Shown here: positions 1-64,000 of the stretch, piece after piece
How the letters are laid out: each line of letters begins with the position of its first letter
Position numbering within the stretch: position 1 is the stretch's first letter
Assembly: GCA_963804955.1 (NCBI GenBank)
Contig: CAWDSQ010000007.1
Location: forward strand, 1-64,000
Reading direction: 5' to 3'
Source: an uncultured delta proteobacterium
GTDB taxonomy: Bacteria > Desulfobacterota > WTBG01 > CAIYCZ01 > CAIRTM01
Length of the DNA: 64,000 nt
Notes under the pieces: model-generated
Told to the model about the DNA's origin: nothing
The model's input: only the letters and a program-made list of their open reading frames with translations
Database searches by the model: none
Translations under genes and position numbers: made by a program

Positions 1-3000
1 TACGCAACTTGAGGCCGCATTCCCCGCAGCACACGCACCCGGCAGGAAGCAGCTACTGTCGGCCACATACCCTTCATCAACGGCGCCATTACAGTTATTA
101 TCGATCCCGTCGCAACTCGCATCCGTCCCAGCCGGCGTGCCCGTCGCACAGCCCGTCTCCACTCCCGCTACGCAACTTGAGGCCGCATTCCCCGCCGCAC
201 ACGCGCCCGGCAGGAAGCAGCTACTGTCGGCCACATACCCTTCATCAACGGCGCCATTGCAGTTATTATCGATCCCGTCGCAACTCGCATCCGTCCCAGC
301 CGGCGTGCCCGTCGCACAGCCCGTCTCCACTCCCGCTACGCAACTTGAGGCCGCATTCCCCGCCGCACACGCGCCCGGCAGGAAGCAGCTACTGTCGGCC
401 ACATACCCTTCATCAACGGCGCCATTGCAGTTATTATCGATCCCGTCGCAACTCGCATCCGTCCCAGCCGGCGTGCCCGTCGCACAGCCCGTCTCCACTC
501 CCGCTACGCAACTTGAGGCCGCATTCCCCGCCGCACACGCGCCCGGCAGGAAGCAGCTACTGTCGGCCACATACTCTTCATCAACGGCGCCGTTGCAGTT
601 ATTATCGATCCCGTCGCAACTCGCATCCGTCCCAGCCGGCGTGCCCGTCGCACAGCCCGTCTCCACTCCCGCTACGCAACTTGAGGCCGCATTCCCCGCC
701 GCACACGCGCCCGGCAGGAAGCAGCTACTGTCGGCCACATACTCTTCATCAACGGCGCCATTGCAGTTATTATCGATCCCGTCGCAACTCGCATCCGTCC
801 CAGCCGGCGTGCCCGTCGCACAGCCCGTCTCCACTCCCGCTACGCAACTTGAGGCCGCATTCCCCGCAGCACACGCACCCGGCAGGAAGCAGCTACTGTC
901 GGCCACATACCCTTCATCAACGGCGCCATTGCAGTTATTATCGATCCCGTCGCAACTCGCATCCGTCCCAGCCGGCGTGCCCGTCGCACAGCCCGTCTCC
1001 ACTCCCGCTACGCAACTTGAGGCCGCATTCCCCGCAGCACACGCGCCCGGCAGGAAGCAGCTACTGTCGGCCACATACTCTTCATCAACGGCGCCATTGC
1101 AGTTATTATCGATCCCGTCGCAACTCGCATCCGTCCCAGCCGGCGTGCCCGTCGCACAGCCCGTCTCCACTCCCGCTACGCAACTTGAGGCCGCATTCCC
1201 CGCCGCACACGCGCCCGGCAGGAAGCAGCTACTGTCGGCCACGTACTCTTCATCAACGGCGCCATTGCAGTTATTATCGATCCCGTCGCAACTCGCATCC
1301 GTCCCAGCCGGCGTGCCCGTCGCACAGCCCGTCTCCACTCCCGCTACGCAACTTGAGGCCGCATTCCCCGCCGCACACGCGCCCGGCAGGAAGCAGCTAC
1401 TGTCGGCCACATACCCTTCATCAACGGCGCCATTGCAGTTATTATCGATCCCGTCGCAACTCGCATCCGTCCCAGCCGGCGTGCCCGTCGCACAGCCCGT
1501 CTCCACTCCCGCTACGCAACTTGAGGCCGCATTCCCCGCCGCACACGCGCCCGGCAGGAAGCAGCTACTGTCGGCCACATACCCTTCATCAACGGCGCCA
1601 TTGCAGTTATTATCGATCCCGTCGCAACTCGCATCCGTCCCAGCCGGCGTGCCCGTCGCACAGCCCGTCTCCACTCCCGCTACGCAACTTGAGGCCACAT
1701 TCCCCGCCGCACACGCGCCCGGCAGGAAGCAGCTACTGTCGGCCACATACCCTTCATCAACGGCGCCATTGCAGTTATTATCGATCCCGTCGCAACTCGC
1801 ATCCGTCCCAGCCGGCGTGCCCGTCGCACAGCCCGTCTCCACTCCCGCTACGCAACTTGAGGCCACATTCCCCGCCGCACACGCGCCCGGCAGGAAGCAG
1901 CTACTGTCGGCCACATACTCTTCATCAACGGCGCCATTGCAGTTATTATCGATCCCGTCGCAACTCGCATCCGTCCCAGCCGGCGTGCCCGTCGCACAGC
2001 CCGTCTCCACTCCCGCTACGCAACTTGAGGCCACATTCCCCGCCGCACACGCGCCCGGCAGGAAGCAGCTACTGTCGGCCACATACCCTTCATCAACGGC
2101 GCCATTGCAGTTATTATCGATCCCGTCGCAACTCGCATCCGTCCCAGCCGGCGTGCCCGTCGCACAGCCCGTCTCCACTCCCGCTACGCAACTTGAGGCC
2201 GCATTCCCCGCCGCACACGCGCCCGGCAGGAAGCAGCTACTGTCGGCCACATACCCTTCATCAACGGCGCCATTGCAGTTATTATCGATCCCGTCGCAAC
2301 TCGCATCCGTCCCAGCCGGCGTGCCCGTCGCACAGCCCGTCTCCACTCCCGCTACGCAACTTGAGGCCGCATTCCCCGCCGCACACGCGCCCGGCAGGAA
2401 GCAGCTACTGTCGGCCACATACCCTTCATCAACGGCGCCATTGCAGTTATTATCGATCCCGTCGCAACTCGCATCCGTCCCAGCCGGCGTGCCCGTCGCA
2501 CAGCCCGTCTCCACTCCCGCTACGCAACTTGAGGCCGCATTCCCCGCAGCACACGCACCCGGCAGGAAGCAGCTACTGTCGGCCACATACCCTTCATCAA
2601 CGGCGCCATTGCAGTTATTATCGATCCCGTCGCAACTCGCATCCGTCCCAGCCGGCGTGCCCGTCGCACAGCCCGTCTCCACTCCCGCTACGCAACTTGA
2701 GGCCGCATTCCCCGCCGCACACGCACCCGGCAGGAAGCAGCTACTGTCGGCCACATACCCTTCATCAACGGCGCCATTGCAGTTATTATCGATCCCGTCG
2801 CAACTCGCATCCGTCCCAGCCGGCGTGCCCGTCGCACAGCCCGTCTCCACTCCCGCTACGCAACTTGAGGCCGCATTCCCCGCAGCACACGCACCCGGCA
2901 GGAAGCAGCTACTGTCGGCCACATACCCTTCATCAACGGCGCCATTGCAGTTATTATCGATCCCGTCGCAACTCGCATCCGTCCCAGCCGGCGTGCCCGT

Positions 3001-6000
3001 CGCACAGCCCGTCTCCACTCCCGCTACGCAACTTGAGGCCGCATTCCCCGCAGCACACGCACCCGGCAGGAAGCAGCTACTGTCGGCCACATACCCTTCA
3101 TCAACGGCGCCATTACAGTTATTATCGATCCCGTCGCAACTCGCATCCGTCCCAGCCGGCGTGCCCGTCGCACAGCCCGTCTCCACTCCCGCTACGCAAC
3201 TTGAGGCCGCATTCCCCGCAGCACACGCACCCGGCAGGAAGCAGCTACTGTCGGCCACATACCCTTCATCAACGGCGCCATTACAGTTATTATCGATCCC
3301 GTCGCAACTCGCATCCGTCCCAGCCGGCGTGCCCGTCGCACAGCCCGTCTCCACTCCCGCTACGCAACTTGAGGCCGCATTCCCCGCAGCACACGCACCC
3401 GGCAGGAAGCAGCTACTGTCGGCCACATACCCTTCATCAACGGCGCCATTGCAGTTATTATCGATCCCGTCGCAACTCGCATCCGTCCCAGCCGGCGTGC
3501 CCGTCGCACAGCCCGTCTCCACTCCCGCTACGCAACTTGAGGCCGCATTCCCCGCAGCACACGCACCCGGCAGGAAGCAGCTACTGTCGGCCACATACCC
3601 TTCATCAACGGCGCCATTGCAGTTATTATCGATCCCGTCGCAACTCGCATCCGTCCCAGCCGGCGTGCCCGTCGCACAGCCCGTCTCCACTCCCGCTACG
3701 CAACTTGAGGCCGCATTCCCCGCCGCACACGCACCCGGCAGGAAGCAGCTACTGTCGGCCACATACCCTTCATCAACGGCGCCATTACAGTTATTATCGA
3801 TCCCGTCGCAACTCGCATCCGTCCCAGCCGGCGTGCCCGTCGCACAGCCCGTCTCCACTCCCGCTACGCAACTTGAGGCCGCATTCCCCGCCGCACACGC
3901 ACCCGGCAGGAAGCAGCTACTGTCGGCCACATACCCTTCATCAACGGCGCCATTACAGTTATTATCGATCCCGTCGCAACTCGCATCCGTCCCAGCCGGC
4001 GTGCCCGTCGCACAGCCCGTCTCCACTCCCGCTACGCAACTTGAGGCCGCATTCCCCGCCGCACACGCACCCGGCAGGAAGCAGCTACTGTCGGCCACAT
4101 ACCCTTCATCAACGGCGCCATTGCAGTTATTATCGATCCCGTCGCAACTCGCATCCGTCCCAGCCGGCGTGCCCGTCGCACAGCCCGTCTCCACTCCCGC
4201 TACGCAACTTGAGGCCGCATTCCCCGCAGCACACGCACCCGGCAGGAAGCAGCTACTGTCGGCCACATACCCTTCATCAACGGCGCCATTACAGTTATTA
4301 TCGATCCCGTCGCAACTCGCATCCGTCCCAGCCGGCGTGCCCGTCGCACAGCCCGTCTCCACTCCCGCTACGCAACTTGAGGCCGCATTCCCCGCCGCAC
4401 ACGCACCCGGCAGGAAGCAGCTACTGTCGGCCACATACCCTTCATCAACGGCGCCATTGCAGTTATTATCGATCCCGTCGCAACTCGCATCCGTCCCAGC
4501 CGGCGTGCCCGTCGCACAGCCCGTCTCCACTCCCGCTACGCAACTTGAGGCCGCATTCCCCGCAGCACACGCGCCCGGCAGGAAGCAGCTACTGTCGGCC
4601 ACATACCCTTCATCAACGGCGCCATTGCAGTTATTATCGATCCCGTCGCAACTCGCATCCGTCCCAGCCGGCGTGCCCGTCGCACAGCCCGTCTCCACTC
4701 CCGCTACGCAACTTGAGGCCGCATTCCCCGCAGCACACGCACCCGGCAGGAAGCAGCTACTGTCGGCCACATACCCTTCATCAACGGCGCCATTACAGTT
4801 ATTATCGATCCCGTCGCAACTCGCATCCGTCCCAGCCGGCGTGCCCGTCGCACAGCCCGTCTCCACTCCCGCTACGCAACTTGAGGCCGCATTCCCCGCA
4901 GCACACGCACCCGGCAGGAAGCAGCTACTGTCGGCCACATACCCTTCATCAACGGCGCCATTGCAGTTATTATCGATCCCGTCGCAACTCGCATCCGTCC
5001 CAGCCGGCGTGCCCGTCGCACAGCCCGTCTCCACTCCCGCTACGCAACTTGAGGCCGCATTCCCCGCCGCACACGCGCCCGGCAGGAAGCAGCTACTGTC
5101 GGCCACATACCCTTCATCAACGGCGCCATTGCAGTTATTATCGATCCCGTCGCAACTCGCATCCGTCCCAGCCGGCGTGCCCGTCGCACAGCCCGTCTCC
5201 ACTCCCGCTACGCAACTTGAGGCCGCATTCCCCGCCGCACACGCGCCCGGCAGGAAGCAGCTACTGTCGGCCACATACCCTTCATCAACGGCGCCATTGC
5301 AGTTATTATCGATCCCGTCGCAACTCGCATCCGTCCCAGCCGGCGTGCCCGTCGCACAGCCCGTCTCCACTCCCGCTACGCAACTTGAGGCCGCATTCCC
5401 CGCCGCACACGCGCCCGGCAGGAAGCAGCTACTGTCGGCCACATACCCTTCATCAACGGCGCCATTGCAGTTATTATCGATCCCGTCGCAACTCGCATCC
5501 GTCCCAGCCGGCGTGCCCGTCGCACAGCCCGTCTCCACTCCCGCTACGCAACTTGAGGCCACATTCCCCGCCGCACACGCGCCCGGCAGGAAGCAGCTAC
5601 TGTCGGCCACATACCCTTCATCAACGGCGCCATTGCAGTTATTATCGATCCCGTCGCAACTCGCATCCGTCCCAGCCGGCGTGCCCGTCGCACAGCCCGT
5701 CTCCACTCCCGCTACGCAACTTGAGGCCACATTCCCCGCCGCACACGCGCCCGGCAGGAAGCAGCTACTGTCGGCCACATACCCTTCATCAACGGCGCCA
5801 TTGCAGTTATTATCGATCCCGTCGCAACTCGCATCCGTCCCAGCCGGCGTGCCCGTCGCACAGCCCGTCTCCACTCCCGCTACGCAACTTGAGGCCGCAT
5901 TCCCCGCCGCACACGCACCCGGCAGGAAGCAGCTACTGTCGGCCACATACCCTTCATCAACGGCGCCATTGCAGTTATTATCGATCCCGTCGCAACTCGC

Positions 6001-8973
6001 ATCCGTCCCAGCCGGCGTGCCCGTCGCACAGCCCGTCTCCACTCCCGCTACGCAACTTGAGGCCGCATTCCCCGCCGCACACGCGCCCGGCAGGAAGCAG
6101 CTACTGTCGGCCACATACCCTTCATCAACGGCGCCATTGCAGTTATTATCGATCCCGTCGCAACTCGCATCCGTCCCAGCCGGCGTGCCCGTCGCACAGC
6201 CCGTCTCCACTCCCGCTACGCAACTTGAGGCCGCATTCCCCGCCGCACACGCGCCCGGCAGGAAGCAGCTACTGTCGGCCACATACCCTTCATCAACGGC
6301 GCCATTGCAGTTATTATCGATCCCGTCGCAACTCGCATCCGTCCCAGCCGGCGTGCCCGTCGCACAGCCCGTCTCCACTCCCGCTACGCAACTTGAGGCC
6401 GCATTCCCCGCCGCACACGCGCCCGGCAGGAAGCAGCTACTGTCGGCCACATACCCTTCATCAACGGCGCCATTGCAGTTATTATCGATCCCGTCGCAAC
6501 TCGCATCCGTCCCAGCCGGCGTGCCCGTCGCACAGCCCGTCTCCACTCCCGCTACGCAACTTGAGGCCGCATTCCCCGCCGCACACGCGCCCGGCAGGAA
6601 GCAGCTACTGTCGGCCACATACCCTTCATCAACGGCGCCATTGCAGTTATTATCGATCCCGTCGCAACTCGCATCCGTCCCAGCCGGCGTGCCCGTCGCA
6701 CAGCCCGTCTCCACTCCCGCTACGCAACTTGAGGCCGCATTCCCCGCCGCACACGCGCCCGGCAGGAAGCAGCTACTGTCGGCCACATACCCTTCATCAA
6801 CGGCGCCATTGCAGTTATTATCGATCCCGTCGCAACTCGCATCCGTCCCAGCCGGCGTGCCCGTCGCACAGCCCGTCTCCACTCCCGCTACGCAACTTGA
6901 GGCCGCATTCCCCGCCGCACACGCGCCCGGCAGGAAGCAGCTACTGTCGGCCACATACCCTTCATCAACGGCGCCATTGCAGTTATTATCGATCCCGTCG
7001 CAACTCGCATCCGTCCCAGCCGGCGTGCCCGTCGCACAGCCCGTCTCCACTCCCGCTACGCAACTTGAGGCCACATTCCCCGCCGCACACGCGCCCGGCA
7101 GGAAGCAGCTACTGTCGGCCACATACCCTTCATCAACGGCGCCATTACAGTTATTATCGATCCCGTCGCAACTCGCATCCGTCCCAGCCGGCGTGCCCGT
7201 CGCACAGCCCGTCTCCACTCCCGCTACGCAACTTGAGGCCGCATTCCCCGCCGCACACGCGCCCGGCAGGAAGCAGCTACTGTCGGCCACATACCCTTCA
7301 TCAACGGCGCCATTGCAGTTATTATCGATCCCGTCGCAACTCGCATCCGTCCCAGCCGGCGTGCCCGTCGCACAGCCCGTCTCCACTCCCGCTACGCAAC
7401 TTGAGGCCGCATTCCCCGCCGCACACGCGCCCGGCAGGAAGCAGCTACTGTCGGCCACATACCCTTCATCAACGGCGCCATTGCAGTTATTATCGATCCC
7501 GTCGCAACTCGCATCCGTCCCAGCCGGCGTGCCCGTCGCACAGCCCGTCTCCACTCCCGCTACGCAACTTGAGGCCGCATTCCCCGCCGCACACGCGCCC
7601 GGCAGGAAGCAGCTACTGTCGGCCACATACCCTTCATCAACGGCGCCATTGCAGTTATTATCGATCCCGTCGCAACTCGCATCCGTCCCAGCCGGCGTGC
7701 CCGTCGCACAGCCCGTCTCCACTCCCGCTACGCAACTTGAGGCCGCATTCCCCGCCGCACACGCGCCCGGCAGGAAGCAGCTACTGTCGGCCACATACCC
7801 TTCATCAACGGCGCCATTGCAGTTATTATCGATCCCGTCGCAACTCGCATCCGTCCCAGCCGGCGTGCCCGTCGCACAGCCCGTCTCCACTCCCGCTACG
7901 CAACTTGAGGCCGCATTCCCCGCCGCACACGCGCCCGGCAGGAAGCAGCTACTGTCGGCCACATACCCTTCATCAACGGCGCCATTGCAGTTATTATCGA
8001 TCCCGTCGCAACTCGCATCCGTCCCAGCCGGCGTGCCCGTCGCACAGCCCGTCTCCACTCCCGCTACGCAACTTGAGGCCGCATTCCCCGCCGCACACGC
8101 GCCCGGCAGGAAGCAGCTACTGTCGGCCACATACCCTTCATCAACGGCGCCATTGCAGTTATTATCGATCCCGTCGCAACTCGCATCCGTCCCAGCCGGC
8201 GTGCCCGTCGCACAGCCCGTCTCCACTCCCGCTACGCAACTTGAGGCCGCATTCCCCGCCGCACACGCGCCCGGCAGGAAGCAGCTACTGTCGGCCACAT
8301 ACCCTTCATCAACGGCGCCATTGCAGTTATTATCGATCCCGTCGCAACTCGCATCCGTCCCAGCCGGCGTGCCCGTCGCACAGCCCGTCTCCACTCCCGC
8401 TACGCAACTTGAGGCCGCATTCCCCGCCGCACACGCGCCCGGCAGGAAGCAGCTACTGTCGGCCACATACCCTTCATCAACGGCGCCATTGCAGTTATTA
8501 TCGATCCCGTCGCAACTCGCATCCGTCCCAGCCGGCGTGCCCGTCGCACAGCCCGTCTCCACTCCCGCTACGCAACTTGAGGCCACATTCCCCGCCGCAC
8601 ACGCGCCCGGCAGGAAGCAGCTACTGTCGGCCACATACCCTTCATCAACGGCGCCATTGCAGTTATTATCGATCCCGTCGCAACTCGCATCCGTCCCAGC
8701 CGGCGTGCCCGTCGCACAGCCCGTCTCCACTCCCGCTACGCAACTTGAGGCCACATTCCCCGCCGCACACGCGCCCGGCAGGAAGCAGCTACTGTCGGCC
8801 ACATACCCTTCATCAACGGCGCCATTGCAGTTATTATCGACCCCGTCGCAACTCGCATCCGTCCCAGCCGGCGTGCCCGTCGCACAGCCCGTCTCCACTC
8901 CCGCTACGCAACTTGAGGCCACATTCCCCGCCGCACACGCGCCCGGCAGGAAGCAGCTACTGTCGGCCACATA
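1..8973 (-). repeat. 168-bp tandem repeat, about 53.4 copies in window (continues off the left edge), encoding YVADSSCFLPGACAAGNAASSCVAGVETGCATGTPAGTDASCDGIDNNCNGAVDEG
   Basis: Exact 168-nt periodicity; the units differ only at a handful of recurring SNP positions. Confidence 0.97.
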
Positions 8974-11900
8974 ATGGTCATCGGCTGTACCTGAGCAGTC
9001 TTCATCTATGCCGTTGCAGTTCTGGTCGGTGCCTGTCGGGCTGCCGGAGGTGCAGGTCTGCGGCACACCGCCAACGCAATTCTGCACTGTAACCTGACAT
9101 ACGCCAACACCACAGGTTGTGCTGCCGAGATTCTCATCAACACCGCCAACGCAGTTATCATCAATGCCATTACATGTTTCAGTCGCACCTGGATTCACAG
9201 CGGCAACTGCATCATTGCAGTCAGAGGTAGCACTTTGCGAAGCCTGATACACAGTAGGCAGGCTTGCCCCTGAACATACCGTCTGAACACCGCCGACGGT
9301 GTATGTATCGCTATCAGCATCAGCGTAGCCGGTCAAATTCTGGTATCTCGAGTTGTCACCATCATTGCAGTCAGTATTGTTTGCCGAGTATCCGGACGGC
9401 AGAGATACACCTGAACAAACCGTCTGCACCGTGCCCGTACCATAACCGTCGAGATCGGCATCTACATACCCGCTCAAATTCTGATAGATGCTGCCGTTGT
9501 TATCGTTACAATCCGTGCTGTTTGCCACATACCCAAGCGGCTGTGAACAGGCTGTTGTGGAATAATTCACATCACCTCTGCCGTCACCGTCGCCATCAAG
9601 GTAATATGTCGTCAACGTGAGACCATCATCAACCACAAGGTCGCAGTCGTCATCGGTACCATTACACAACTCGGTTGCCCCGGGTCGTATAGCGGCATTA
9701 TTGTCATTACAGTCAGTGCCAGCAGACGCAGCCCGATACCCTGTCGGCAGAGTGCCATTCGTGCAAAAAGTCTGAACAGGGCCGATCGTATATGTATCGC
9801 CGTCTATGTCCTGGTAGCCGGTCTGGCTCTGCCAGACGGTATTGTCAGCGTCGTTACAGTCATTGCCATTTGCTGCGGCCCTCCAGCCAGAAGGCCGGGT
9901 GGCACCGGAACACACGTTCTGCGCGGCACCGGTCGTGTATGTATCAAGATCGGCATCACGAAAACTTGACAGGAGCTGATATTTGGTAATGTCAGCATCA
10001 TTGCAGTCTGTGGAGTTGCTTACATAGCCCGGAGGCGCAGCGCAACCAGTGTCGGTATTAGCGGCATCACCATAGCCATCACCATCAGCGTCGCGGTAGT
10101 ACGTATTCTGTGTTCTGTTTTCATCAATCAGACCATCGCAGTCATTATCCAAGCCATCACATCTGCCGGTAGCAACGGTAGTTTCATCAGGCCTCCCCGG
10201 ATTCACAAGATTTCTGGTATCATCGCAGTCAGTTGAGTTGGATACATACCCTGCCGGAGCTCCGGCTACACAGGTGCGCACAGTCACAGCGGCATTGCCG
10301 TAGGTGTCACCATCGGCATCGCGGTAATACACAAAACCCGTACCTTCGTCGATTGCGCCGTCGCAATCGTCATCGATTGTATTGCACACTTCCGCGCGGG
10401 TTGGGTACACCGCATTATTGCTGTCATTGCAGTCTGTGGAATTGGAAACAAAACCTGCCGGCGGTGAGGCTAAACAAGTGTAAAGGGGAATGGCAGCATT
10501 TCCGTAGGTGTCGCCATCGGCATCCTGGTAATAGGTGTATGTTGCAAGCCCTTCGTCAACAGGACCGTCGCAGTCGTCGTCAACACCGTTGCAAATTTCC
10601 GTGGCGCCAGGTTTGATTGCATTATTTGTATCATCACAATCAGAGCTGTTTGCCACATACCCGGCGGGAGCGGCACATGCCTGAATCGTATTGCCCGGGT
10701 CGCCGTAGGCGTCACCGTCAACATCGCGGTAATAGGTGTTCTGGGTCAGACCTTCATCAAAAAGGCCGTCACAGTCATTATCTATACCGTCGCATGCTTC
10801 CGTTCCGGGAGGCGAACCTGTCTGCACACAGGAGACACAGATCAAGGTGGCAGGGTCGCAATAGGGTGTTGCACCGCCGCAGTTGGCATCAACAAGGCAC
10901 ACCACGCAGACCTTGGGCGATACGGTAGTGTCGCAATAGGGCTCCGGCGATACGCAGCCGGAATCATCTATGCACTCGTCGACAACGGTTTCGGTGGGCG
11001 GAACACCGGGATCGCCGCCATTGCCGTCTGTTGGCGTGTCTTCCTGCGGGGCTCCCTGTGCTCCGTTGGAAACAATAATGGCCTGATTATTGATCTGGCC
11101 GGTTACGCCGGCGTTTATCTGAACATGAAAACGCACGACGGATGTATCTCCTATATTCATGAGACCGCCCTGCGCGGCAGTTGCGCCGGTGCCAAGATTA
11201 ACATAGACCGTGCGTGTTGCTGAAGTATAATAGCCCTGGTCGTCTCCAGTTGCGTCCGTCTTAGCGCCTGCATTGGCGCCGCTCACAATCTGCAGAGAAT
11301 TGGGAACATAGGTCACCTGGGTAGGCAGGGGATCACGCAAAACCGTATTGATCGAAGCATCATTACCGCTATTTGTTGAAGTAATCGTATACTCAAGGAT
11401 ATCGCCAGCAACAAGGGAGCCCCCGTTGATATCAACCGCGGTCTTAATCGAACTGCTGTAATCCGGACGATAGGTGGATATTGATGTGGCGAAAAAACCC
11501 AGCCAAAACCAGTCCTGCGAGCTTTGGGCTGAGATGGTCGCCGAGGTCTGTCCCACCGCCAGATAAGATTTAATATCGACAATGTCGAAATCCATATTGC
11601 CCTCACTGCCGGCGGTTCCGGCAAGCTGAGGCAAATCACCCACCACAGTCAGGGGAGACCCCATGGCAGAGCGCGTAGCGTTAAAAAAATTATTGCTTGG
11701 ATTTGACGCATTGCTGAGCAGGTTGCCATTGAAACGGAAGCTGTCACCGGTGATCGACGTATCACCCTCCAGCGCAACAACCGCAAGCTTTGCGTCGAAG
11801 CCGGCATTGGGCACTTCAAAACCGGTGATGGTTGCACTCACCGCTACGTTATTACCCTGGACAAGATCAAGGCCATCAAAAACAGCCAGATTGCGCAGCG

Positions 11901-12531
11901 GATCAGTTGCCAGCTCATATAGAACAATCAGCCACCAGCCAGCAGATGTTACTTCATTGGTTAAATTCACAAAATTCCTTGTCGTAATATCGCTGACACG
12001 GTATGCGCCTGTTTTGTGATCAGAAATAAAAGTTGTAACGTCTGCAACAGACTCATAAAAATAATAGGTATTGTTTTGTGTGAAACTGGCGGTTGCGGTG
12101 GCGGCATTCGCATAAAGCGTGCCGTTGTCCGCGACAAACGTGATTGTTGCGGTGGTGTCAATCTCTCCGGAGGTATCGGTATTGCCGGCCCAATACAGAT
12201 AGGCTTTATGAACAATAGCACCGCTGGGCAGGTTGAGCTTTGCGGTCGTGCGGGCGTCGGCAAGAGCTATAGCATTACTTGCTGCAGCGCCGGTATTGGT
12301 GGAGCGCCAAAAGATATCAGCGCCGGAGTCGGTATAATTATTGCCGTAGGCGCCAATAGTGCCGACAACCGGGGCAACTCTGTTCGCATCCTCGCAGTTG
12401 TACCCGATGGGAGCGCCGATCATCTCGAAGTTGCCATGAATGTCGGTCTGGTAACGCAGGGCCGGAGCAGCGGCTGCCGACAGGGGCCAAAGGGTGCAGA
12501 CAAACAGCACTGTTGCGATATAACGTTTCAT
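1..12531 (-). CDS. Giant secreted Cys/Asp-rich repeat protein (signal peptide, DUF11-like domain, MopE-type putative metal-binding motifs); 3'-partial, >4177 aa
   Basis: GGAGG RBS then ATG at 12531: MKRYIATVLFVCTLWPLSAAAAP (signal peptide). The same minus frame runs through the repeat array to base 1; the ORF track shows no stop-terminated ORF from this start, and manual translation around 9.2-9.6 kb is open. Contains KTAVDINGGSLVAGDILEYTITSTNSG (DUF11-like), about 9 Y.D.D.D.Y loops, and CDG.D..C.G.VDEG motifs. Confidence 0.85.
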   Translation of the reverse strand, partial: MKRYIATVLFVCTLWPLSAAAAPALRYQTDIHGNFEMIGAPIGYNCEDANRVAPVVGTIGAYGNNYTDSGADIFWRSTNTGAAASNAIALADARTTAKLNLPSGAIVHKAYLYWAGNTDTSGEIDTTATITFVADNGTLYANAATATASFTQNNTYYFYESVADVTTFISDHKTGAYRVSDITTRNFVNLTNEVTSAGWWLIVLYELATDPLRNLAVFDGLDLVQGNNVAVSATITGFEVPNAGFDAKLAVVALEGDTSITGDSFRFNGNLLSNASNPSNNFFNATRSAMGSPLTVVGDLPQLAGTAGSEGNMDFDIVDIKSYLAVGQTSATISAQSSQDWFWLGFFATSISTYRPDYSSSIKTAVDINGGSLVAGDILEYTITSTNSGNDASINTVLRDPLPTQVTYVPNSLQIVSGANAGAKTDATGDDQGYYTSATRTVYVNLGTGATAAQGGLMNIGDTSVVRFHVQINAGVTGQINNQAIIVSNGAQGAPQEDTPTDGNGGDPGVPPTETVVDECIDDSGCVSPEPYCDTTVSPKVCVVCLVDANCGGATPYCDPATLICVSCVQTGSPPGTEACDGIDNDCDGLFDEGLTQNTYYRDVDGDAYGDPGNTIQACAAPAGYVANSSDCDDTNNAIKPGATEICNGVDDDCDGPVDEGLATYTYYQDADGDTYGNAAIPLYTCLASPPAGFVSNSTDCNDSNNAVYPTRAEVCNTIDDDCDGAIDEGTGFVYYRDADGDTYGNAAVTVRTCVAGAPAGYVSNSTDCDDTRNLVNPGRPDETTVATGRCDGLDNDCDGLIDENRTQNTYYRDADGDGYGDAANTDTGCAAPPGYVSNSTDCNDADITKYQLLSSFRDADLDTYTTGAAQNVCSGATRPSGWRAAANGNDCNDADNTVWQSQTGYQDIDGDTYTIGPVQTFCTNGTLPTGYRAASAGTDCNDNNAAIRPGATELCNGTDDDCDLVVDDGLTLTTYYLDGDGDGRGDVNYSTTACSQPLGYVANSTDCNDNNGSIYQNLSGYVDADLDGYGTGTVQTVCSGVSLPSGYSANNTDCNDGDNSRYQNLTGYADADSDTYTVGGVQTVCSGASLPTVYQASQSATSDCNDAVAAVNPGATETCNGIDDNCVGGVDENLGSTTCGVGVCQVTVQNCVGGVPQTCTSGSPTGTDQNCNGIDEDCSGTADDHYVADSSCFLPGACAAGNVASSCVAGVETGCATGTPAGTDASCDGVDNNCNGAVDEGYVADSSCFLPGACAAGNVASSCVAGVETGCATGTPAGTDASCDGIDNNCNGAVDEGYVADSSCFLPGACAAGNVASSCVAGVETGCATGTPAGTDASCDGIDNNCNGAVDEGYVADSSCFLPGACAAGNAASSCVAGVETGCATGTPAGTDASCDGIDNNCNGAVDEGYVADSSCFLPGACAAGNAASSCVAGVETGCATGTPAGTDASCDGIDNNCNGAVDEGYVADSSCFLPGACAAGNAASSCVAGVETGCATGTPAGTDASCDGIDNNCNGAVDEGYVADSSCFLPGACAAGNAASSCVAGVETGCATGTPAGTDASCDGIDNNCNGAVDEGYVADSSCFLPGACAAGNAASSCVAGVETGCATGTPAGTDASCDGIDNNCNGAVDEGYVADSSCFLPGACAAGNAASSCVAGVETGCATGTPAGTDASCDGIDNNCNGAVDEGYVADSSCFLPGACAAGNAASSCVAGVETGCATGTPAGTDASCDGIDNNCNGAVDEGYVADSSCFLPGACAAGNAASSCVAGVETGCATGTPAGTDASCDGIDNNCNGAVDEGYVADSSCFLPGACAAGNVASSCVAGVETGCATGTPAGTDASCDGIDNNCNGAVDEGYVADSSCFLPGACAAGNAASSCVAGVETGCATGTPAGTDASCDGIDNNCNGAVDEGYVADSSCFLPGACAAGNAASSCVAGVETGCATGTPAGTDASCDGIDNNCNGAVDEGYVADSSCFLPGACAAGNAASSCVAGVETGCATGTPAGTDASCDGIDNNCNGAVDEGYVADSSCFLPGACAAGNAASSCVAGVETGCATGTPAGTDASCDGIDNNCNGAVDEGYVADSSCFLPGACAAGNAASSCVAGVETGCATGTPAGTDASCDGIDNNCNGAVDEGYVADSSCFLPGACAAGNAASSCVAGVETGCATGTPAGTDASCDGIDNNCNGAVDEGYVADSSCFLPGACAAGNAASSCVAGVETGCATGTPAGTDASCDGIDNNCNGAVDEGYVADSSCFLPGACAAGNVASSCVAGVETGCATGTPAGTDASCDGIDNNCNGAVDEGYVADSSCFLPGACAAGNVASSCVAGVETGCATGTPAGTDASCDGIDNNCNGAVDEGYVADSSCFLPGACAAGNAASSCVAGVETGCATGTPAGTDASCDGIDNNCNGAVDEGYVADSSCFLPGACAAGNAASSCVAGVETGCATGTPAGTDASCDGIDNNCNGAVDEGYVADSSCFLPGACAAGNAASSCVAGVETGCATGTPAGTDASCDGIDNNCNGAVDEGYVADSSCFLPGACAAGNAASSCVAGVETGCATGTPAGTDASCDGIDNNCNGAVDEGYVADSSCFLPGACAAGNAASSCVAGVETGCATGTPAGTDASCDGIDNNCNGAVDEGYVADSSCFLPGACAAGNAASSCVAGVETGCATGTPAGTDASCDGIDNNCNGAVDEGYVADSSCFLPGACAAGNAASSCVAGVETGCATGTPAGTDASCDGIDNNCNGAVDEGYVADSSCFLPGACAAGNAASSCVAGVETGCATGTPAGTDASCDGIDNNCNGAVDEGYVADSSCFLPGACAAGNAASSCVAGVETGCATGTPAGTDASCDGIDNNCNGAVDEGYVADSSCFLPGACAAGNAASSCVAGVETGCATGTPAGTDASCDGIDNNCNGAVDEGYVADSSCFLPGACAAGNAASSCVAGVETGCATGTPAGTDASCDGIDNNCNGAVDEGYVADSSCFLPGACAAGNAASSCVAGVETGCATGTPAGTDASCDGIDNNCNGAVDEGYVADSSCFLPGACAAGNAASSCVAGVETGCATGTPAGTDASCDGIDNNCNGAVDEGYVADSSCFLPGACAAGNAASSCVAGVETGCATGTPAGTDASCDGIDNNCNGAVDEGYVADSSCFLPGACAAGNAASSCVAGVETGCATGTPAGTDASCDGIDNNCNGAVDEGYVADSSCFLPGACAAGNAASSCVAGVETGCATGTPAGTDASCDGIDNNCNGAVDEGYVADSSCFLPGACAAGNAASSCVAGVETGCATGTPAGTDASCDGIDNNCNGAVDEGYVADSSCFLPGACAAGNAASSCVAGVETGCATGTPAGTDASCDGIDNNCNGAVDEGYVADSSCFLPGACAAGNAASSCVAGVETGCATGTPAGTDASCDGIDNNCNGAVDEGYVADSSCFLPGACAAGNAASSCVAGVETGCATGTPAGTDASCDGIDNNCNGAVDEGYVADSSCFLPGACAAGNVASSCVAGVETGCATGTPAGTDASCDGIDNNCNGAVDEEYVADSSCFLPGACAAGNVASSCVAGVETGCATGTPAGTDASCDGIDNNCNGAVDEGYVADSSCFLPGACAAGNVASSCVAGVETGCATGTPAGTDASCDGIDNNCNGAVDEGYVADSSCFLPGACAAGNAASSCVAGVETGCATGTPAGTDASCDGIDNNCNGAVDEGYVADSSCFLPGACAAGNAASSCVAGVETGCATGTPAGTDASCDGIDNNCNGAVDEEYVADSSCFLPGACAAGNAASSCVAGVETGCATGTPAGTDASCDGIDNNCNGAVDEEYVADSSCFLPGACAAGNAASSCVAGVETGCATGTPAGTDASCDGIDNNCNGAVDEGYVADSSCFLPGACAAGNAASSCVAGVETGCATGTPAGTDASCDGIDNNCNGAVDEEYVADSSCFLPGACAAGNAASSCVAGVETGCATGTPAGTDASCDGIDNNCNGAVDEEYVADSSCFLPGACAAGNAASSCVAGVETGCATGTPAGTDASCDGIDNNCNGAVDEGYVADSSCFLPGACAAGNAASSCVAGVETGCATGTPAGTDASCDGIDNNCNGAVDEGYVADSSCFLPGACAAGNAASSCVAGVETGCATGTPAGTDASCDGIDNNCNGAVDEGYVADSSCFLPGACAAGNAASSCV

Positions 12532-13314
12532 CAAAGGATACCTCCCGGTAATTTTAGACTTTTCCAAACTCTCCAGGTTGACTGCAATTGCAGCGCTCTC
12601 TACGTATGTGGGAACAGTTAGTGGCTGCAATTCCACAAAGCAATCAGAGAACACATTGCATAAGCTTTTAGTTAGACGTTCAACCAGCATATAGGCTCCA
12701 ATGATATATAAATTTTTCGGCAAAAATCTTCATATAAACAATGCAGATTACTGACATCTTTTCGGCAAAAAAATTTTTTGCATAACTTTATATTACACGA
12801 AACATGCCATGTTCAAAAAAAGGCTAAATTTTAGACCTAATAATTATAAAAATAACGGTATTAATGCTATTTTTTAATGCCTTTTTTAGTTTCATTATGG
12901 GCTAATTTAAAACTATTTTTATAAAAAAGCCTGCAAATTTTTTACGTGAAAGCGTTTTTTCATATACTTTTCATGTTGTCTAAATGCTTAAAAAGTGTAC
13001 CATCATACGCTTTTGTAGCGTGCATTTGTGAACCCACCTGCTTGCTTTCAACACAAAATCAGACTATATCTAGCCTGGCAAACCTGCTTGCGTTTTGGCA
13101 GAAAGTTCATATATGATGAGGTAGTATAAAGCTAAATAAACTGTTGTTGTTCGACGACGAACAGTAGACTCTGCCATTGTTCGCAATGATTACCATACGC
13201 CACGGCGTACTCCACGCAATAACCTGCGCTGGAACTTTCACGAGACAGTCCTTTTTAAACAACAAAAAACTTCTGTTTGCCGGGACCCTAATAATCCTAA
13301 TGGTGTGGTGAAAT

Positions 13315-14547
13315 TTGAAAAGAAATCTATTTCAACTCTATATTTTCTGCATTGCCGGATTCATGCCTCTGGTATTGACGCCTTGGAGGGAAGACTCATT
13401 CTATGATGGTAAAATAACTTTTGCTGCTGCAATTACAGGGCTTTATGTACTCATAAAAATTTTTTTAAAGCCAAAAATTTCCTGGCGGCGCTTGGAAAGT
13501 ATTGAATGGTTGTTGGTGACTTATGGGCTGCTCGTACTGCTATCGACTGCATTTTCAATGGACAGGGGTTCGAGCATATGGGGCCAACCGTATATGAGAG
13601 AAGGAATGGTTTCACTCGTACTCTATGTTGTAATCTTTTATCTCTTCTATAAGGAATCCAGGGTTTCGAAAGTATGTCTAGAGGCGATTTTGGTTTGCGC
13701 AACCGTTGTCAGCCTTTATGGAATTTTACAATACTACAAAATTGTGGAGGGAGCCCTTGTGTTAGTAAGGGGTGGATGGGAACAAAGGATGAGCACCATT
13801 GGAAGCCGAAATTTTGCAGGCACCTATAGCATGCTGTTTTTACCCATCGCGTGCGGCCTCTATCTCTATGAACAACGCATGCGGGGGCTATTGTATGCAG
13901 GAATTCTGTTCGCCCTTTTAATGGCAAGCCAAACCAGGAGCGCATGGATTGCTCTGATGGTATGCCTGCCGCTGTTTTTTGCATTTAGCCTTCGCGATAA
14001 AGAAAAGCTGAAACGATGGGGGATACTTATACTGCTGTTCGTAGCGATATTTGGGGTGATGAACCATACAAAAAAAGATGCGCTCGCGAATCGGGCCAAA
14101 ACAGTGGTAAGCGATGCCCAAAACATTAAACAGGATTCAGCCGGATCTCATAGAATATTTTACTGGAAGCGCACACTGCCATTACTGTTTGAACGGCCAT
14201 GGCTCGGCAGCGGGCCTGACACCTATGGGCAGGTAATGCGAAATGAGTACGGTGAGATCTCTATGCATTTTCCAAAGGCTCATAATGAATATCTACAAAT
14301 GCTGATAACAGTAGGATGGCCAGCAACAATCATGTATCTGATGATAGTCGGATGGGTTTTGCTGCGGGTCGTCAAAGGAATACAAAAAGAGCCCTTACAG
14401 CAGGTGTTGTTCTGCTGCATTGCGGGGTACCTGGTTCAGGCTTTTTTTAATATCAGCGTGATCTCAACGGCACCGATCTTTTGGGCAATGCTGGGGATCG
14501 GGGCAAGACTGCAGGTGGGGAAGGAATCAAATGTAAAAATGTTTTAA
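13315..14547 (+). CDS. O-antigen ligase family (Wzy_C / O-OTase-like) membrane protein
   Basis: Many hydrophobic segments; motifs SQTRSAW, R..YWK...L..ERPWLGSGPDTY and KAHNEYLQ. Confidence 0.85.
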   Translation: MKRNLFQLYIFCIAGFMPLVLTPWREDSFYDGKITFAAAITGLYVLIKIFLKPKISWRRLESIEWLLVTYGLLVLLSTAFSMDRGSSIWGQPYMREGMVSLVLYVVIFYLFYKESRVSKVCLEAILVCATVVSLYGILQYYKIVEGALVLVRGGWEQRMSTIGSRNFAGTYSMLFLPIACGLYLYEQRMRGLLYAGILFALLMASQTRSAWIALMVCLPLFFAFSLRDKEKLKRWGILILLFVAIFGVMNHTKKDALANRAKTVVSDAQNIKQDSAGSHRIFYWKRTLPLLFERPWLGSGPDTYGQVMRNEYGEISMHFPKAHNEYLQMLITVGWPATIMYLMIVGWVLLRVVKGIQKEPLQQVLFCCIAGYLVQAFFNISVISTAPIFWAMLGIGARLQVGKESNVKMF

Positions 14548-14662
14548 ATTACTGCTTATTGCCCGCAGCCAGAGGTCATTTTTTATAAATAAAAATTGCT
14601 GCAGGCAATAAAAAAGGGTTGCAGTAGACGCTAAAAATCCACTGTAACCCTTTGTATTTCCC

Positions 14663-14737
14663 TGGTGGGCGATACTGGATTTGAACCAGTGACTTCCACC
14701 GTGTGAAGGTGGCACTCTCCCGCTGAGTTAATCGCCC
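14663..14737 (-). tRNA. tRNA-Val (anticodon CAC)
   Basis: Reverse complement GGGCGATTAACTCAGCGGGAGAGTGCCACCTTCACACGGTGGAAGTCACTGGTTCAAATCCAGTATCGCCCACCA folds as a cloverleaf with a TTCAAAT T-loop, CAC anticodon and encoded CCA. Confidence 0.95.
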
Positions 14738-14817
14738 GAAATTACAAAAAATATATCAATTACCCCTGTCAAACGCAAGGGGAAAGTGCTTGGCCAGGTT
14801 ACAAAAACCACACCCTC

Positions 14818-16425
14818 TCAAAGCGCAGGCAAAAAATGCAGGGCGTCCTCAGGAATAGGGTCAACCGATGCCGGCAGACAGACAACATTCTGCACTAGCG
14901 TTTCGGCCTCGGCAAGTATCGACTTATCAAGCAGCACCATCTGAGCGCCCTGCTTAGAGGCATTGCCAACAAAGCTGACCCTTGATTCAAGGACAGGAGG
15001 CAGCAAACCCAGATTGAAAAGAGCCGACGGATCAGACAGTGCCCCGAATGCCCCGCTTACGAGCACGCGATCCACATCCTTGCAGCCAATACCAGCATGG
15101 TCAAGAAGCCGCTGGAGAAGGTCTATTACACGGGCTTTCGCAGCTCGCAGCAGATAAAGGTCATCCTGCGTGACGAAAATATCGGTAGAAAAGATGCCAT
15201 CGTCAGTGTACAAACGAAAAGCAGTGCGTCCATCAGCATCAATAAACCCGAAAGTCGAATCCTGCAGATTCTGCTGCCTTTGAAAAACACCATGGTCATC
15301 AATAAGCCCTGCCTGCTTGAGGGCTGCAGCAAGTTCCAGAAGGCCGCTGCCGCAAATTCCGCGCGGCAAACTCTCGCCGATAACGGAAATGCTGAATGCA
15401 TTTCCATCACGCGCCACATGCTCAATGGCTCCTGTTTCCGGCCGCATGCCGAAGGTGATACCAACGCAGTCAAATGCAACGCATTCCGCGGCTCCTGCTG
15501 CCGTAACAACGCCCCGGTGATACAGCACCGCCCTGGCATTCGTGCCCAGATCAAGCAGCAGGGTGGTGTCGCTGCTTTTATGCAGCCTGGTTGCAAGAAT
15601 TGCCGCCGTCATGTCTGCGCCGGCATAGGAGGAAATAACCGGAAGAGCATACACGCGAGCCCGGTGAGATGACTTGATATCGAACTGCCCGGCATGGTAG
15701 CTGCCGTCTTTAGGCCCAAGGCTCTGCTCAAGCGGATTCCACACCCCCTTAAGCATAAGATGCAGCATGCCGGTTTCACCTGAAACGACGATCTCGCACA
15801 CCTGCTCAGGCTCAACCCCTGCTGCCCGGCACATCTCTTCAATAAGAATATCTATCCGCAGAAGCAGCTCCTCATTGAGCACCTCAAGATTTATCTCGCT
15901 CTCCTCAACCATGGCCACGCGCTGCACGAAATCTGCCCCGAGCTCAATTTGCGGGTTCGTGTCGGTAACGACAGCAATTTTTCTACCGCGGAACAGGTCG
16001 ACAAGCGACAGCATGAGCGTATTAACACCAAGATCAACTGCAACGGCAAATGATCCTTGCGCCGCTCCCGATTGAACGATCGGCGTAATCGGTTCATCCA
16101 TAAGGGCGATGGTGAAAGGCATTTTGTAGAGAATTTCGACAGTGGTATCCTGAATGACGCGGGCCTGGCAGGCAAGCCTGATACCTTTGGAAAATTCTTC
16201 ATCGGTCAGGCAGCCCCGCTCCGTAGGTGTTACCGGTCCCATCTGCTGAAAAGCCCGCACCTTACACTTGCGGCAAATGCCCTCGGCTCCGCAGGCAAAG
16301 TGCAGATCGATGCCGTGAGGATTACACTCAAGGATAGTTTCAAATATTGATTTTCGATCTTCGACCTTGATAACCTTGTTCTCAGGAAGACAGGTTACTG
16401 TATGGAATTTGGTATTCTGAGCCAT
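14818..16425 (-). CDS. ASKHA-family corrinoid reductive activator-like protein (RACo/DUF4445) with N-terminal [2Fe-2S] domain
   Basis: N-terminal C.AEG.C.KC...RLACQ; later AVDLG, LLDLGTN, RGICGSG, VSGAFG and VGNASKQGA motifs. Confidence 0.85.
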   Translation of the reverse strand: MAQNTKFHTVTCLPENKVIKVEDRKSIFETILECNPHGIDLHFACGAEGICRKCKVRAFQQMGPVTPTERGCLTDEEFSKGIRLACQARVIQDTTVEILYKMPFTIALMDEPITPIVQSGAAQGSFAVAVDLGVNTLMLSLVDLFRGRKIAVVTDTNPQIELGADFVQRVAMVEESEINLEVLNEELLLRIDILIEEMCRAAGVEPEQVCEIVVSGETGMLHLMLKGVWNPLEQSLGPKDGSYHAGQFDIKSSHRARVYALPVISSYAGADMTAAILATRLHKSSDTTLLLDLGTNARAVLYHRGVVTAAGAAECVAFDCVGITFGMRPETGAIEHVARDGNAFSISVIGESLPRGICGSGLLELAAALKQAGLIDDHGVFQRQQNLQDSTFGFIDADGRTAFRLYTDDGIFSTDIFVTQDDLYLLRAAKARVIDLLQRLLDHAGIGCKDVDRVLVSGAFGALSDPSALFNLGLLPPVLESRVSFVGNASKQGAQMVLLDKSILAEAETLVQNVVCLPASVDPIPEDALHFLPAL

Positions 16426-16593
16426 ATCGTTTTTTCCAGGTTGTACAGGTGAATTTTTACAGCAATGAAACTAAAAGTCAGAAGCCTAAATTCAGTAGCA
16501 CGCAGAAAAAAAATAAAAACGCGTCTGAATGCATCTGCGATTCTCTATGTCTTATTCTTCTGGATTCCGACTAGTAATTTCCTGGTAACAAAT

Positions 16594-16620
16594 AAAAAAG
16601 GGAGTGCCGTGCGGCACCCC
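16594..16620 (-). terminator. Probable intrinsic terminator downstream of leuA
   Basis: GTGCCG/CGGCAC stem next to an A run (U tract on the minus strand). Confidence 0.5.
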
Positions 16621-16647
16621 CAAAACATACGCTCTGCCTATGCGGAA

Positions 16648-18175
<1,528 letters not shown>

Positions 18176-18201
<26 letters not shown>

Positions 18202-19018
18202 CTTTTTCCTCTGCTGGCGCTACAACGGTTTCCTGATCACGGGTGCGTGCTTTTTTAATCATATAGAGCCCGTAGCCTAGAGGACCAGACAGGACATAGG
18301 TCAGGCCCATGGCAAAAAGCATTATCTGCGGCTCGGAAGCCACTATATAAATCAGCAGAATCGCAAGGACAACTGCATTAAAGGGCTTTCGGCTCCTGAA
18401 GTCAAACCGCTTAAAGCTCTGGAACCGTATGGTGCTTACCATAAAAAAGGCAAGCACATAGATCATGCCGATAAACAGAATACTCAACAGCGCTTTATCG
18501 GCAATATCCAGATGAAAACAAAAAATAAGTGTTGTGGCAACCATTCCGGCAGCTGCCGGAATCGGCAGCCCGGTAAAATAATTGCCTTTGCCTCCGATAT
18601 TGTTGGACTCTACATTAAAGCGCGCAAGGCGAATGGCGCCGCAGGCAACATAGAGAAAAGCGGCGACCCAGCCCCAGCGGCCATACCCGGAAAGGACCCA
18701 TCCGTAGGCCAGCACTGCGGGCGCAACGCCGAAAGCCACAAGATCTGCAAGCGAGTCGTACTCGACGCCGAACCTGCTGGTGGTATTGGTCATACGCGCG
18801 ATGCGCCCGTCAAGGCCGTCAAAAAGGCCTGAAACAATGATAGCCCAGGCCGCCTGCAGGTAATCGCCCCGCATGGTTGAGACAATGGCATAAAAGCCGC
18901 AGAAAAGACTCAGGGACGTTAAAAAATTAGGCAGAATATAGACGCCCTTCTTCAGCCTGTCCATCTGCGGGCCCCGGCGCGGAGGCCGGTTGCGCCGCCT
19001 CATGAAGCGCTGTTTCAT
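18176..19018 (-). CDS. pssA: CDP-diacylglycerol--serine O-phosphatidyltransferase (start uncertain)
   Basis: YILPNFLT, DGLDGRIAR...SRFGVEYDSLAD..FGVAPA, RLARFNV, FTGLPIPAAA. Confidence 0.9.
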
Positions 19019-19130
19019 TGTCTGCTTAGCTGTTGTGTCGGTTTCCAAAAAGCTCCTCTCATGCATGGCAGGACGGGAAATGAAAAACAAGCCCTTCCAT
19101 CCCTCCGCCGCATGCAATCGTCATAAAAAA

Positions 19131-19625
19131 CTATCCTTTTATTTTATTCTCGCGCAGCATTGCAGCCTTGCCCGAGCGCACAAGCTCCTTGATGCCCAAA
19201 GGCCTGAACAGATCGATGATTGCCTGAATCTTGTTCTCATCGCCAGTCACTTCAACGGTATAATGCGTGCGGCTCACGTCGACGACCTTGCAGCGAAAAA
19301 TATCGATAATGCTGAGAACCTCGGAGCGCTTATGCTCATCCACATTGACCTTGATAAGGGCAAGCTCCCGCTCGATAAAATCAGCGCCCGTGCTTTCATA
19401 GTCGACGACTTTGATAATGTCGATGAGCTTGTTGAGCTGCTTGGTAATCTGTTCAAGAATGCGATCGTCACCACGGGTCACAATGGTCATCTGAGACATG
19501 GTGGGGTCGAGGGTTTCATTAACCGAAAGGGATTCGATATTAAACCCCCTGCCGCTGAAAAGGCCGGCAATACGGGAAAGCACACCGGGTCTGTTATCAA
19601 CAAGTACTGAAATGGTATGATGCAT
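19131..19625 (-). CDS. ilvN: Acetolactate synthase small (regulatory) subunit
   Basis: SVLVDNRPGVLSRIAGLFSGRGFNIESL ACT domain; follows ilvB. Confidence 0.95.
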   Translation of the reverse strand: MHHTISVLVDNRPGVLSRIAGLFSGRGFNIESLSVNETLDPTMSQMTIVTRGDDRILEQITKQLNKLIDIIKVVDYESTGADFIERELALIKVNVDEHKRSEVLSIIDIFRCKVVDVSRTHYTVEVTGDENKIQAIIDLFRPLGIKELVRSGKAAMLRENKIKG

Positions 19626-19644
19626 AGCCTTGTCCTCGCACTGT

Positions 19645-21342
19645 CTACAGCAGTATCATATTGCTAATGGGCGCGCCCGCCGGCACCATGGGATAGACAC
19701 ATTCCTCGGGGTCGACAACAAAATCCATAATCACCGGCCTGTCCTTGACCGACAAAGCCTTTTTGATGACCGATTCGACCTCGCCAGGTTTCTCGGCGCG
19801 GAGCCCCACGGCCCCATATGCCTCGGCAAGCTTGACAAAATCGGGATGCCGTTCAAATGTTGAATGCGCATAGCGCTTCTTGTAAAACAGCTGCTGCCAC
19901 TGCCGCACCATGCCGAGGCACATATTGTTCAATATGGCGATCTTTACGGGAAGCCCGTACTGCATGGCCGTGGCCAGCTCTTGAATGTTCATCTGTATGC
20001 TGCCGTCGCCGGCAATATCGATAACCGTGGCCTTCGGGTTTGCAACCTGCGCGCCGATGGCGGCAGGGAAGCCGTAACCCATGGTGCCCAAACCGCCTGA
20101 GGTGAGAAATTTTCTGGGCTCATCGAACAGGTAGTACTGCGCCGCCCACATCTGGTTCTGGCCCACCTCCGTGGTAATGATAGCTTTGCCGTTGGTAAGC
20201 TCATAAATTTTTTCCACCACATACTGCGGCTTGATAACGGCATCCATCTGGTATTCCATGGAATGCTTGTTCTTCCAGTCAGCGATTGTTTGTAACCATG
20301 CTTTCCGGTCGGTCCTTTTCACCTTTTTTTCGCCTGCAACCTCAATCATGTCCTTCAGAATTTCACGGCAGTCGCCGACAATGGGAATAGAGACCTTAAT
20401 GTTTTTACTGATCGAGGTCGGGTCGATGTCAATGTGAATGACCGTTGCTCCTGCGGCAAAACTATTAAGGTCGCCGGTTACGCGGTCATCAAAACGTGCG
20501 CCGACAGCAATCAGCAGATCGCAGTTGCTCACCGCCATATTTGCCCGGTAGGTGCCGTGCATGCCGAGCATGCCGAGCGATAGCGTATCGGTGCCGGGAT
20601 AGCAGCCCATGCCCATAAGCGTCGTGGTAACAGGAATCTGAAAATGCCTGGCACAGGTGGCCAGTTCATGGGAGGCGTTAGACAGAACAACGCCGCCGCC
20701 GGCGTAAATAACCGGTTTTTTCGACTTTAAGATTTCCTCTACTGCCCGTATGATCTGACGGCGGTTGCCTTTATAGGTGGGCTTGTAACTGCGCATATCG
20801 ATTTTTTCAGGATACTCAAAGTCAATCTCGGCGCCGATGATGTCTTTGGGCAGATCGACAAGCACCGGGCCGGGCCGGCCTGAGCGGGCAATATAAAATG
20901 CCTCTTTAATGATGCGCGGCAGTTCCGCAACTGATTTAACCAGAAAGTTATGCTTGGTGCAGGGCCGGCTGATGCCGACAATGTCGGCCTCCTGAAAAGC
21001 ATCATTGCCGATAAGCATGGTGGGGACCTGTCCGGTGAATACCACGATGGGAATGGAGTCCATATAGGCCGTGGCAAGGCCGGTAACTGTGTTGGTAGCG
21101 CCGGGTCCTGAAGTCACCAGGCACACTCCCACATCGCCGGTCACACGGGCATAGCCGTCTGCGGCATGCACCGCCGCCTGCTCATGGCGCACAAGAATAT
21201 GCTGGAGCTGTGACTCATACAGCGCATTGTAGACATCAAGTACCGATCCCCTGGGATACCCAAAAATAACCTTGACCTTTTCCCTGTGCAGGCACTCAAG
21301 CAGTATCTGGGCGCCTTTAAGCTTTGTAGGATTTTTTGTCAT
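19645..21342 (-). CDS. ilvB: Acetolactate synthase large subunit, biosynthetic type
   Basis: [38 protein letters not shown] motif. Confidence 0.95.
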
Positions 21343-21443
21343 AGCATACGCCTGAAAACTTGTTTTATGAACACAGGACTATTTCCCATAAAATCTTATT
21401 ATATTTTATCATACAATCACCCCTCAGAGCAACAGCATGATTG

Positions 21444-22124
21444 CTATTTCTGCGTTTCGCAAATACAAGCATCCGGCGGCCGAACATACAGGGCTGACAC
21501 CAGCTCGGGCCGGCCGGCGCGTCCTGCATACTGTGCCTGAGCAAGAATTGCAAGCGTTGACGCCCGGGGAATGCCCAGATGTTCAGGAGCCAGAGTGCAG
21601 CCCTTTGCCGCGGCACAGGCTGCAATTTGCCCGTAATAGACTGCAGCGCCGATAAGCAGGGCAGGCTCAGGCAAACCCTGAACCCAGGCCACGGGATCAC
21701 ATACCGTCGCCTGCTGTACCTGCTCAAACATGCCGCCGGTGCGGCGATACAGGGATGCATAGACCTGCTGTTTGCGCGCATCAATCATGGGGCTTACCAG
21801 CCCGTCGCCGCCGGTCGCCTGACAGGCGACAACCTCAAGCGCAGGAACACCCGCAAGGGGCTTGTCAAGGGCGAACGCAAGGCCCTGGGCCGTGCTGATG
21901 CCGACCCGAAGGCCGGTAAAAGATCCAGGGCCGACCGACACGGCAACACAATCAATGGACTCGCGGGCAATACCAGTCCAGTCAAAAAGCTTGTCGATAA
22001 TCTGTAAAAGCCGCTCAGAATGATTCTTCTGACCAGAAAGCAGACATTCGGCAAGAATCCGTTCGTCATCGACCAATGCCACGCTTGCCGAAGGCGTTGC
22101 AGTATCTATGGAGAGAATCCTCAT
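21444..22124 (-). CDS. tsaB: t6A37 threonylcarbamoyltransferase complex subunit TsaB
   Basis: ILSIDTAT, HSERLL, GPGSFTGLRVG, IDARKQQVY. Confidence 0.93.
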   Translation of the reverse strand: MRILSIDTATPSASVALVDDERILAECLLSGQKNHSERLLQIIDKLFDWTGIARESIDCVAVSVGPGSFTGLRVGISTAQGLAFALDKPLAGVPALEVVACQATGGDGLVSPMIDARKQQVYASLYRRTGGMFEQVQQATVCDPVAWVQGLPEPALLIGAAVYYGQIAACAAAKGCTLAPEHLGIPRASTLAILAQAQYAGRAGRPELVSALYVRPPDACICETQK

Positions 22125-23218
22125 TTTATAAACATTCGGGTAATATCATTATAAAACACAAAAGCCATGAGCGACAGAAGCAGCACAAGCCCTATCTGCT
22201 GCGCAATCTCCATCATTTTCACATTTACGGGACTGCCCTTCACGGCCTCGATGAGCAAAAAGAAAAGATGCCCCCCATCAAGTATGGGAACGGGCAGCAG
22301 GTTAAGAACACCCAGATTGACGCTTATCATTGCCATCAGCAGAAAAAAACTCAAAAAACCCGCCTGCGCAAAATCTCCAGCAAGCTTGCCGATCAGCAGC
22401 GGGCCGCCTATATCCTTGCGCCGCTCTATGGGACTTTTGATAAGAACACCCATGCCGAGCAGCGTGAGCTTTGACCACTTGCCCGTATCTTCCAGCCCCT
22501 TCCACAGAGCGACCAGAGGATTGTAGCGCTTAACGATTTGCCCTTCTTCGCCGCCGCCGGGCGAAATGCCTATTTTATATGCCTGCACGGGCTCTCCGAG
22601 AAGATTTTTGGAAGCGGTTGACTTCGGTATGACTGAAAAAACCATCTGCTGCCCCCCCCTGCGCACTGTCAGCGCAAGCGTGCGCCCCTGGCTCTTTTCG
22701 ATCAGCTGAGAGAGTTCATCCCACAGCTCGACAGGTGTTCCATCAACCGATTCGACAAGATCTCCGACCTTCAGCCCTGCGCTCAGCGCAGGAGAATCCT
22801 CAAGCACCGCGCCGATATGCGGGGTCATCATGGGCATGCCCACCATGTAAATGCCGCTAAAAATCAAAAAGGCAAACAGCAGATTAAAGACCGAGCCTGC
22901 GGCAAGTATGGCAAAACGCTTGGGCACGCTCTGGCTGTTGAGCGAATAGGGTTTATCTGCTTCAGCAATTTCTTCATCAGGCGACTCGCCAAGAGGTTTG
23001 ACATAGCCCCCGAGGGGCAGCATCGAAATCAGGTACTCCGTCTCCCCGATTTTCCTGCCGATGAGCTTCGGCCCGAACCCCAGAGAAAACTTCAGTACGC
23101 GCACGCCAGCACATTTGGCAACAATAAAGTGCCCCAGTTCGTGTACAAAAATAAGCACCCCCAGCAGTATGGTCGCAGGAATGACATAATTCACAAAAAC
23201 ACTCAAAATGTTTTCCAC
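22121..23218 (-). CDS. rseP: RIP metalloprotease RseP
   Basis: HELGH, PDZ domain, NLLPVPILDGG. Confidence 0.95.
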   Translation of the reverse strand: MENILSVFVNYVIPATILLGVLIFVHELGHFIVAKCAGVRVLKFSLGFGPKLIGRKIGETEYLISMLPLGGYVKPLGESPDEEIAEADKPYSLNSQSVPKRFAILAAGSVFNLLFAFLIFSGIYMVGMPMMTPHIGAVLEDSPALSAGLKVGDLVESVDGTPVELWDELSQLIEKSQGRTLALTVRRGGQQMVFSVIPKSTASKNLLGEPVQAYKIGISPGGGEEGQIVKRYNPLVALWKGLEDTGKWSKLTLLGMGVLIKSPIERRKDIGGPLLIGKLAGDFAQAGFLSFFLLMAMISVNLGVLNLLPVPILDGGHLFFLLIEAVKGSPVNVKMMEIAQQIGLVLLLSLMAFVFYNDITRMFIK

Positions 23219-23241
23219 TGCCGCTTTGTTCCTTTCTGTGT

Positions 23242-24411
23242 TTAGTTCTTTCTGCCGGAGAGCTGCTGAGCAGCTCGTGCGGCTTCGTGGCGGGCCCAGC
23301 GGTCGGCATCAAGCACCGCTTCCATGCTGTCGGAAGACCCGCCGGTATAGGCATCCATAACCATTTCAATCAGCTGCGCGATTGCCGTAAAAGATATCGC
23401 ACGCTCATGAAATTTTTCAACCCCCACCTCATTGGCCGCGTTCATGACTGCGGGCATGAGTCCGCCGGACTGCAAAGCCCGATACGCAAGCCTGATTGTG
23501 GGAAAGCATTCCATGTCCGGCTCAAAAAAACTCAAAGAACCGATACGGGCAAAATCAAGGGGCGTCACGATATCCTGCAAACGCTCAGGGCATGACAGCG
23601 CATAGGCTATCGGCGCCCTCATGTCCGGCTGCGACAGCTGCGCAAGAACAGTTCCGTCCACAAATTCGATCATCGAATGAATGATGCTCTGCGGATGCAC
23701 GACCACGCCGATCTGCTCGGCGGGCATTCCAAACAGCCAGTGCGCCTCAATGATCTCCAAACCCTTGTTCATAAGAGTAGCCGAGTCGGTCGTGACCTTA
23801 CGCCCCATTTTCCAGCGCGGGTGGTTGAGCGCCTGCTCAGGTGTGACCTGTTCAAGCTCTTGCCTGCCGCAGCCGAGAAACGGTCCGCCTGATGCCGTGA
23901 GCACTATCCGCCGGACATCCTGAAGGCGTCTGCCTTCCAGCAGCTGAAAAATAGCGCTGTGCTCGCTGTCGACAGGAATGATGCGGCAACCCCGCTCCTG
24001 CGCAGCACGCGTGATGAGGCTGCCGGCCATGACCATAGTTTCCTTATTGGCAAGGGCTACGTTTTTTCCCGAGCGCAGAGCGCTGTAAGTAGGCACGAGG
24101 CCCGCAGACCCCGCAATGGCGGCAACAACCATATCGGCTTCATCCATGGTGGCAACCACGGTTGCGCCTTCGATGCCGTCACATACTTCAGTGCCGCCGG
24201 AACCGACGAGCTGTCTGAGCCGTGCGGCAGCGGCAGGATCTGAAAGCGCCACCAGCCGCGGATGGAACTCCCGCACCTGTTCGGCAAGGAGCTCAACATT
24301 GCCGCCTGCGGCAAGGCCTGCAATCCGGTAGTGGTCCGGATACCTGCGCACCACATCAAGGGTGCTCGCGCCGATAGAGCCGGTAGAGCCTAGAAGAGCA
24401 ATCTGCATCAT
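23242..24411 (-). CDS. dxr: 1-deoxy-D-xylulose-5-phosphate reductoisomerase
   Basis: LLGSTGSIG, LANKE, PVDSEHSA, NKGLE.IEA. Confidence 0.96.
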   Translation of the reverse strand: MMQIALLGSTGSIGASTLDVVRRYPDHYRIAGLAAGGNVELLAEQVREFHPRLVALSDPAAAARLRQLVGSGGTEVCDGIEGATVVATMDEADMVVAAIAGSAGLVPTYSALRSGKNVALANKETMVMAGSLITRAAQERGCRIIPVDSEHSAIFQLLEGRRLQDVRRIVLTASGGPFLGCGRQELEQVTPEQALNHPRWKMGRKVTTDSATLMNKGLEIIEAHWLFGMPAEQIGVVVHPQSIIHSMIEFVDGTVLAQLSQPDMRAPIAYALSCPERLQDIVTPLDFARIGSLSFFEPDMECFPTIRLAYRALQSGGLMPAVMNAANEVGVEKFHERAISFTAIAQLIEMVMDAYTGGSSDSMEAVLDADRWARHEAARAAQQLSGRKN

Positions 24412-25235
24412 ACGGGAAGTGCCCTGCTTACATAGTAATAAAGAAAGGGCGCAGCAAAAAGAAGGCTGTCAATGCGATCCAGAACGCCACCATGGCCGGG
24501 GAACAGCTTGCCGGAATCCTTTACACCACAGGCCCGCTTGATAAACGACTCGCTCAGATCACCGAACTGGTTCATAATATTCAGGCCTATGCCTATCGTG
24601 AAGCAGTGCCCCAGTGACAGGTTCTGAAGGAAAAAAAGCTTAAAAACCACCGCAGTCAGCACACCGCACACAAGCCCGCCGAGCGCTCCTTCAATGGTCT
24701 TTTTAGGGCTGATGCGCGTTGAAAGACGATGCTTGCCCATCCAGGATCCAAAGGCGAATGCGCCGGAGTCCCCTGCCCAGGCCACAAGCACAAGCAGAAA
24801 AATAAGCGTGACACCATCGGGGCGGCCCCGCAGCAGCACCAGATACGAGCCGAGAAAAGCAACGTACATGATGCCGCAGAACTGCGCCATAACTATCATG
24901 GAGGCATCACGAAGCGGCGCCGAGCGTCTGCCCATGTGATACCAGAACAACACAGCAAAACTCAGAGCGCATGCAGCGGGCAGTATGCTCCGGCAGGCAA
25001 GCACGGCAACATCCGCATCATGATAGGCGCCTGCAAGAACCGCCGCACCCAGGACAAGGCCGAGACCGACCGTTGCGCGCGACGCCGCAGGCAGGGCCAT
25101 TTTAAAAAACTCCCACAGCCCTGCAAGCAGCACGGCAAGAATAAACAGAAAAAAAACAGCCGTGCCGCAAAAGGCAACTATATACACAACCACAGGTATG
25201 CCCACTGCCGCTGTCAGTATGCGCTTTGAAACCAT
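24408..25235 (-). CDS. cdsA: Phosphatidate cytidylyltransferase
   Basis: ISPKKTIEG, GDLSESFIKR..GVKDSG..FPGHGGVLDRIDS. Confidence 0.95.
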   Translation of the reverse strand: MVSKRILTAAVGIPVVVYIVAFCGTAVFFLFILAVLLAGLWEFFKMALPAASRATVGLGLVLGAAVLAGAYHDADVAVLACRSILPAACALSFAVLFWYHMGRRSAPLRDASMIVMAQFCGIMYVAFLGSYLVLLRGRPDGVTLIFLLVLVAWAGDSGAFAFGSWMGKHRLSTRISPKKTIEGALGGLVCGVLTAVVFKLFFLQNLSLGHCFTIGIGLNIMNQFGDLSESFIKRACGVKDSGKLFPGHGGVLDRIDSLLFAAPFLYYYVSRALPV

Positions 25236-25312
25236 ATTCTTCCTTTAAAAAAAACAGAGATGCCGCGCAGGAAAGCAGCTGCTGAAACGCACCTCGCGGC
25301 AGGCATCTGGTG

Positions 25313-26047
25313 TCAGCCCTTGCGCATCTGCTCGTCGGTAAGGCCAAAGCGGCGCCTGCGGCTCTGAAAATCACGAAGTGCTTTATTGAGATCTTTTTTC
25401 GCGAAATCCGGCCACAGCACATCAGTAATATACAGCTCCGAATAGGCAATCTGCCACAGAAGAAAATTGCTCACCCGAAGCTCGCCGCTGGTGCGGATAA
25501 GCAGGTCGGGGTCAGGCTGCCCTGCAGTGTCAAGACAGCTTGAAAAAAGCTCCTCGGTTATGTCTGCGGCCTGCCTGCCGCGCTCTGCAACAAGCATGCG
25601 CACGGCGCGCAGTATATCATCGCGCCCGCTGTAGCTGAGTGCCACATTGAGCGTCATACCCGTATTATTCGCCGTTACATCCATGATCTCCCTGACTGCG
25701 GGCATGACGTCATCGGGCAGCTTGGAAAGATCGCCTATCATAGTAACGCGGATATTATTCTGGTGCAGCTCAAGCATTTCAGAGCGGATAAATTTTTTCA
25801 AAAGCCCCATAAGCGCCCTGATTTCCGCTTTCGGGCGGCGCCAGTTCTCGGTTGAGAATGCGTACAGGGTCAGAACCTCGATGCCCAGCTTCCTGCATTC
25901 GCGCACTACTTCACGCACCGCCTCAATGCCCTTGCGGTGCCCCATGATGCGAGGCAAATGGCGCTGCTGCGCCCAGCGGCCATTGCCGTCCATAATGATG
26001 GCTATATGCCGCGGAAGTTTCTCTGATTGCAAGTGCCCTTTGTCCAT
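25313..26047 (-). CDS. uppS: Undecaprenyl diphosphate synthase
   Basis: HIAIIMDGNGRWA, YAFSTENWRRP, DLLIRTSGELRVSNFLLWQ. Confidence 0.95.
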   Translation of the reverse strand: MDKGHLQSEKLPRHIAIIMDGNGRWAQQRHLPRIMGHRKGIEAVREVVRECRKLGIEVLTLYAFSTENWRRPKAEIRALMGLLKKFIRSEMLELHQNNIRVTMIGDLSKLPDDVMPAVREIMDVTANNTGMTLNVALSYSGRDDILRAVRMLVAERGRQAADITEELFSSCLDTAGQPDPDLLIRTSGELRVSNFLLWQIAYSELYITDVLWPDFAKKDLNKALRDFQSRRRRFGLTDEQMRKG

Positions 26048-26191
26048 GTCGCCCCTGTGTGCAATACCAGTCAAGTACGGTATCATAAAAGCAAAGGCTG
26101 CTCAAGGGTTTTCCGAGCGCATGAATATCAAAGGAGCCTGAACAGATGCATGAATATGGTATGTGTATGACGAAAATGTGGGAAAAATGAG

Positions 26192-26220
26192 GCCTGCGCC
26201 GGAAACCGTCCGGCGCAGGC
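26192..26220 (-). terminator. GC-rich hairpin downstream of the ferredoxin gene
   Basis: 12-bp perfect stem GCCTGCGCCGGA/TCCGGCGCAGGC. Confidence 0.55.
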
Positions 26221-26234
26221 ATGATGAACGGTAG

Positions 26235-26402
26235 TTATTCAACTATTGCTTCGGTGGGGCATACGGATGCGCACGTGCCGCAGCCCGTGCAGATGTTTTC
26301 ATCAATCTCAAACTTGCCGTCGCCTTCCTTGATGGCCTCGACGGGGCATTCCTCGGCGCAGGTGCCGCAGGAAACACAGTCATCGGTAATCTTGTACGCC
26401 AT
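26235..26402 (-). CDS. 2x[4Fe-4S] ferredoxin, 55 aa (not in ORF track)
   Basis: MAYKITDDCVSCGTCAEECPVEAIKEGDGKFEIDENICTGCGTCASVCPTEAIVE; two CxxCxxCxxxCP motifs; AAGGAG RBS. Confidence 0.93.
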   Translation of the reverse strand: MAYKITDDCVSCGTCAEECPVEAIKEGDGKFEIDENICTGCGTCASVCPTEAIVE

Positions 26403-26416
26403 GGCATCTCTCCTTG

Positions 26417-26974
26417 TTAAATTTCGAGTATCTCTTTTTCTTTCTGCGCAGAAAGGTCATCGCACTTTTTTATATATTCGTCGGTAACCTTCTGCACTTC
26501 ATCCTGGGCTTTAAAAAAAGCGTCTTCCGTAATCTTTTTATCGTTCTTGAAAACTTTAAGCTCATCATTAATATCTCGGCGCTGATTGCGGATGGCGACC
26601 TTTGCCGCCTCTGCCATCTTTTTCACCTGCTTGGCCAACTCCTTGCGCCGGTCCTCGGTCAGTGGCGGAATATTAACACGAAGGATCTTGCCGTCGTTGT
26701 TGGGCGTGAACCCCAGATCCGCCTTCTGAATCGCTTTTTCGAGCTCCTTGAGAATCGATTGATCCCAGGGCTGAATCGTTATCTGCCGCGCCTCGGGAAT
26801 GGCAAGCGTTGCCAGCTGATTGAGCGGCGTCGGCGTGCCGTAATAGTCGACCCGCACGCCGTCGAGCAGCGTTACGGATGCACGGCCCGTGCGAACCTTG
26901 CTGAAATCCTTCTGCAGCGCCTCGATGCTCTTGTCCATCTGCTGCCGGGCTTTGCTGATCGCTTCCTTATCCAT
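26417..26974 (-). CDS. frr: Ribosome recycling factor
   Basis: VRTGRAS, VDYYG.PTPL, IPPLTEDRRKEL. Confidence 0.97.
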   Translation of the reverse strand: MDKEAISKARQQMDKSIEALQKDFSKVRTGRASVTLLDGVRVDYYGTPTPLNQLATLAIPEARQITIQPWDQSILKELEKAIQKADLGFTPNNDGKILRVNIPPLTEDRRKELAKQVKKMAEAAKVAIRNQRRDINDELKVFKNDKKITEDAFFKAQDEVQKVTDEYIKKCDDLSAQKEKEILEI

Positions 26975-26981
26975 ATAAGTA

Positions 26982-27707
26982 TTACCCCCGTATAAAAGTC
27001 CCTATTTTTTTTCCCTGTACCGCCTTGTATATGTTGCCCGTGACATTGAGGTCAAAAACAATAATGGGCATCTTGTGCTCCATGCAAAGCGTAATTGCCG
27101 TAAGGTCCATTATGCGAAGCTTGCGGCTGAGCACATCCTGATAGGTCAGCTCGACAAACCGCTTGGCATCCGCGTGCTTGACCGGGTCTTTATCGTACAC
27201 CCCGTCGACCTTGGTTGCCTTGAGAATCACCTCGGCGTTCATTTCCTGCGCGCGCAGGGCTGCGGCCGTATCCGTCGTAAAAAAAGGATTGCCCGTGCCT
27301 GCTGCGAATATCACCACCCGCTTCTTCTCAAGATGATGTATTGCCCGGCGGCGGATATAGGGCTCGGCTATCTGGCGCATCTGAATGGCTGACATGACCC
27401 GCGTGGGCACGCCGTCTTTTTCAAGATACTCCTGCAGCGCAAGGCTGTTGATGATTGTTGCGAGCATGCCCATATAGTCGGCATTGGCCCGGTCCATCCC
27501 TTTTGAGCTTTCGGATATGCCCCTGAAGATGTTGCCGCCGCCTATGACGATTGCGATTTCCGTACCAAGGGAATGCACATGCCTGATATCATCGGAGATC
27601 TTCTGAAGCGCTGCAAGGTCGATGCCATAGGACTTGCCGCCCTTGAGCACTTCGCCGCTCAGCTTCAGCATCACGCGTTTGTAACCGCATCTTTTGCTTA
27701 CTGCCAT
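26982..27707 (-). CDS. pyrH: UMP kinase
   Basis: [31 protein letters not shown]. Confidence 0.97.
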
Positions 27708-27735
27708 GACAGTCTACCCCTCCGGTGTTAGAGCC

Positions 27736-28335
27736 TCAGGCGCTTTCACCCAGCTTAAAACGGGCAAAGCGGCCCACACTGATGTTTTCGCCAAACTTTG
27801 CAATGCCGGATTTAATATAGTCCTGCATGGTCATCTTGTCGTCTTTGACATAGGGCTGATCAAGCAGGCATATCTCGGAATAGAATTTCTGCAGCTTGCC
27901 TTCGACAATCTTCTCGATCACATTGGCGGGCTTGCCTGAGCCTTCAGCCTGGGAACGATAAATCTGGCGCTCCTGCTCAAGCACATCGGCGGGAACCTCT
28001 TCCCTGCTGATGTAGCGGGGCGCCGCCGCCGCAATCTGCATGGCGATGTCCCTGCCGAATTCGATAAACTCGGCGCCGCGGGCAACAAAATCGGTCTCGC
28101 AAAAAACCTCCACGAGAATGCCCAGCTTATCGCCGGGGTGGATATAGGACACCACGCGGCCGTCCTTGAGCTGCCGGTCCATCTTCTTGGAAGCCGAGGC
28201 GATGCCCTTTTCACGCAGGTAAATGATAGCCTTTTCCATGTCGCCGTCGGTTGCCTGCAGCGCATTGCGGCAATCCATCATGGGTGCTGCTGTTTTATCA
28301 CGCAATTCCTTTACTGATTTTGCATCAACTGCCAT
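27736..28335 (-). CDS. tsf: Elongation factor Ts (short form)
   Basis: VKELRDKT.A.MMDC, CETDFVAR; lies between rpsB and pyrH. Confidence 0.95.
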   Translation of the reverse strand: MAVDAKSVKELRDKTAAPMMDCRNALQATDGDMEKAIIYLREKGIASASKKMDRQLKDGRVVSYIHPGDKLGILVEVFCETDFVARGAEFIEFGRDIAMQIAAAAPRYISREEVPADVLEQERQIYRSQAEGSGKPANVIEKIVEGKLQKFYSEICLLDQPYVKDDKMTMQDYIKSGIAKFGENISVGRFARFKLGESA

Positions 28336-28404
28336 AACCGTTTCTCCTTACGGATAATTTATATTCGTGTGTTTAGTGGCTGAACGAAAATCTCAAGCCA
28401 TTGA

Positions 28405-28510
28405 TTTGTTGGGTTCGCCCGTATGCCGGCACTTCTTCATAAGCATTTTTTACGCAGGCTGGGTTGAGGTACGAGACCCAACGGTTTCTTCCGGGATTAA
28501 CCCGACCTGC
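28405..28510. repeat. REP-like intergenic element (similar copy at 52906-53010)
   Basis: Shares TTTGTTGGGTTCGCCC at the left end and TCCGGG.TTAACCC.ACC at the right end with 52906-53010. Confidence 0.55.
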
Positions 28511-28584
28511 AAAAAATTCCGTTCAGGCACTGCTTAAAAATCCCGCCTTCAGGCTGCGTATCAATCACATGAGTCTTTGGCCGC

Positions 28585-29334
28585 TTATTCCGCATCCTTG
28601 TCAGGCACGTCGGCCTTACGTGAAGAGGCCTGCTGCATAATGATTGCATCGCGCCTGCTCTCGCCTTCAATGCACGCGTCGGCGATCTTGGAGCTGAAAA
28701 GCTTGACGGCCCGGATCGCATCATCATTTGCCGGGATGACATAATCAATTTCTTCAGGATCGGAATTCGTATCAAGCAAAGCCACCGTGGTAATGCCGAG
28801 CTTGCGGGCTTCGGAAACCGCTATTTTTTCTTTTTTGGGATCAACAATAAAAAGCACCTCGGGCACTTCCTGCATGCTGCGGATGCCGTTAAAAACATAG
28901 TTGAGCTTTTCGAGCTCCCGCTCCAGGCACAGAACCTCTTTTTTCTTAAAATTGGCAAAGGTGCCGTCTTCGCGCTGCTGCTCAAGCATCTTCATGCGCT
29001 CAAGGCTTTTGCGCACGGTCTGGAAATTGGTTAGCAGGCCGCCCAGCCACCGGTTGGTGACGGAAAACTGGCCGGAGCGTTCGGCCTCTTCCTTGATGGC
29101 CTCCTGCGCCTGACGCTTCGTGCCGACAAACATGACCTTACCGCCATGGGCGACAGTATCGACAACAAAATCATAGGCCTGCTTGAACAGAACAACTGTC
29201 TGCTGCAGATCGATAATGTGGATGCCGTTGCGAGCCCCGAAAATATAGGGCTTCATTTTGGGGTTCCATTTGCTGGTCTGGTGTCCGAAGTGAACACCTG
29301 CTTCGAGAAGCTGTTTCATGGTGGTATTCGACAA
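28585..29334 (-). CDS. rpsB: 30S ribosomal protein S2 (probable TTG start)
   Basis: [45 protein letters not shown] before the TTG. Confidence 0.96.
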
Positions 29335-29647
29335 GGTGTGTCTCCTTTTCTGTGGCATGACCGTGTCCATTGACCGCTGGCGCGGCGCAACAGGAACCTT
29401 TCATAAGGCCCTTTAACGGTTACATACCTGGTTTCGGGTTATTGGTCTATGCTCCCTGTATGTTTTATAGTTTACAGGATGCAAACAAAAACGAATTTTT
29501 TTACCACACTGCCGGATTTTTCGCAAGGAATATTTAATACGCTATTAATTCCTCCAAAACGTTAAAAAATGAATAAAGCCATGGGGCACACATTACGCAC
29601 CGAAGGGATACAACATATTAAAAGCAGTATAGCCGGACACGCATCGC

Positions 29648-30055
29648 TTAGTCCGGCCTACAAGCTACATGTGCTCTTTTAGCAACTACCTCACCCAATT
29701 TATTTACTTCAGGGCGTTCAATAAGTACTTTATTTGCTCTGTCGATATAATCTTCAATAGAATGCCTTGAGTTGGGATCGCCGAATTCATCTTTTGTATT
29801 ATCGCCGTCATCAATAAATGCTAGTGCCACCAGTACCTTATAATCAACACGGGCAGACAATTCCGGCAATTTTACTAAATTTTTTTGTAAATCTTTCAGA
29901 ACACCTATATAACTACTTCCGAGAGAACCTGTCTGAAGGGCATGCTCCCACCAGGATCGAGGGACCCGCATAGAAAGAAATGCAAGGATAATTTTGGCAT
30001 TCTCTTCCAAATTATTCCCAAGATGCTGGCCCAGACTTTCATACCAAAGGCTCAT
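29648..30055 (-). CDS. Hypothetical protein (AT-rich), about 135 aa
   Basis: Open frame starting MSLWYESLG with a GAGAGGG RBS; no recognised motif. Confidence 0.5.
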   Translation of the reverse strand: MSLWYESLGQHLGNNLEENAKIILAFLSMRVPRSWWEHALQTGSLGSSYIGVLKDLQKNLVKLPELSARVDYKVLVALAFIDDGDNTKDEFGDPNSRHSIEDYIDRANKVLIERPEVNKLGEVVAKRAHVACRPD

Positions 30056-30125
30056 ATCAATCCCTCTCATTTTTCTTGTCACTGTCTTTGGCTGTTGCAC
30101 GGGTTCTGATTTCTTGCAAGTGCAG

Positions 30126-30470
30126 TTATTTTTCAACTGGATTGTCCTGGGGAAGCGTCCCATTCCTGAGACGGTTTTCATATGACTCTGACTCCTTGCA
30201 GCGATTGATGATAGTTGTAGCTTCAATTGGTGCTCCCATCGTCCAGTACAGTAATCCATCTTCCGCGAAGTAGGTGAGCACGCGTTGGTAAAAGCGTTGC
30301 TCTGTACCGTGTTGACGGATGTGGCGAACCAAAGCTTCGAAGAGCGCTCTGTCAACCCGTTCTCGAACTATATATTCGTGGGGCCATTCCGGCATCGTCT
30401 TGGCGAAAGTCCATTTCGAGGAAGCGATAAAATCCCTCAAAGCTTCAGGCAATGGAGCGGAATCACTCAT
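30126..30470 (-). CDS. Hypothetical protein
   Basis: 114-aa ORF with WTFAKTMPEWPHEYIVR and YWTMG...TTIINR. Confidence 0.65.
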   Translation of the reverse strand: MSDSAPLPEALRDFIASSKWTFAKTMPEWPHEYIVRERVDRALFEALVRHIRQHGTEQRFYQRVLTYFAEDGLLYWTMGAPIEATTIINRCKESESYENRLRNGTLPQDNPVEK

Positions 30471-30507
30471 TGTTCAAATTTTCCGTTGGATTTGATTTAA
30501 GAACAGT

Positions 30508-30594
30508 CGGTTGGGCAAAGTGAAACGTGCCCAACAAACTATGATAATGCAATCGTAATTAATGCCGGGCACGCTACGCTTTGCCCAGCCTGCG
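30508..30594. repeat. Inverted pair of REP-like palindromes
   Basis: GTTGGGCAAAGTGAAACGTGCCCAAC and GGGCACGCTACGCTTTGCCCAGCC are imperfect hairpins in opposite orientation. Confidence 0.55.
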
Positions 30595-30624
30595 AACTAC
30601 GGACTTCCGTATAGCCGCTTGGGG

Positions 30625-32680
30625 TCATGCACTAAACCTTTGCTTGATGTAGTCTGGAGTCTGGCTAGGGCTCAACTCGGTTGTGGATGGCCCGGTGCGG
30701 ATATAAAAATGTTCTGCGCCGCCATCCTTCACAAAAACAGGGGTGGAAGCTTTTTTGCATTTCACTACCATAACTCGGCAGTCGTCGTGGTCATCAAAAT
30801 GGACATGCATACTGGTCATGGCATGTATGCCCATGCGAGCCTTAACGATATCCACTAGATGCCGGGCCATCTGGTCTTCGTTTTCAAATTCACACCAGAA
30901 CCTATCGGGCTGACGTCATCGTGAAACACCTCCAGGGTACCGCTTAAAAACTTCGGGGGCATGCGATCTGCCAGCGGGGCTCGCTGACGTAGTGGCAATT
31001 GCAGGGTGGAATGCTCTTAGCTATTGCATTAAAATTGGACAGCACAATGGCTTTCTGGGGTAGGGGGCAGCGAATAACCTGTATAACTGCCCGTTTCCAG
31101 ATGATATGGCAGATGTTCCCGGTTTAGCGGCAGATGCTGATACATCCTAAGCTCCGATGGTACGATCATTGACTCCGGCAAATTTGCGATTTTTTCGCGG
31201 ATGAATGTGATTTGCTCAGGAACCCCTTGGGGAAGAGATATGCCGCTAACAGCGACTGGCATACGGGTCCAGCAGATCGGCCACCTTGGTTTTGGAGAAT
31301 AGCGCCCGCGCATCCAGCAGTACCAGCGCCGCATGGTAGGCAAACAAGGACGGGCTGCGCGGTGATGAAGTGGCCAGATCATTGGGCAGTGACATCGCCC
31401 AGAAATCCTTGGTGAGCGTGACGTCGCAGATTTGGCTGAGTATCTGCACAAAGCCTTCGGCTGTGTCCACATTACGCAACCGGGCCAGATCAAATTCCAT
31501 GGCCGATTCCGGCGAACCGGTAAAACGACCAGTGACCGCCGACATGAAAAACCAGCGAGCGATAACCCGCCGCAGTTCAAATTCGTTTACTTTATACTCG
31601 GTGCGCCCAATCAGGTAGAGAATATAGGAAAACAGCAGATTGTTCTGAGAGCTGATCATCTTCGCGCTGCGAAACCCGGCCTGACGAATGCAGTTCATGA
31701 AGTCGTGCCAGTATTGCAGGTTTAGTACCCGTTGCTGGGCATTCTTGAGCAGATCAAATTGCTGCTCCCGGCGTTCGTCACTAAATTTTCCGGTTTCTAA
31801 ATCCTTGCCGCGCAAAATCGAGTAGACATATTTGAGCCGGGCACGTTTAAATGCCACGCTCACCCCCACACGCAACAACTGATCCGGTGACGGTTCAATA
31901 AAATAATTGAACGATGACGCCTTGCCTTTTGAGGGTTTGCGGGCTTCACGGCAGAAGCTCTCCAGGGCAGTACGCCCTTCATCCCAGAACACCGACATTA
32001 TTGTCAAAATAAAGTCGGCCTGATTCAGCGGCGTGCCCTTACTATTGATGCGCACGAACACATCCGAAACCGCCTCTCGTCAATATCCGATGCCAATTCA
32101 AGCGCCGTAAATGGAAAACTCAGCAAACCCTGAAGCTAAGAATGCGGTCTTCAATAGCCAACTCCTCGGCTTCACTTATTTCACGAGCCGTCCGCAAATT
32201 CGCAAGATAGTCCCGAATAATCCGGGTTATCTTGACATCCGCACTCCACAAAGAGGAAATGTCCGGGATGAACGATTTGTCACGGCAAACGGCAGCATCG
32301 GCCACCTCAAACCTTTCTTCCAGTGGATTAAAGGCAATCTGGATTTGTTCGCTTTCAAAGTTTTCACGAAAAACTGGAATGTTTTTGATTACGGCATACA
32401 AAGAGGTCAGGCGTTGCTGACCATCCACAATCACCAGGCGGGGCGGCTTCTGTTTTTTGTCGGTGCCGATAGCCCGGGTGGTGTCGGTCAGAGCATTTTG
32501 CCAAAACAGTAGATAACCCACCGGGTATCCCTTGTACATGGAATCGAAAAGGTCGCGAACCTTGGCGTTCTTCCAGACAAAGGGCCGCTGAATGTCCGGC
32601 AGCCCAATTTCGCCCAGCCCGATATACTTGACCAGTGTTCCCATGTCATAGTCAACTTTGGTAAATACGGTTTCACTCAT
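30625..32680 (-). pseudogene. Disrupted DUF262 (GmrSD-like restriction) protein with C-terminal Schlafen/AlbA_2-like remnant
   Basis: LPDIQRPFVW, IVDGQQRLT and FVRINSKGTPL (DUF262) are split over frames near 32.1 kb; FYIRTGPSTTEL tail at 30625-30870; the middle is degraded. Confidence 0.75.
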
Positions 32681-32806
32681 GCGATGATCTCCTCTTGGGC
32701 ATTTACGGGGCATTTACGGGACGCTGTTGATTGAGTTGATTTAGTTATTTCGCAGCCAAGAAATGTCGGTTTTCGTGCCTCAACCCTACACATCTACGGT
32801 CTTCAT

Positions 32807-33118
32807 TTATAAATTGAGTGCAAAGGCGATTGCCTTGCGCACCTGCGCCATCTTTTCGGTTGAAAGCATTGTGATGCGTTCGCCTATTTTCCCTTTTGCC
32901 ACAGTCTGGATATGGTCGCAATTCACCGCGCAGTCTCTGTGCATGCCATCGTTTTCAGACAATACGACTTCGCTGGGAATATCGCGGATGGTTGAAGTGA
33001 TCGGCGCGATGGTGACTTCACCAAGGTATTCAAGGATTGAATCGCGGGTAAGAATGAGCACGGGCCGTCTTTTGTCCGGGGGATGAAACTTATACCACCT
33101 GACTTCTCCCCGCTTCAT
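32807..33118 (-). CDS. Type II toxin, PemK/MazF family endoribonuclease
   Basis: MKRGEV.W..F..PDKRRPVLILT...VTIAPITS...VNCDHIQTV. Confidence 0.92.
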   Translation of the reverse strand: MKRGEVRWYKFHPPDKRRPVLILTRDSILEYLGEVTIAPITSTIRDIPSEVVLSENDGMHRDCAVNCDHIQTVAKGKIGERITMLSTEKMAQVRKAIAFALNL

Positions 33119-33348
33119 TCATCACCCCATACCTGTTCGTCATCCCAGGCGCTGAATTCATTTTTTTTGGCGGGGTGTGCTGCGTAGCCCTTCTTGTGCC
33201 TGTCCTCAAGTTGGCGAACATTAAGGTTGCTCAGTTCATTCCGAAGAGCAGTGCGCGTAAACGCCGAGCGGGTTGTTTTGAGTGACTTGACCGCTTTGTC
33301 AACGGAAGCAATCAGCTTGTCGTCAAGCGTCATTTGTACGGTGCGCAT
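33115..33348 (-). CDS. Cognate antitoxin, CopG/ribbon-helix-helix type
   Basis: MRTVQMTLDD.L...VD...TRSAF.R.AL; 4-nt overlap with the toxin gene. Confidence 0.88.
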   Translation of the reverse strand: MRTVQMTLDDKLIASVDKAVKSLKTTRSAFTRTALRNELSNLNVRQLEDRHKKGYAAHPAKKNEFSAWDDEQVWGDE

Positions 33349-33443
33349 ATATGCCTCTCAATAATGTTTATATCTATAGCTATTATAATCCACAGGAGTA
33401 TCATGGTCAACAGGATTAATGTTTGCCGTGTTAAGGCTGCGCT

Positions 33444-34745
33444 TTAATACGGATAAAAGATAAAAAAGCACAGCGACATGCCGGCCAGCACCCAGAGCCC
33501 GACAGGCACTTCACGGCCCCGGCCTGCAAGCACCTTCATAAGCGGATAGAGCACAAAGCCGGCTGTCATGCCGATGCCGATATTATAGGTGAAGCTCATC
33601 AGCACAATGACTGAAAAAATAGGCACAGCCTCGGTGAGGTCGTCCAGTTTGGCCTTGGTAATGGTGGTGAGTATAAGAAGGCCCACAATGATCAGTGCAG
33701 GCCCATAGGCGCAGGGCGGTATAATGCTGAAAAACGGGGCGAAAAACAAGGCCGTTAGAAACAGCAGGGCCGTAACAACCGAGCTGAGCCCTGAACGGGC
33801 TCCGGACTCAACACCGGCGGCCGATTCGATATAGGCCCCCGCTGTTGTTGTGCCCAGAAGCGAAGCCGCAACTGTTGCCAGGGCATCGCAGAGCATGGGT
33901 TTTTCAATATCGGGCAGCCTGCCGTTTTTATCAAGCATGCCTGCCTTGTAGGAAACGCCCAGCAGCGTCGCCATCGTATCGACAAATGCCATGACGAAAA
34001 TCGTGAGGATGACTGAAAAAAACCCCCACTGCAAAGCTCCTGCAATATCAAGCTTAAACAGAATTGGAGCTATTGAGGGCGGCATGCTGACCCACTGCTT
34101 GGGCAGATCGATAATGCCGAGAGGAATGGCTAATAAAGTTGTCGCAAGGATGCCGATAAGCATGGCGCCCTTGACCTTTTTTATCATGAGCGCCGCTATG
34201 AAAATGAAACAGAAGACGGCAAGCAGCACGGATGGCTGCTTGAGATTGCCCACATGCACCGGAGCGCCCGGCACGCCCAGCGCCACAATACCTGCCTCGT
34301 TCAGGCCGATGAAAGTAAGAAAAAGGCCGATGCCGACGGCAAAGCTTATCTGCAGCCCCTGCGGGATCTGGTCCGTGAGCCAGCTGCGTATTTTAAAAAC
34401 CGTCAGCAGGGTAAACAGAATGCCTGCAATAAATATGGCTCCCAGTGCGGTCTGCCAGCTGTAGCCCAGCACCTTCACCACCGTATAGGCTATAAAGGCA
34501 TTCTCGCCCATATACGGCGCAATGGCAAAAGGCCGGTTGGCATAGACACCCATGAGCATGGTGCCGAAAAATGCGCTCAGAATGGTTGCCACCATGGACG
34601 CCCCGAACGGCATACCGGCAGCTTCGAGAATTTTCGGGTTAACGACTATGATATAGGCCATGGTTACAAAGGTCGTCAGCCCGCCGATAACTTCCTGCCT
34701 GACCGAGGTGCCGAGTTCGTGAAGGCGAAAATACCGTGCAATCAT
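33444..34745 (-). CDS. NCS2 family purine permease (AzgA/PbuG-like)
   Basis: GGLTTFVTMAYIIVVNP, APYMGENAF, YIESAAGV..GARSGL. Confidence 0.92.
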   Translation of the reverse strand: MIARYFRLHELGTSVRQEVIGGLTTFVTMAYIIVVNPKILEAAGMPFGASMVATILSAFFGTMLMGVYANRPFAIAPYMGENAFIAYTVVKVLGYSWQTALGAIFIAGILFTLLTVFKIRSWLTDQIPQGLQISFAVGIGLFLTFIGLNEAGIVALGVPGAPVHVGNLKQPSVLLAVFCFIFIAALMIKKVKGAMLIGILATTLLAIPLGIIDLPKQWVSMPPSIAPILFKLDIAGALQWGFFSVILTIFVMAFVDTMATLLGVSYKAGMLDKNGRLPDIEKPMLCDALATVAASLLGTTTAGAYIESAAGVESGARSGLSSVVTALLFLTALFFAPFFSIIPPCAYGPALIIVGLLILTTITKAKLDDLTEAVPIFSVIVLMSFTYNIGIGMTAGFVLYPLMKVLAGRGREVPVGLWVLAGMSLCFFIFYPY

Positions 34746-35098
34746 ACAATCCCCTTTTTGCGGCTTTTTTATACAACCACATGCCACAGTCATACTATGA
34801 TAATCAAGAGAAATAAAAAGTCTTATTGTATAAAATTTTTAAGACTTTTTACGCGCCGCAATGACCGTATTCTGCATCAAATAAAATTGAGCATCTGCAC
34901 CATAAACGCCGCAGTCAAACAAGGGTAAATTACTTGACATATAGTACGAGTTACAGTATTGAGTATAGAATACTTAGCATAAGAAGCATTTTTATCCTCT
35001 GGCTTTTTCTATGCTTTTATTCCCCGTTAGGACACACTGAATAAATTAATTACGCTTGACATATAAGAGATAGTTCCAGCACAGCGAAAGGAGCAAGC

Positions 35099-36814
35099 AT
35101 GGAGAAGAAAAAAATGATTCCGGCCAAACTGCCACCCGATATCTACCGGGCGCTTGAAGATGTGGTGGGCCGGGAATTTATCTCTCAGGACCGTGCGGTC
35201 CTGGAATGCTACAGCAAATTCTCAGTCGATGCCGGCGGAACGCTGAAAAAGCACATGAAAGACCCGAGCAATATACCTGCCTGCATCGTGTATCCGGAAT
35301 CGACCGAAGAGGTGCAGGCTATCATGCGCATCTGCAACCGCTATAGAGTTAATGTTATTCCTTTCACCAACGGCATGATCACCTTCAACGGCCCGACAAC
35401 GCCTGCCCCCACGGTCTGCGTGCATGTCAGCCGCATGAACAAGGTGCTTGAAGTAAATGAAGACACCATGACCGCACGGCTCCAGGCTTATGCCGACTAT
35501 GCCCAACTGCAGGCCGATGCCATGAAAAAAGGGCTCTGGAACGGCGGCACTCCTCTGGCAACCACGCTGTGCAAGCTGTCCTCGCAGAGCGCATTCGCCG
35601 GCGTGTGGCAGACCGACCACAAATTCGGCACCCTGTCGCGCAATATTATCAGCATTAAAGTCGTTTTGCCGACCGGCGATGTTCTGGTGACCGGCTCAGA
35701 CGCCGTCTCCGGCATGGATACATTCTGGGAATACGGCCCCGGCCCGGATCTGTTCTCCCTGGTACGCGGCAGCGGCGGCACGACGGGCATCGTAACCGAA
35801 GTCGTGTGCAAGCTGCACACCTGGGTCGGCGACCGGGAGCTCCCCGAGCCGCCGGCAGGCCGCCCGAGCATTCAGACCTTCACCGATGCAAAATACGATA
35901 CAGCCCCTTATCCCAAACGCCATAAGCTTTTGTGGGTTGAATTTGATGATCTTGAAACGGAAATTGCAGCACTTCGCAAGATCGGCCAGGCAGGCATCTG
36001 CATCGGCCTTAATGCGACCGGCGTGTATAATGCCTATTACTGCTCCCAGACGCAGGATCTCACGCTCGAGCGCGTGGCAAACAAATTCTTCCCGGCCTAT
36101 AACCTGTATGTAATCATTCAGGGCATTGTTTCCGAGGGCCAGATCGACTATGAAGAAAACATCGTGCGCGACATCATTGCCGAAACCGGAGGTAGATTTC
36201 TGACCGACGAGTACAAGGGCGACGTGCTGTATGCCCTTGCGCCCTGGAACCTCGACTGCATCCGCCATGTCACCGGCTACCGCATGAACCGCCACTCCTA
36301 CTGCGGCTCGAATATTCTCGGCGGCCCGGTCGATACGGTTGCCCGCAAAACCCGGGAGGTCTGGTCAAAAGCGCTCAATACCTTCGGCGAAACCTATGTG
36401 ACAGATCGCGGCGGCATGGATGATACGCCGTTTCTCTACTCCAGCAATCACAGCGGCCGGTTCTGGCTGACCGAGGCCGATGTCTACCCCGACATGAACA
36501 AGCCGGAACTGCTGCAGCAGGCCCAGGCAACGGTTGCCTGCGGTATGATCAACACCATAGCCGACAAGTACGGCCCCGGCGCAAACGGTCTTGGCGTCTC
36601 GATTGAGCCCATCACCTCGTTCATGCCGGAAGTCGGCCCCAATGCCCATCTGCTGTTCAGAAAAATACGCAATGTGTTCGATCCCAACGGCATCTGTGCG
36701 GCCGGACGGCAGATTTTCACCAAGGCTGAATATGATGCCTTCCCCGAGCAGGCTCTGGCGGGCTTTAACAAGCTGCGGCAGATGCATGGTCTGCAGTCCA
36801 TTGAGAGAAAGTAA
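35099..36814 (+). CDS. FAD-binding oxidoreductase (VAO/PCMH-type, GlcD-like)
   Basis: PACIVYPESTEEVQAI, KVVLPTGD...TGS, GPGPDL, GTTGIVT, KIRNVFDPNGI. Confidence 0.85.
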   Translation: MEKKKMIPAKLPPDIYRALEDVVGREFISQDRAVLECYSKFSVDAGGTLKKHMKDPSNIPACIVYPESTEEVQAIMRICNRYRVNVIPFTNGMITFNGPTTPAPTVCVHVSRMNKVLEVNEDTMTARLQAYADYAQLQADAMKKGLWNGGTPLATTLCKLSSQSAFAGVWQTDHKFGTLSRNIISIKVVLPTGDVLVTGSDAVSGMDTFWEYGPGPDLFSLVRGSGGTTGIVTEVVCKLHTWVGDRELPEPPAGRPSIQTFTDAKYDTAPYPKRHKLLWVEFDDLETEIAALRKIGQAGICIGLNATGVYNAYYCSQTQDLTLERVANKFFPAYNLYVIIQGIVSEGQIDYEENIVRDIIAETGGRFLTDEYKGDVLYALAPWNLDCIRHVTGYRMNRHSYCGSNILGGPVDTVARKTREVWSKALNTFGETYVTDRGGMDDTPFLYSSNHSGRFWLTEADVYPDMNKPELLQQAQATVACGMINTIADKYGPGANGLGVSIEPITSFMPEVGPNAHLLFRKIRNVFDPNGICAAGRQIFTKAEYDAFPEQALAGFNKLRQMHGLQSIERK

Positions 36815-36838
36815 CCATTCCAGGAGAAGGAACAGGCT

Positions 36839-38314
36839 ATGGCAGTTGATAAATCAAAACTTGAAAAAATCGCGGGCAAAAAAAATGTCCTTGATGATGA
36901 AGCGACCCTGAAGCGGTTCTCCCAGGATCAAAGCTTTGTTTCTCCCCGTCGGCCCGATGTCGTCGTGTATGTCGAAAAGGTGGACCAGGTGCAGCAAATC
37001 GTACGGCTTGCCAATGAAACACTCACGCCCATCGTACCCTTCAGCTCCGGGCTCACCCTGCGCGGGGCGACCATACCCGATCAGGGCGGCATCATACTGA
37101 ACATGTCCAGGATGAATAAGATCATTGAAATCGATGAAGAAAACCTGTTTGCCATGATCGAGCCCGGCGTCACCTATAAGCAGCTGCAGGACGAGCTTGC
37201 CCCCAAAGGTTTCAAGGTGATGGCGCCCTTCGGCGCGCCGGCAGACCGGTCGGTTCTCACCAGCTATCTTGAACGCGATCCGGTCATGGCGGCCCCTTGC
37301 TTTGAAGACGGCAATTTTCTTATTATGGATACTGAAATCGTGCTGCCGGACGGCGAACTGTTCCACACCGGCAACTGGGCATCGGGTGGTCGTCCCGGCG
37401 CGCCAGCAGGCCCGATCCGCAATAATGTTTTCCGCCTCTGGACCGCAGCGCAGGGCACCTTCGGCATTATGACCAAAATGGTCGTACAGATTTCCTATAT
37501 CCCCGAGTCGCGCAAAATTTTCTTTATACCCTTTAAGGCGCTTGCCGATGCCATTGAGCCGATGAAACTCATCCAGCGCAGGGAAATCGGCGCGGAAAGC
37601 TTTATCATCAACAGCTTCAACCTCGCAGCGCTGCTCGCAGACAGCTGGAAGATCCCTGCCACATTCCCGGCAAAGCCTGCTGATACAAAGGAATTTGAGC
37701 AGATCAGAAAAGCGCTGCCTGACTGGACAATGGCTGTGGTGATCAATGGCCCCAAACGCCGCACCGATGAAAAAATCGCCTATGAGGCGGAGGCGCTGCG
37801 GGAAATCTGCGATACGCTGAACCTGGAACTGCTTGAAAGCCTGCCCAATGTAACCGGCGCGGAAAATATCATTGAAACAGAGCTGCTGCGGCCCTGGGGA
37901 GTACTGCGGAAATTCAACTACAAGGGCTCAGTGCATGACCTTACCTTTAAGGCGCCCATCACTAAGGTTGCCGAACTTGAAAAAATGCTGAACAAGCTTG
38001 CGGCAGTTGCCGGCTATCCGGCAGCCGATATCGGCAGCTACATCATGCCCCTTGAGCGCGGACGTGCCATACACTGCGAACTTGACCTGCACTGCCCGGC
38101 CGCAGATGGCCCTGAGCGCGAGATGGTAAAAAAACTCTGGCAGCAGGCTTCAGCCGAGCTTATAAATAACGGCGCCTACTTTGACCGGCCCTACGGCATA
38201 TGGGCGCCGCTCATGTACAGCCGCGCGGCAGAGTATTCGCAGATGCTTAAAAAACTAAAGGCGGAGACCGATCCGAATAATATTCTCAATCCCGGCAAGC
38301 TCTGCTTTGCATAA
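36839..38314 (+). CDS. FAD-binding oxidoreductase (VAO/PCMH-type)
   Basis: PDVVV, MSRMNKIIEID, IEPGVTY.QL, QGTFGIMTK, DPNNILNPGKL. Confidence 0.88.
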   Translation: MAVDKSKLEKIAGKKNVLDDEATLKRFSQDQSFVSPRRPDVVVYVEKVDQVQQIVRLANETLTPIVPFSSGLTLRGATIPDQGGIILNMSRMNKIIEIDEENLFAMIEPGVTYKQLQDELAPKGFKVMAPFGAPADRSVLTSYLERDPVMAAPCFEDGNFLIMDTEIVLPDGELFHTGNWASGGRPGAPAGPIRNNVFRLWTAAQGTFGIMTKMVVQISYIPESRKIFFIPFKALADAIEPMKLIQRREIGAESFIINSFNLAALLADSWKIPATFPAKPADTKEFEQIRKALPDWTMAVVINGPKRRTDEKIAYEAEALREICDTLNLELLESLPNVTGAENIIETELLRPWGVLRKFNYKGSVHDLTFKAPITKVAELEKMLNKLAAVAGYPAADIGSYIMPLERGRAIHCELDLHCPAADGPEREMVKKLWQQASAELINNGAYFDRPYGIWAPLMYSRAAEYSQMLKKLKAETDPNNILNPGKLCFA

Positions 38315-38352
38315 AATGCGTGAAACTCATTTTTCAGGAGGTTTAAACAAAT

Positions 38353-39681
38353 ATGACCGATTATGATGTAATAGTTATTGGTTGCGGCCCTGCCGGCATG
38401 ATGGCAGTCGGCGAGCTGACAAAGCGCGGCATAAAGGTGCTGGGCGTCGACAAAAAACCCAAACTTGATGTAAATATCCGCACCGCATCCGGGTACTGCT
38501 TTCTTGACCAGCCTTTCAACAAGGAGTTTATCAAGTGCATTCCCAAGGGCGATGTAACCGACCTGGAATATACCGACGGCGGCTTTACTGCAACCTATTC
38601 GGCGCCGATGCAGGGTATTTTTCACTCTCATATGTTTTCCGACACGGGCCGCCACTGGCAGGCTACAACGACCAAAAAGCCGTTTTACCACTTGTTTGAG
38701 CCGGCCAGATGCCATGCAGATCGCTATGCCTGGGCAAAATCAAAGGGCGCCGAGTTCATGGCCGGCACCTCGTTTATCAACTGCACACAAACCCCCGGAT
38801 CGGTTGAAGTGCTGCTGCGCAAGGATGGAAAGAACAAAACCCTTACCTGCAAGAAGCTCATTGCCGCAGACGGCCTCGTCTCCCGCGTGGCCAAGGTGAC
38901 GGGCGTTAACGAAAAACGGCTCAATTTCGGCATGAAAGGCCCGACAATCGAATATGAGATGGACGGCGTTGAAATGCCCTATGACCGCGGCGATTCCTTT
39001 TTCTTCGGCTCGAAAAACTTCGGCGGCATGGCAGGCGGCGTCATCATGGTCCCCAGCCCTCACGGCGAAAAGTGCTACCGCGCTGAGACCATGTCCATGC
39101 TTCCGGCATCAAGCGCGACCGATATCATTGAGTATTTCATTCACAAAAGCCCGTTTGCCAGCTGGTTTAAAAATGTCAAAATCCTGGAGATCAGCGGTGT
39201 TATCGTCGAATTCCTCGGCCCCCTGAACGTGCCCAAGCTCGGCAATATACTCTATGTCGGCGATTCCGCGGCCTATGGCGAGTGCCTGTATCAGTGCGCT
39301 GTCATGTGCGGCTATAAGAGCGCCCAGTGCGTTGAAATGGAGCTGAAGGGCCAGAGTGGCTATGACGAATACTGCGAATGGTGGGCCGACCATTTCGAGT
39401 GGGTGCGCAATCCCAAGCGCATGGCTGACTATACCAAGCGCGTGCTCTTCCCCCGCTTCTTCACGGTGCAGGAACTGGACTTCCTGTTTGACCTTTCCGA
39501 GAAGAACCGCATCGTCGTGGAAGAAGTCTCGGCAACCCCGTACACCTTCACACAGATGATCATGGAGCAGTTTATGGCCATGCCGGAAGTCCCCCAGAAG
39601 CTCAGGGAGCGCATGCAGTTCATTATCGATGCCGACATGTCCCAGGTTGCCGCAGTGGTCGGCCAGGTGCAGAAGTCCTAA
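38353..39681 (+). CDS. NAD(P)/FAD-dependent oxidoreductase (geranylgeranyl reductase/FixC-like)
   Basis: YDVIVIGCGPAG, LIAADG..SRVA, YVGDSAA. Confidence 0.82.
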   Translation: MTDYDVIVIGCGPAGMMAVGELTKRGIKVLGVDKKPKLDVNIRTASGYCFLDQPFNKEFIKCIPKGDVTDLEYTDGGFTATYSAPMQGIFHSHMFSDTGRHWQATTTKKPFYHLFEPARCHADRYAWAKSKGAEFMAGTSFINCTQTPGSVEVLLRKDGKNKTLTCKKLIAADGLVSRVAKVTGVNEKRLNFGMKGPTIEYEMDGVEMPYDRGDSFFFGSKNFGGMAGGVIMVPSPHGEKCYRAETMSMLPASSATDIIEYFIHKSPFASWFKNVKILEISGVIVEFLGPLNVPKLGNILYVGDSAAYGECLYQCAVMCGYKSAQCVEMELKGQSGYDEYCEWWADHFEWVRNPKRMADYTKRVLFPRFFTVQELDFLFDLSEKNRIVVEEVSATPYTFTQMIMEQFMAMPEVPQKLRERMQFIIDADMSQVAAVVGQVQKS

Positions 39682-39700
39682 GCGCTTACCTTCAAAAGTT

Positions 39701-39734
39701 AAAAGCCGCTGTGCAGACCACAGCGGCTTTTTTT
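39701..39734 (+). terminator. Rho-independent terminator (possibly bidirectional)
   Basis: AAAAGCCGCTGTG/CACAGCGGCTTTT stem followed by a T run. Confidence 0.85.
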
Positions 39735-39873
39735 ATTGTTAAAATAAATCCTGCAGGTCGCAATAGAGATGCACCGTACGGAGAACAACACCGCGCAACA
39801 AGACCAATAAAGCAGAATCCAAACTGAACATCCTGCTGCGCGACCATGCTCAGTGCTGCGCTACATAAAACAG

Positions 39874-40065
39874 TTATTCCTTTTTCGGTTCGTTCTTTTC
39901 AATGAAGGCTTTGATGTCATCAAGGTACTTTACAATAGCCCTGGCCTTGGTAAGCCCGAACGAAAACCGTCCCCGTGGCCCGGGTATAGGCAGGGTAATA
40001 ACCGGATTGCCCTTGTATTCTCCAACAGTCACTTCATCCTGTTTTGCGGTTTCGTTCTCTGGCAT
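39874..40065 (-). CDS. Small hypothetical protein (63 aa)
   Basis: GEYKGNPVITL...FSFGLTKARAIVKYLDDIKAF; GAAGGGGA RBS. Confidence 0.7.
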   Translation of the reverse strand: MPENETAKQDEVTVGEYKGNPVITLPIPGPRGRFSFGLTKARAIVKYLDDIKAFIEKNEPKKE

Positions 40066-40094
40066 CAGTTTTTCCCCTTCATGTAAATGATAAC

Positions 40095-40331
40095 TTATTG
40101 GCAGTCACAAATTTTATCAAGGGACTCATCCTCCTCAAGCACGCCGTATATGCGCCAGCCGTTGCTGCCTGCATTGCTATAGAGAATGAGATCGGAAGAG
40201 ATAAAGGAAAGATATGCTGTGCTGCATTTAGGGCATATAAATGTCTTTGTCAGGTCTGTAAAATGATCCTTGCCATAGTGATTTACAATCGTCTCAAGAG
40301 TCTTGGTCAGAATTTCCTTGTAGAGCTTCAT
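40095..40331 (-). CDS. Small hypothetical protein (78 aa, CPKC)
   Basis: Open frame with GGAAGG RBS, co-oriented with the 63-aa gene. Confidence 0.5.
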   Translation of the reverse strand: MKLYKEILTKTLETIVNHYGKDHFTDLTKTFICPKCSTAYLSFISSDLILYSNAGSNGWRIYGVLEEDESLDKICDCQ

Positions 40332-40667
40332 ACTGGCGCCTTCCGCAAAATTTTGAATTTGATCCCCGTTTTAAGTGCATATAAAGGCATAACAGATACG
40401 TTTGTGAAGTCAATAAAAATTTACATTATGCTATGGAATAATCAGTTTTTCCAAAAGTTCCCAGGCCCAGGATGACCATGAAGCATACGGCAGTTAGCAG
40501 CGCAGCCGCGTCTGCCAAACAGTCAGGTAAATATTTCAGAGTGGGTTTCTACCTCCATACCCCTTTTTCTTGCACTGAGCTTCTTTGAATGGTATTTTTA
40601 TAAAAAACACGCACACAGGTACTATGCTCATCACGAAACCCCGGTTCCCCAATAGCTATCTCAAAGC

Positions 40668-41432
40668 TTGCGCTTTCATTCTGGCATCGTCCTTTTTTTC
40701 TGCGCCTGTGCGGGGCGCATGCCGCCGCCGCAGGCAAAGCAAAAAACAACGCCAGGTATGCCGCGAAGCCAGAAGCCGTATCAAATATACGGGGTTTGGT
40801 ACTACCCCATTCCATCAGCCCAGGGCTATACCGAAAATGGTATAGCAAGCTGGTATGGCGACATTTTTCATGGCAAGCCTACCTCAAGCGGCGAAGCCTA
40901 CAATATGTACGACATGACAGCAGCCCACAAAACCCTTCCGCTTGGAACGCATGTTAAGGTCACCAATAAAAACAATGGCGGAGCAGTCATCCTGCGCATC
41001 AATGACCGCGGTCCTTTTGTAGCCGGCCGTATTATCGACCTCTCCTATACTGCGGCACAGAAGCTCGGCATGCTGCAGCCCGGCACTATCCCGGTCAGGG
41101 TTGAGGCTGTACAGGTGGCCGAAAAAACAGCTCTGAAAGGTAAAACAGTCTGGAAGGCTGAGTCAGTGCCTGATTTCCAGCACGGCAATTTCACCATACA
41201 GGTAGGAGCTTTTCAGCAGGTGGCAAATGCCATCAATTTACGGAAAGCCTTGCAGCAGCACTATGAAAAAGCGTCCATTCAGCCGCCCGCAACACGCGAC
41301 CGCGAACGTTATTTCCGCGTGCAGGTAGGGAAATATACAGACCTGCAGAAGGCTCAGCAGGAGGCCGATAAACTAAAGCAGAACGGGTATCCAGGGTCCT
41401 TTGTGGTTGCCCTGGATGAAAAAACCAGTTGA
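40668..41432 (+). CDS. rlpA: Septal ring lytic transglycosylase RlpA with C-terminal SPOR domain (true start probably about 40624, across a 1-nt indel)
   Basis: [18 protein letters not shown]...[29 protein letters not shown]; lipobox-like FFCAC. Confidence 0.92.
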
Positions 41433-41439
41433 GCCGCAA

Positions 41440-41565
41440 CTGGGAAATTTTTGAGTATATTCCCGGTCACCTCGGCAATGACTTTAAAAAGAACTCCAAC
41501 ACCCGTAATGCTGATCACCATGGCAAGCAGCTTGCCTGCCCGGGTGACAGGCCGGATGCCGTTCA
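41440..41565 (-). pseudogene. Remnant resembling a potassium-channel inner helix
   Basis: IRPVTRAGKLLAMVISITGVGVLF resembles the P.T..G+ helix following a K+ channel filter; no GYG present. Confidence 0.3.
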
Positions 41566-41666
41566 GCAAATTTCAAGTATAAGGCATGCTGCAAATATAT
41601 GCGCTAAGGATTAAGCCTCGAGGTTACCCTGTCAGAGCAACGCTTGCCTTTTAAGCGCATTGCGCT

Positions 41667-42149
41667 ATGATGGATAATAAACTTCTAAAAGGGCCAATAC
41701 CCATGATGCAATTCAAAGATGAACGGGATCGAGAGGACGTGCTGAGCTGTCTTACGGAAAACATGAACGAAGAGTTTCGGGCGACGCTTCAATACATCTG
41801 CCACCGCATCTCGGCAAAAGGCATCGACGAAACGCTGTCGGATTCATTTAAATCTGCGGCCCTTGACGAAATGTCCCATATCCTCTTCTTCTCAGACCTC
41901 ATCACCAAATACGGCGGCGCCCCCCGGTTTACCCCCTGGCCCATCGACCAGAGCCCTGATGTCAAAGCCATGCTGACAAGCGATATAGCCCTTGAAAAAA
42001 AAGCCCGCGAGCGATACAGCGGCCAGCTTGAACGCTTTGCAGACTACCCCGAGCTTGCCGGAATAGTAAAAAATGTGCTCGATGATGAAGGAGATCATGA
42101 GGAGCTGTTTGCCGGCTATCTAGCCAGGCTGCCCGGTCCTGCGCTATGA
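41667..42149 (+). CDS. Ferritin-like (bacterioferritin-type) domain protein
   Basis: E...LQY..H, DEMSH, LE..A..RY, DEGDH di-iron pattern. Confidence 0.85.
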   Translation: MMDNKLLKGPIPMMQFKDERDREDVLSCLTENMNEEFRATLQYICHRISAKGIDETLSDSFKSAALDEMSHILFFSDLITKYGGAPRFTPWPIDQSPDVKAMLTSDIALEKKARERYSGQLERFADYPELAGIVKNVLDDEGDHEELFAGYLARLPGPAL

Positions 42150-44585
42150 AGCTTTTTGCTTGCGCGAAACCGGCTTTCTCCGTTTTTTCTTTCCCGCAGG
42201 CCGGGGCTCTGCAACCAGCGCAGCTTTGATCGCCTCATCAATACGGTCAACAAAAACAAATGTCATATCAGCTTTAACCGCATCGGGCGTTTCATCGAGA
42301 TCTTTTTTATTAAGCCGCGGCAGAATAACGGTAGTGATGCCGGCCCGCTTGGCAGCAAGAACCTTCTCCTTCAGTCCGCCTATCGGGAGAACCTTGCCAC
42401 GCAGCGTGATCTCGCCGGTCATGGCAATATCGGAGCGAATAAGTTTCCCTGTAAGCATTGAGGTGAGCGCACAGGCCATGGGAATGCCCGCGGAAGGGCC
42501 GTCCTTGGAAATTGCCCCTTCGGGAATGTGCAGATGAATGTCCAGCTTTTTGTAAAAATCTGTAGGTATGCCCAGCTCCCGTGCGTTTGAACGTACATAG
42601 CTCAAAGCCGCCTGAGCAGACTCCTTCATAACATCCCCCAGCTGGCCCGTTATGATAAGACCTTTAGCGCCGTCCATCTTTGTGGCTTCGACAAAAAGAA
42701 TATCTCCGCCCGATGGCGTCCAGGCAAGACCGGTAGCGATTCCGGGCATAGTTATGCGCTCTGCGATATCTGAAAAATATTTTTGCTGCCCCAGGAACTC
42801 CGGCACATCAGTTTTTCCGATATCCATGTGCGTAAGCGAGCCATCTGCAACCTTTCGTGCCACGCCGCGAAAAATTGCTGCAATCTCCCGCTCGAGATTG
42901 CGCACCCCGGCCTCACGTGTGTACTCCTGTATAACCAGCCGAATGGCATCATCTGAAATGGTTAAAGCATCTTCTGTAAGGCCGTGTTCCGCGAGCTGGC
43001 GCTGCACAAGAAATGTCCGCGCGATATGCAGTTTTTCAAGCTCGGTGTAACCGGGAAGCTCCAGCACTTCAAGCCGGTCGCGAAGAGCTGCGGGTATGAC
43101 ATCGATGACATTTGCCGTCGTTATGAAAAAAACATTTGAAAGATCAAAAGGGACCTCAAGATAATGATCTGAAAATGCATGATTCTGTTCCGGATCCAGC
43201 ACTTCCAGCAGTGCTGAGGACGGGTCCCCCCTGAAATCCATGCCCAGCTTGTCTATTTCGTCAAGCATGAAGACAGGATTACTGGAACCTGCTTTTTTCA
43301 TATTCTGAATGATACGCCCCGGCAGCGCCCCGACATAGGTACGACGATGGCCGCGGATTTCAGCCTCATCGCGCACCCCGCCAAGTGAGATGCGAATAAA
43401 CGTCCGGCCAAGCGCCCGGGCTATCGAACGTCCGAGTGATGTTTTGCCAACTCCCGGGGGGCCATAAAAACAAAGTATCGGACCCTTCATATCATTTTTA
43501 AGCTTGCGCACAGCCACATACTCCACAATGCGCTTCTTGATCTTTTCAAGATCATAATGGTCCTCATGGAGAACTTTTTCAACGCTGAGGATGTCAAGAT
43601 TGTCCTCAGTGGCCGTATCCCATGGCATGTCAGTAAGCCAGTCAATATAGGTTCTTGATACGGAATATTCGGCTGCCGCAGGCGACATCATGGCAAGCCG
43701 TTCAACCTCCTTGATCGCTGCCTTTTCAGCCTCTGCCGAAAGGCGGGCTTCTTTGATTCTGGCCCTCAGCCCATCAATTTCAACCTGCTGATCATCCTTA
43801 TCACCGAGTTCAGCCTGTATCTTTTTCAGCTGCTCGCGCAGAAGGTGCTCACGCTGACGCTGGCCGAACTCCTCAGCTATCTCGGACTGGATCTTGTTGC
43901 TCAAGTCCATCTTTTGAATCTCGGTTTGAATGATGCCGAGAGCTTTTCGAAACCGCTCCCGAATCTGGCGTTCTTCCAGCACCTCCTGCTGCTTCTGAAC
44001 GTCGGATGAGGAGTTGGCAACGGAAAAATCAATAATGCGTGAATAGTCATTAAGATTAGCGGCGATAATTTTAAGCTGATCAGAAAGCTGCGGCGATGCA
44101 TCCACAAGGCGGGCAAATTGATTTCGAAGCGTATCAAGCATCGCGTCCAATTCATCGCTCCGCATAATCTCATCTTCCAGAATCCGAACCTCAGCCATAA
44201 TATAGGGCTGTTTCTGGATAAAAGTATCTATCTGCATGCGGGCAACACCCTGACAGATAAAGCTCACTTCTCCCTCTCCGGTATTCATAAGCTTTATGAT
44301 ACGCGCTGCTGTTCCAATCATGCATAAATCAGATGTATCGGGTGTATCGACCTGCTGATTCCGTATCAAGGTAAGCCCCAGAAAACGGTCACGCACCGCC
44401 GCCTCGTTGATCATGCGTGCATAACTGGCGTTTTTGACTGAAATAGGCCCTATGGCATGCGGAAAAACAACAAAGTTGGTCAAAGGCAAAATTGGCAGTT
44501 GCGAAGGGATATGCGATTTTTCAGAATCTACGGCCTGCGGCGCATCAGAGGACACATCGACGGATACATCTTTTTCTTCTTCCAT
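42144..44585 (-). CDS. lon: ATP-dependent Lon protease
   Basis: GPPGVGKTS, RRTYVGALPG, KDGPSAG, GGLKEK. Confidence 0.97.
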   Translation of the reverse strand: MEEEKDVSVDVSSDAPQAVDSEKSHIPSQLPILPLTNFVVFPHAIGPISVKNASYARMINEAAVRDRFLGLTLIRNQQVDTPDTSDLCMIGTAARIIKLMNTGEGEVSFICQGVARMQIDTFIQKQPYIMAEVRILEDEIMRSDELDAMLDTLRNQFARLVDASPQLSDQLKIIAANLNDYSRIIDFSVANSSSDVQKQQEVLEERQIRERFRKALGIIQTEIQKMDLSNKIQSEIAEEFGQRQREHLLREQLKKIQAELGDKDDQQVEIDGLRARIKEARLSAEAEKAAIKEVERLAMMSPAAAEYSVSRTYIDWLTDMPWDTATEDNLDILSVEKVLHEDHYDLEKIKKRIVEYVAVRKLKNDMKGPILCFYGPPGVGKTSLGRSIARALGRTFIRISLGGVRDEAEIRGHRRTYVGALPGRIIQNMKKAGSSNPVFMLDEIDKLGMDFRGDPSSALLEVLDPEQNHAFSDHYLEVPFDLSNVFFITTANVIDVIPAALRDRLEVLELPGYTELEKLHIARTFLVQRQLAEHGLTEDALTISDDAIRLVIQEYTREAGVRNLEREIAAIFRGVARKVADGSLTHMDIGKTDVPEFLGQQKYFSDIAERITMPGIATGLAWTPSGGDILFVEATKMDGAKGLIITGQLGDVMKESAQAALSYVRSNARELGIPTDFYKKLDIHLHIPEGAISKDGPSAGIPMACALTSMLTGKLIRSDIAMTGEITLRGKVLPIGGLKEKVLAAKRAGITTVILPRLNKKDLDETPDAVKADMTFVFVDRIDEAIKAALVAEPRPAGKKKRRKPVSRKQKAS

Positions 44586-44641
44586 GGATATCTCCTTATA
44601 CTAAGACTATATCCAGCCTCAAGCTGATTTCATCTGCGCTT

Positions 44642-45061
44642 TTATTCAACTAAAATTAAACGGCGGTCACACCTGAACAAGCGCAGATAAAGAAAGCCGT
44701 TTTCATACCGTGCCTCTATGCTGTTCTCGTCGATATCAGCCGGTATTCGAAAACGCTTCTGGAAGTGCCCGAAGTCTATCTCAAGCCTGTGGACCGATTG
44801 CTTACCGGGGATATCGGGCTCCCGGCGAGTGCCTGAAACCGATAGGAGCTTGCCCTCAACAACAATAGACACTTCATCCCGCGTGATGCCTGCAATGTCC
44901 AGTATGATAACCATGCCGTCATTTACTTCGTAGATATCTGTATCGGGCGCCCACATGTCTTTGGCATAACAACGCATGGAAGGCTGCGGATAATCAATAT
45001 CATCGTCCGGATGGAGCGTAAATGCTCCCATCTTGAACCAGTTGCACCTTGCTGAACTCAT
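44642..45061 (-). CDS. Hsp20/alpha-crystallin family protein
   Basis: PDTDIYE, DIAGI, EIDFGHF.KRF.IP, ARYENGFL. Confidence 0.9.
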   Translation of the reverse strand: MSSARCNWFKMGAFTLHPDDDIDYPQPSMRCYAKDMWAPDTDIYEVNDGMVIILDIAGITRDEVSIVVEGKLLSVSGTRREPDIPGKQSVHRLEIDFGHFQKRFRIPADIDENSIEARYENGFLYLRLFRCDRRLILVE

Positions 45062-45157
45062 ACTCTCCTCCCCAAACAAGATGTCTATCTGACCGCCCTG
45101 CACATGGCGTCTATGTTATAGCACTGTATACGCATATTTTACAGAATTGCAATTCAT

Positions 45158-45191
45158 AAAAAAGCGCCCGCGGATAAAACCCGCGGGCGCT
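45158..45191 (-). terminator. Rho-independent terminator after the PPIase gene
   Basis: AGCGCCCGCGG/CCGCGGGCGCT stem with an adjacent A6 (U tract on the minus strand). Confidence 0.8.
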
Positions 45192-45216
45192 GATCTGGTG
45201 CTTTAAAAAAGCATTC

Positions 45217-46323
45217 TCAATTTTTACCATATACTATGGTTGCCTGCTTGGTTAAACCATCAATATAGTCCTTAATGGCCTTCTGTTTGTTTTGCTCCTG
45301 AAGGCTCTTGATGATGTCAGGCTTCACTTCATCGAGAGTTTTTGTCTTTGCCTGCATATGCTCCAGCGTCTGAATGATATGATAGCCGAACTGGGTTTCG
45401 ACCACAGGACCTATCGCATCGACCTTCTGGCCGAATGCGGCATCCTCAAAAGGTTTCACCATTTGCCCCTTCGAAAACGTACCGAGATCGCCGCCCTTGG
45501 CTTTGCTGGGACAATCGGAACTTTCCTGCGCTAACTTAGCGAAATCTCCGCCTGCTAGAAGCTTCTTGCGGATGTCATCAATCTTAGCCTTCTTTGGCTT
45601 TTTCACCGTTTCGTTATCTGTGGCATTTGTCTTCACAAGAATATGGCGTGCGTGAACCTTTTCCGGCTCATCAAATTTCGCCTTATTGACATCAAAATAA
45701 TTCTTAATTTCTTCATCTGCGGGTGTGGGGCCAGCCGTAATCTGCGAATCCATCAGCTTCTTGGCCTTGAGGATATTCTTGATATCGGACTTCAGTTTGT
45801 CAATGCTGACACCCTGCTGCTTGAGAACATCCTCAAGTTTCGTGCCTGGGGGAATCTGCTGCTCATACTCCTTTAGCTGCGCATTTACTTCATCGTCCGT
45901 GACTATAATCTTCTTCTTGTCGGCTTCCTGCGCAAGCACGGTCTTCTGGATAAAATAATCTGAAAGCTGCTGGCGCCATTTGCCCTTCATCTGCTCAAGC
46001 TGTGCCTTTACCTGCTCCATCTGCTCGGGGGGTACCTGCTTTGAGATAGAGGCCATCTGGCCATCAAGCATTGCATCCACTTCAGCGGTGGTCAATTTTT
46101 CGTCATTAACTTTAACGATAAAATCATCCTTGCCGTCTGAGGCAGGTTTGGCATCAGCTTTTGGAGCCGGTACTTTAGGAACTTCGGCCTTGGGTTTTTC
46201 AACCTTTTGTTCTGCCGGCTTCTTGTCATTCTCTGAGGCCGAACACGCAACAAGGTTCATAGCAAAAACCATGGCAACAGCAAGTGCGAAAATGGGCATA
46301 CATACTGCTGGATACTTTTTCAT
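45217..46323 (-). CDS. PpiC-type peptidyl-prolyl isomerase (SurA/PrsA-like lipoprotein)
   Basis: Lipobox LVAC; VHARHILV, SDCPSKAKGGDLG.F..GQMVKPFE, TQFGYHII. Confidence 0.92.
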   Translation of the reverse strand: MKKYPAVCMPIFALAVAMVFAMNLVACSASENDKKPAEQKVEKPKAEVPKVPAPKADAKPASDGKDDFIVKVNDEKLTTAEVDAMLDGQMASISKQVPPEQMEQVKAQLEQMKGKWRQQLSDYFIQKTVLAQEADKKKIIVTDDEVNAQLKEYEQQIPPGTKLEDVLKQQGVSIDKLKSDIKNILKAKKLMDSQITAGPTPADEEIKNYFDVNKAKFDEPEKVHARHILVKTNATDNETVKKPKKAKIDDIRKKLLAGGDFAKLAQESSDCPSKAKGGDLGTFSKGQMVKPFEDAAFGQKVDAIGPVVETQFGYHIIQTLEHMQAKTKTLDEVKPDIIKSLQEQNKQKAIKDYIDGLTKQATIVYGKN

Positions 46324-46677
46324 CAATACTCCTTTCAAAAACATTCACCTTTTACCCTCTTTTTATTTGAATAACTTCGCATATCTGAACATTTGGCGAG
46401 TTATCAAATGAGAGAGAGGCACCGTAATAAATTTGTACTATATCGGCTTGGGGGGCTGAGTGTCAATATAAAATAATCAGTTAAAAAGACAAAATCATGC
46501 ATTTGGAGCTAATAAGCTGACGTTGCGTTTATTTATTATTCTGGGACCAAAACCAGTACAGCACCCGTAACGGCAATCCGGGCATCGTGGAACTCAACAC
46601 GAACGATCTCAGTACCATAAGCGGCACTACTTGTATTCGCAAACAACCTTCAATTGAAACGCACGAGCCTCACCAGA

Positions 46678-46717
46678 AAATAAGCCCCCGTGACAAACAT
46701 CGTCAGAGGGCTTATTT
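46678..46717 (-). terminator. Terminator-like hairpin closing the nitrogenase-like cluster
   Basis: AAATAAGCCC ... GGGCTTATTT inverted repeat. Confidence 0.6.
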
Positions 46718-46738
46718 GATTTCTTGATAGCTTAAAAC

Positions 46739-47700
46739 TTACTTCTTTACCGGCATGCTTCCAGTTGCTCAAGCACTCAGCTGATCATCATTCCATGCAC
46801 CCAGGTGCACTACGGGAATTGAAGAAGGCACTCCTGACCGGTCCACCATGGAACGGAATTTCATGCTCGCTGTGAATGCTCTCCGCGCTTATGTTGACGG
46901 CGAAACCAGTATCTTTTTGACGCCGCCGGCAAGTAGCCCCTGCACAGCGGCTGTATGTCCGGCTGCTTGAATTCCATATAGGCAAGAGCGATATGAGCTC
47001 TTTTAAAGCCTTCGGCCGCAAGCAGCTTTTTTGTTTCCAGCCGGAATGAGTTCTCCTGCTCGGGCTGTGTTTTAAATAAGGCGTCCCAGGATGCGGGCTG
47101 GCCATGGGCACCAGCAGAATGCCGATATCGGATTTGTCCATATCCACTGAGGCCCTGAGTGCGCGCTCGACGTTCATGCGCATCAGCCGCTGGAGTTTTT
47201 AGCGTATCCGTGAACGCACAGCTTCACGCCGTGTTTTTCAGGCTGCAGAGCTCGATCTCTTTCGGCCCATAGCGGAGTGATCCGAATCGGTAAGCCAGAC
47301 ATTGCGAAGTACACGCCGGTCAAGCCCCCTCATGTAAGGCGCGGGCTGCCGCGACATCGGCATGCTGGGCGTCGTTCGGAAGCGGCGATATGCACACGGG
47401 AATTGAGGATCGCACTTTTTCCGGTATAAAGCCTCGATCCGCTCCATGGATGCGTATTTCATGCGGTTATGAAAGCTCTCGGCGCTTAAATTGACCGGAT
47501 TCAACCAGGACTTTCTTGAAAAAAAACGGCCTGAAGGGCCAGGCACAAACGGCACGCCGGTTTCATCCGATTTCATGTCGGATGGCATGATTTCCATGCC
47601 GGCAAAAGCGCCATCGTACGTCTCTAAGGCTCGCCGTGGGTAAAACAGATGATGGCTGTATGCCCAGGCGATGTTGAGCGCACCGGCGCGGGCTGTTTTT
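46739..47700 (-). pseudogene. Class II (CbiX/SirB/ferrochelatase-like) chelatase gene broken by multiple indels
   Basis: Stitched across frames: GHTAIICFTHGEP, DETGVPFVP..FRPFFF, DIGILLVAHGQPASW...EQENSFR, IALAYMEFKQPDI, GGVKKIL, ISAESIHSEHEIP, LGAWND. Confidence 0.7.
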
Positions 47701-48044
47701 CAAATACCGGCGTCCCAGGTACACGGGCAGGCGATAAGCTACCAGCGAATGCCGCACATCAGCAGAGCCCGAGTCCATAGTCACCTGCGGACCTTGATTG
47801 CAAGCTCGCACGATCATGCGCATCAGACGTCAGGAATTTTTGAGCGTATCGGAAACGCACAGCCGGCACGCCATATTGTTCAGGCTGCAATGCCTCGATA
47901 TCGTACTGCGAGACCCCTGCGACAAGGGAATAAACGCTGCAATCATACCGTATACAAAACCCCGACATTTAAAAGAATAAGGCGGTCAGTCGCCGTCCTG
48001 TACGGCGACTAAAGCGCCGCTCCTCCGTTAACATTCATAAATCG

Positions 48045-48069
48045 GTAGGGGCTCAAAATTTTGAGCCCC
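48045..48069. repeat. GTAG-headed REP-like perfect palindrome
   Basis: GTAG overlapping the 22-bp palindrome GGGGCTCAAAATTTTGAGCCCC. Confidence 0.5.
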
Positions 48070-48082
48070 GGCATTGGAACCG

Positions 48083-48856
48083 TTACAATTTTATAAGAAA
48101 CTGCTCCGGCCTCTTGGACCGCGGCGCGCGCAACGACTTCAAAGGTGCGGTTCTTCATGGCCGGGTTCTCCAGGGCATCAACGCACACGCGGGCAATCTG
48201 CTCGCGCTTCACGCGGCCCGTGATCTTGCCGCCCTCGCCGAAGGCGACTTCATCAGGACTTTTACCTTCGTGTACCCGCCGGGCCGTATGATCGTGTAAT
48301 CGATCCCGCAGGACTGAATGAATGCCTCGCTCTTGTCCCTTGTGACTCAGCACGCTCATCATTGGCCATCTATACATGGGCGATACGGCATCGCGGCTGT
48401 TGCCAACCCCGACGGATGAAATGACAACGATCTGCTTGAGGCCCTTTGCCTTGGCGGCCCGCGCAAGGTTCTGGTTACCCATATTGTCGATCTTGTCGTT
48501 TTCCGACCCCTGAAGGGCTTTTTGGAGCCGATGGCGCTTATCATGTAGTGCGCGCCTTCCATGGCCTTCTCAAGAACGGCACAGAGGTAAGATCCCCTCA
48601 GCGCACGGTCTACACCCGTGAGGCCGCAGGTTGGAGCCGAGTCAAACGGCGGCACCATGAGGGCCCGCACCTTGTAGCCCCGCTTCAAAAGCTCCTGCAC
48701 CACCAGCCTGGCCTGTCCCTGCCGTGGCGCCTGCAACCACTACTGTTTTTTCACCGAGCCATACTTGCCTCCTTGCAATATATTTTGTGGATAGCGCTTC
48801 GCAGGCCCAACCGACATCCAAGAAAAAACCAATAAAACTAAAGGACCGATATGCAT
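48083..48856 (-). CDS. NAD(P)H-binding atypical SDR family protein (frameshifted in this sequence)
   Basis: VVVAGAT...RLVVQELLKRGYKVRAL, GNQNLARAAKAKGLKQIVVISSVGVG, REQIARVCVDAL...NRTFEV in different frames. Confidence 0.75.
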
Positions 48857-48858
48857 TT

Positions 48859-50586
48859 TTACATCCCAACTCTTTTCTGAACTCCTCCACCGTCGCGCCA
48901 ATGACAGTTATCCCGTGATTTGCCGCGGGCATAATCCTCGGTGCCGGAAACTGCGGCCTGACGGAAGGGCGACGGCACAAGCTCGAGCATGCCCTTTGCC
49001 TCGTCATCCCACGGCATGGTGAAGGTGAGGCTTGAGATCGGCACTTCTTCATCTTCTTCTGCGGCCGGGGGAGGTACTGCGTCATCGCCAAAGACAGCCG
49101 AAAACTTGGCCTTGAACTTGGTTGGCGTAAACTTATCGGATACTTCCCGAAAGATTGTTACCGTCACATTAGTGCCCCGCTCTTTGGCGATCTGCTCGGC
49201 AACGGAATGCAGCTTTTTTAGGGCTGTAGCACGCACGAAGTGCGGTATCATCTCGCCAACCTTTATCATGGCCTGCTCTGCCGCGATGTCCCAGGGCACT
49301 GAGCCCGTGGAGATGGAGCCCATCATATCGCCCTTGGTCTCAAGGAATATGCCCATATAGACCTCGTTCACCAGGCCCTCAACAAGGTACTTGGCGCCCA
49401 TAAAGCCCATAAACGGGCAGTTCTCCGAGCTCAAATACCCGATGGTGGGAATATCCGAGAAAATAAAATTTTTGAACCCCTCATCCATGCTCACTTTCTT
49501 ATCATAGAAGTTGCCATAGATTACCATGGGGCCTTTTTCAACGAACTTGTCGCGCTTCTCCTCAATGGTGGGGCATATGAGCACATCATCGCACAGGGCC
49601 TCGAGGCGCTTTGCCGCATCGTGGTTGCTCACCGCAGTCATGACGATGCCAACGCCCACCTCTTTATTCAAAAACTCGCTGATGCCCACGGCATAGGTGT
49701 TGGCATTTTCAAGTGACAATGCCGCGGTCATTTCAAAGGTGACGGCAAAGACCATATTTGACGAAATGAACTCGAAGGCATTGGCCATCGTTTCTTTCAG
49801 ATACGGCGTCGCATCGATCTTGAAAAAACCGGCGACGCTCTCAAGCCATGCCGCAGAATTCCCGAACCCGATGGGGATAATGTCCGCCATATATGGAATG
49901 CCGAAGCGTTTCTCCATTTCCTGAGCCACCCGCACACCGCTGTCATAGGGGTAGATGCAGAGATTGAGCTCTGCCTGCGCAGCATTTTTAATCTGGCCGA
50001 TGGTTGCGCCTGCAGTGTAGACGCAGTTGACGGTGACGCCGATGCCGGCGAGCATCCGCGTCAGCTCATACACGTCGGCGCGCCAGTTGAAGGTCGAAAA
50101 CGTTGGGCCGATGATGTTGACCGACCGGGGGACTTTTTTGACCGCCGGGTCGACAAGATCAAGAATGCGGATAAAGGCAGTCTCCTTGCCCTCCACAAGC
50201 GAACCGCCGATGGGCGGGTGGATAATGACAGTGTCTTTAAAGCCAACCTTCTTCACAATGCCTTCCACATCGTCGCGCGTCACCTCGACAGTGGGAGCGG
50301 TCACGATTAAAATTGCGCCGGGCTTTTTTGCCGCGATCTTCTCGAGCGTGGTCTCCATGCGGTCTTCGGCGCCCTGCATGATGTTGGCATACGAGAGGTT
50401 GGTCGAATACAGCTCGCAGGACCAGTCATTGACCAGGGCATTCACATGCTGGTTTATGTAGCAGCCCGGGGGCGAATGAAAGATGGTGTCCGCGCCCTTG
50501 ATGCCCAGGCAGGTCCAGAGAGCACCCTCAAAAGCCGAGGGAGTGTGCAGCTCCTGCATTTTGAAATCTTTTTGTGTCTCATTCAT
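48859..50586 (-). CDS. Nitrogenase component-1-like subunit, BchB/BchZ-like, with two C-terminal PCP_red-like domains
   Basis: PSAFEGA, HSPPGC, VNIIGPT..TFNWRAD..EL.RML, PFMGFMGA; tails WDIAAE...IPHFVR and WDDEAK.MLELVPSPFR. Confidence 0.85.
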   Translation of the reverse strand: MNETQKDFKMQELHTPSAFEGALWTCLGIKGADTIFHSPPGCYINQHVNALVNDWSCELYSTNLSYANIMQGAEDRMETTLEKIAAKKPGAILIVTAPTVEVTRDDVEGIVKKVGFKDTVIIHPPIGGSLVEGKETAFIRILDLVDPAVKKVPRSVNIIGPTFSTFNWRADVYELTRMLAGIGVTVNCVYTAGATIGQIKNAAQAELNLCIYPYDSGVRVAQEMEKRFGIPYMADIIPIGFGNSAAWLESVAGFFKIDATPYLKETMANAFEFISSNMVFAVTFEMTAALSLENANTYAVGISEFLNKEVGVGIVMTAVSNHDAAKRLEALCDDVLICPTIEEKRDKFVEKGPMVIYGNFYDKKVSMDEGFKNFIFSDIPTIGYLSSENCPFMGFMGAKYLVEGLVNEVYMGIFLETKGDMMGSISTGSVPWDIAAEQAMIKVGEMIPHFVRATALKKLHSVAEQIAKERGTNVTVTIFREVSDKFTPTKFKAKFSAVFGDDAVPPPAAEEDEEVPISSLTFTMPWDDEAKGMLELVPSPFRQAAVSGTEDYARGKSRDNCHWRDGGGVQKRVGM

Positions 50587-50587
50587 G

Positions 50588-51824
50588 TCAGCCTCCATAT
50601 TTCCGCACAAGGCCCTGCCAGGTTTCATAGACGGGCTTGTGCATGTTTTTGAAGAAATTAGTGCCAAGATCGATTGCATAATCGTAGCCGTACTCACACA
50701 GGTACAGCATGTTGATGAACGTGGGCACGAGGCGCGACACGCACTCGGGCTGTGCTTGAAATTCAACCGACACGGCCGTGGGCTTAATCCTGTCGATTAC
50801 GTCGCCGATCAGGTCGAAATCCTCCTCGATAAAGGTAACGCCGTAGCGCTCCTGCATGAGCTTTTTTTCCTGCTGGTAAAATTTATTCTTCATGGACGGC
50901 ACCACAAAAACCTCGGCGCCGAACTCGGCAAAAATCTTGCCGACTGACACTTCGTTTGCCGGTCCTGCCACCATGAGCATGCGGACCTTCTCTTTGGCAA
51001 AACGCTCCCGGATTTTCTCAAGCTCCGGCTTCACGCGCTTTTCCTCTTCATCCACAAGGTCATGCAGCTTTTGATTGTTCATCCTGTCGGCAATAGCGCG
51101 CAGGAAGTTTGACGTGCCCTGAATGCCCGTGGGAATCTCGATAAACTCAACCTCGCCGCCGAAGTTTTCATTCAGGTGCTTGCAGGTAAGCCAGGGTGTT
51201 ATGTGAATGGGATAAGTATTTTTCCGCGCAGACGATCTTAGCCATGCTGTCGATATGGGGCGTGGGAAAGACGAAGTACGGGATATCGGCCTTTTTGAAA
51301 AACATCTCAAGAGAGGCAAGATTGCCCGCGTCCTGGCCCGTGCGGCCGACAATGCCGATAGAGCCGGGCACCTTCTCCTGTTTCTCAAACGTGTCGAGCA
51401 CCGCAACCCAGGCGGCATCAGAGCCCAGGGGCATGGAGCGCGGATAGTTGAAACCGGTAAGGCAGGTGCTCACTTTCAGCTCCGGGATTTCCTTTTTGAG
51501 CTCTATGATAACGCCTTCAATATCCTCGCCGATAAGCTGGGGAATGCAGGTATTGATGATGACGATGACTTTAGGGTGATATTTGTTATAAAGGTTCTTG
51601 ACCTGCAGCTTTAGGCCTGCCTCGCCGCCGAAAATGACGTCGCTTTTGTTGACAAGCGTACCGGCAGTCACAAGCTGCGCCGGTCGGCATGACATGGAGC
51701 CCACCTGGTTCTGGTACGAGCAGGGCTGGGGCCCGTGCAGAAGCGGTATGACGCCTTCGATTTTGCCCAGGCTTGCCAGGGCCTGAATCGTGGAGCAGCA
51801 GTGTTCATAGTGTTTCAGGGGCAT
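50588..51824 (-). CDS. Nitrogenase component-1-like subunit, BchN/BchY/CfbD-like, about 411 aa (1-nt frameshift near 51220)
   Basis: HCC, LHGPQPC, DVIFGGE..L, NTCIPQLIGEDI; later PTGIQGT.NFL..IA and YGYD; removing one A from the A5 run joins the two ORFs. Confidence 0.85.
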
Positions 51825-51972
51825 AGGGACCTCCTAATGTAAATTCCTGATTTTGGATTGCCGTATTTTGCATCCCGCAGATGTATTCCTTTTTTTAGCG
51901 AAATCCGCAGCCCACCCTGCATGTTGTCGACCGATTTCAACCAGTGAAGAGCTTCGGCTAATCAAATAATTT

Positions 51973-52848
51973 TTATTCTGCGTCCTGCACTTGCTTCAGT
52001 GCTTCCTTCCCGCAGCCTGGGCCCACCAGGCATGGCAGCTCTTCAAAAGTGAACGACGCGGGCACGGAAAGTTCCTTGTTGTTCCAGATCGACTCTGACA
52101 ACTGCCGAAACGCCTCGCACTCGGCTGTATCTGGCGCATGCTGGAAGAGTGTCAGGCCCTTGCCGGAGCACTCTTTTATCTTTTCGCTGTAGGGAATAAA
52201 TCCGACAAGATGGCTGCCAAGCTTTCGGGAAAATTCATCCAGAATGGTCTGCTCATCCTTAAGCTCCCGGCCATTGCCGATAATGCCGCCGAGCCTGACG
52301 CCCGAACGGGAATTGAAGCGCGATACAGCCTTGCAAATATTGGAGGCGGCAAATAAAACCTCCAGCTCGCCGCTGCTCACGATATAGACCTCGTCGGCAT
52401 GGCCTTCGCGAATAGGCATGGAGAAACCGCCGCACACCACGTCACCGAGCACGTCATAGAGAACCACATCGAGCTTCAGAACCTCCATCACATTGAGATG
52501 CTTGAGCGCCTCTATGGCCTCCACCACCCCCTTGCCCCCGCAGCCAAGCCCGGGGTCAGGCCCGCCGCTTTCCGCACAGAAAATCTTGCCGGAGCAGGTA
52601 TCGTTGAGAGGGCTTTCAAACACCACCTCGTCCATGGTGAGGGATTTCACCTCAAAGTTCTTCTTCCGCAGAATCCCCAGCACTGTCTGGGGCATTTTGC
52701 CTTTCAGCAGCAGACGCGTGCTGTCATGCTTGGGGTCGCAGCCCACATGCAGAACCCTTAATCCTTTGGCCGCAAGGGCAAAAGTTATATGGGATGACAC
52801 CATGGACTTGCCGATACCTCCCTTACCGTAAATAGCTATCTGGCGCAT
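51973..52848 (-). CDS. NifH/BchL/BchX-family Fe-protein ATPase, copy 2
   Basis: YGKGGIGKSM, GCDPKHDST, ESGGPDPGLGCGGKG, DVLGDVVCGGF. Confidence 0.93.
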   Translation of the reverse strand: MRQIAIYGKGGIGKSMVSSHITFALAAKGLRVLHVGCDPKHDSTRLLLKGKMPQTVLGILRKKNFEVKSLTMDEVVFESPLNDTCSGKIFCAESGGPDPGLGCGGKGVVEAIEALKHLNVMEVLKLDVVLYDVLGDVVCGGFSMPIREGHADEVYIVSSGELEVLFAASNICKAVSRFNSRSGVRLGGIIGNGRELKDEQTILDEFSRKLGSHLVGFIPYSEKIKECSGKGLTLFQHAPDTAECEAFRQLSESIWNNKELSVPASFTFEELPCLVGPGCGKEALKQVQDAE

Positions 52849-52905
52849 AGTGAGACCTCTGTGATATTTGTTGTGGCGAATTTCTTAATTATTCGTTCAG
52901 AAAAT

Positions 52906-53010
52906 TTTGTTGGGTTCGCCCTGTTACAGCAGTTTTTTCACCATCACCTGATTTTTTGCCGGTGGGATTGAGTAACAGAGGCAACATTTTTGTCCGGGCT
53001 TAACCCAACC
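52906..53010. repeat. REP-like intergenic element (similar copy at 28405-28510)
   Basis: TTTGTTGGGTTCGCCC ... TCCGGGCTTAACCCAACC; the ends are partly complementary. Confidence 0.55.
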
Positions 53011-53052
53011 ATCTAGAATGCTAAAAAGGTTGTCGGCATTCACGCCTGCCAG

Positions 53053-53892
53053 CTAATTTATATACGGCAGCCACCAGTCATAGAGCTCTTCAAACTCAAG
53101 GGTATTCGGAATGACAAGATTTTTATTGTCAAACACCTTCTGCCCGATCTCGCGGTAGAGATTCGCCTCCGGCGAATCCGGCGCGCATTGAAACACGGTT
53201 TCGCCATCGCCGCCGCATTGCTTCACGGTCTGGCTGTAGGGAATGACGCCCACGATCTGCGTGCCGATCTTTTGAGCAAAATCAGTCACCATCTGAAGTT
53301 CATTCTTCACGCGTCGCAGGTTAACGATGAGCCCGCCGAGCTTTGAGCCGGCCCGAGCGTCAAAGCGCTTGATTGCCTTTGACACATTGCTGACTTGATA
53401 GAGCGCCTCGAACTCGCCGCTGGTCACCACATAGGTTTCCTGCGCAAAGCCCTGGCGTATGGGCAGGGAAAAACCGCCGCAGACGACATCGCCCAGGATG
53501 TCATAAATAACGACATCGATATCAAGGGCCTTGAATATACTGAGTTTTTTTATCGTGTCGATGGCTTCAACCACGCCCTTGCCGCCGCAGCCCACCCCCG
53601 GCTCGGGCCCGCCGCTTTCAGCGCAGTAGATTTTGCCGCCGTTTTCAAACTGCAGGGGCGATGTGGTGATGATGTCCTCGGGAGAAAGGTCGTCGTACAT
53701 GAAATCATTTTTGCGCAGCACGTCAAGAATCGTGGGCGGAAAGTCAGGCAGCAGAAGGTAGGTGCTGTCATTTTTCGGGCTGCAGCCCATCTGCAGCACC
53801 TTCATTCCCCGCTCGGCAAAAGTGTAGGATAGATGGGATGCAACCGTCGACTTCCCTATGCCGCCTTTACCGTAAAGTGCTATCTGCCGCAT
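53053..53892 (-). CDS. NifH/BchL/BchX-family Fe-protein ATPase, copy 1
   Basis: YGKGGIGKST, GCSPKNDST, ESGGPEPGVGCGGKG, DILGDVVCGGF. Confidence 0.93.
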   Translation of the reverse strand: MRQIALYGKGGIGKSTVASHLSYTFAERGMKVLQMGCSPKNDSTYLLLPDFPPTILDVLRKNDFMYDDLSPEDIITTSPLQFENGGKIYCAESGGPEPGVGCGGKGVVEAIDTIKKLSIFKALDIDVVIYDILGDVVCGGFSLPIRQGFAQETYVVTSGEFEALYQVSNVSKAIKRFDARAGSKLGGLIVNLRRVKNELQMVTDFAQKIGTQIVGVIPYSQTVKQCGGDGETVFQCAPDSPEANLYREIGQKVFDNKNLVIPNTLEFEELYDWWLPYIN

Positions 53893-53910
53893 TGACTTCC
53901 TCCTTAATCC

Positions 53911-54384
53911 TTATAATGGACAGCGACATCGTTTCATAATTGAGCTTGCGGCGCGCAGCGATTTCAGCAGGCGCGTACGCTGCTTTTCGTCAAGACAACC
54001 AAAAATATTCATCAGCTCCTGCTTACGCGCCTTTAAAATACTGCCGTGAGCTTTTTTCCCGCTGTCTGTCATCTGCACTTTAACGACCCGCCGGTCACCC
54101 GTGTCGCGAATGCGCTCGACAAAACCCTCGTCAACGAGCCTGTCGACGACCTCTGTCATGCAGGGCATTTTCACATTGGCGATTTTGCACAGCTCGCCCA
54201 TGCTGTAGCGCCGGTCTTCATGAAAGGCCGACATAGCCTTGAGCTGCGAGCTGTTGACCGGGAACCCCATCAGCCCCTTGCTGCTCATAACCATTTGCTG
54301 AAAAAGGTCCGTAAAAAGATTACGGATCTCGATTAAATGCATTTCTATTTCGGTAAGCTCACTGAGTTGCTTGCTGTCCCCCAC
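53911..54384 (-). CDS. MarR family transcriptional regulator
   Basis: SMGEL...VKMP.MTEVVDRLV.EGFVERIRD..DRRVV.V..T..G. Confidence 0.92.
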   Translation of the reverse strand: MGDSKQLSELTEIEMHLIEIRNLFTDLFQQMVMSSKGLMGFPVNSSQLKAMSAFHEDRRYSMGELCKIANVKMPCMTEVVDRLVDEGFVERIRDTGDRRVVKVQMTDSGKKAHGSILKARKQELMNIFGCLDEKQRTRLLKSLRAASSIMKRCRCPL

Positions 54385-54483
54385 GTTACCCCATCCTTTT
54401 GCAAAGATGATCTGACCACAGACTGCTGCGACAGATCAAAATTTCAGTAAAAAATATTTCATTAAAAAAAAGTTCAATTATGA

Positions 54484-54514
54484 AGTATATAGACTGTGAA
54501 TTAATTTTTGTCAA
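54484..54514 (-). promoter_or_regulatory. Sigma70-type promoter for marR-nifH-like operon
   Basis: Minus strand TTGACA-17 nt-TATATA(CT). Confidence 0.55.
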
Positions 54515-54747
54515 GCCAGGATTTTTTATTTTTTTGGACTTTGAAATATCCCTGTTGTGCGGCAGAGAGTGTCATGCTGATTGCATATCTGCATCCGCCA
54601 ATAAAAAAACAGGCTTTTCCCAACAACATTGTTGCGGTCTGGCCTGTTTTCTCTGTGCGAGGAGACTGTACGCGTCATGGTCGATGCCCCGCCGCGAACC
54701 GGATATGGAGGGGAATCAAGCAGCATGCAGCATCACGTATATGGCGG

Positions 54748-55218
54748 CTAGGGCTTGGTTGTCTTCTTTAATATGCCCGAAACTTTTCGCAAGGCCGTGA
54801 GCAGTTCATCCTGATCCTTCTGTGAAAGTTTGCCAAAAAGATTGCCCATTTCCTCACGGCGGCGGCCTATGAACTTGTCGTGAATCTTTTTGCCCGCATC
54901 CGTCAGCGCCACTTTGACCACGCGGCGGTCCTTGGTGTCGCGCACCCGCTTGAGCAAGCCCTCGGACTCGAGCCGATCTACCATCTCGGTCATGCTGGGC
55001 ATCTTCACCAAAGCGTTCCTGCTCAGCTCCGTCATACTGTACTCGCGGTCTTCGTGAAATGCGGTAAGCGCCTTCATCTGCGAAAGCGTTACGGACATAT
55101 CGCTTATACGGCGGCTGCCCTTGACCATTTTGTTGAATATCTGCACGAAAAGGTTGCGCACCTCTATCATGTGTTCTTCAATCTCAGTGACTTTTTCCAT
55201 AAAAACCTTATTATCCAT
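54748..55218 (-). CDS. MarR family transcriptional regulator (paralog of 53911-54384)
   Basis: YSMTELSR..LVKMPSMTEMVDRLE.EGLLKRVRD.KDRRVV.V.LT..G. Confidence 0.92.
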   Translation of the reverse strand: MDNKVFMEKVTEIEEHMIEVRNLFVQIFNKMVKGSRRISDMSVTLSQMKALTAFHEDREYSMTELSRNALVKMPSMTEMVDRLESEGLLKRVRDTKDRRVVKVALTDAGKKIHDKFIGRRREEMGNLFGKLSQKDQDELLTALRKVSGILKKTTKP

Positions 55219-55257
55219 ATGCGGCCTCATTTTAGAATTTTTAATATTTCATTTCCT

Positions 55258-55286
55258 AATATATAAATGGCATATTTTTATGTCAA
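55258..55286 (-). promoter_or_regulatory. Sigma70-type promoter for upstream marR
   Basis: Minus strand TTGACA-17 nt-TATATT. Confidence 0.6.
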
Positions 55287-55630
55287 GCGTTATTTTATAT
55301 TTTCAAAGAAATTTTGATAAATGCAAATACTTTTGAAACCATTTTGCATATGAGCTATATAGCTAAACTGACCGCTGCTGCAATATATCTAACGACGAGG
55401 GCGTCTGAGCTTTTTTTCAATTTAATACAGTGGTTTAAACATTCATGTCTGGGACTTTTTGTGCAATCAGTCCTCTCGACGGTTCTTGGAATACTGGAGT
55501 TTGTTTAAAATTTCTTTAAGCAAGACGGGTTTTCAGAGCACAAACAGTTTAGCGGCTGCGGTTACATGTTATGAAACAGGCGCATACACTGTCTCTACTC
55601 AAAACTTAAAACAACACTGCATCGAAAAGC

Positions 55631-57289
55631 ATGAAAATAATCTACGCATCCGATATTCACGAGTCTTATAAAAATCTGCAGAAACTCTTTCGTGTGACGG
55701 ATGCCGACCTCTACATAATTGCAGGCGACCTCCTCTATAGCGCCTTCCCTTCCTGGGAACTTGCCGCACGCTTCACGGAGATGCAGCAGCGCGTCTATTC
55801 CTGGGGCTTAAGCCGGGGCATGACGGGCACACGCTTTACTATGGCCCGCACCATGCTTGAAACGCCGGAATCTTCTTCAATTGAACAGGCGCTTGCAAAG
55901 GAATTTCTTCGCCTCACAGAAATTGCACAGGCAAGCATGTTTCAAAAATACGGACGCATAGCAAAAATTTTTACCGCATCCGGCAAGACCGATATCATAA
56001 CCATCCCTGGAAACTATGATATGGATCTTAACAAAACCGAACTTGCATCATGGAACCTGCATCTGAAAACACGCATACTAAACGGCATTACCATCGCCGG
56101 CTATGGCGGATCACCGGTCTTCACCCCCGGCATACCGGACAATCTGCGCATAGCATACAATGAGCTCAGGCTGGATGGACTGCTCGTGTCTGAGCCGTAC
56201 GACTTTTTCATAAAAACCAACCCCGACATTATCCTGCTGCACCAGCCTGCCTATGGTTATCTGGATACAATTGCCACCTACGGCAGCATCGGCAGTATCG
56301 GCGTGCGCGATTTTATCGACCACAGCAGTGTACGCCTCGTGCTCAGCGGCCATATGCATGAAGACTGGGGTGCGATCTTCAAGCAGGGCAAAGTCTTCCT
56401 GAACCCTTCAAATTTCGGCCGCGTCGTTGAAATTCACCGGATTAAAAAAGGCGGCTACTTTACTGAATTTACCATGGACGGCGCTACTTTCAGGGGGGGG
56501 ATGCTGCGCCAGATCGACGGCGGCAGGGCATACGATATTGAGCAGTGCATTATGCGCGACGACAAATTCCGGCTGCTGGTGATCGACCTCAAGCGATACC
56601 GCTATCTCTCAAACATAAAAAAACGCCAGAAGCATATCCGCGCCATCCGCCTCTTCAATACGCTGCGGGGGTTCTTTCAGAAACATGAAACCGAGGCAAC
56701 CCGCACGCGCATAGAAGCACTGGAAAAATTCTGCCGGAAACTGCATAAAGAAGGCCATGACATAGCATTCCACCTGCTTGGCTCTCTTAATTTCGGCATG
56801 GCGACCGACACATCGGATCTTGACACCGTGCTCTACTTCCGCGACCCGGAGCTTACCGTGCCCGATGATGTCTCCTACCCTGTGCCCGACTACGTTCACT
56901 CACGTTTGGGAGAGCTGAAAGACAGCGGCATTGATCTTTCCATCTGCGATTGTTTGAATCTTGCCCGCATCGAGGAGGCGATCATCACGCAGGATGTGCA
57001 CAACACGCTTCTGCAGCGTTTTATTTTTTATTACGGGACCTGCCGCTGCGTGAATGCAGAGCCCATCAAGGAGGTTGAAAACCTGCTCATCCACAAGCAG
57101 CCGTTCCGCTTTGATGTGGAAGGGGAGCTTGCCGATGTCTTCCGCATGATGATCAGCAGCTTTCGCCACTCCTTCTCATTTAAAAAATACCAGATGCGCC
57201 TGCGTGAAAAAGGCCTGACCGTGCCGCCCTACATTGAAGAAAAAATCTGGGAGTATCTTGAGTATCGGGATGAAAAGCAGAAAAAATAA
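55631..57289 (+). CDS. Calcineurin-like metallophosphoesterase fused to a putative pol-beta-type nucleotidyltransferase domain
   Basis: SDIH, AGDL, PGNYD, LLHQP, SGHMHE, LNP; C-terminal LLGSLNFG....SDLD motif. Confidence 0.8.
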   Translation: MKIIYASDIHESYKNLQKLFRVTDADLYIIAGDLLYSAFPSWELAARFTEMQQRVYSWGLSRGMTGTRFTMARTMLETPESSSIEQALAKEFLRLTEIAQASMFQKYGRIAKIFTASGKTDIITIPGNYDMDLNKTELASWNLHLKTRILNGITIAGYGGSPVFTPGIPDNLRIAYNELRLDGLLVSEPYDFFIKTNPDIILLHQPAYGYLDTIATYGSIGSIGVRDFIDHSSVRLVLSGHMHEDWGAIFKQGKVFLNPSNFGRVVEIHRIKKGGYFTEFTMDGATFRGGMLRQIDGGRAYDIEQCIMRDDKFRLLVIDLKRYRYLSNIKKRQKHIRAIRLFNTLRGFFQKHETEATRTRIEALEKFCRKLHKEGHDIAFHLLGSLNFGMATDTSDLDTVLYFRDPELTVPDDVSYPVPDYVHSRLGELKDSGIDLSICDCLNLARIEEAIITQDVHNTLLQRFIFYYGTCRCVNAEPIKEVENLLIHKQPFRFDVEGELADVFRMMISSFRHSFSFKKYQMRLREKGLTVPPYIEEKIWEYLEYRDEKQKK

Positions 57290-57340
57290 AGCCTCTTACC
57301 AGAAGCTGGGCAAACATTTTTCTTGTACGTAGTCTTCCAT

Positions 57341-57898
57341 CTATTTTTCATCTCTTTTCCATATAACATTGCGCAAACCTTCGCGGTAGCACAGGCGTCG
57401 GATTTTATAGGGAAGTATGGTGACAATATTGAAATTGTATGATTCCGCAGCCTCTCCGAGGCCCTGCGCTTCAAGCTGTTTCAAATACCGTGAGTATGCG
57501 CGAATTTCATGAAAACGGGTTATATCTTCATTTTTTTTAAAAACATTGGCGATGCCCCAGACCTGCAATCCTGAGGCCCCGAAAAAATCAACACCGGGGT
57601 TGTAGGGGTCGGCGATGCTGTAGGATACTCTTTCGTTTGCATGCATGTTGGCTATTTTGCCCCCACCCTCGCAGAACATATGCACGGTAAGGCCGTTATT
57701 GAAATACTCCACGGGCGTGCACCGGGGTTCATTATTTTTGCAGGTTGCCAGGTGGAGCACGTTGTGGCTGCTGATATAGGTGATGGCCATTTCGATAAAC
57801 TCTTCTTCCGTCATGGCCGCGCGCATTTTGATTCCGGCCATTTCAAAGGCCTGCAGCTCTTTGGCGTTTGGTTGCGGTACGATCACTTTTCCCATCAC
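57341..57898 (-). CDS. Pyridoxamine 5'-phosphate oxidase-like (split-barrel) protein
   Basis: LHLATC.NNEPRCTPVEY, GGKIAN..AN.RVS..I, SGLQVWG.A. Confidence 0.8.
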   Translation of the reverse strand: MMGKVIVPQPNAKELQAFEMAGIKMRAAMTEEEFIEMAITYISSHNVLHLATCKNNEPRCTPVEYFNNGLTVHMFCEGGGKIANMHANERVSYSIADPYNPGVDFFGASGLQVWGIANVFKKNEDITRFHEIRAYSRYLKQLEAQGLGEAAESYNFNIVTILPYKIRRLCYREGLRNVIWKRDEK

Positions 57899-57922
57899 AG
57901 CATTCTCCTGTTGAGGCCCTGA

Positions 57923-58793
57923 TTATTCGTGGTGGTGTGCATAGACTGTTTTATCCAGATTTTTCACAAGGCCCGGAATCAGGCTGAACGGGAAGCATAC
58001 CAGAAGCTCATCATCCTTCAAGCGCATGAATGTTCTCCCGCCGTGGTCGCCTGCGGTGAAGGCAGGCCGGTTATTGGCAAGGGTTGAGGGAATGGTCATG
58101 AGGCAGGTTGATTTGCCCGCAAAGCCGGTGATAATCTCGCCGGTATCAAAAGCAAATGCAGTCGAGATGGCGGCCAACTGCGCAGGCGTAGCCGGAAAAA
58201 GCACGAGTTCTGGCCTGGTCTATCTCTTCAAAAGCACCGATGACCATACCCTTAAAAATATGGCTGAAGCGGGAAAATGCATCCCTGTTTTTTGTCATCG
58301 GCTCTCGCGAGGCATACAGGTTCCCTTCGCCAACGACGGATGCTTCAAGAGCCGCATCAAACTCCTCGCGCGTGACGCGTTTGGCGCCGAGGCCCATGTT
58401 TGCGCATCCTCCGCACATGCTCGCTTCAGCGGAAAAAAACAGCGGTGCCCCCTGGCCCTCGAATATGTCGCCGCATATGGCGCACCAGAACTGCGGGCCT
58501 TCCTCAACCGGAACATTAGAGGGCGCTTTGTCAAAAAATTTCATAGCCGCAATAGCTCGTGAAAGGCCGAGTTTATTCTTAAGGCAGAAAGCAAGTCTTT
58601 TCACATCGAGCATGGCATCTATAGCGCCCCTGCCAATGGCTCCGACAGGGCAATAGCGCACGCAGACCCCGCAGTCGCAGCACATGTCGGTGACGGCAAC
58701 TGTATCTTCCCGGCGGACGATGGCACGGTTAGGGCAGTTGCCGATGCAGGATCCGCACCGGGCGCAGAGTTCATCATTGATAGTAAACGGCAT
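57923..58793 (-). CDS. 2x[4Fe-4S] ferredoxin domain fused to DUF169-like domain (frameshift near 58218)
   Basis: CARCGSCIGNCP and CCDCGVCVRYCP, then WC, C.G..NMG; continues PELVLFPATPAQL...STC...GD.GGR...LKDDELLV.FP in the next frame. Confidence 0.75.
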
Positions 58794-59118
58794 TCAGGCT
58801 ATCCTAAAAAAATAAAGTTTCAACGACACAGACCAATCAGCATAAGAGAGCTGGCTTCCGGGTGATTGCTGCCAATGAGTGCCCCTGGATGGATACTAAA
58901 CCCGTAAAAAGCACCCCCGTTTCAAAAAACCGCCGGAAGTTCCGGCGCCTGCGCGATTTGATTACGGATCACATGCTTGAGAACACACACCCGGAACGCA
59001 GGGCAGGCAAAGCAGCCGCTGCAAAAACACTGCCTGTGATATTTTGACAATTCCATAGATGCCGCACATCGCAAAAACCAGCCCGCTGCAACTGAGCAAA
59101 CCTGTTCACTAAAGGCTG

Positions 59119-59598
59119 CTAAACGGAATCAGAGGCCGGCTGCAGCAGTGCAATGATACGAGGGGCGCTGCGTTCAACAATCGGCCTCAACTCTTTAACT
59201 ACAGCCAGATATTCTTCAGGAGAAACCATTGAAACATCCGGTATATCATAGCGCTGCATAATCATCTCGCTCAACATATAAACACGCAGGGCATACTGAG
59301 GGAATTCAGCTTGAAGAGCTTCTTTATGAAAGCTTGTCATGCACAAAACCAGATCAGACTCAGCCAATAAATTGGTTGTTATGGAGCGGGAACGATGATG
59401 AGTAAGATCAATGCCCACAGCAAGCAAATGAGGCAAAACTGACGGCAAAACACATTCGCCTTCCTGCGCCCAGGTGCCGCAGGAATGCACCTGCCAGGCA
59501 CCGGGGACCGCATACTGCTGCAGCCATTGTTTAAATAAAACTGCTGCTATAGGAGAACGGCAAAGATTTGCCGTGCATACGAACATCACTGTTGGCAT
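59119..59598 (-). CDS. Low-molecular-weight protein phosphatase (Wzb-like)
   Basis: FVCTANLCRSP active-site loop; directly downstream of the BY-kinase. Confidence 0.85.
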   Translation of the reverse strand: MPTVMFVCTANLCRSPIAAVLFKQWLQQYAVPGAWQVHSCGTWAQEGECVLPSVLPHLLAVGIDLTHHRSRSITTNLLAESDLVLCMTSFHKEALQAEFPQYALRVYMLSEMIMQRYDIPDVSMVSPEEYLAVVKELRPIVERSAPRIIALLQPASDSV

Positions 59599-59669
59599 AT
59601 AGCCGATCCACAAAAAAATATAGCCGGGTCATTTGCCGATTCGTCACGCCCAGAAGCAATGCGTACAGG

Positions 59670-61364
59670 CTATATACAGGTTGATGCTGTTTTTATCTTT
59701 TCGTTTTTACAATTTCGATTGAACTTTTTTTTGACTATAGATTTCATAAAGGCAGCCGGATGCCTGAGTAAACCGGGTTGGAGGTTGTCATCATCGCTGT
59801 ATTGAGCGTTATAATAATAACTGCTGTAGTGATAATTATAATAGCTGCTTCTATCACGAGGCGCCTTATTGAAAACGACGCCTAAAATATAGGCTCCTGA
59901 ACGCTCCAGTTGCTCTTTAGCGTGCTTCAGATCTGCAAATCGTGTTTTGCCCACCTCAACGACCAGCACAACGCCATCAACCCTGTTGGCCAGCACGGAA
60001 GCATCCGTCAGTGCCGCAATTGGCGGGGAGTCAAGCAGGATAATATCCTTTGTTCCTGCAATAGAGTCCAGCAACTGCGCCATTTTGTTCGACCCCAGCA
60101 GTTCAGCCGGATTAAGAGGAAGGGGTCCGGCGCTCAGCAGACTCAGGTTGGGAGCATCTGTTGGGCGCAATGCATTTTCAAGATTAAAAGACTCCTGCAA
60201 CAGGAGAGTTGAGAGGCCGCGCCTGTTTGATTTATCGAAATGCTTGTGCAGAGAGGGGCGATGCATATCGCAATCAAGCAGGACTACCGTTTTGCCGGCC
60301 TGGGCGAAAACAGTGGCGAGGTTTGCAGCCACAAACGATTTTCCCTCCTGTGCATTCAGGCTCGTTATGAGAATTCTGCGAACAGGCCTGTCGACGCCGG
60401 CAAACATAATATTGGACCGAAGAAATCGGAACGCCTCGGTAATGGGCGCACGAGGCTTTTTATGCGCGATCGGTTTGGCCTCTGTCTCCTTGCTTGAAAG
60501 AAGAACAGCTACTCCTATCAGAGGTAGTTGCAGCTCTGAGGTTATCTGTTCAGCATTTTTAATGGAATCGTCCAGGTAATCAATTATAAAAATCAAAACA
60601 GAACCGAGCAGCAAACCGAACAAAATCCCCACCGTCACACTTCGGGCAATGCGGGGGCGAATCGGAAACAGAGGCACACTTGCCTTGTCTACCACAATCA
60701 CATTGTTCAGAGTTTGGGCTTCAACCAGGCGTTGACTCTCATAACTTTGCACCATGCGGGATCGGCTATCCCGCAAACGGATCAAATCAGATTCAAGAGA
60801 GGCCCGCTTGTTTAATGCCAAAGGATCGTTATTGCTAGACAAAGCAGTAATCTGAGACTCCATCTGCTCAATCTGTTTATCAAGCGCAGCAATTTCTCTG
60901 GCCAGGCTTTTCTTTGATTCAACAAAACGGCTCGACTGTGTGGAATTATTATAGGCGATAAACACTTCCGGAACAAGGTTGCAGAGGGCTGCCGCACGCA
61001 CCGGGTCCGTATCCTCGATGCTCAACCTTATAAACTGCGTATCCTTCACCAGTTGTACCTGAAGCATCCAGGCTAGCGTTTGGGCATCAAACGGACACTT
61101 CAAACGGGCAACGACCTGAGAGAGTATCGCTTCTGACTGCATCAATTGAACATAGGTGCGCGCCAGCCGCTCACTGAGGGCAAGCGAATTTAAATCAACG
61201 CCCTTCGCGCTTGAAGCTTCGCTGATCAATATTGTACTGACAGCCTGAAACACAGGCTCCTGCATGGAACTATTCACATATGCAAAGCCGCCGCTTAAAG
61301 CCGCACAAAACAGTACAAGCCACCACCATCGCAAAAAAAGGTAGAAATACCCTTTAAGCTCCAT
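59670..61364 (-). CDS. Polysaccharide co-polymerase / tyrosine autokinase (Wzc-like)
   Basis: Two TM segments, EAFRFLRSNI, EGKS, LDCDMHRP, LDSPP, Tyr cluster SSYYNYHYSSYYYN. Confidence 0.92.
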   Translation of the reverse strand: MELKGYFYLFLRWWWLVLFCAALSGGFAYVNSSMQEPVFQAVSTILISEASSAKGVDLNSLALSERLARTYVQLMQSEAILSQVVARLKCPFDAQTLAWMLQVQLVKDTQFIRLSIEDTDPVRAAALCNLVPEVFIAYNNSTQSSRFVESKKSLAREIAALDKQIEQMESQITALSSNNDPLALNKRASLESDLIRLRDSRSRMVQSYESQRLVEAQTLNNVIVVDKASVPLFPIRPRIARSVTVGILFGLLLGSVLIFIIDYLDDSIKNAEQITSELQLPLIGVAVLLSSKETEAKPIAHKKPRAPITEAFRFLRSNIMFAGVDRPVRRILITSLNAQEGKSFVAANLATVFAQAGKTVVLLDCDMHRPSLHKHFDKSNRRGLSTLLLQESFNLENALRPTDAPNLSLLSAGPLPLNPAELLGSNKMAQLLDSIAGTKDIILLDSPPIAALTDASVLANRVDGVVLVVEVGKTRFADLKHAKEQLERSGAYILGVVFNKAPRDRSSYYNYHYSSYYYNAQYSDDDNLQPGLLRHPAAFMKSIVKKKFNRNCKNEKIKTASTCI

Positions 61365-61577
61365 TCCAGGTCCTTTCACAGCCAGGCAATAGTTCTATCG
61401 ACACCATATAGCCTTCCGGACATAATCCATATAAAAAAACAGAAAAAACAAATTTTGATCAGCAAATGTATTGAATATCTATATATAGCTATAACCATAT
61501 TTGGTCAACTCTAATCTTGTGTACTGTAAAATGCTCTGGATTCATGCTCCGCGCTAAAACCCGACACCCTTCTGCGA

Positions 61578-62156
61578 TCAGTGCGTTACCCCTTCTCTTT
61601 TGACAACTTTAAGAAAGGTCTGTAGGATAATCTTCATATCCAGCAGCATCGAGTGGTGCCTCAGATAATACTCATCGAACGCGACCTTCACCGGGATAGG
61701 CAATTCGTCCCGGCCATTGATCTGTGCCCAGCCGGTTAAGCCAGGAGTGAGCCGGTGTACCCCCTTCTCGGTACGCAGCGCTACCAGGTCGTCCTGATTA
61801 AAAAGGGCCGGTCGGGGGCCGACAATGCTCATTTCTCCACAGAGAATGCTCCAGAGTTGCGGCAGTTCGTCAAGGCTCGACTTGCGCAAAAATTTGCCGA
61901 CCGGCGTCAGCCAGAGGTCGGGATCGTCCAGAAGATGGGTTGCCACTGCCGGCGTGTCAATCCTCATGGTGCGGAACTTCGGCATCCTGAAGATGCGGTT
62001 CTCACGCCCCACACGCTTAGACCAGTACAGGACCGGCCCCGGCGAGGTGAGCCGGATCAGCAGGGCAATAATCAGCATGGGAAAGGCTAAGGCAATACAG
62101 GCCAGCAGTGAACAGACAAAATCAAAAAGGCGTTTCATCGGTTTAGTCAAGCTCAT
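61578..62156 (-). CDS. Bacterial sugar transferase (initiating phosphoglycosyltransferase)
   Basis: MKRLFD, KFRTM, SLDELPQL, MSIVGPRP, PGLTGWAQINGR. Confidence 0.93.
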   Translation of the reverse strand: MSLTKPMKRLFDFVCSLLACIALAFPMLIIALLIRLTSPGPVLYWSKRVGRENRIFRMPKFRTMRIDTPAVATHLLDDPDLWLTPVGKFLRKSSLDELPQLWSILCGEMSIVGPRPALFNQDDLVALRTEKGVHRLTPGLTGWAQINGRDELPIPVKVAFDEYYLRHHSMLLDMKIILQTFLKVVKREGVTH

Positions 62157-63106
62157 CTATGGTTCAAAAACCAGTCAGCAGTCTCAGCAAGCCCCTGCGC
62201 CATGCTAAGCGGAGGCTCCCAGTTCAACTCCCTCCGGATCTTCCCACTGTCCACCATTAGGGATCCAGAAATACGTTCAACAGAGGCACCCTTACCGGTC
62301 ATTACGCCAGCCAAACGCATGAGCATCAGCGGCAGAGGGAAAAGACGCGCAGGCCGGCCAAGGGCAGCAGCGATTTGTCTCACCAGTTCCGGTGTGGATA
62401 TAGCATCTCCGTCGCTGACCAGATAGGTGTTGCCCGCTGCCCGCTGATGTATCGAGCAGACAACTATCGCATCCGCCAGATTCCCCAGCCCGATCAGACT
62501 CCGGCGATTTCGAATGCATCCCAGAGGCAGGGGAATACCCCGAACTACCATTTCCAGCAGTCGCCTGAAATTAGCCTTAACGCCGGGGCCGTAGACCAGG
62601 GGAGGCCGAATAATGACCACCTCAAGTCCTGTTTCCCTCTCCACCCGCCGCAGCGCGTCCTCCGCTTCCCGCTTGCTGATGCTATACGGATCCTCCGGCG
62701 ACGGTGGGTCATCTTCCGTATACAGTGCCGGACGGCCTTCACCGTTCACCTTTGCAGAGCTCAAAAATACCAGTCTTCGGACACCCGCGCTCGCGGCCTG
62801 CCGTGCCAGCCGCTCAGTGCCTGACACATTGGCCATCCTGTACTCGGCCAGGGGGTCGACGGCATGCTCATTCATAACATGGACCCTGGCTGCCAAATGC
62901 ACCACTATATCTATGCCGCGCAAGGCATCTGCATATTCCGCAGTATTTGACAGTGGCTGCACCAAGGCTTTTTCAACCGCGGAAGGCAGATGGCTGGTCT
63001 GCTCGCCTGCCAGCACCGCCGCGCGCACATTGAAATTTTCATGGCCCATTCGTTTGAGAAGAGCCGTTCCGACAAAGCCGGTCGCACCGGTAACAAGCAC
63101 GTTCAT
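62153..63106 (-). CDS. NAD-dependent epimerase/dehydratase
   Basis: VTGATGFVG, HLAARVH, YSISK, RPPLVYGPG. Confidence 0.92.
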   Translation of the reverse strand: MNVLVTGATGFVGTALLKRMGHENFNVRAAVLAGEQTSHLPSAVEKALVQPLSNTAEYADALRGIDIVVHLAARVHVMNEHAVDPLAEYRMANVSGTERLARQAASAGVRRLVFLSSAKVNGEGRPALYTEDDPPSPEDPYSISKREAEDALRRVERETGLEVVIIRPPLVYGPGVKANFRRLLEMVVRGIPLPLGCIRNRRSLIGLGNLADAIVVCSIHQRAAGNTYLVSDGDAISTPELVRQIAAALGRPARLFPLPLMLMRLAGVMTGKGASVERISGSLMVDSGKIRRELNWEPPLSMAQGLAETADWFLNHR

Positions 63107-63852
63107 ACAGGCCTCTGGAATAGTTGCGCCACTTTACGAAAATACTTTGAGTAGACTTTCAGCATGTTCGTTGAAATACCATTTTCGGCACAAGCCCGCA
63201 AAATCTCCCGGTTCAGTATCCAGTTGCTCCGCAGTCCACGCGTGCTGACCCCACCGGTACGCATCCGAACAATTACCTCAGGCAGATAGGCATACCGAAC
63301 GCGGTGACGGGCCAGGAAGCGGGCCGTCAGTTCGTAATCCGCAGCAATCCGGTAATCGGTTCGAAACAGACCAAAACGCTCATAGATCTCACGACGGACA
63401 AAAAAGGTCGGATGGGGCGGCATCCACCCCCATGCAAACTTTTCCGGTGTGAAGCCTGCACCCACATAGTAGCGCACCACCCTATCCAGATTGTCCGGCC
63501 GCACATACACCAGATCCGCAAACAGGGCATCGGCGCCGCTTTCCCGGAACACGCGCAGAACCTTCTCAAGCACCTGCGGCCCGGCGTATAAATCATCGGA
63601 GTTGAGGATGCCAACGATATCGCCGGTTGCGAGTCTGATACCCTTGTTCATAGCCTCATAGATGCCGTGATCAGGTTCGGAAAGAATACGGGCAGAGGGG
63701 GAGATGCGGCGCACGATCTCAAGGGTGTTGTCCGTGGATGCACCATCAATAATAATGTGCTCGGCCGAAGATGTCTGTTCATCAACACTGCGCAGGCAGT
63801 CTGCGATCGTCGCTGCGGAATTGAAGGTGGCTGTGATGATGGAGATATCCAC
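63103..63852 (-). CDS. Glycosyltransferase family 2 (WcaE-like), GTG start
   Basis: ISIITATFNS, IDGASTDNT, GIYEAMNKG, LNSDD, PPHP. Confidence 0.92.
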   Translation of the reverse strand: MDISIITATFNSAATIADCLRSVDEQTSSAEHIIIDGASTDNTLEIVRRISPSARILSEPDHGIYEAMNKGIRLATGDIVGILNSDDLYAGPQVLEKVLRVFRESGADALFADLVYVRPDNLDRVVRYYVGAGFTPEKFAWGWMPPHPTFFVRREIYERFGLFRTDYRIAADYELTARFLARHRVRYAYLPEVIVRMRTGGVSTRGLRSNWILNREILRACAENGISTNMLKVYSKYFRKVAQLFQRPV

Positions 63853-63853
63853 C

Positions 63854-64000
63854 CTAGTTTTCCCTGCGCTCCATAAACCAGTTGCCCATAACCAGTACAT
63901 CCATCCGGGTGCGCAGAAAACAGTCCAGGGCTTCCTCCGGCTTACAGACCACCGGCTCATTTTCGTTAAAGGAGGTATTGAGGACCGTCGGCACCCCGGT
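63854..64000 (-). CDS. Carbamoyltransferase (NodU/CmcH family), C-terminal end, partial
   Basis: TGVPTVLNTSFNENEPVVCKPEEALDCFLRTRMDVLVMGN. Confidence 0.85.
   Translation of the reverse strand, partial: TGVPTVLNTSFNENEPVVCKPEEALDCFLRTRMDVLVMGNWFMERREN

Follow-up and report, generated by a model that had tools for sequence, protein, structure and literature searches.

Candidate core operon of an uncharacterised nitrogenase-like reductase group with a predicted tetrapyrrole substrate

What does a nitrogenase-like (NFL) reductase act on when its subunits match none of the characterised enzymes of this kind? The question is raised by a 64,000-nucleotide stretch of contig CAWDSQ010000007.1 from an uncultured delta proteobacterium (the window), which encodes two regulators, two Fe proteins and a pair of component-1-like subunits in one run of genes. 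Here, we compare this locus with its relatives by profile scores, trees and gene neighbourhoods. We consider it fairly likely that the window holds the core operon of an NFL two-component reductase group not characterised before, one that acts as an ATP-driven tetrapyrrole reductase and is set apart from Nif and Bch enzymes by scores and trees, from Cfb enzymes by scores and from Group VI by the description of the latter. The substrate is probably a haem-, chlorophyll- or bile-pigment-like ring, reduced in oxygen-free habitats. In this genome, the dehydrogenase and chelatase genes downstream of the core are degraded.

Layout of the locus

Open reading frames (ORFs) and Pfam profiles place the cluster on the minus strand in the order marR1, marR2, H1, H2, N and B, and the profile scores bear out the run of two MarR, two NifH-like and two component-1 genes that a first-pass annotation had read from the letters. 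The first regulator, marR1 (54,748–55,230; 160 amino acids; Pfam MarR 44.0 bits, cut-off 24.6), is intact and collinear with its counterparts in the relatives L004, L005 and L110 (L numbers denote loci), and marR2 (53,911–54,384; 157 amino acids; 41.3 bits, same cut-off) is its paralogue. Neither reaches an NCBIfam equivalog, the best, HpaR, Rv0880 and BilQ, all lying far below their cut-offs. A sigma-70-like promoter 5′ of marR1 (55,258–55,286, minus strand; TTGACA-17-TATATT, 11 of 12 matches) is a consensus match only, in a region with 11 such sites against 8.3 expected. The Fe proteins H1 (53,053–53,892) and H2 (51,973–52,848) score 290.3 and 304.8 bits with Fer4_NifH (cut-off 25). They are followed by N (50,588–51,827), a component-1 alpha-like subunit on which Oxidored_nitro falls on two ORFs (107.9 bits over profile positions 1–198 and 49.5 bits over 208–343), and by B (48,859–50,598), a beta-like subunit with an Oxidored_nitro match of 195.6 bits and, as noticed on first reading, a PCP_red tail (35.4 bits, cut-off 32.5).

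Four further minus-strand genes or remnants and a putative terminator flank this core. Downstream lie the remnant of a gene for an NAD(P)H-binding (NAD_binding_10/NmrA-type) dehydrogenase ('SDR'; 48,084–48,800; tblastn pieces in frames −3 and −1), that of a gene for a membrane-anchored class II (CbiX/ferrochelatase-like) chelatase (46,742–47,902; tblastn pieces in three frames) and a hairpin with a T-rich tract, read by eye as a possible terminator (46,672–46,713, minus strand); with a loop above 8 nt, the hairpin is not among the hits of our terminator scan, whose site count is at chance level. Upstream are a PNPOx-like FMN-binding protein (57,341–57,898; 185 amino acids; PNPOx_N 30.8 bits, cut-off 28.1) and a gene with Fer4 (4Fe-4S ferredoxin) and DUF169 matches (57,923–58,793) that aligns in two frames to an intact 289-amino-acid protein of L005.

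Integrity of the genes in this genome

Several of these genes are broken. Relative to L004 and L110, N has a single additional base at about 51,216, which divides it into ORFs 51,168–51,824 and 50,588–51,418, and tblastn with the L004 protein aligns residues 10–213 in frame −3 and residues 196–421 in frame −1; because N is frame-broken in the window, the enzyme may be dead here. The last 15 or so residues of B, which is 93% identical to the L004 protein over residues 1–579, are scrambled by +1 nt at about 48,906 and −1 nt at about 48,864, and the tail is unlike the family consensus. An indel at about 52,034 shifts the frame of the last 13 or so residues of H2, giving a tail unlike five relatives, and a 1-nt insertion relative to L110 at about 53,928 shifts the last 7 or so residues of marR2, the tail of which is unlike those of L004, L005, L110 and L111. 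The first-pass annotation had missed these breaks. Its SDR and chelatase genes likewise prove to be multi-frame remnants without an intact ORF. The SDR remnant matches NAD_binding_10 on ORF 48,009–48,482 only (31.6 bits) and differs from L110, the nearest relative, by some 14 indel events within 0.7 kb. The chelatase remnant, recognised by tblastn pieces against a 403-amino-acid L005 protein and without a Pfam match on its ORFs, departs from L110 by 32 indel events over 1.0 kb, is without its first 57 or so codons and has segment 47,896–47,683 duplicated. An alpha/beta-hydrolase gene present in L110 is missing from the window.

These observations bear on whether the operon in this one genome is a dying relic, its accessories pseudogenes and its N newly knocked out, a reading compatible with any function. 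The +1 frameshift in N is absent from eight of nine relatives examined, L005 being broken at another site, and it stands beside the shifted tails of B, H2 and marR2 and beside accessory genes in which indels far exceed the genome-wide background and are joined by gene loss, truncation and duplication. However, frameshifts are common throughout the assembly: of 142 genes sampled, 32, including hemB, hemL and cobA-hemD, align in more than one frame, so the core-gene breaks may be assembly errors, from which they are indistinguishable, and a core density of roughly one break per kb does not clearly exceed the error level. H1, moreover, has no indels relative to L110, the core proteins keep 93–96% identity to L004, and no run with the window's own strain was found for a base check. 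We think it somewhat less likely than not that the operon is a dying relic here.

Two Fe proteins with NifH-type motifs

Across all 38 H1 and all 39 H2 sequences compared, no variation occurs in the GKGGIGKS motif, at the columns of Cys94 and Cys131 (reference numbering) or in switch II, as expected of the NifH-type Fe protein of an NFL system. By sequence, H1 and H2 are P-loop ATPases, each keeping the two cysteines that bridge the [4Fe-4S] cluster in NifH-type dimers. The H2 motifs are canonical, with the switch I aspartate in 39 of 39 sequences; switch I of H1 is degenerate, serine replacing the conserved aspartate in 32 of 38. Against NCBIfam models, H1 and H2 score 300 (300.5) and 296 bits with nifH (cut-off 394), 297 and 295 with CfbC (cut-off 402), 208 and 218 with BchL (cut-off 345) and 176–183 with BchX (cut-off 331). 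In the Fe-protein tree, H1 and H2 each form one clade (support 99/96 and 94/94) and group with NifH/NflH, as clades separate from NifH itself and from BchL and BchX.

A component-1 pair outside the Bch and Nif clades

N and B, both above the Oxidored_nitro cut-off, form the alpha/beta pair expected of an NFL system. Cys20, Cys45 and Cys103 of N occur in 68 of 68 family members and align with Bch and Nif cysteines, and N thereby retains all three cysteines of the cluster site in NifD, NifE, BchN and BchY. Cys42 of B occurs in 69 of 81 members and is tyrosine in the other 12, the gammaproteobacterial versions; the column is aspartate in BchB (Asp36, numbered from PDB alignments) and cysteine in BchZ and NifK. 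B thus supplies a cysteine at the aspartate-ligand position of BchB together with BchB-type PCP_red tail domains. All 81 members have Glu285 and Cys210, and the DPOR proton donor Asp274 has no clear counterpart in the family. The delta versions of B carry PCP_red twice: L004 and L009 score 38.8 and 49.1 bits with two stretches each (cut-off 32.5), and L019 scores 24.4 bits, below that cut-off, with one. The tail is common to B and to the BchB and BchZ references scanned and, to our knowledge, Pfam finds PCP_red otherwise only in BchB and BchZ.

Known identities were rejected on NCBIfam scores. For DPOR, B scores 150–159 bits with BchB (cut-off 490) and intact L004 N scores 54.7 with BchN (cut-off 420), alongside the low BchL scores above; the phototroph controls in the same scans reach 596–639 (BchB), 483–521 (BchN) and 443–450 (BchL). 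For COR, B scores 115–118 with BchZ (cut-off 529), BchX also lies well below its cut-off and no BchY match is listed. For nitrogenase or NifEN, nifE reaches 82.5 bits with L004 N (cut-off 505), nifD 46 (cut-off 654) and nifK 43 (cut-off 427), and nifH lies below its cut-off. For CfbCD, CfbD reaches 38.9 (cut-off 268), CfbC also falls short, and the two core subunits contrast with a homomeric CfbD.

Trees agree: famN and famB, the family's N and B sequences, each form one clade (support 100 and 100) outside BchN/B/Y/Z and NifD/K/E/N, in trees with Bch references from one gammaproteobacterial order only and none for CfbD, MarDK, IsrDK, NfaDK, Group IV-D/E or Group VI. Three uncharacterised Nfl pairs of Desulfobacterota (L107–L109) fall outside both clades. 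The view that the system matches no characterised group is supported for the groups that were compared, and the trees proposed for it separate all four proteins from Bch and Nif.

In profile–profile comparison with hhalign, N resembles the alpha subunits of Nif/Nfl type (184 and 151) more than it does BchN (42) or BchY (60), and B matches an uncharacterised Nfl beta subunit (260) as well as it does BchB (252). A quick tree does join N with BchN and BchY at 91% support, over a branch of length 0.036 at which long branches meet. With N nearer to Nif/Nfl, the Fe proteins with NifH rather than BchL or BchX, and B equally close to an Nfl beta subunit, it is chiefly B, with its tail, that speaks for kinship to tetrapyrrole reductases, and the earlier label 'BchN/Y-like' for N is weak.

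Carriers and the case against DPOR or COR

The H1-H2-N-B core was found in Desulfobacterota and Gammaproteobacteria, at 18 genome loci and 78 metagenome loci; by B gene, these reduce to 72 non-redundant groups. The family is patchy, with N-B pairs of its type in 4 of 201 sampled Desulfobacterota genomes. In the window's genome (G000; 4.26 Mb, 87.4% complete), N and B are the sole Oxidored_nitro genes and H1 and H2 the sole NifH-like genes by tblastn. All five gammaproteobacterial carrier genomes likewise have only this component-1 pair, against four in phototrophs of the same order. The carriers are thus apparent non-phototrophs, as first suggested for the window, and apparent non-diazotrophs, judged from scans of the component-1 and Fe-protein families.

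This distribution completes the case on whether the enzyme is simply DPOR or COR. JGI gives the name 'light-independent protochlorophyllide reductase B subunit' to 19 of 120 listed B homologues, and BchB is the best NCBIfam match of B as well as, with ChlB, its best match among solved structures (E about 1e-18). Yet the scores reach about one third of what the cut-offs demand, the subunits sit in clades apart from BchN/B/Y/Z and BchL/X, the aspartate ligand of BchB is replaced by cysteine or tyrosine, there are two Fe proteins, and neither G000 nor any of the five gammaproteobacterial carriers has a second component-1 pair. Membership in DPOR or COR is already refuted by these comparisons, and we give it next to no credence.

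Genes beside the core

Neighbour genes were counted over 38 well-flanked non-redundant groups. MarR genes precede the core in 23, consistent with the ligand-responsive type of control proposed for the window. Accessory genes each occur in at most about a quarter of the groups: the chelatase in 10, a geranylgeranyl-reductase-family flavoprotein 3′ of B in 7, Fe_bilin_red-like genes in 6, PNPOx-like genes in 6, DUF1302 in 6 (in runs with DUF1329, BNR and MMPL genes), the NAD(P)H-binding SDR (NAD_binding_10) in 5 and the DUF169/ferredoxin cluster in 4. In G000, accessory islands of the DUF1302/DUF1329/BNR/MMPL type are found on contigs C5 and C14, apart from the operon. Conservation of the neighbourhood therefore holds for the core, kept in 72 groups, but not for the chelatase and SDR, which are recurrent accessories outside the conserved unit; with both also degraded in the window, the designation 'reductase-chelatase system' has to be dropped.

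Several accessories belong to tetrapyrrole-associated families. The best NCBIfam scores of the relatives' chelatases are with CfbA (nickel chelatase) or HemH; the 403-amino-acid L005 protein reaches 41.4 bits with CbiX (cut-off 22), and a 335-amino-acid protein of L099 reaches 65.1 with CbiX and 57.5 with ferrochelatase. Among solved structures, the L110 SDR matches ChuY/ShuY anaerobilin reductase (E 5e-8 and 1.6e-7) and biliverdin IX-beta reductase (E 1e-4). Fe_bilin_red-like genes lie 3′ of B in L009 (54.4 bits, cut-off 31), L119, L123 and L153. In L010 (= L120), hemC, cobA-hemD, hemB and hemL stand immediately upstream in the same orientation; no other non-redundant locus shows this linkage. 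A B12 radical SAM gene, scoring best against BchE (195 bits), occurs in 3 of 72 groups and adjoins N-B in L101/L168, L165 and L183; genes for a His-rich protein and a P-type ATPase adjoin N-B in L167 and L174 and share its contig in L101/L168. Neither a ChuW-type enzyme nor a haem oxygenase turned up beside family loci. These several independent links to tetrapyrrole enzymes support the tetrapyrrole side of the earlier proposal of a reductase for a tetrapyrrole or another ring.

Aldehyde:ferredoxin oxidoreductase, 3-hydroxyacyl-CoA dehydrogenase and alpha/beta-hydrolase genes also recur near the core; these neighbours would suit a non-tetrapyrrole substrate as well.

A predicted pigment-reducing role

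We propose that an H1/H2 Fe protein, perhaps a heterodimer, would hydrolyse ATP and deliver electrons of low potential to a [4Fe-4S] cluster lying between the subunits of an (N-B)2 core, which would reduce C=C bonds of a tetrapyrrole-type ring; ligand binding would cause the two MarR repressors to release the promoter. Because the neighbours comprise hydrophobic-substrate transporters, hydrolases and three families including bilin reductases, the operon may serve to take up haem, chlorophyll-derived or bilin pigments from outside and convert them anaerobically. The neighbours do not suggest bacteriochlorophyll, F430 or nitrogen fixation. The functional links all come from gene neighbourhood, and ring reduction is the predicted role.

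Much of the same neighbourhood could instead belong to biosynthesis of an unknown reduced metallo-tetrapyrrole cofactor, following the logic of F430, in which a chelatase is succeeded by a nitrogenase-like reductase and tailoring enzymes. The CbiX/ferrochelatase-like genes with their CfbA and HemH matches, the hem genes upstream in L010, the BchE-like radical SAM genes and the His-rich protein with its P-type ATPase would all fit such a pathway. However, a chelatase is absent from 28 of the 38 groups and degraded in the window, the hem linkage is confined to a single non-redundant locus, the family is patchy among Desulfobacterota, and no enzyme that might use such a cofactor came to light; MarR control, for its part, is usual for catabolic or detoxifying operons. 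We regard cofactor synthesis as unlikely, although it deserves some weight. A substrate outside the tetrapyrroles altogether, such as a hydrophobic aromatic or lipid-like molecule imported by the DUF1302/DUF1329/BNR/MMPL system and reduced or cleaved by the NFL enzyme, seems to us improbable. It has an analogy in MAR and ISR, NFL enzymes that cleave small organosulfur compounds, and would be in keeping with the closeness of N and the Fe proteins to Nif/Nfl rather than Bch types and with the recurrence of hydrophobic-compound transporters, the oxidoreductases and hydrolases just mentioned and the geranylgeranyl-reductase-family flavoprotein. Set against it are the PCP_red tail that B shares with BchB and BchZ, doubled in the delta versions, and four recurrent tetrapyrrole-associated neighbour families (chelatase, Fe_bilin_red, ChuY/BLVRB-type SDR and BchE-like radical SAM). 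MAR, furthermore, needs a NifB-like gene and an extra cluster ligand set (PMC13474568, sections 2.4 and 7), neither of which was found beside family loci.

Relation to known systems

The predicted tetrapyrrole reductase shares features with several known systems. Its accessory SDR belongs to the family of ChuY/ShuY and biliverdin IX-beta reductase, recalling anaerobic haem degradation by ChuW/ChuY, and the Fe_bilin_red-like genes 3′ of B recall ferredoxin-dependent bilin reductases; in contrast to those systems, however, these relatives are accessory genes here and not the reductase itself. A term search of the papers on pre-PcyA (PMC10151467, PMC13446030) did not return the word 'nitrogenase'. 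CfbCD with CfbA (F430 synthesis, Group IV-B NFL) resembles the family in that H1 and H2 score nearly equally with CfbC and NifH and in that a minority of family loci carry a small-chelatase-like domain best matched by CfbA. It differs in its scores and in that CfbD is homomeric (PMC13474568, section 2.4), whereas the family has two different core subunits, conserved together.

Group VI NFL of Elusimicrobia (NflHDK), as described in section 7 of PMC13474568 and in bioRxiv 10.1101/765248, is likewise uncharacterised and has been proposed from context to reduce a tetrapyrrole; these sources give it no NifB and simple clusters, a NifH sister to Group V and loci rich in radical SAM genes. On that description, the present family is set apart by H1 and H2 that group with NifH/NflH, by radical SAM genes in few of its groups and by its occurrence in other taxa.

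COR (BchX with BchY-BchZ, Group V NFL) has a heteromeric core, a beta-type subunit with a fourth-ligand cysteine, one PCP_red stretch in BchZ and a cysteine at the position of B Cys210; it differs in its clades and in the BchZ and BchX scores. DPOR (BchL/ChlL with BchN-BchB, Group V NFL) has an aspartate ligand where B has cysteine or tyrosine and an Fe protein of BchL type where the family has two paralogues siding with NifH, and N is nearer to Nif/Nfl alpha subunits than to BchN; family scores lie far below the DPOR cut-offs, the delta versions of B carry a doubled PCP_red, and carriers are without a second component-1 pair. DPOR nevertheless shares with the family an ATP-dependent Fe protein and a heteromeric alpha/beta core, in which the alpha-type subunit has three cluster cysteines and the beta-type subunit ends in PCP_red.

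Operon organization in the window

The cluster lies wholly on the minus strand, running from 55286 down to about 46670, and begins with a promoter-like site (TTGACA-17-TATATT, a consensus match, at 55286–55258). Two MarR-type regulator genes follow, marR1 (54748–55230; Pfam MarR 44.0 bits, cut-off 24.6) and marR2 (53911–54384; 41.3 bits against the same cut-off), and then the genes for two NifH-like Fe proteins, H1 (53053–53892, 279 amino acids; Fer4_NifH 290 bits) and H2 (51973–52848, 291 amino acids; 305 bits). The component-1 beta-like subunit, B, is encoded at 48859–50598 (Oxidored_nitro 195.6 bits; PCP_red 35.4 bits, cut-off 32.5), and the gene for the component-1 alpha-like subunit, N, lies between H2 and B. 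Downstream of B is a stretch of about 2.1 kb without a sound open reading frame (ORF), and a hairpin with a T-tract at about 46713–46672 stands at the end of the cluster. A terminator scan returned 12 sites where 11.8 were expected, none of them at the operon end, and a repeat search of the marR region found short, weak repeats only and no clear operator. The gene kinds listed in the first-pass annotation, which had continued the cluster past B with an ‘SDR’ and a ‘chelatase’, are borne out, but not the state of the genes: N occupies two frames and the last two are present only as pieces in several.

Divergent from marR1 is a gene for a 552-amino-acid calcineurin-like phosphoesterase (55631–57289, plus strand), which is syntenic in two related loci, L004 and L005, but did not turn up next to family loci at greater distance. 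At the other end of the window, a giant minus-strand ORF of at least 4,241 amino acids (1–12723, open at the contig start) consists of repeated MopE-type motifs that putatively bind copper (Pfam Cu-binding_MopE 942 bits); it has 64% GC and a GC skew of about −0.3, against about 50% GC in the rest of the window.

Assembly error and decay

Searched by tblastn with the intact N of the close relative L004, the window matches residues 10–213 in frame −3 (51827–51216) and residues 196–421 in frame −1 (51268–50591), because of one extra base at about 51216. The tails of H2 and marR2 are also frame-shifted (at about 52034 and 53928, respectively), and the C-terminal 15 or so residues of B are scrambled by a gain of one nucleotide at about 48906 and a loss of one at about 48864, so that the family consensus terminus, ...VIGATVEEFRKELGM, is missing. 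A programmed frameshift in N was considered and rejected: N is read in a single frame in eight of the nine relatives examined, and in the ninth, L005, it is broken at a different residue, which makes such a frameshift unlikely.

The rest of the window had looked clean, and frameshifts confined to the operon would have spoken for a clean pseudogene. We rejected this explanation, as breaks occur across the genome (G000). When ORFs from all related loci were searched by tblastn against the whole genome, 32 of 142 sampled genes (46,878 amino acids), on 12 contigs, aligned in more than one frame, a few of which may reflect broken queries. About four breaks fall within the 5 kb of the C16 hem operon (138400–143600; hemC, cobA-hemD, hemB and hemL), and the DUF169 gene of the window (57923–58793) is also split in frame. 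The G000 assembly is therefore error-rich, its gene calls need care, and about one break per kilobase in the core genes is not callable as decay. The segments downstream of B stand far above this background. Compared with L110, the nearest relative with a complete downstream region (B 93% identical), the SDR segment, which survives as pieces in frames −3 and −1, carries about 14 indel events in 0.7 kb, and the chelatase segment, in pieces in three frames, 32 events in 1.0 kb, or 20–30 events per kilobase overall. Structural changes accompany them: an alpha/beta-hydrolase gene that separates the two in L110 is absent, the first 57 or so chelatase codons are missing, and the segment at 47896–47683 is a duplicate. 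We read the SDR and chelatase as truly degraded, or else very badly assembled.

Among public sequencing runs, the best match contained 24% of the sampled window words, and the four run sets compared correspond to contigs of relatives, from another strain than that of the window. Against the window, the relatives' contigs show indels at, among others, 48906, 48711, 48505, 48268 and 46854–46953; none of the public runs listed with window words was an RNA run. The window copy is flawed, with an error-rich assembly and wrecked accessory genes, and the intact relatives L004, L009 and L110 are therefore the ones to study.

A compact family with paired Fe proteins

Homologues of B number 153 at E ≤ 0.001 in a word-indexed collection; among the 120 listed, identity ranges from 49 to 94% and most are 575–590 amino acids long. 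Only 16 of 1.84 billion cluster representatives (50% identity) match at E ≤ 1e-30, three of them as full-length proteins and the others as fragments. This is a small, compact family. Our locus set comprised 18 genome loci and 78 metagenome loci, whose B genes formed 72 groups at 95% identity, 38 of them well flanked (upstream flank of 3.2 kb or more, downstream flank of 2 kb or more). Conservation covers the unit [MarR]-H1-H2-N-B, with H genes in 22 and MarR in 23 of the 38 well-flanked groups; the remaining loci are N–B pairs without Fe proteins of their own, and one genome, G080, has three N–B pairs and one H1–H2 pair. These G080 genes lie at the loci L099 (contig C8) and L100 (contig C49); the two extra N–B pairs are 4 kb apart, the second of them being followed by flavoprotein, chelatase and TPR genes.

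The genome loci come from metagenome-assembled genomes of Desulfobacterota and Gammaproteobacteria. Among 201 sampled Desulfobacterota genomes, 61 had Oxidored_nitro matches, mostly nif, and family-type N–B pairs occurred in four (G000, G153, G217 and G080). G000 itself has no Oxidored_nitro gene beyond N and B and no third NifH-like gene. All five gammaproteobacterial carriers have this component-1 pair alone, against four for phototrophs of the same order.

Every H1 (n = 38) and H2 (n = 39) sequence retains the P-loop, the two cluster cysteines and switch II. The switch I Asp position, which we take to be Asp39 of Azotobacter NifH, is Ser in 32 of 38 H1 proteins and Asp in all 39 H2 proteins and all 10 references; the remaining switch I residues are variable in H1 and invariant in H2. 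The H1 proteins that have the Asp are the six gammaproteobacterial ones only. That a canonical ATPase is regularly paired with a degenerate one suggests that H1 and H2 may form a heterodimer. The gammaproteobacterial versions (L016–L019, L150, L151 and L161) show three joint differences: the H1 switch I Asp is kept, a ligand Cys of B is replaced by Tyr, and only one PCP_red stretch is present in B, with a score under the cut-off.

Neighbours of the core and candidate substrates

Neighbours vary between loci. Counted per well-flanked group, the most frequent is a CbiX/ferrochelatase-like chelatase (10 of 38; best hits CfbA and HemH), followed by a geranylgeranyl-reductase-family flavoprotein (7 of 38). 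Six groups each have an Fe_bilin_red-like protein (54.4 bits in L009, cut-off 31), a PNPOx-like FMN protein, a classical SDR, a protein of about 300 amino acids (u308) and DUF1302, in runs with DUF1329, BNR and MMPL; an NAD_binding_10 SDR occurs in five. Of the neighbourhood described in the first pass, the H1-H2-N-B core recurs, and the chelatase and SDR accompany it as recurrent accessories in a minority of groups. Against solved structures, the L110 NAD_binding_10 SDR matched the anaerobilin reductases ChuY and ShuY (E = 5e-8 and 1.6e-7) and biliverdin IX-beta reductase (E = 1e-4). For three other accessory proteins PDB sequence searches were uninformative, with best E values of 0.009 for the chelatase (CbiX), 0.03 for the Fe_bilin_red-like protein and 0.09 for the PNPOx-like protein. 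One non-redundant locus (L010) has hemC, cobA-hemD, hemB and hemL directly upstream, and some family loci contain a BchE-like B12 radical SAM gene, a His-rich protein and a P-type ATPase. A recurrent block (L101/L168, L167, L174, L181 and L183) carries DUF169, N–B, MarR, the His-rich protein, the P-type ATPase and a 320-amino-acid membrane protein, and continues with Fe_bilin_red-like genes (often two), a 140–160-amino-acid protein and the BchE-like radical SAM gene; it hints that metal handling is tied to the reductase system. Electrons could come from the products of aldehyde:ferredoxin oxidoreductase and flavodoxin-like genes, which stand upstream in L006 and L008.

Two accessory islands of G000 lie away from the operon, on C5 (84500–100040) and C14 (206970–221460). 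Both are of the DUF1302-DUF1329-BNR-MMPL-PNPOx-NAD10-FDBR-u308 type, with hydrolases and without N–B genes, and their genes are those that flank the reductase as accessory genes in other genomes. The C5 island has many frame breaks; all genes of the C14 island are in single frames.

From gene content, our best-supported guess is that the H1-H2-N-B reductase would act on a tetrapyrrole-type substrate. Such a substrate would imply either an unknown cofactor or the first enzymology for degrading haem or chlorophyll rings without oxygen; the latter would, to our knowledge, fill a gap in the understanding of carbon and iron cycling under anoxia. Between conversion of external pigments and cofactor synthesis, we favour the former as the probable role; the MarR regulators, the hydrolases and the uptake systems point this way, as do three bilin-reductase families. 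In a far more specific model, which we consider unlikely as a whole, H1 and H2 would give the nitrogenase superfamily its first Fe protein that is obligately heterodimeric and functionally asymmetric, one ATPase site being canonical and the other having a degenerate switch I. It would drive a third kind of tetrapyrrole-ring reductase, acting as the ATP-dependent, dearomatizing first step in anaerobic breakdown or salvage of haem and chlorophyll pigments that have sunk into anoxic waters and sediments, and several N–B cores, such as the three of G080, would draw on one H1–H2 pair while differing in the ring or substrate attacked. As far as we know, a heterodimer of this kind would be new for the superfamily. 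The interest lies in the family as a whole.

Relation to known nitrogenase-like systems

The known jobs of nitrogenase-like (NFL) enzymes are few, comprising nitrogen fixation, two chlorophyll-synthesis steps, F430 synthesis and two sulfur-compound cleavages, and gene context is rarely helpful for the remainder, according to a 2026 review (PMC13474568). The context of the present family is unusually telling, with chelatases, bilin-reductase-like proteins, a ChuY-type dehydrogenase, BchE-like radical SAM and hem genes, and the family also has a fixed pair of Fe-protein paralogues. The review lists NFL Groups I–III, MSL, VII, IV-A to F, V and VI, and no group in its list, as far as accessible, has the features of the H1-H2-N-B family (PMC13474568). 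Term searches for the family or the paired Fe proteins gave none in the accessible portions of that review, bioRxiv 10.1101/765248, bioRxiv 10.1101/2020.09.01.277905, PMC8890362, PMC10151467 and PMC13446030, and we found no description of either in the full-text literature outside subscription journals and supplements. Two adjacent NifH-like genes also occur in another uncharacterized NFL cluster (L109, G152 contig C29), with a NifB-like radical SAM gene and D- and K-like genes, so that the pairing of Fe proteins is not a feature of the present family alone. In L107 (G071 contig C11), an uncharacterized NFL D/K-like pair directly follows a gene resembling subunit O of bzd-type benzoyl-CoA reductase (359 bits, cut-off 449).

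None of H1, H2, N and B reaches an NCBIfam cut-off, and true BchN, BchB, BchY, BchZ, BchL, BchX, NifH, NifD, NifK and NifE proteins from the fetched genomes pass the same models. H1 and H2 score 300 and 296 bits against nifH (cut-off 394), 297 and 295 against CfbC (402), 208 and 218 against BchL (345), and 176 and 183 against BchX (331). B scores 150–159 bits against BchB (490) and 115–118 against BchZ (529); the intact N of L004 scores 82.5 against NifE (505) and 54.7 against BchN (420), and the window fragment of N scores 38.9 against CfbD (268).

Trees were built with those true Bch and Nif proteins as references, CfbD, Mar, Isr, Nfa, Group IV-D/E and Group VI lying outside the set. In a carefully searched Fe-protein tree of 37 rows (13 H1, 13 H2 and one single H; L005, L007, L013, L015, L020 and all metagenome loci were left out), H1 forms one clade (99/96) and H2 another (94/94). 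The two clades are sisters (92/98), their inner branching is mirrored across delta and gamma carriers, and together they side with NifH/NflH, away from BchL and BchX. In a quick-search core-subunit tree of 62 rows, the family N and B sequences each form one clade (100), outside BchN, BchY, BchB, BchZ, NifD, NifK, NifE and NifN. The first-pass view that the system matches no characterized group therefore stands on separate clades and sub-threshold profiles, with CfbD, Mar and Nfa references outside the tree set; of the tree comparison proposed there, the Nif and Bch part was run, and each of the four proteins fell in its own clade. The quick tree also joined family N, BchN and BchY in an unresolved trio (support 91, branch length 0.036, long branches), a grouping we do not rely on because profile comparison contradicts it: family N scores 184 against Nfl alpha, 151 against NifD/E, 60 against BchY and 42 against BchN. 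For family B the corresponding scores are 260 (Nfl beta), 252 (BchB) and 239 (BchZ).

The residues of the core subunits can be set beside the same systems. In N, Cys20, Cys45 and Cys103 are present in all 68 sequences and align with the Bch and Nif ligands, and Cys56, also in 68 of 68, is family-specific. In B, Cys210 and Glu285 are invariant, and Cys42 is found in 69 of 81 sequences, with Tyr in the 12 gammaproteobacterial versions; the same column holds Asp in BchB and Cys in BchZ, NifK and NifN. Delta B proteins have two PCP_red stretches, whereas gammaproteobacterial B, BchB and BchZ have one each. Taken together, the tree and the profile scores describe a mixed family, in which the Fe and alpha proteins are Nif/Group-IV-like and the beta protein is Group-V-like.

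Follow-up and report, generated by a model that had tools for sequence, protein, structure and literature searches.

The question raised by this locus is whether two adjacent genes for NifH-like Fe proteins, which differ in their ATP-site motifs, encode the halves of one unequal Fe protein or two separate proteins. Both genes, here called H1 and H2, lie on the minus strand of the window (the whole stretch of DNA analysed, 64,000 nucleotides), which belongs to a Thermodesulfobacteriota MAG. Their products are 52% identical over 271 residues.

Gene content and reading frames of the locus

The operon has the order MarR-MarR-H1-H2-D-K, where D and K are the D-like and K-like catalytic subunits. 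Its features and those of the genes next to it are given below; the gathering cut-off of PF00142 (Fer4_NifH) is 25 bits.

54748..55230, minus strand: MarR-family regulator, 160 aa, first gene of the cluster (PF01047 MarR, 44 bits; homologue upstream in the same-genus locus L028)
53911..54384, minus strand: MarR-family regulator, 157 aa, directly upstream of H1 (PF01047, 41.3 bits)
53053..53892, minus strand: H1, NifH-like Fe protein, 279 aa (PF00142, 290.3 bits)
53845..53871, minus strand: H1 P-loop GKGGIGKST, residues 8-16 (motif reading)
53761..53787, minus strand: H1 switch I GCSPKNDST, residues 36-44, with the Ser38 codon AGC at 53779-53781 (motif reading)
53575..53598, minus strand: H1 cluster loop GVGCGGKG, with ligand Cys102 and with Lys105 at the NifH Arg100 position (aligned with the NifH GVGCAGRG loop)
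53470..53502, minus strand: H1 switch II DILGDVVCGGF, with ligand Cys138 (motif reading, aligned to NifH)
51973..52848, minus strand: H2, NifH-like Fe protein, 291 aa as read (PF00142, 304.8 bits)
52801..52827, minus strand: H2 P-loop GKGGIGKSM, residues 8-16 (motif reading)
52717..52743, minus strand: H2 switch I GCDPKHDST, residues 36-44, canonical (motif reading)
52528..52551, minus strand: H2 cluster loop GLGCGGKG, with ligand Cys103 and with Lys106 at the Arg100 position (motif reading)
52423..52455, minus strand: H2 switch II DVLGDVVCGGF, with ligand Cys139 (motif reading)
50588..51824, minus strand: D-like catalytic subunit (Oxidored_nitro, PF00148), in two frames, 51168-51824 and 50588-51187
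48859..50586, minus strand: K-like catalytic subunit, 575 aa, BchB-like with C-terminal PCP_red (PF00148, 195.6 bits; PF08369, 35.4 bits, cut-off 32.5)
48114..48709, minus strand: NmrA-like reductase gene (NAD(P)H-binding), broken into pieces (two frames in tblastn with the intact homologue of G006)
46781..47902, minus strand: ferrochelatase/CbiX-like gene, several frames (tblastn with the same-genus G003 homologue, 7 pieces)

Regarding the last two genes, the window piece 48009-48482 of the NmrA-like gene matches PF13460 and intact homologues are present in G006 and G607, and the G003 homologue of the chelatase-like gene matches PF01903 and PF00762. Directly 5' of H1, a look-alike open reading frame of about 160-175 aa is found in L028, L029, L030, L033, L037, and L044, and the one in L029 scores as MarR. 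Promoter and terminator counts are at chance level, with no terminator-like site between H1 and H2. The genome to which the window belongs (87% complete) contains one D/K pair and no further NifH-like gene above 23 bits. The idea that H1 and H2 serve two different D/K enzymes in this genome was rejected on the basis of this single D/K pair.

According to comparison with relatives, at least 5 genes in about 7 kb differ by 1-base indels (H2 3' end, D, K, NmrA-like, and chelatase-like). As read in the window, the H2 C-terminus is ...FEELPCLVGPGCGKEALKQVQDAE with the stop at 51973, and an alternative frame gives ...HAWWAQAAGRKH with the stop at 51996-51998. All 21 other H2-type rows listed end in FEEL, FDEL, FEDL, or FEAL followed by H or Y, any residue, and WW, and the contig of run X2 omits one letter at 52036, in the H2 3' end. 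The second stop is probably the true one (283 aa), with one extra base near 52036 being an artefact. As for D, two frames share the PF00148 profile, one matching positions 1-198 and the other 208-343; the offset is 636 nt in relatives that are in frame versus 637 in the window, and alignment with L046, L043, and L028 places the extra base near 51213-51216. The run X3 contig omits one letter at 51213, and the run X1 contigs, which have no cover at 51231-51417, list no difference at the D indel. Judged by the C-terminus of relatives, the last 14 or so residues of K are garbled by 2 compensating indels within about 40 bases.

Given the indels in the H2 3' end, D, and K, the locus in the window may be damaged or mis-assembled. 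The number of affected genes would also fit a young pseudogene cluster with real frameshifts, which is compatible with the other readings discussed below, but this appears unlikely on several grounds. Contigs of other runs with at least 90% likeness lack the single letters at 48906, 51213, and 52036, and the two indels of K compensate each other. G003 and G016, which carry MFD isolate names, have indels at other places, which looks like consensus error; MFD assemblies we take to be long-read. Purifying selection is strong, with dN/dS of 0.03-0.07 for H1 versus five relatives and 0.03-0.08 for H1 and H2 together.

Motifs and ancestry of the pair and of fused NifH-NifH proteins

The first-pass annotation described both copies as keeping the cluster Cys and having Lys at the Arg100 position, with GKST and GCSPKND in H1 and GKSM and GCDPKHD in H2, and this description is confirmed. 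H1 Ser38 corresponds to Asp39 of Av-NifH (Av numbering). A check of its codon in reads and homologues had been advised: of 17 scorable genes from relatives, 13 have AGC and 4 have AGT. Logan contigs from three public runs span 53779-53781, and the differences listed for them, with 365 more outside that list, include none at this codon. The Ser is thus real: all 17 codons, together with the conserved GCSPKNDST in relatives, rule out a consensus error.

Counted over the window and 19 related loci, GKST with GCSPKNDST is present in 18 of 19 H1 rows (the 19th is a fragment without the N-terminus) and GCDPKHDST in 20 of 20 H2 rows, whose P-loop reads GKSM in 18 and GKSI in 1, the remaining row being a fragment. 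In the larger set, 103 of the 111 scorable H1-type proteins have a changed switch I (SPK in 80, DPQ in 15, and DPM, together with GKGS as the P-loop, in 8); the other 8 keep it intact (DPK), so that ATP-site asymmetry is not obligatory for the pair. DPKHDS is found in all 112 scorable H2-type proteins. YGKGGIGKSM occurs in 104 of 115 H2-type proteins, the rest showing GKCM, GMGKSM, GKSI, and GKST (one each) or no P-loop match (7). The Arg100 position is occupied by Lys in 108 and by Arg in 4 of the 112 H2-type proteins with a matched cluster loop.

The H1 site keeps Asp43, Lys41, switch II, and Walker A, and the signature Lys is present in all 34 H1 rows of the tree, as is the trans Lys of H2 in all rows. 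Because this site is only mildly altered and the H2 trans Lys is kept, unlike in the fused family described below, H1 may still hydrolyse ATP. The changes in the two copies had been called complementary, and this part of the first-pass annotation does not stand: GKSM is a trait fixed across the H2 clade and not a defect balancing Ser39. Both proteins have an unbroken Walker A core, GKGGIGKS, and a hydrophobic residue at the position of the Thr17-to-Met change in H2 is also seen in the single-copy G008 relative (GKSI), in the basal P0131 (GKSF), and in the other single NifH-like representatives P0138 (GKSI), P0229 (GKSM), and P0243 (GKSV). Since such single proteins presumably work, GKSM was discarded as an inactivating change and is considered a lineage trait. 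H1 and H2 have 19 positions fixed differently, and no charge complementarity is obvious among these.

Adjacent H1 and H2 on the same strand, with H1 first, are found as 20 intact pairs and one frameshifted pair in the 22 matching genomes among 41 of relatives. Of 201 genomes of one gammaproteobacterial order, 3 match, and all 3 show the same adjacency; a Spirochaetota contig of 13,267 bp carries an H1-type and an H2-type protein. The ordered pair is thereby seen in both Desulfobacterota and Gammaproteobacteria. Orthologous clusters with one Fe protein only, which had been named as evidence against a heterodimer, were not what the comparison returned; the orthologous clusters hold both genes. 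The one single-copy genome of the 22 is G008, where the locus is rearranged and D/K are only 47-52% identical in tblastn pieces. Its single H, located after a D/K pair, is nested inside the H2 clade, carries the P-loop GKSI, and has Arg100 again. A protein of H2 descent is evidently able to serve without a second paralog, as in this genome.

According to the tree (44 rows, LG+G4, as for the AU test below), support is 100/99 for the clade of H1, H2, and P0131, 100/99 for H1, and 96/98 for H2; on this topology, the pair stems from one old duplication. On the full tree (105 rows), degenerate motifs are mapped to 26 of 34 H1 rows, with at least 3 changes needed, and to 0 of 28 H2 rows, with 0 changes. 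Judged by this mapping, H1 switch I is altered independently in at least 3 ways. In G607 an H1 with intact switch I stands next to a GKSM H2; therefore, pairing came first and decay later, as a heterodimer allows.

A second family joins two NifH modules in one chain. These proteins, of about 580-600 aa, come from Syntrophales, Binatia, Chloroflexota, Myxococcales, and other MAGs, and are annotated as "ArsA-related P-loop ATPase" or hypothetical. That such proteins are real is shown by clusters with at least 8 and at least 10 full-length members from several sources, and by open frames of 584 and 590 aa that are stop-free in genomes 99-100% complete. Like H1/H2, they place the Ser-type module before the Asp-type one and keep all four Cys. 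Among proteins of 540-640 aa, the Asp39 position holds Ser in 90 of 97 N-halves and Asp in 94 of 97 C-halves. The N-halves retain the signature Lys (92 of 92 detected), while that of the C-half, which would reach the N-half site, has been replaced by Thr or Asn in 58 of 94. Across an alignment of 63 fused proteins, Ser and Lys of the N-half, D-P-K-x-D-S of the C-half, and all four Cys are invariant.

The AlphaFold2 model of a 584-aa fused chain has pLDDT of 89.7 and pTM of 0.86, with only the linker 282-307 disordered, and both halves match NifH chains with Z of about 40. As for a fixed arrangement of the two halves in this model, pTM alone speaks for it. Foldseek and VIA-align (50 matches listed each) report single-half matches only, none over both halves, and ArsA is absent among the 50 matches listed in either comparison.

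Fused proteins differ from H1/H2 in being one polypeptide, in their identity to H1 (32-46% in best local alignments), and in their separate duplication. They also decay further, with Asp43 of the N-half often lost in addition to the trans Lys of the C-half, and their gene context is acyl-CoA metabolism, versus tetrapyrrole metabolism for H1/H2. In the tree, N-halves and C-halves group as two sister clades outside H1/H2, and a topology that forces H1 together with the N-halves is worse by 99 lnL units (p-AU 0.00014; this group was chosen for the test once the tree was known). Hence one partner exchanged Asp for Ser on two separate occasions; old gene conversion in tandem copies could give the appearance of independent duplications. 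Beyond Asp39, nothing firm was found among the positions compared for parallel differences between H1/H2 and the two halves. No paper on fused NifH-NifH proteins was found in the literature searched.

Partner enzyme and possible dimers

D/K resembles DPOR/COR (BchN/BchB, BchY/BchZ) and probably reduces a tetrapyrrole, to judge from the likeness of K, the Cys positions, and the neighbouring genes. The best solved relative of K, which shares the PCP_red C-terminal domain, is BchB (3aet_B, 70.9 bits), and K Cys42 aligns to BchB residue 36. D has Cys at HCCST, HGPQPC, and NTCIPQ. Three Cys of D and one ligand candidate of K at BchB position 36 suggest one inter-subunit [4Fe-4S] cluster. At this position BchB has Asp and K has Cys; chain 3aet_B likewise reads Cys, and 3aet is presumably the Asp36Cys variant. 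In contrast to DPOR/COR, K is far under the cut-offs for BchB (148.9 bits versus 490.35, TIGR01278) and BchZ (114.7 versus 529, TIGR02014), the best solved relatives of D are NifE, NifN, and NifK and not BchN, and the host is no phototroph by anything seen here. As for the maturase of nitrogenase and Mar systems, TIGR01290 (nifB) has no match in the own genome, an absence that is not proven at its completeness.

Tetrapyrrole-linked neighbours recur: ferrochelatase/CbiX-like genes in G003, G023, and the window (broken), an NmrA-like reductase in G006, G607, and the window, a ferredoxin-dependent bilin reductase in G006, and HemL with HemB in G009. The pair also marks an uncharacterised DPOR/COR-like enzyme in relatives of sulfate reducers, and its chelatase-like, bilin-reductase, and NAD(P)H-reductase neighbours make it possible that an unknown anaerobic tetrapyrrole reduction is carried out.

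On balance we favour H1/H2 as a heterodimeric Fe protein with one hydrolysis-impaired ATP site, which would feed this D/K enzyme. The first-pass annotation had proposed an obligate heterodimer with non-equivalent ATP sites. What comparison upholds of this is a conserved, unequal unit with non-equivalent ATP sites (fixed adjacency, one D/K partner, decay confined to H1, and the Ser/Asp asymmetry of the fused family), and from this unit we infer the mixed dimer itself. Each protomer would give two Cys (H1 Cys102 and Cys138, H2 Cys103 and Cys139) to one bridging [4Fe-4S] cluster, and both sites, having a complete Walker A, would bind ATP, which is the requirement of Fe proteins for closing and docking. 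With the H1 site lacking the switch I Asp, hydrolysis would occur mainly or only in the H2 site, with the H1 signature Lys helping in trans, and each electron would cost the donor about one ATP rather than two; another possibility is that H1-bound ATP acts as a slow latch. Being unequal, the dimer could bind D/K, itself an unequal pair, in a single fixed orientation. D/K probably contains one [4Fe-4S] cluster between its subunits, with three of the Cys ligands from D and the fourth from K. Recurring neighbours point to a tetrapyrrole or bilin as the substrate, and the upstream MarR regulators probably control the operon. A more specific proposal, that of an obligate heterodimer with two ATP bound and one hydrolysed per electron, in a design that arose at least twice (gene pair and fused chain), is put forward tentatively, and we are somewhat doubtful of it.

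Adjacent paralogs could still form two homodimers, and the first-pass alternative of one catalytic and one regulatory or assembly Fe protein is a live rival, if a rather improbable one. H2-H2 would then be the ATP-hydrolysing reductase of D/K, and H1-H1 a poorly hydrolysing maturation or insertion factor or a regulatory lock. NifH Asp39Asn reportedly forms a tight, non-dissociating complex, to which we link PDB 1xd8 by its title, so that the Ser39 site might lock rather than save ATP. The retained cluster Cys and Walker A of H1 are compatible with a protein that docks but does not hydrolyse, the single H of G008, alone with D/K and descended from H2, indicates that an H2-type protein can suffice, and NifH itself unites reductase and assembly roles (PMC9571451, in the part available). 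Against two homodimers stand the strict 1:1 adjacency in fixed order across phyla and the fused family, where Ser-type and Asp-type modules are joined 1:1 in one chain. There, the frequent loss of the partner-serving Lys from the Asp-type half would cripple a C-C homodimer and be harmless in an N-C pair. Decay is also seen in H1 only after pairing, as the intact H1 of G607 indicates, and H1 is constrained as strongly as H2.

Interchangeable isoforms, i.e., two active homodimers and perhaps random mixed dimers that serve the same D/K under different conditions, with motifs that only tune rate or redox potential, seem very improbable. All ligands and switch II are present in both copies and the 8 H1-type proteins with a fully canonical switch I agree with this reading, but it predicts frequent loss of one copy, and a single copy is found in only 1 of 22 matching genomes, in a rearranged locus. 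Moreover, the two clades are still distinct at the 19 differently fixed positions, and motif decay is strictly one-sided.

If the proposal of one hydrolysis per electron is true, Fe proteins need not be symmetric two-ATP machines, and nature has already tested the need for both hydrolyses. The anaerobes concerned would then operate an ATP-coupled reductase at half the ATP price, in this case with a substrate of the tetrapyrrole type, and the fused chain would even have dropped the trans-acting Lys of the dead site. A natural conserved pair with one altered site, together with a fused form, is material for questions of ATP per electron, site order, and docking orientation.

Comparison with known Fe proteins and unequal ATPase pairs

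Both proteins lie well above the PF00142 cut-off and belong to the NifH/frxC superfamily. They have the deviant Walker A GKGGIGKS with the signature Lys, the two Cys (Av Cys97 and Cys132), and switch II DxxGDVVCGGF. Switch I GCDPKxDST with the Asp39 equivalent is present in H2 and absent from H1, and Arg100 of NifH is replaced by Lys in both. According to NCBIfam, H1 and H2 score below every equivalog cut-off: 300.5 and 296.2 bits for NifH (TIGR01287, cut-off 394.35), 297.4 and 294.7 for CfbC (NF033200, 402), 207.7 and 217.9 for BchL (TIGR01281, 345.15), and 176.1 and 183.2 for BchX (TIGR02016, 331.2). By score they are nearer NifH and CfbC than BchL. The best solved relatives are 9fmg_D of the methylthio-alkane reductase complex (244 bits), NifH (about 225), and BchL (153-160), and an H1/H2-type Fe protein is 42% identical to a NifH representative. 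CfbC differs in having the single CfbD as partner, where H1/H2 have a D/K pair. Sources label H1/H2-type sequences "nitrogenase iron protein NifH" despite their sub-cut-off score for the NifH model, and surveys that count nifH-like genes will meet such sequences.

Unequal pairs of P-loop proteins are represented by ArsA (two unequal halves in one chain), BcrA/BcrD of class I benzoyl-CoA reductase, and Nbp35-Cfd1. Like the proposed H1/H2 dimer, these combine two homologous ATPase modules whose sites are not equivalent, and two of them also have a bridging [4Fe-4S] cluster. They belong to families different from NifH-like proteins, and the fold of BcrA/BcrD is different.

As for the NifH-like proteins themselves, the full-text literature search returned no heterodimeric, tandem, or fused Fe protein; figures and bioRxiv supplements lie outside this search, and Fig. 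S6 and Dataset 2 of Meheust et al. could bear on multi-copy nifH loci. By term, none appears in the portions available of PMC13474568, 10.1101/765248, PMC13753814, 10.64898/2026.08.20.746119, and PMC3464626, and nifH-nifE-like fusions are the only fusions mentioned in the accessible part of Dos Santos 2012. The group VI nitrogenase-like systems (Meheust et al. 2020) have a NifH that is sister of group V and a neighbourhood rich in radical SAM genes. No radical SAM gene adjoins the operon of the window, and one adjoins the single-H locus of G008.

According to the available text of PMC13474568, NifH, MarH, CfbC, BchL/ChlL, and BchX are homodimers, each built from a single gene product, a homodimeric Fe protein belongs to the description of all characterised nitrogenases and nitrogenase-like reductases, and Arg100 is kept by all Fe proteins except BchL/ChlL. 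H1/H2 share with these the PF00142 fold, the Walker A Lys, switch II, and the two Cys, and differ in that two diverged paralogs occur together, H1 lacks the switch I Asp, and Lys stands at the Arg100 position.

Regarding the cost of two ATP per electron, the question has so far been approached only with engineered proteins such as linked BchL, as far as the available part of PMC7948495 goes. In that part, a covalently linked BchL dimer has a protochlorophyllide reduction rate similar to unlinked BchL (Corless et al. 2020), its two ATP sites can be altered separately, and removing ATP binding in one half (Lys44Ala) abolishes activity; the two halves of an Fe protein thus do not have to be the same copy of a free monomer. 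The linked dimer is artificial and carries a change in ATP binding, whereas H1, a natural protein, retains its Walker A and is altered at a residue of switch I. A need for ATP binding in both halves, as described there, fits H1 and H2 both keeping Walker A.

Gene row, motifs and reading frames

The tandem NifH-like Fe-protein paralogs H1 and H2 lie in an operon-like row on the minus strand of the window (MarR, MarR, H1, H2, D, K), D and K being nitrogenase-like catalytic subunits. This row and the two genes downstream of K are as follows:

54748-55230, minus strand: MarR-family regulator
53911-54384, minus strand: MarR-family regulator
53053-53892, minus strand: H1, 279 aa (PF00142, 290 bits)
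51973-52848, minus strand: H2, 291 aa as read (PF00142, 305 bits)
50588-51824, minus strand: D-like gene, Oxidored_nitro, in two reading frames
48859-50586, minus strand: K-like gene, 575 aa, Oxidored_nitro plus PCP_red domain
48114-48709, downstream of K: NmrA-like NAD(P)H-binding reductase gene, in pieces
46781-47902, downstream of K: ferrochelatase/CbiX-like gene, in pieces

H1 and H2 share 52% identity, and both belong to the NifH/frxC family. The window is contig 7 of a 4.26-Mb genome (36 contigs, 87% complete), in which no further NifH-like gene exceeds 23 bits and the only D/K pair is the one in this operon. All motifs listed for the two proteins by the first-pass annotation are found in the sequence, which reads GKGGIGKST, GCSPKNDST, GVGCGGKG, and DILGDVVCGGF in H1, and GKGGIGKSM, GCDPKHDST, GLGCGGKG, and DVLGDVVCGGF in H2. 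Ser38 of H1 (codon AGC, 53779-53781) occupies the position of Asp39 in Azotobacter NifH according to alignments with solved and representative NifH sequences. The codon is genuine rather than a sequencing slip: the window and 19 related loci gave 19 H1 rows, 18 of them with GCSPKNDST (the other is a fragment); 13 of 17 genes have AGC for this Ser and 4 have AGT; and contigs of three public sequencing runs cover the site with no mismatch there among the differences listed.

As read in the window, H2 terminates with ...FEELPCLVGPGCGKEALKQVQDAE before the stop, and the 21 other H2-type sequences compared all finish with ...FE(E/D/A)L[HY]xWW.... The terminus of the closest relatives, ...FEELHAWWAQAAGRKH, is encoded identically in another frame of the window (stop at 51996-51998), and a contig of run X2 has one letter missing at 52036. 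D is broken near 51213-51216, a run X3 contig being without one letter at 51213, and two compensating indels (points near 48865 and 48906) scramble the final ~14 residues of K, with a run X1 contig without the letter at 48906. Across 46781-52036, the consensus departs from all relatives by 1-base indels in at least five genes. Since the relatives have intact versions of all genes broken in the window, and dN/dS of H1 and H2 is 0.03-0.08, consensus or assembly errors are a more likely explanation than real decay.

Elsewhere, a single very long open frame (at least 4241 aa) occupies 1-12723 on the minus strand and runs past the window start, with ~3000-aa shadow ORFs on the opposite strand; it probably encodes a very large, repetitive surface protein. 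G+C is 64% and the GC skew is near -0.3 in the first ~8 kb, against ~50% G+C in the rest. An ORF at 58146-58793 (minus strand) has an N-terminal 2x[4Fe-4S] ferredoxin domain and a weak DUF169 match (25.7 bits, cut-off 27).

Conservation of the pair and one-sided change in switch I

Matches were found in 22 of 41 genomes of relatives, and 20 of these 22 carry H1 and H2 intact, adjacent, on the same strand, and with H1 first. The two remaining genomes are G016, with both genes in frameshifted pieces, and G008, with one copy only. The full H1-H2-D-K row recurs wherever contigs permit. Of 401 genomes sampled evenly across the phylum, 8 have the pair, all of the window's own class, and 6 further matches are single genes (45-46% identity). 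In a gammaproteobacterial order, 3 of 201 genomes also have the row, and a Spirochaetota contig of 13,267 bp encodes one H1-type and one H2-type protein.

The trees comprise pairs from many loci, database relatives, halves of fused proteins, and single-copy representatives, including P0137 and P0170, which pass the NifH cut-off, and P0130, which passes that of CfbC. The clades H1+H2+P0131 (100/99), H1 (100/99), and H2 (96/98) are all well supported, so the pair goes back to one duplication older than its spread across phyla. H1 and H2 form an ancient, conserved, and asymmetric tandem. The lone H of G008 is nested within the H2 clade, and its single-copy state is therefore secondary; it has GKSI and a regained Arg at the Arg100 position, and comes after a D/K pair 47-52% identical to that of the window (tblastn pieces). 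This locus (contig C88, ORFs 10978-15146 and 6996-8483) holds a sister system in the window's own family, ordered D-K-H and with only one Fe protein, of H2 descent; K spans two ORFs, with a gene for a B12-binding radical SAM protein upstream.

Switch I was surveyed in the best 120 database relatives of H1, of which 7 are H2-type, 2 are N-terminally truncated, and 111 are H1-type and were scored. SPK is found in 80 of the latter, DPQ in 15, DPM with P-loop GKGS in 8, and canonical DPK in 8. H2-type proteins (n = 115) have DPKHDS in all 112 that span the region. On the tree, switch I is degenerate in 26 of 34 H1 rows, which requires at least three independent changes, and in none of 28 H2 rows, for which no change is required. 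Within one gammaproteobacterial order, H1 is canonical in genome G607, has Lys41Gln in G041, and has Gly12Ser and Lys41Met in G600, while the H2 partner is constant, so the pairing preceded the repeated drift of H1's own nucleotide site. This one-sided decay is the strongest pattern within the H1/H2 family.

The first-pass annotation had also proposed a complementary P-loop defect in H2 (GKSM), which does not hold up, as the Walker A core GxxxxGKS is intact and a hydrophobic residue after GKS is not peculiar to paired H2. It is Met across the H2 clade, Ile in the lone H of G008, Phe in basal P0131, and Ile, Met, or Val in the single NifH-like representatives P0138, P0229, and P0243.

Fused NifH-NifH proteins

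Natural single chains of two NifH modules (N-half and C-half) were found by an exhaustive H2 profile search (571-596 aa), and a search for longer H1 relatives listed many more. According to 90%-identity clustering, one cluster has at least 8 full-length members of 584 aa and another at least 10 of 596-598 aa, drawn from ENA, JGI, Logan, and NCBI, some being annotated as Syntrophales MAG 'ArsA-related P-loop ATPase'. Unbroken frames of 584 and 590 aa are present in two genomes that are 99-100% complete. Clusters from multiple sources and uninterrupted frames rule out gene-calling accidents. The family (P0121, P0124, P0127-P0129, and P0308-P0407) is large, at ~580-600 aa, with source names including Syntrophales, Binatia, Chloroflexota, Myxococcales, Dehalococcoidia, and Nitrospinae.

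Motifs were counted half by half in the 97 proteins of 540-640 aa among the matches listed. The Asp39 position is Ser in 90 of 97 N-halves and Asp in 94 of 97 C-halves, and Asp43 of the N-half is frequently lost too (SPKTSL, SPKSSL, SPKANV). The signature Lys, which in known Fe proteins reaches across into the partner's site, is replaced by Thr or Asn in 58 of 94 C-halves and kept in all 92 N-halves where it was detected. An alignment of 63 fused proteins has invariant Ser and Lys in the N-half, D-P-K-x-D-S in the C-half, and all four cluster Cys. This combination is the hallmark of an N-C pseudo-dimer in which a single site is live. The live site would be formed by the C-half and the N-half's Lys; the N-half site would be dead and its trans Lys dispensable. 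The AlphaFold2 model of a 584-aa representative (pLDDT 89.7, pTM 0.86) is predicted to be disordered only in the linker 282-307, and each half matches NifH chains with Z ~40.

In the tree, N-halves (with unfused P0163 and P0175) are sister to C-halves (with P0177), apart from H1/H2. Constraining H1 with the N-halves lowers the log-likelihood by 99 units (p-AU 0.00014, the group having been named after the tree was seen), and ancient gene conversion could blur this signal. Asp-to-Ser is the only firmly parallel substitution between H1/H2 and the two halves. The fused family thus looks like an independent natural analogue of H1/H2. As no fused form more than 46% identical to H1 was found among the matches listed, the window's family remains split.

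Fused genes lie at L058:8346-10100 (genome G067) and L059:8598-10352 (G323). The former has enoyl-CoA hydratase and CoA ligase as neighbours, and the latter two Oxidored_nitro genes, 3-hydroxyacyl-CoA dehydrogenase, aldehyde dehydrogenase, AMP-binding CoA ligase, and molybdopterin oxidoreductase. These neighbours hint at an ATP-driven reductase acting on acyl-CoA, perhaps aromatic or alicyclic. Other architectures include NifH plus Oxidored_nitro fusions of ~630-750 aa (P0133, P0134, P0140, P0136) and NifH-NifH-Oxidored_nitro chains of ~1080-1100 aa (P0125, P0336, P0340-P0353); P0125 has the canonical motifs (GCDPKHDS, Arg100) in each of its two H modules.

Catalytic partner, possible mechanism and known systems

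PCP_red, found in K, is otherwise known from BchB of protochlorophyllide reductase, and BchB is also K's best solved relative (70.9 bits). Cys42 of K aligns to BchB position 36, presumably the cluster ligand Asp36 of wild-type DPOR; the aligned chain, 3aet_B, has Cys there. In D, each of the three expected sites holds a Cys (HCCST, HGPQPC, NTCIPQ), and the solved structures closest to D are NifE, NifN, and NifK. The three Cys of D together with Cys42 of K suggest a single inter-subunit [4Fe-4S] cluster like that of DPOR/COR, not a P-cluster plus cofactor, in agreement with the lack of a nifB match in the window's genome (87% complete).

A MarR gene is directly upstream at most loci. Recurring neighbours are the NmrA-like NAD(P)H-binding reductase (G006, G607, window) and the ferrochelatase/CbiX-like gene (G003, G023, window); a ferredoxin-dependent bilin reductase (G006), HemL and HemB (G009), and DUF1302 outer-membrane proteins (G009, G013, G017) also occur. 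Gammaproteobacterial flanks differ, having MFS transporters, glyoxalase-fold proteins, an FAD_binding_4 oxidase, and a pyrogallol-hydroxytransferase-like molybdoenzyme. A tetrapyrrole or bilin is our best guess for the D/K substrate, although a tentative one, slightly short of an even call. In G023 (L037:8543-10807), a second D-like gene (415 aa) with no K partner follows H1-H2-D-K and precedes the ferrochelatase/CbiX-like gene.

The asymmetric heterodimer put forward in the first-pass annotation loses its complementary P-loop defect and keeps the ancient, conserved, asymmetric pair with decay confined to H1; it is the best supported reading, and we regard it as reasonably probable. H1 and H2 would bridge one [4Fe-4S] cluster with two Cys per protomer, both sites would bind ATP, efficient hydrolysis would be confined to the H2 site, and the dimer would dock the unequal D/K pair in a fixed orientation. 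The switch I Asp activates water in related deviant-Walker-A ATPases, and NifH Asp39Asn forms a tight complex. The title of PDB entry 1xd8 is 'Nitrogenase Fe protein Asp39Asn'. Drift of H1 only would be expected with a shared dimer where one good site suffices, and unexpected for two independent homodimeric enzymes. Several points count against this reading: switch I is canonical in 8 of 111 H1-type proteins, G008 shows an H2 descendant that can do without a partner, and the H1 site may still turn over, because H1 keeps Asp43 and H2 keeps the trans Lys. A covalently linked BchL dimer is active and loses activity when ATP binding is lost in one half (PMC7948495), which fits the Walker A motifs kept in H1, H2, and both fused halves. 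Together with its natural fused counterpart, the pair makes the two-ATP-per-electron question directly testable.

H1 and H2 fall within the Fe-protein superfamily yet outside every curated equivalog, scoring below the cut-offs of the NifH (300 and 296 bits, respectively; cut-off 394), CfbC (297 and 295; 402), BchL (208 and 218; 345), and BchX (176 and 183; 331) models. Among solved structures, chain 9fmg_D of the methylthio-alkane reductase complex is the nearest to them. Both have a ~9-residue insertion at residues ~60-85 (window ~53640-53715 and ~52590-52670), after switch I and ahead of the first cluster loop, which is absent from NifH and the methylthio-alkane reductase Fe protein. In NifH, this part of the protein contributes to the docking face.

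In the portions of the literature searched, neither a heterodimeric Fe protein nor a NifH-NifH fusion came up. The sole fusions mentioned by Dos Santos et al. 2012 are nifH-nifE-like. A 2026 review of nitrogenase-like systems (PMC13474568) describes all Fe proteins as homodimers, and both of its uses of 'heterodimer' concern component 1 (NifDK-type) interfaces. The same review states that Arg100 is kept by all Fe proteins but BchL/ChlL, a generalisation contradicted by the Lys at this position in both H1 and H2, which the first-pass annotation had reported and which is confirmed here.
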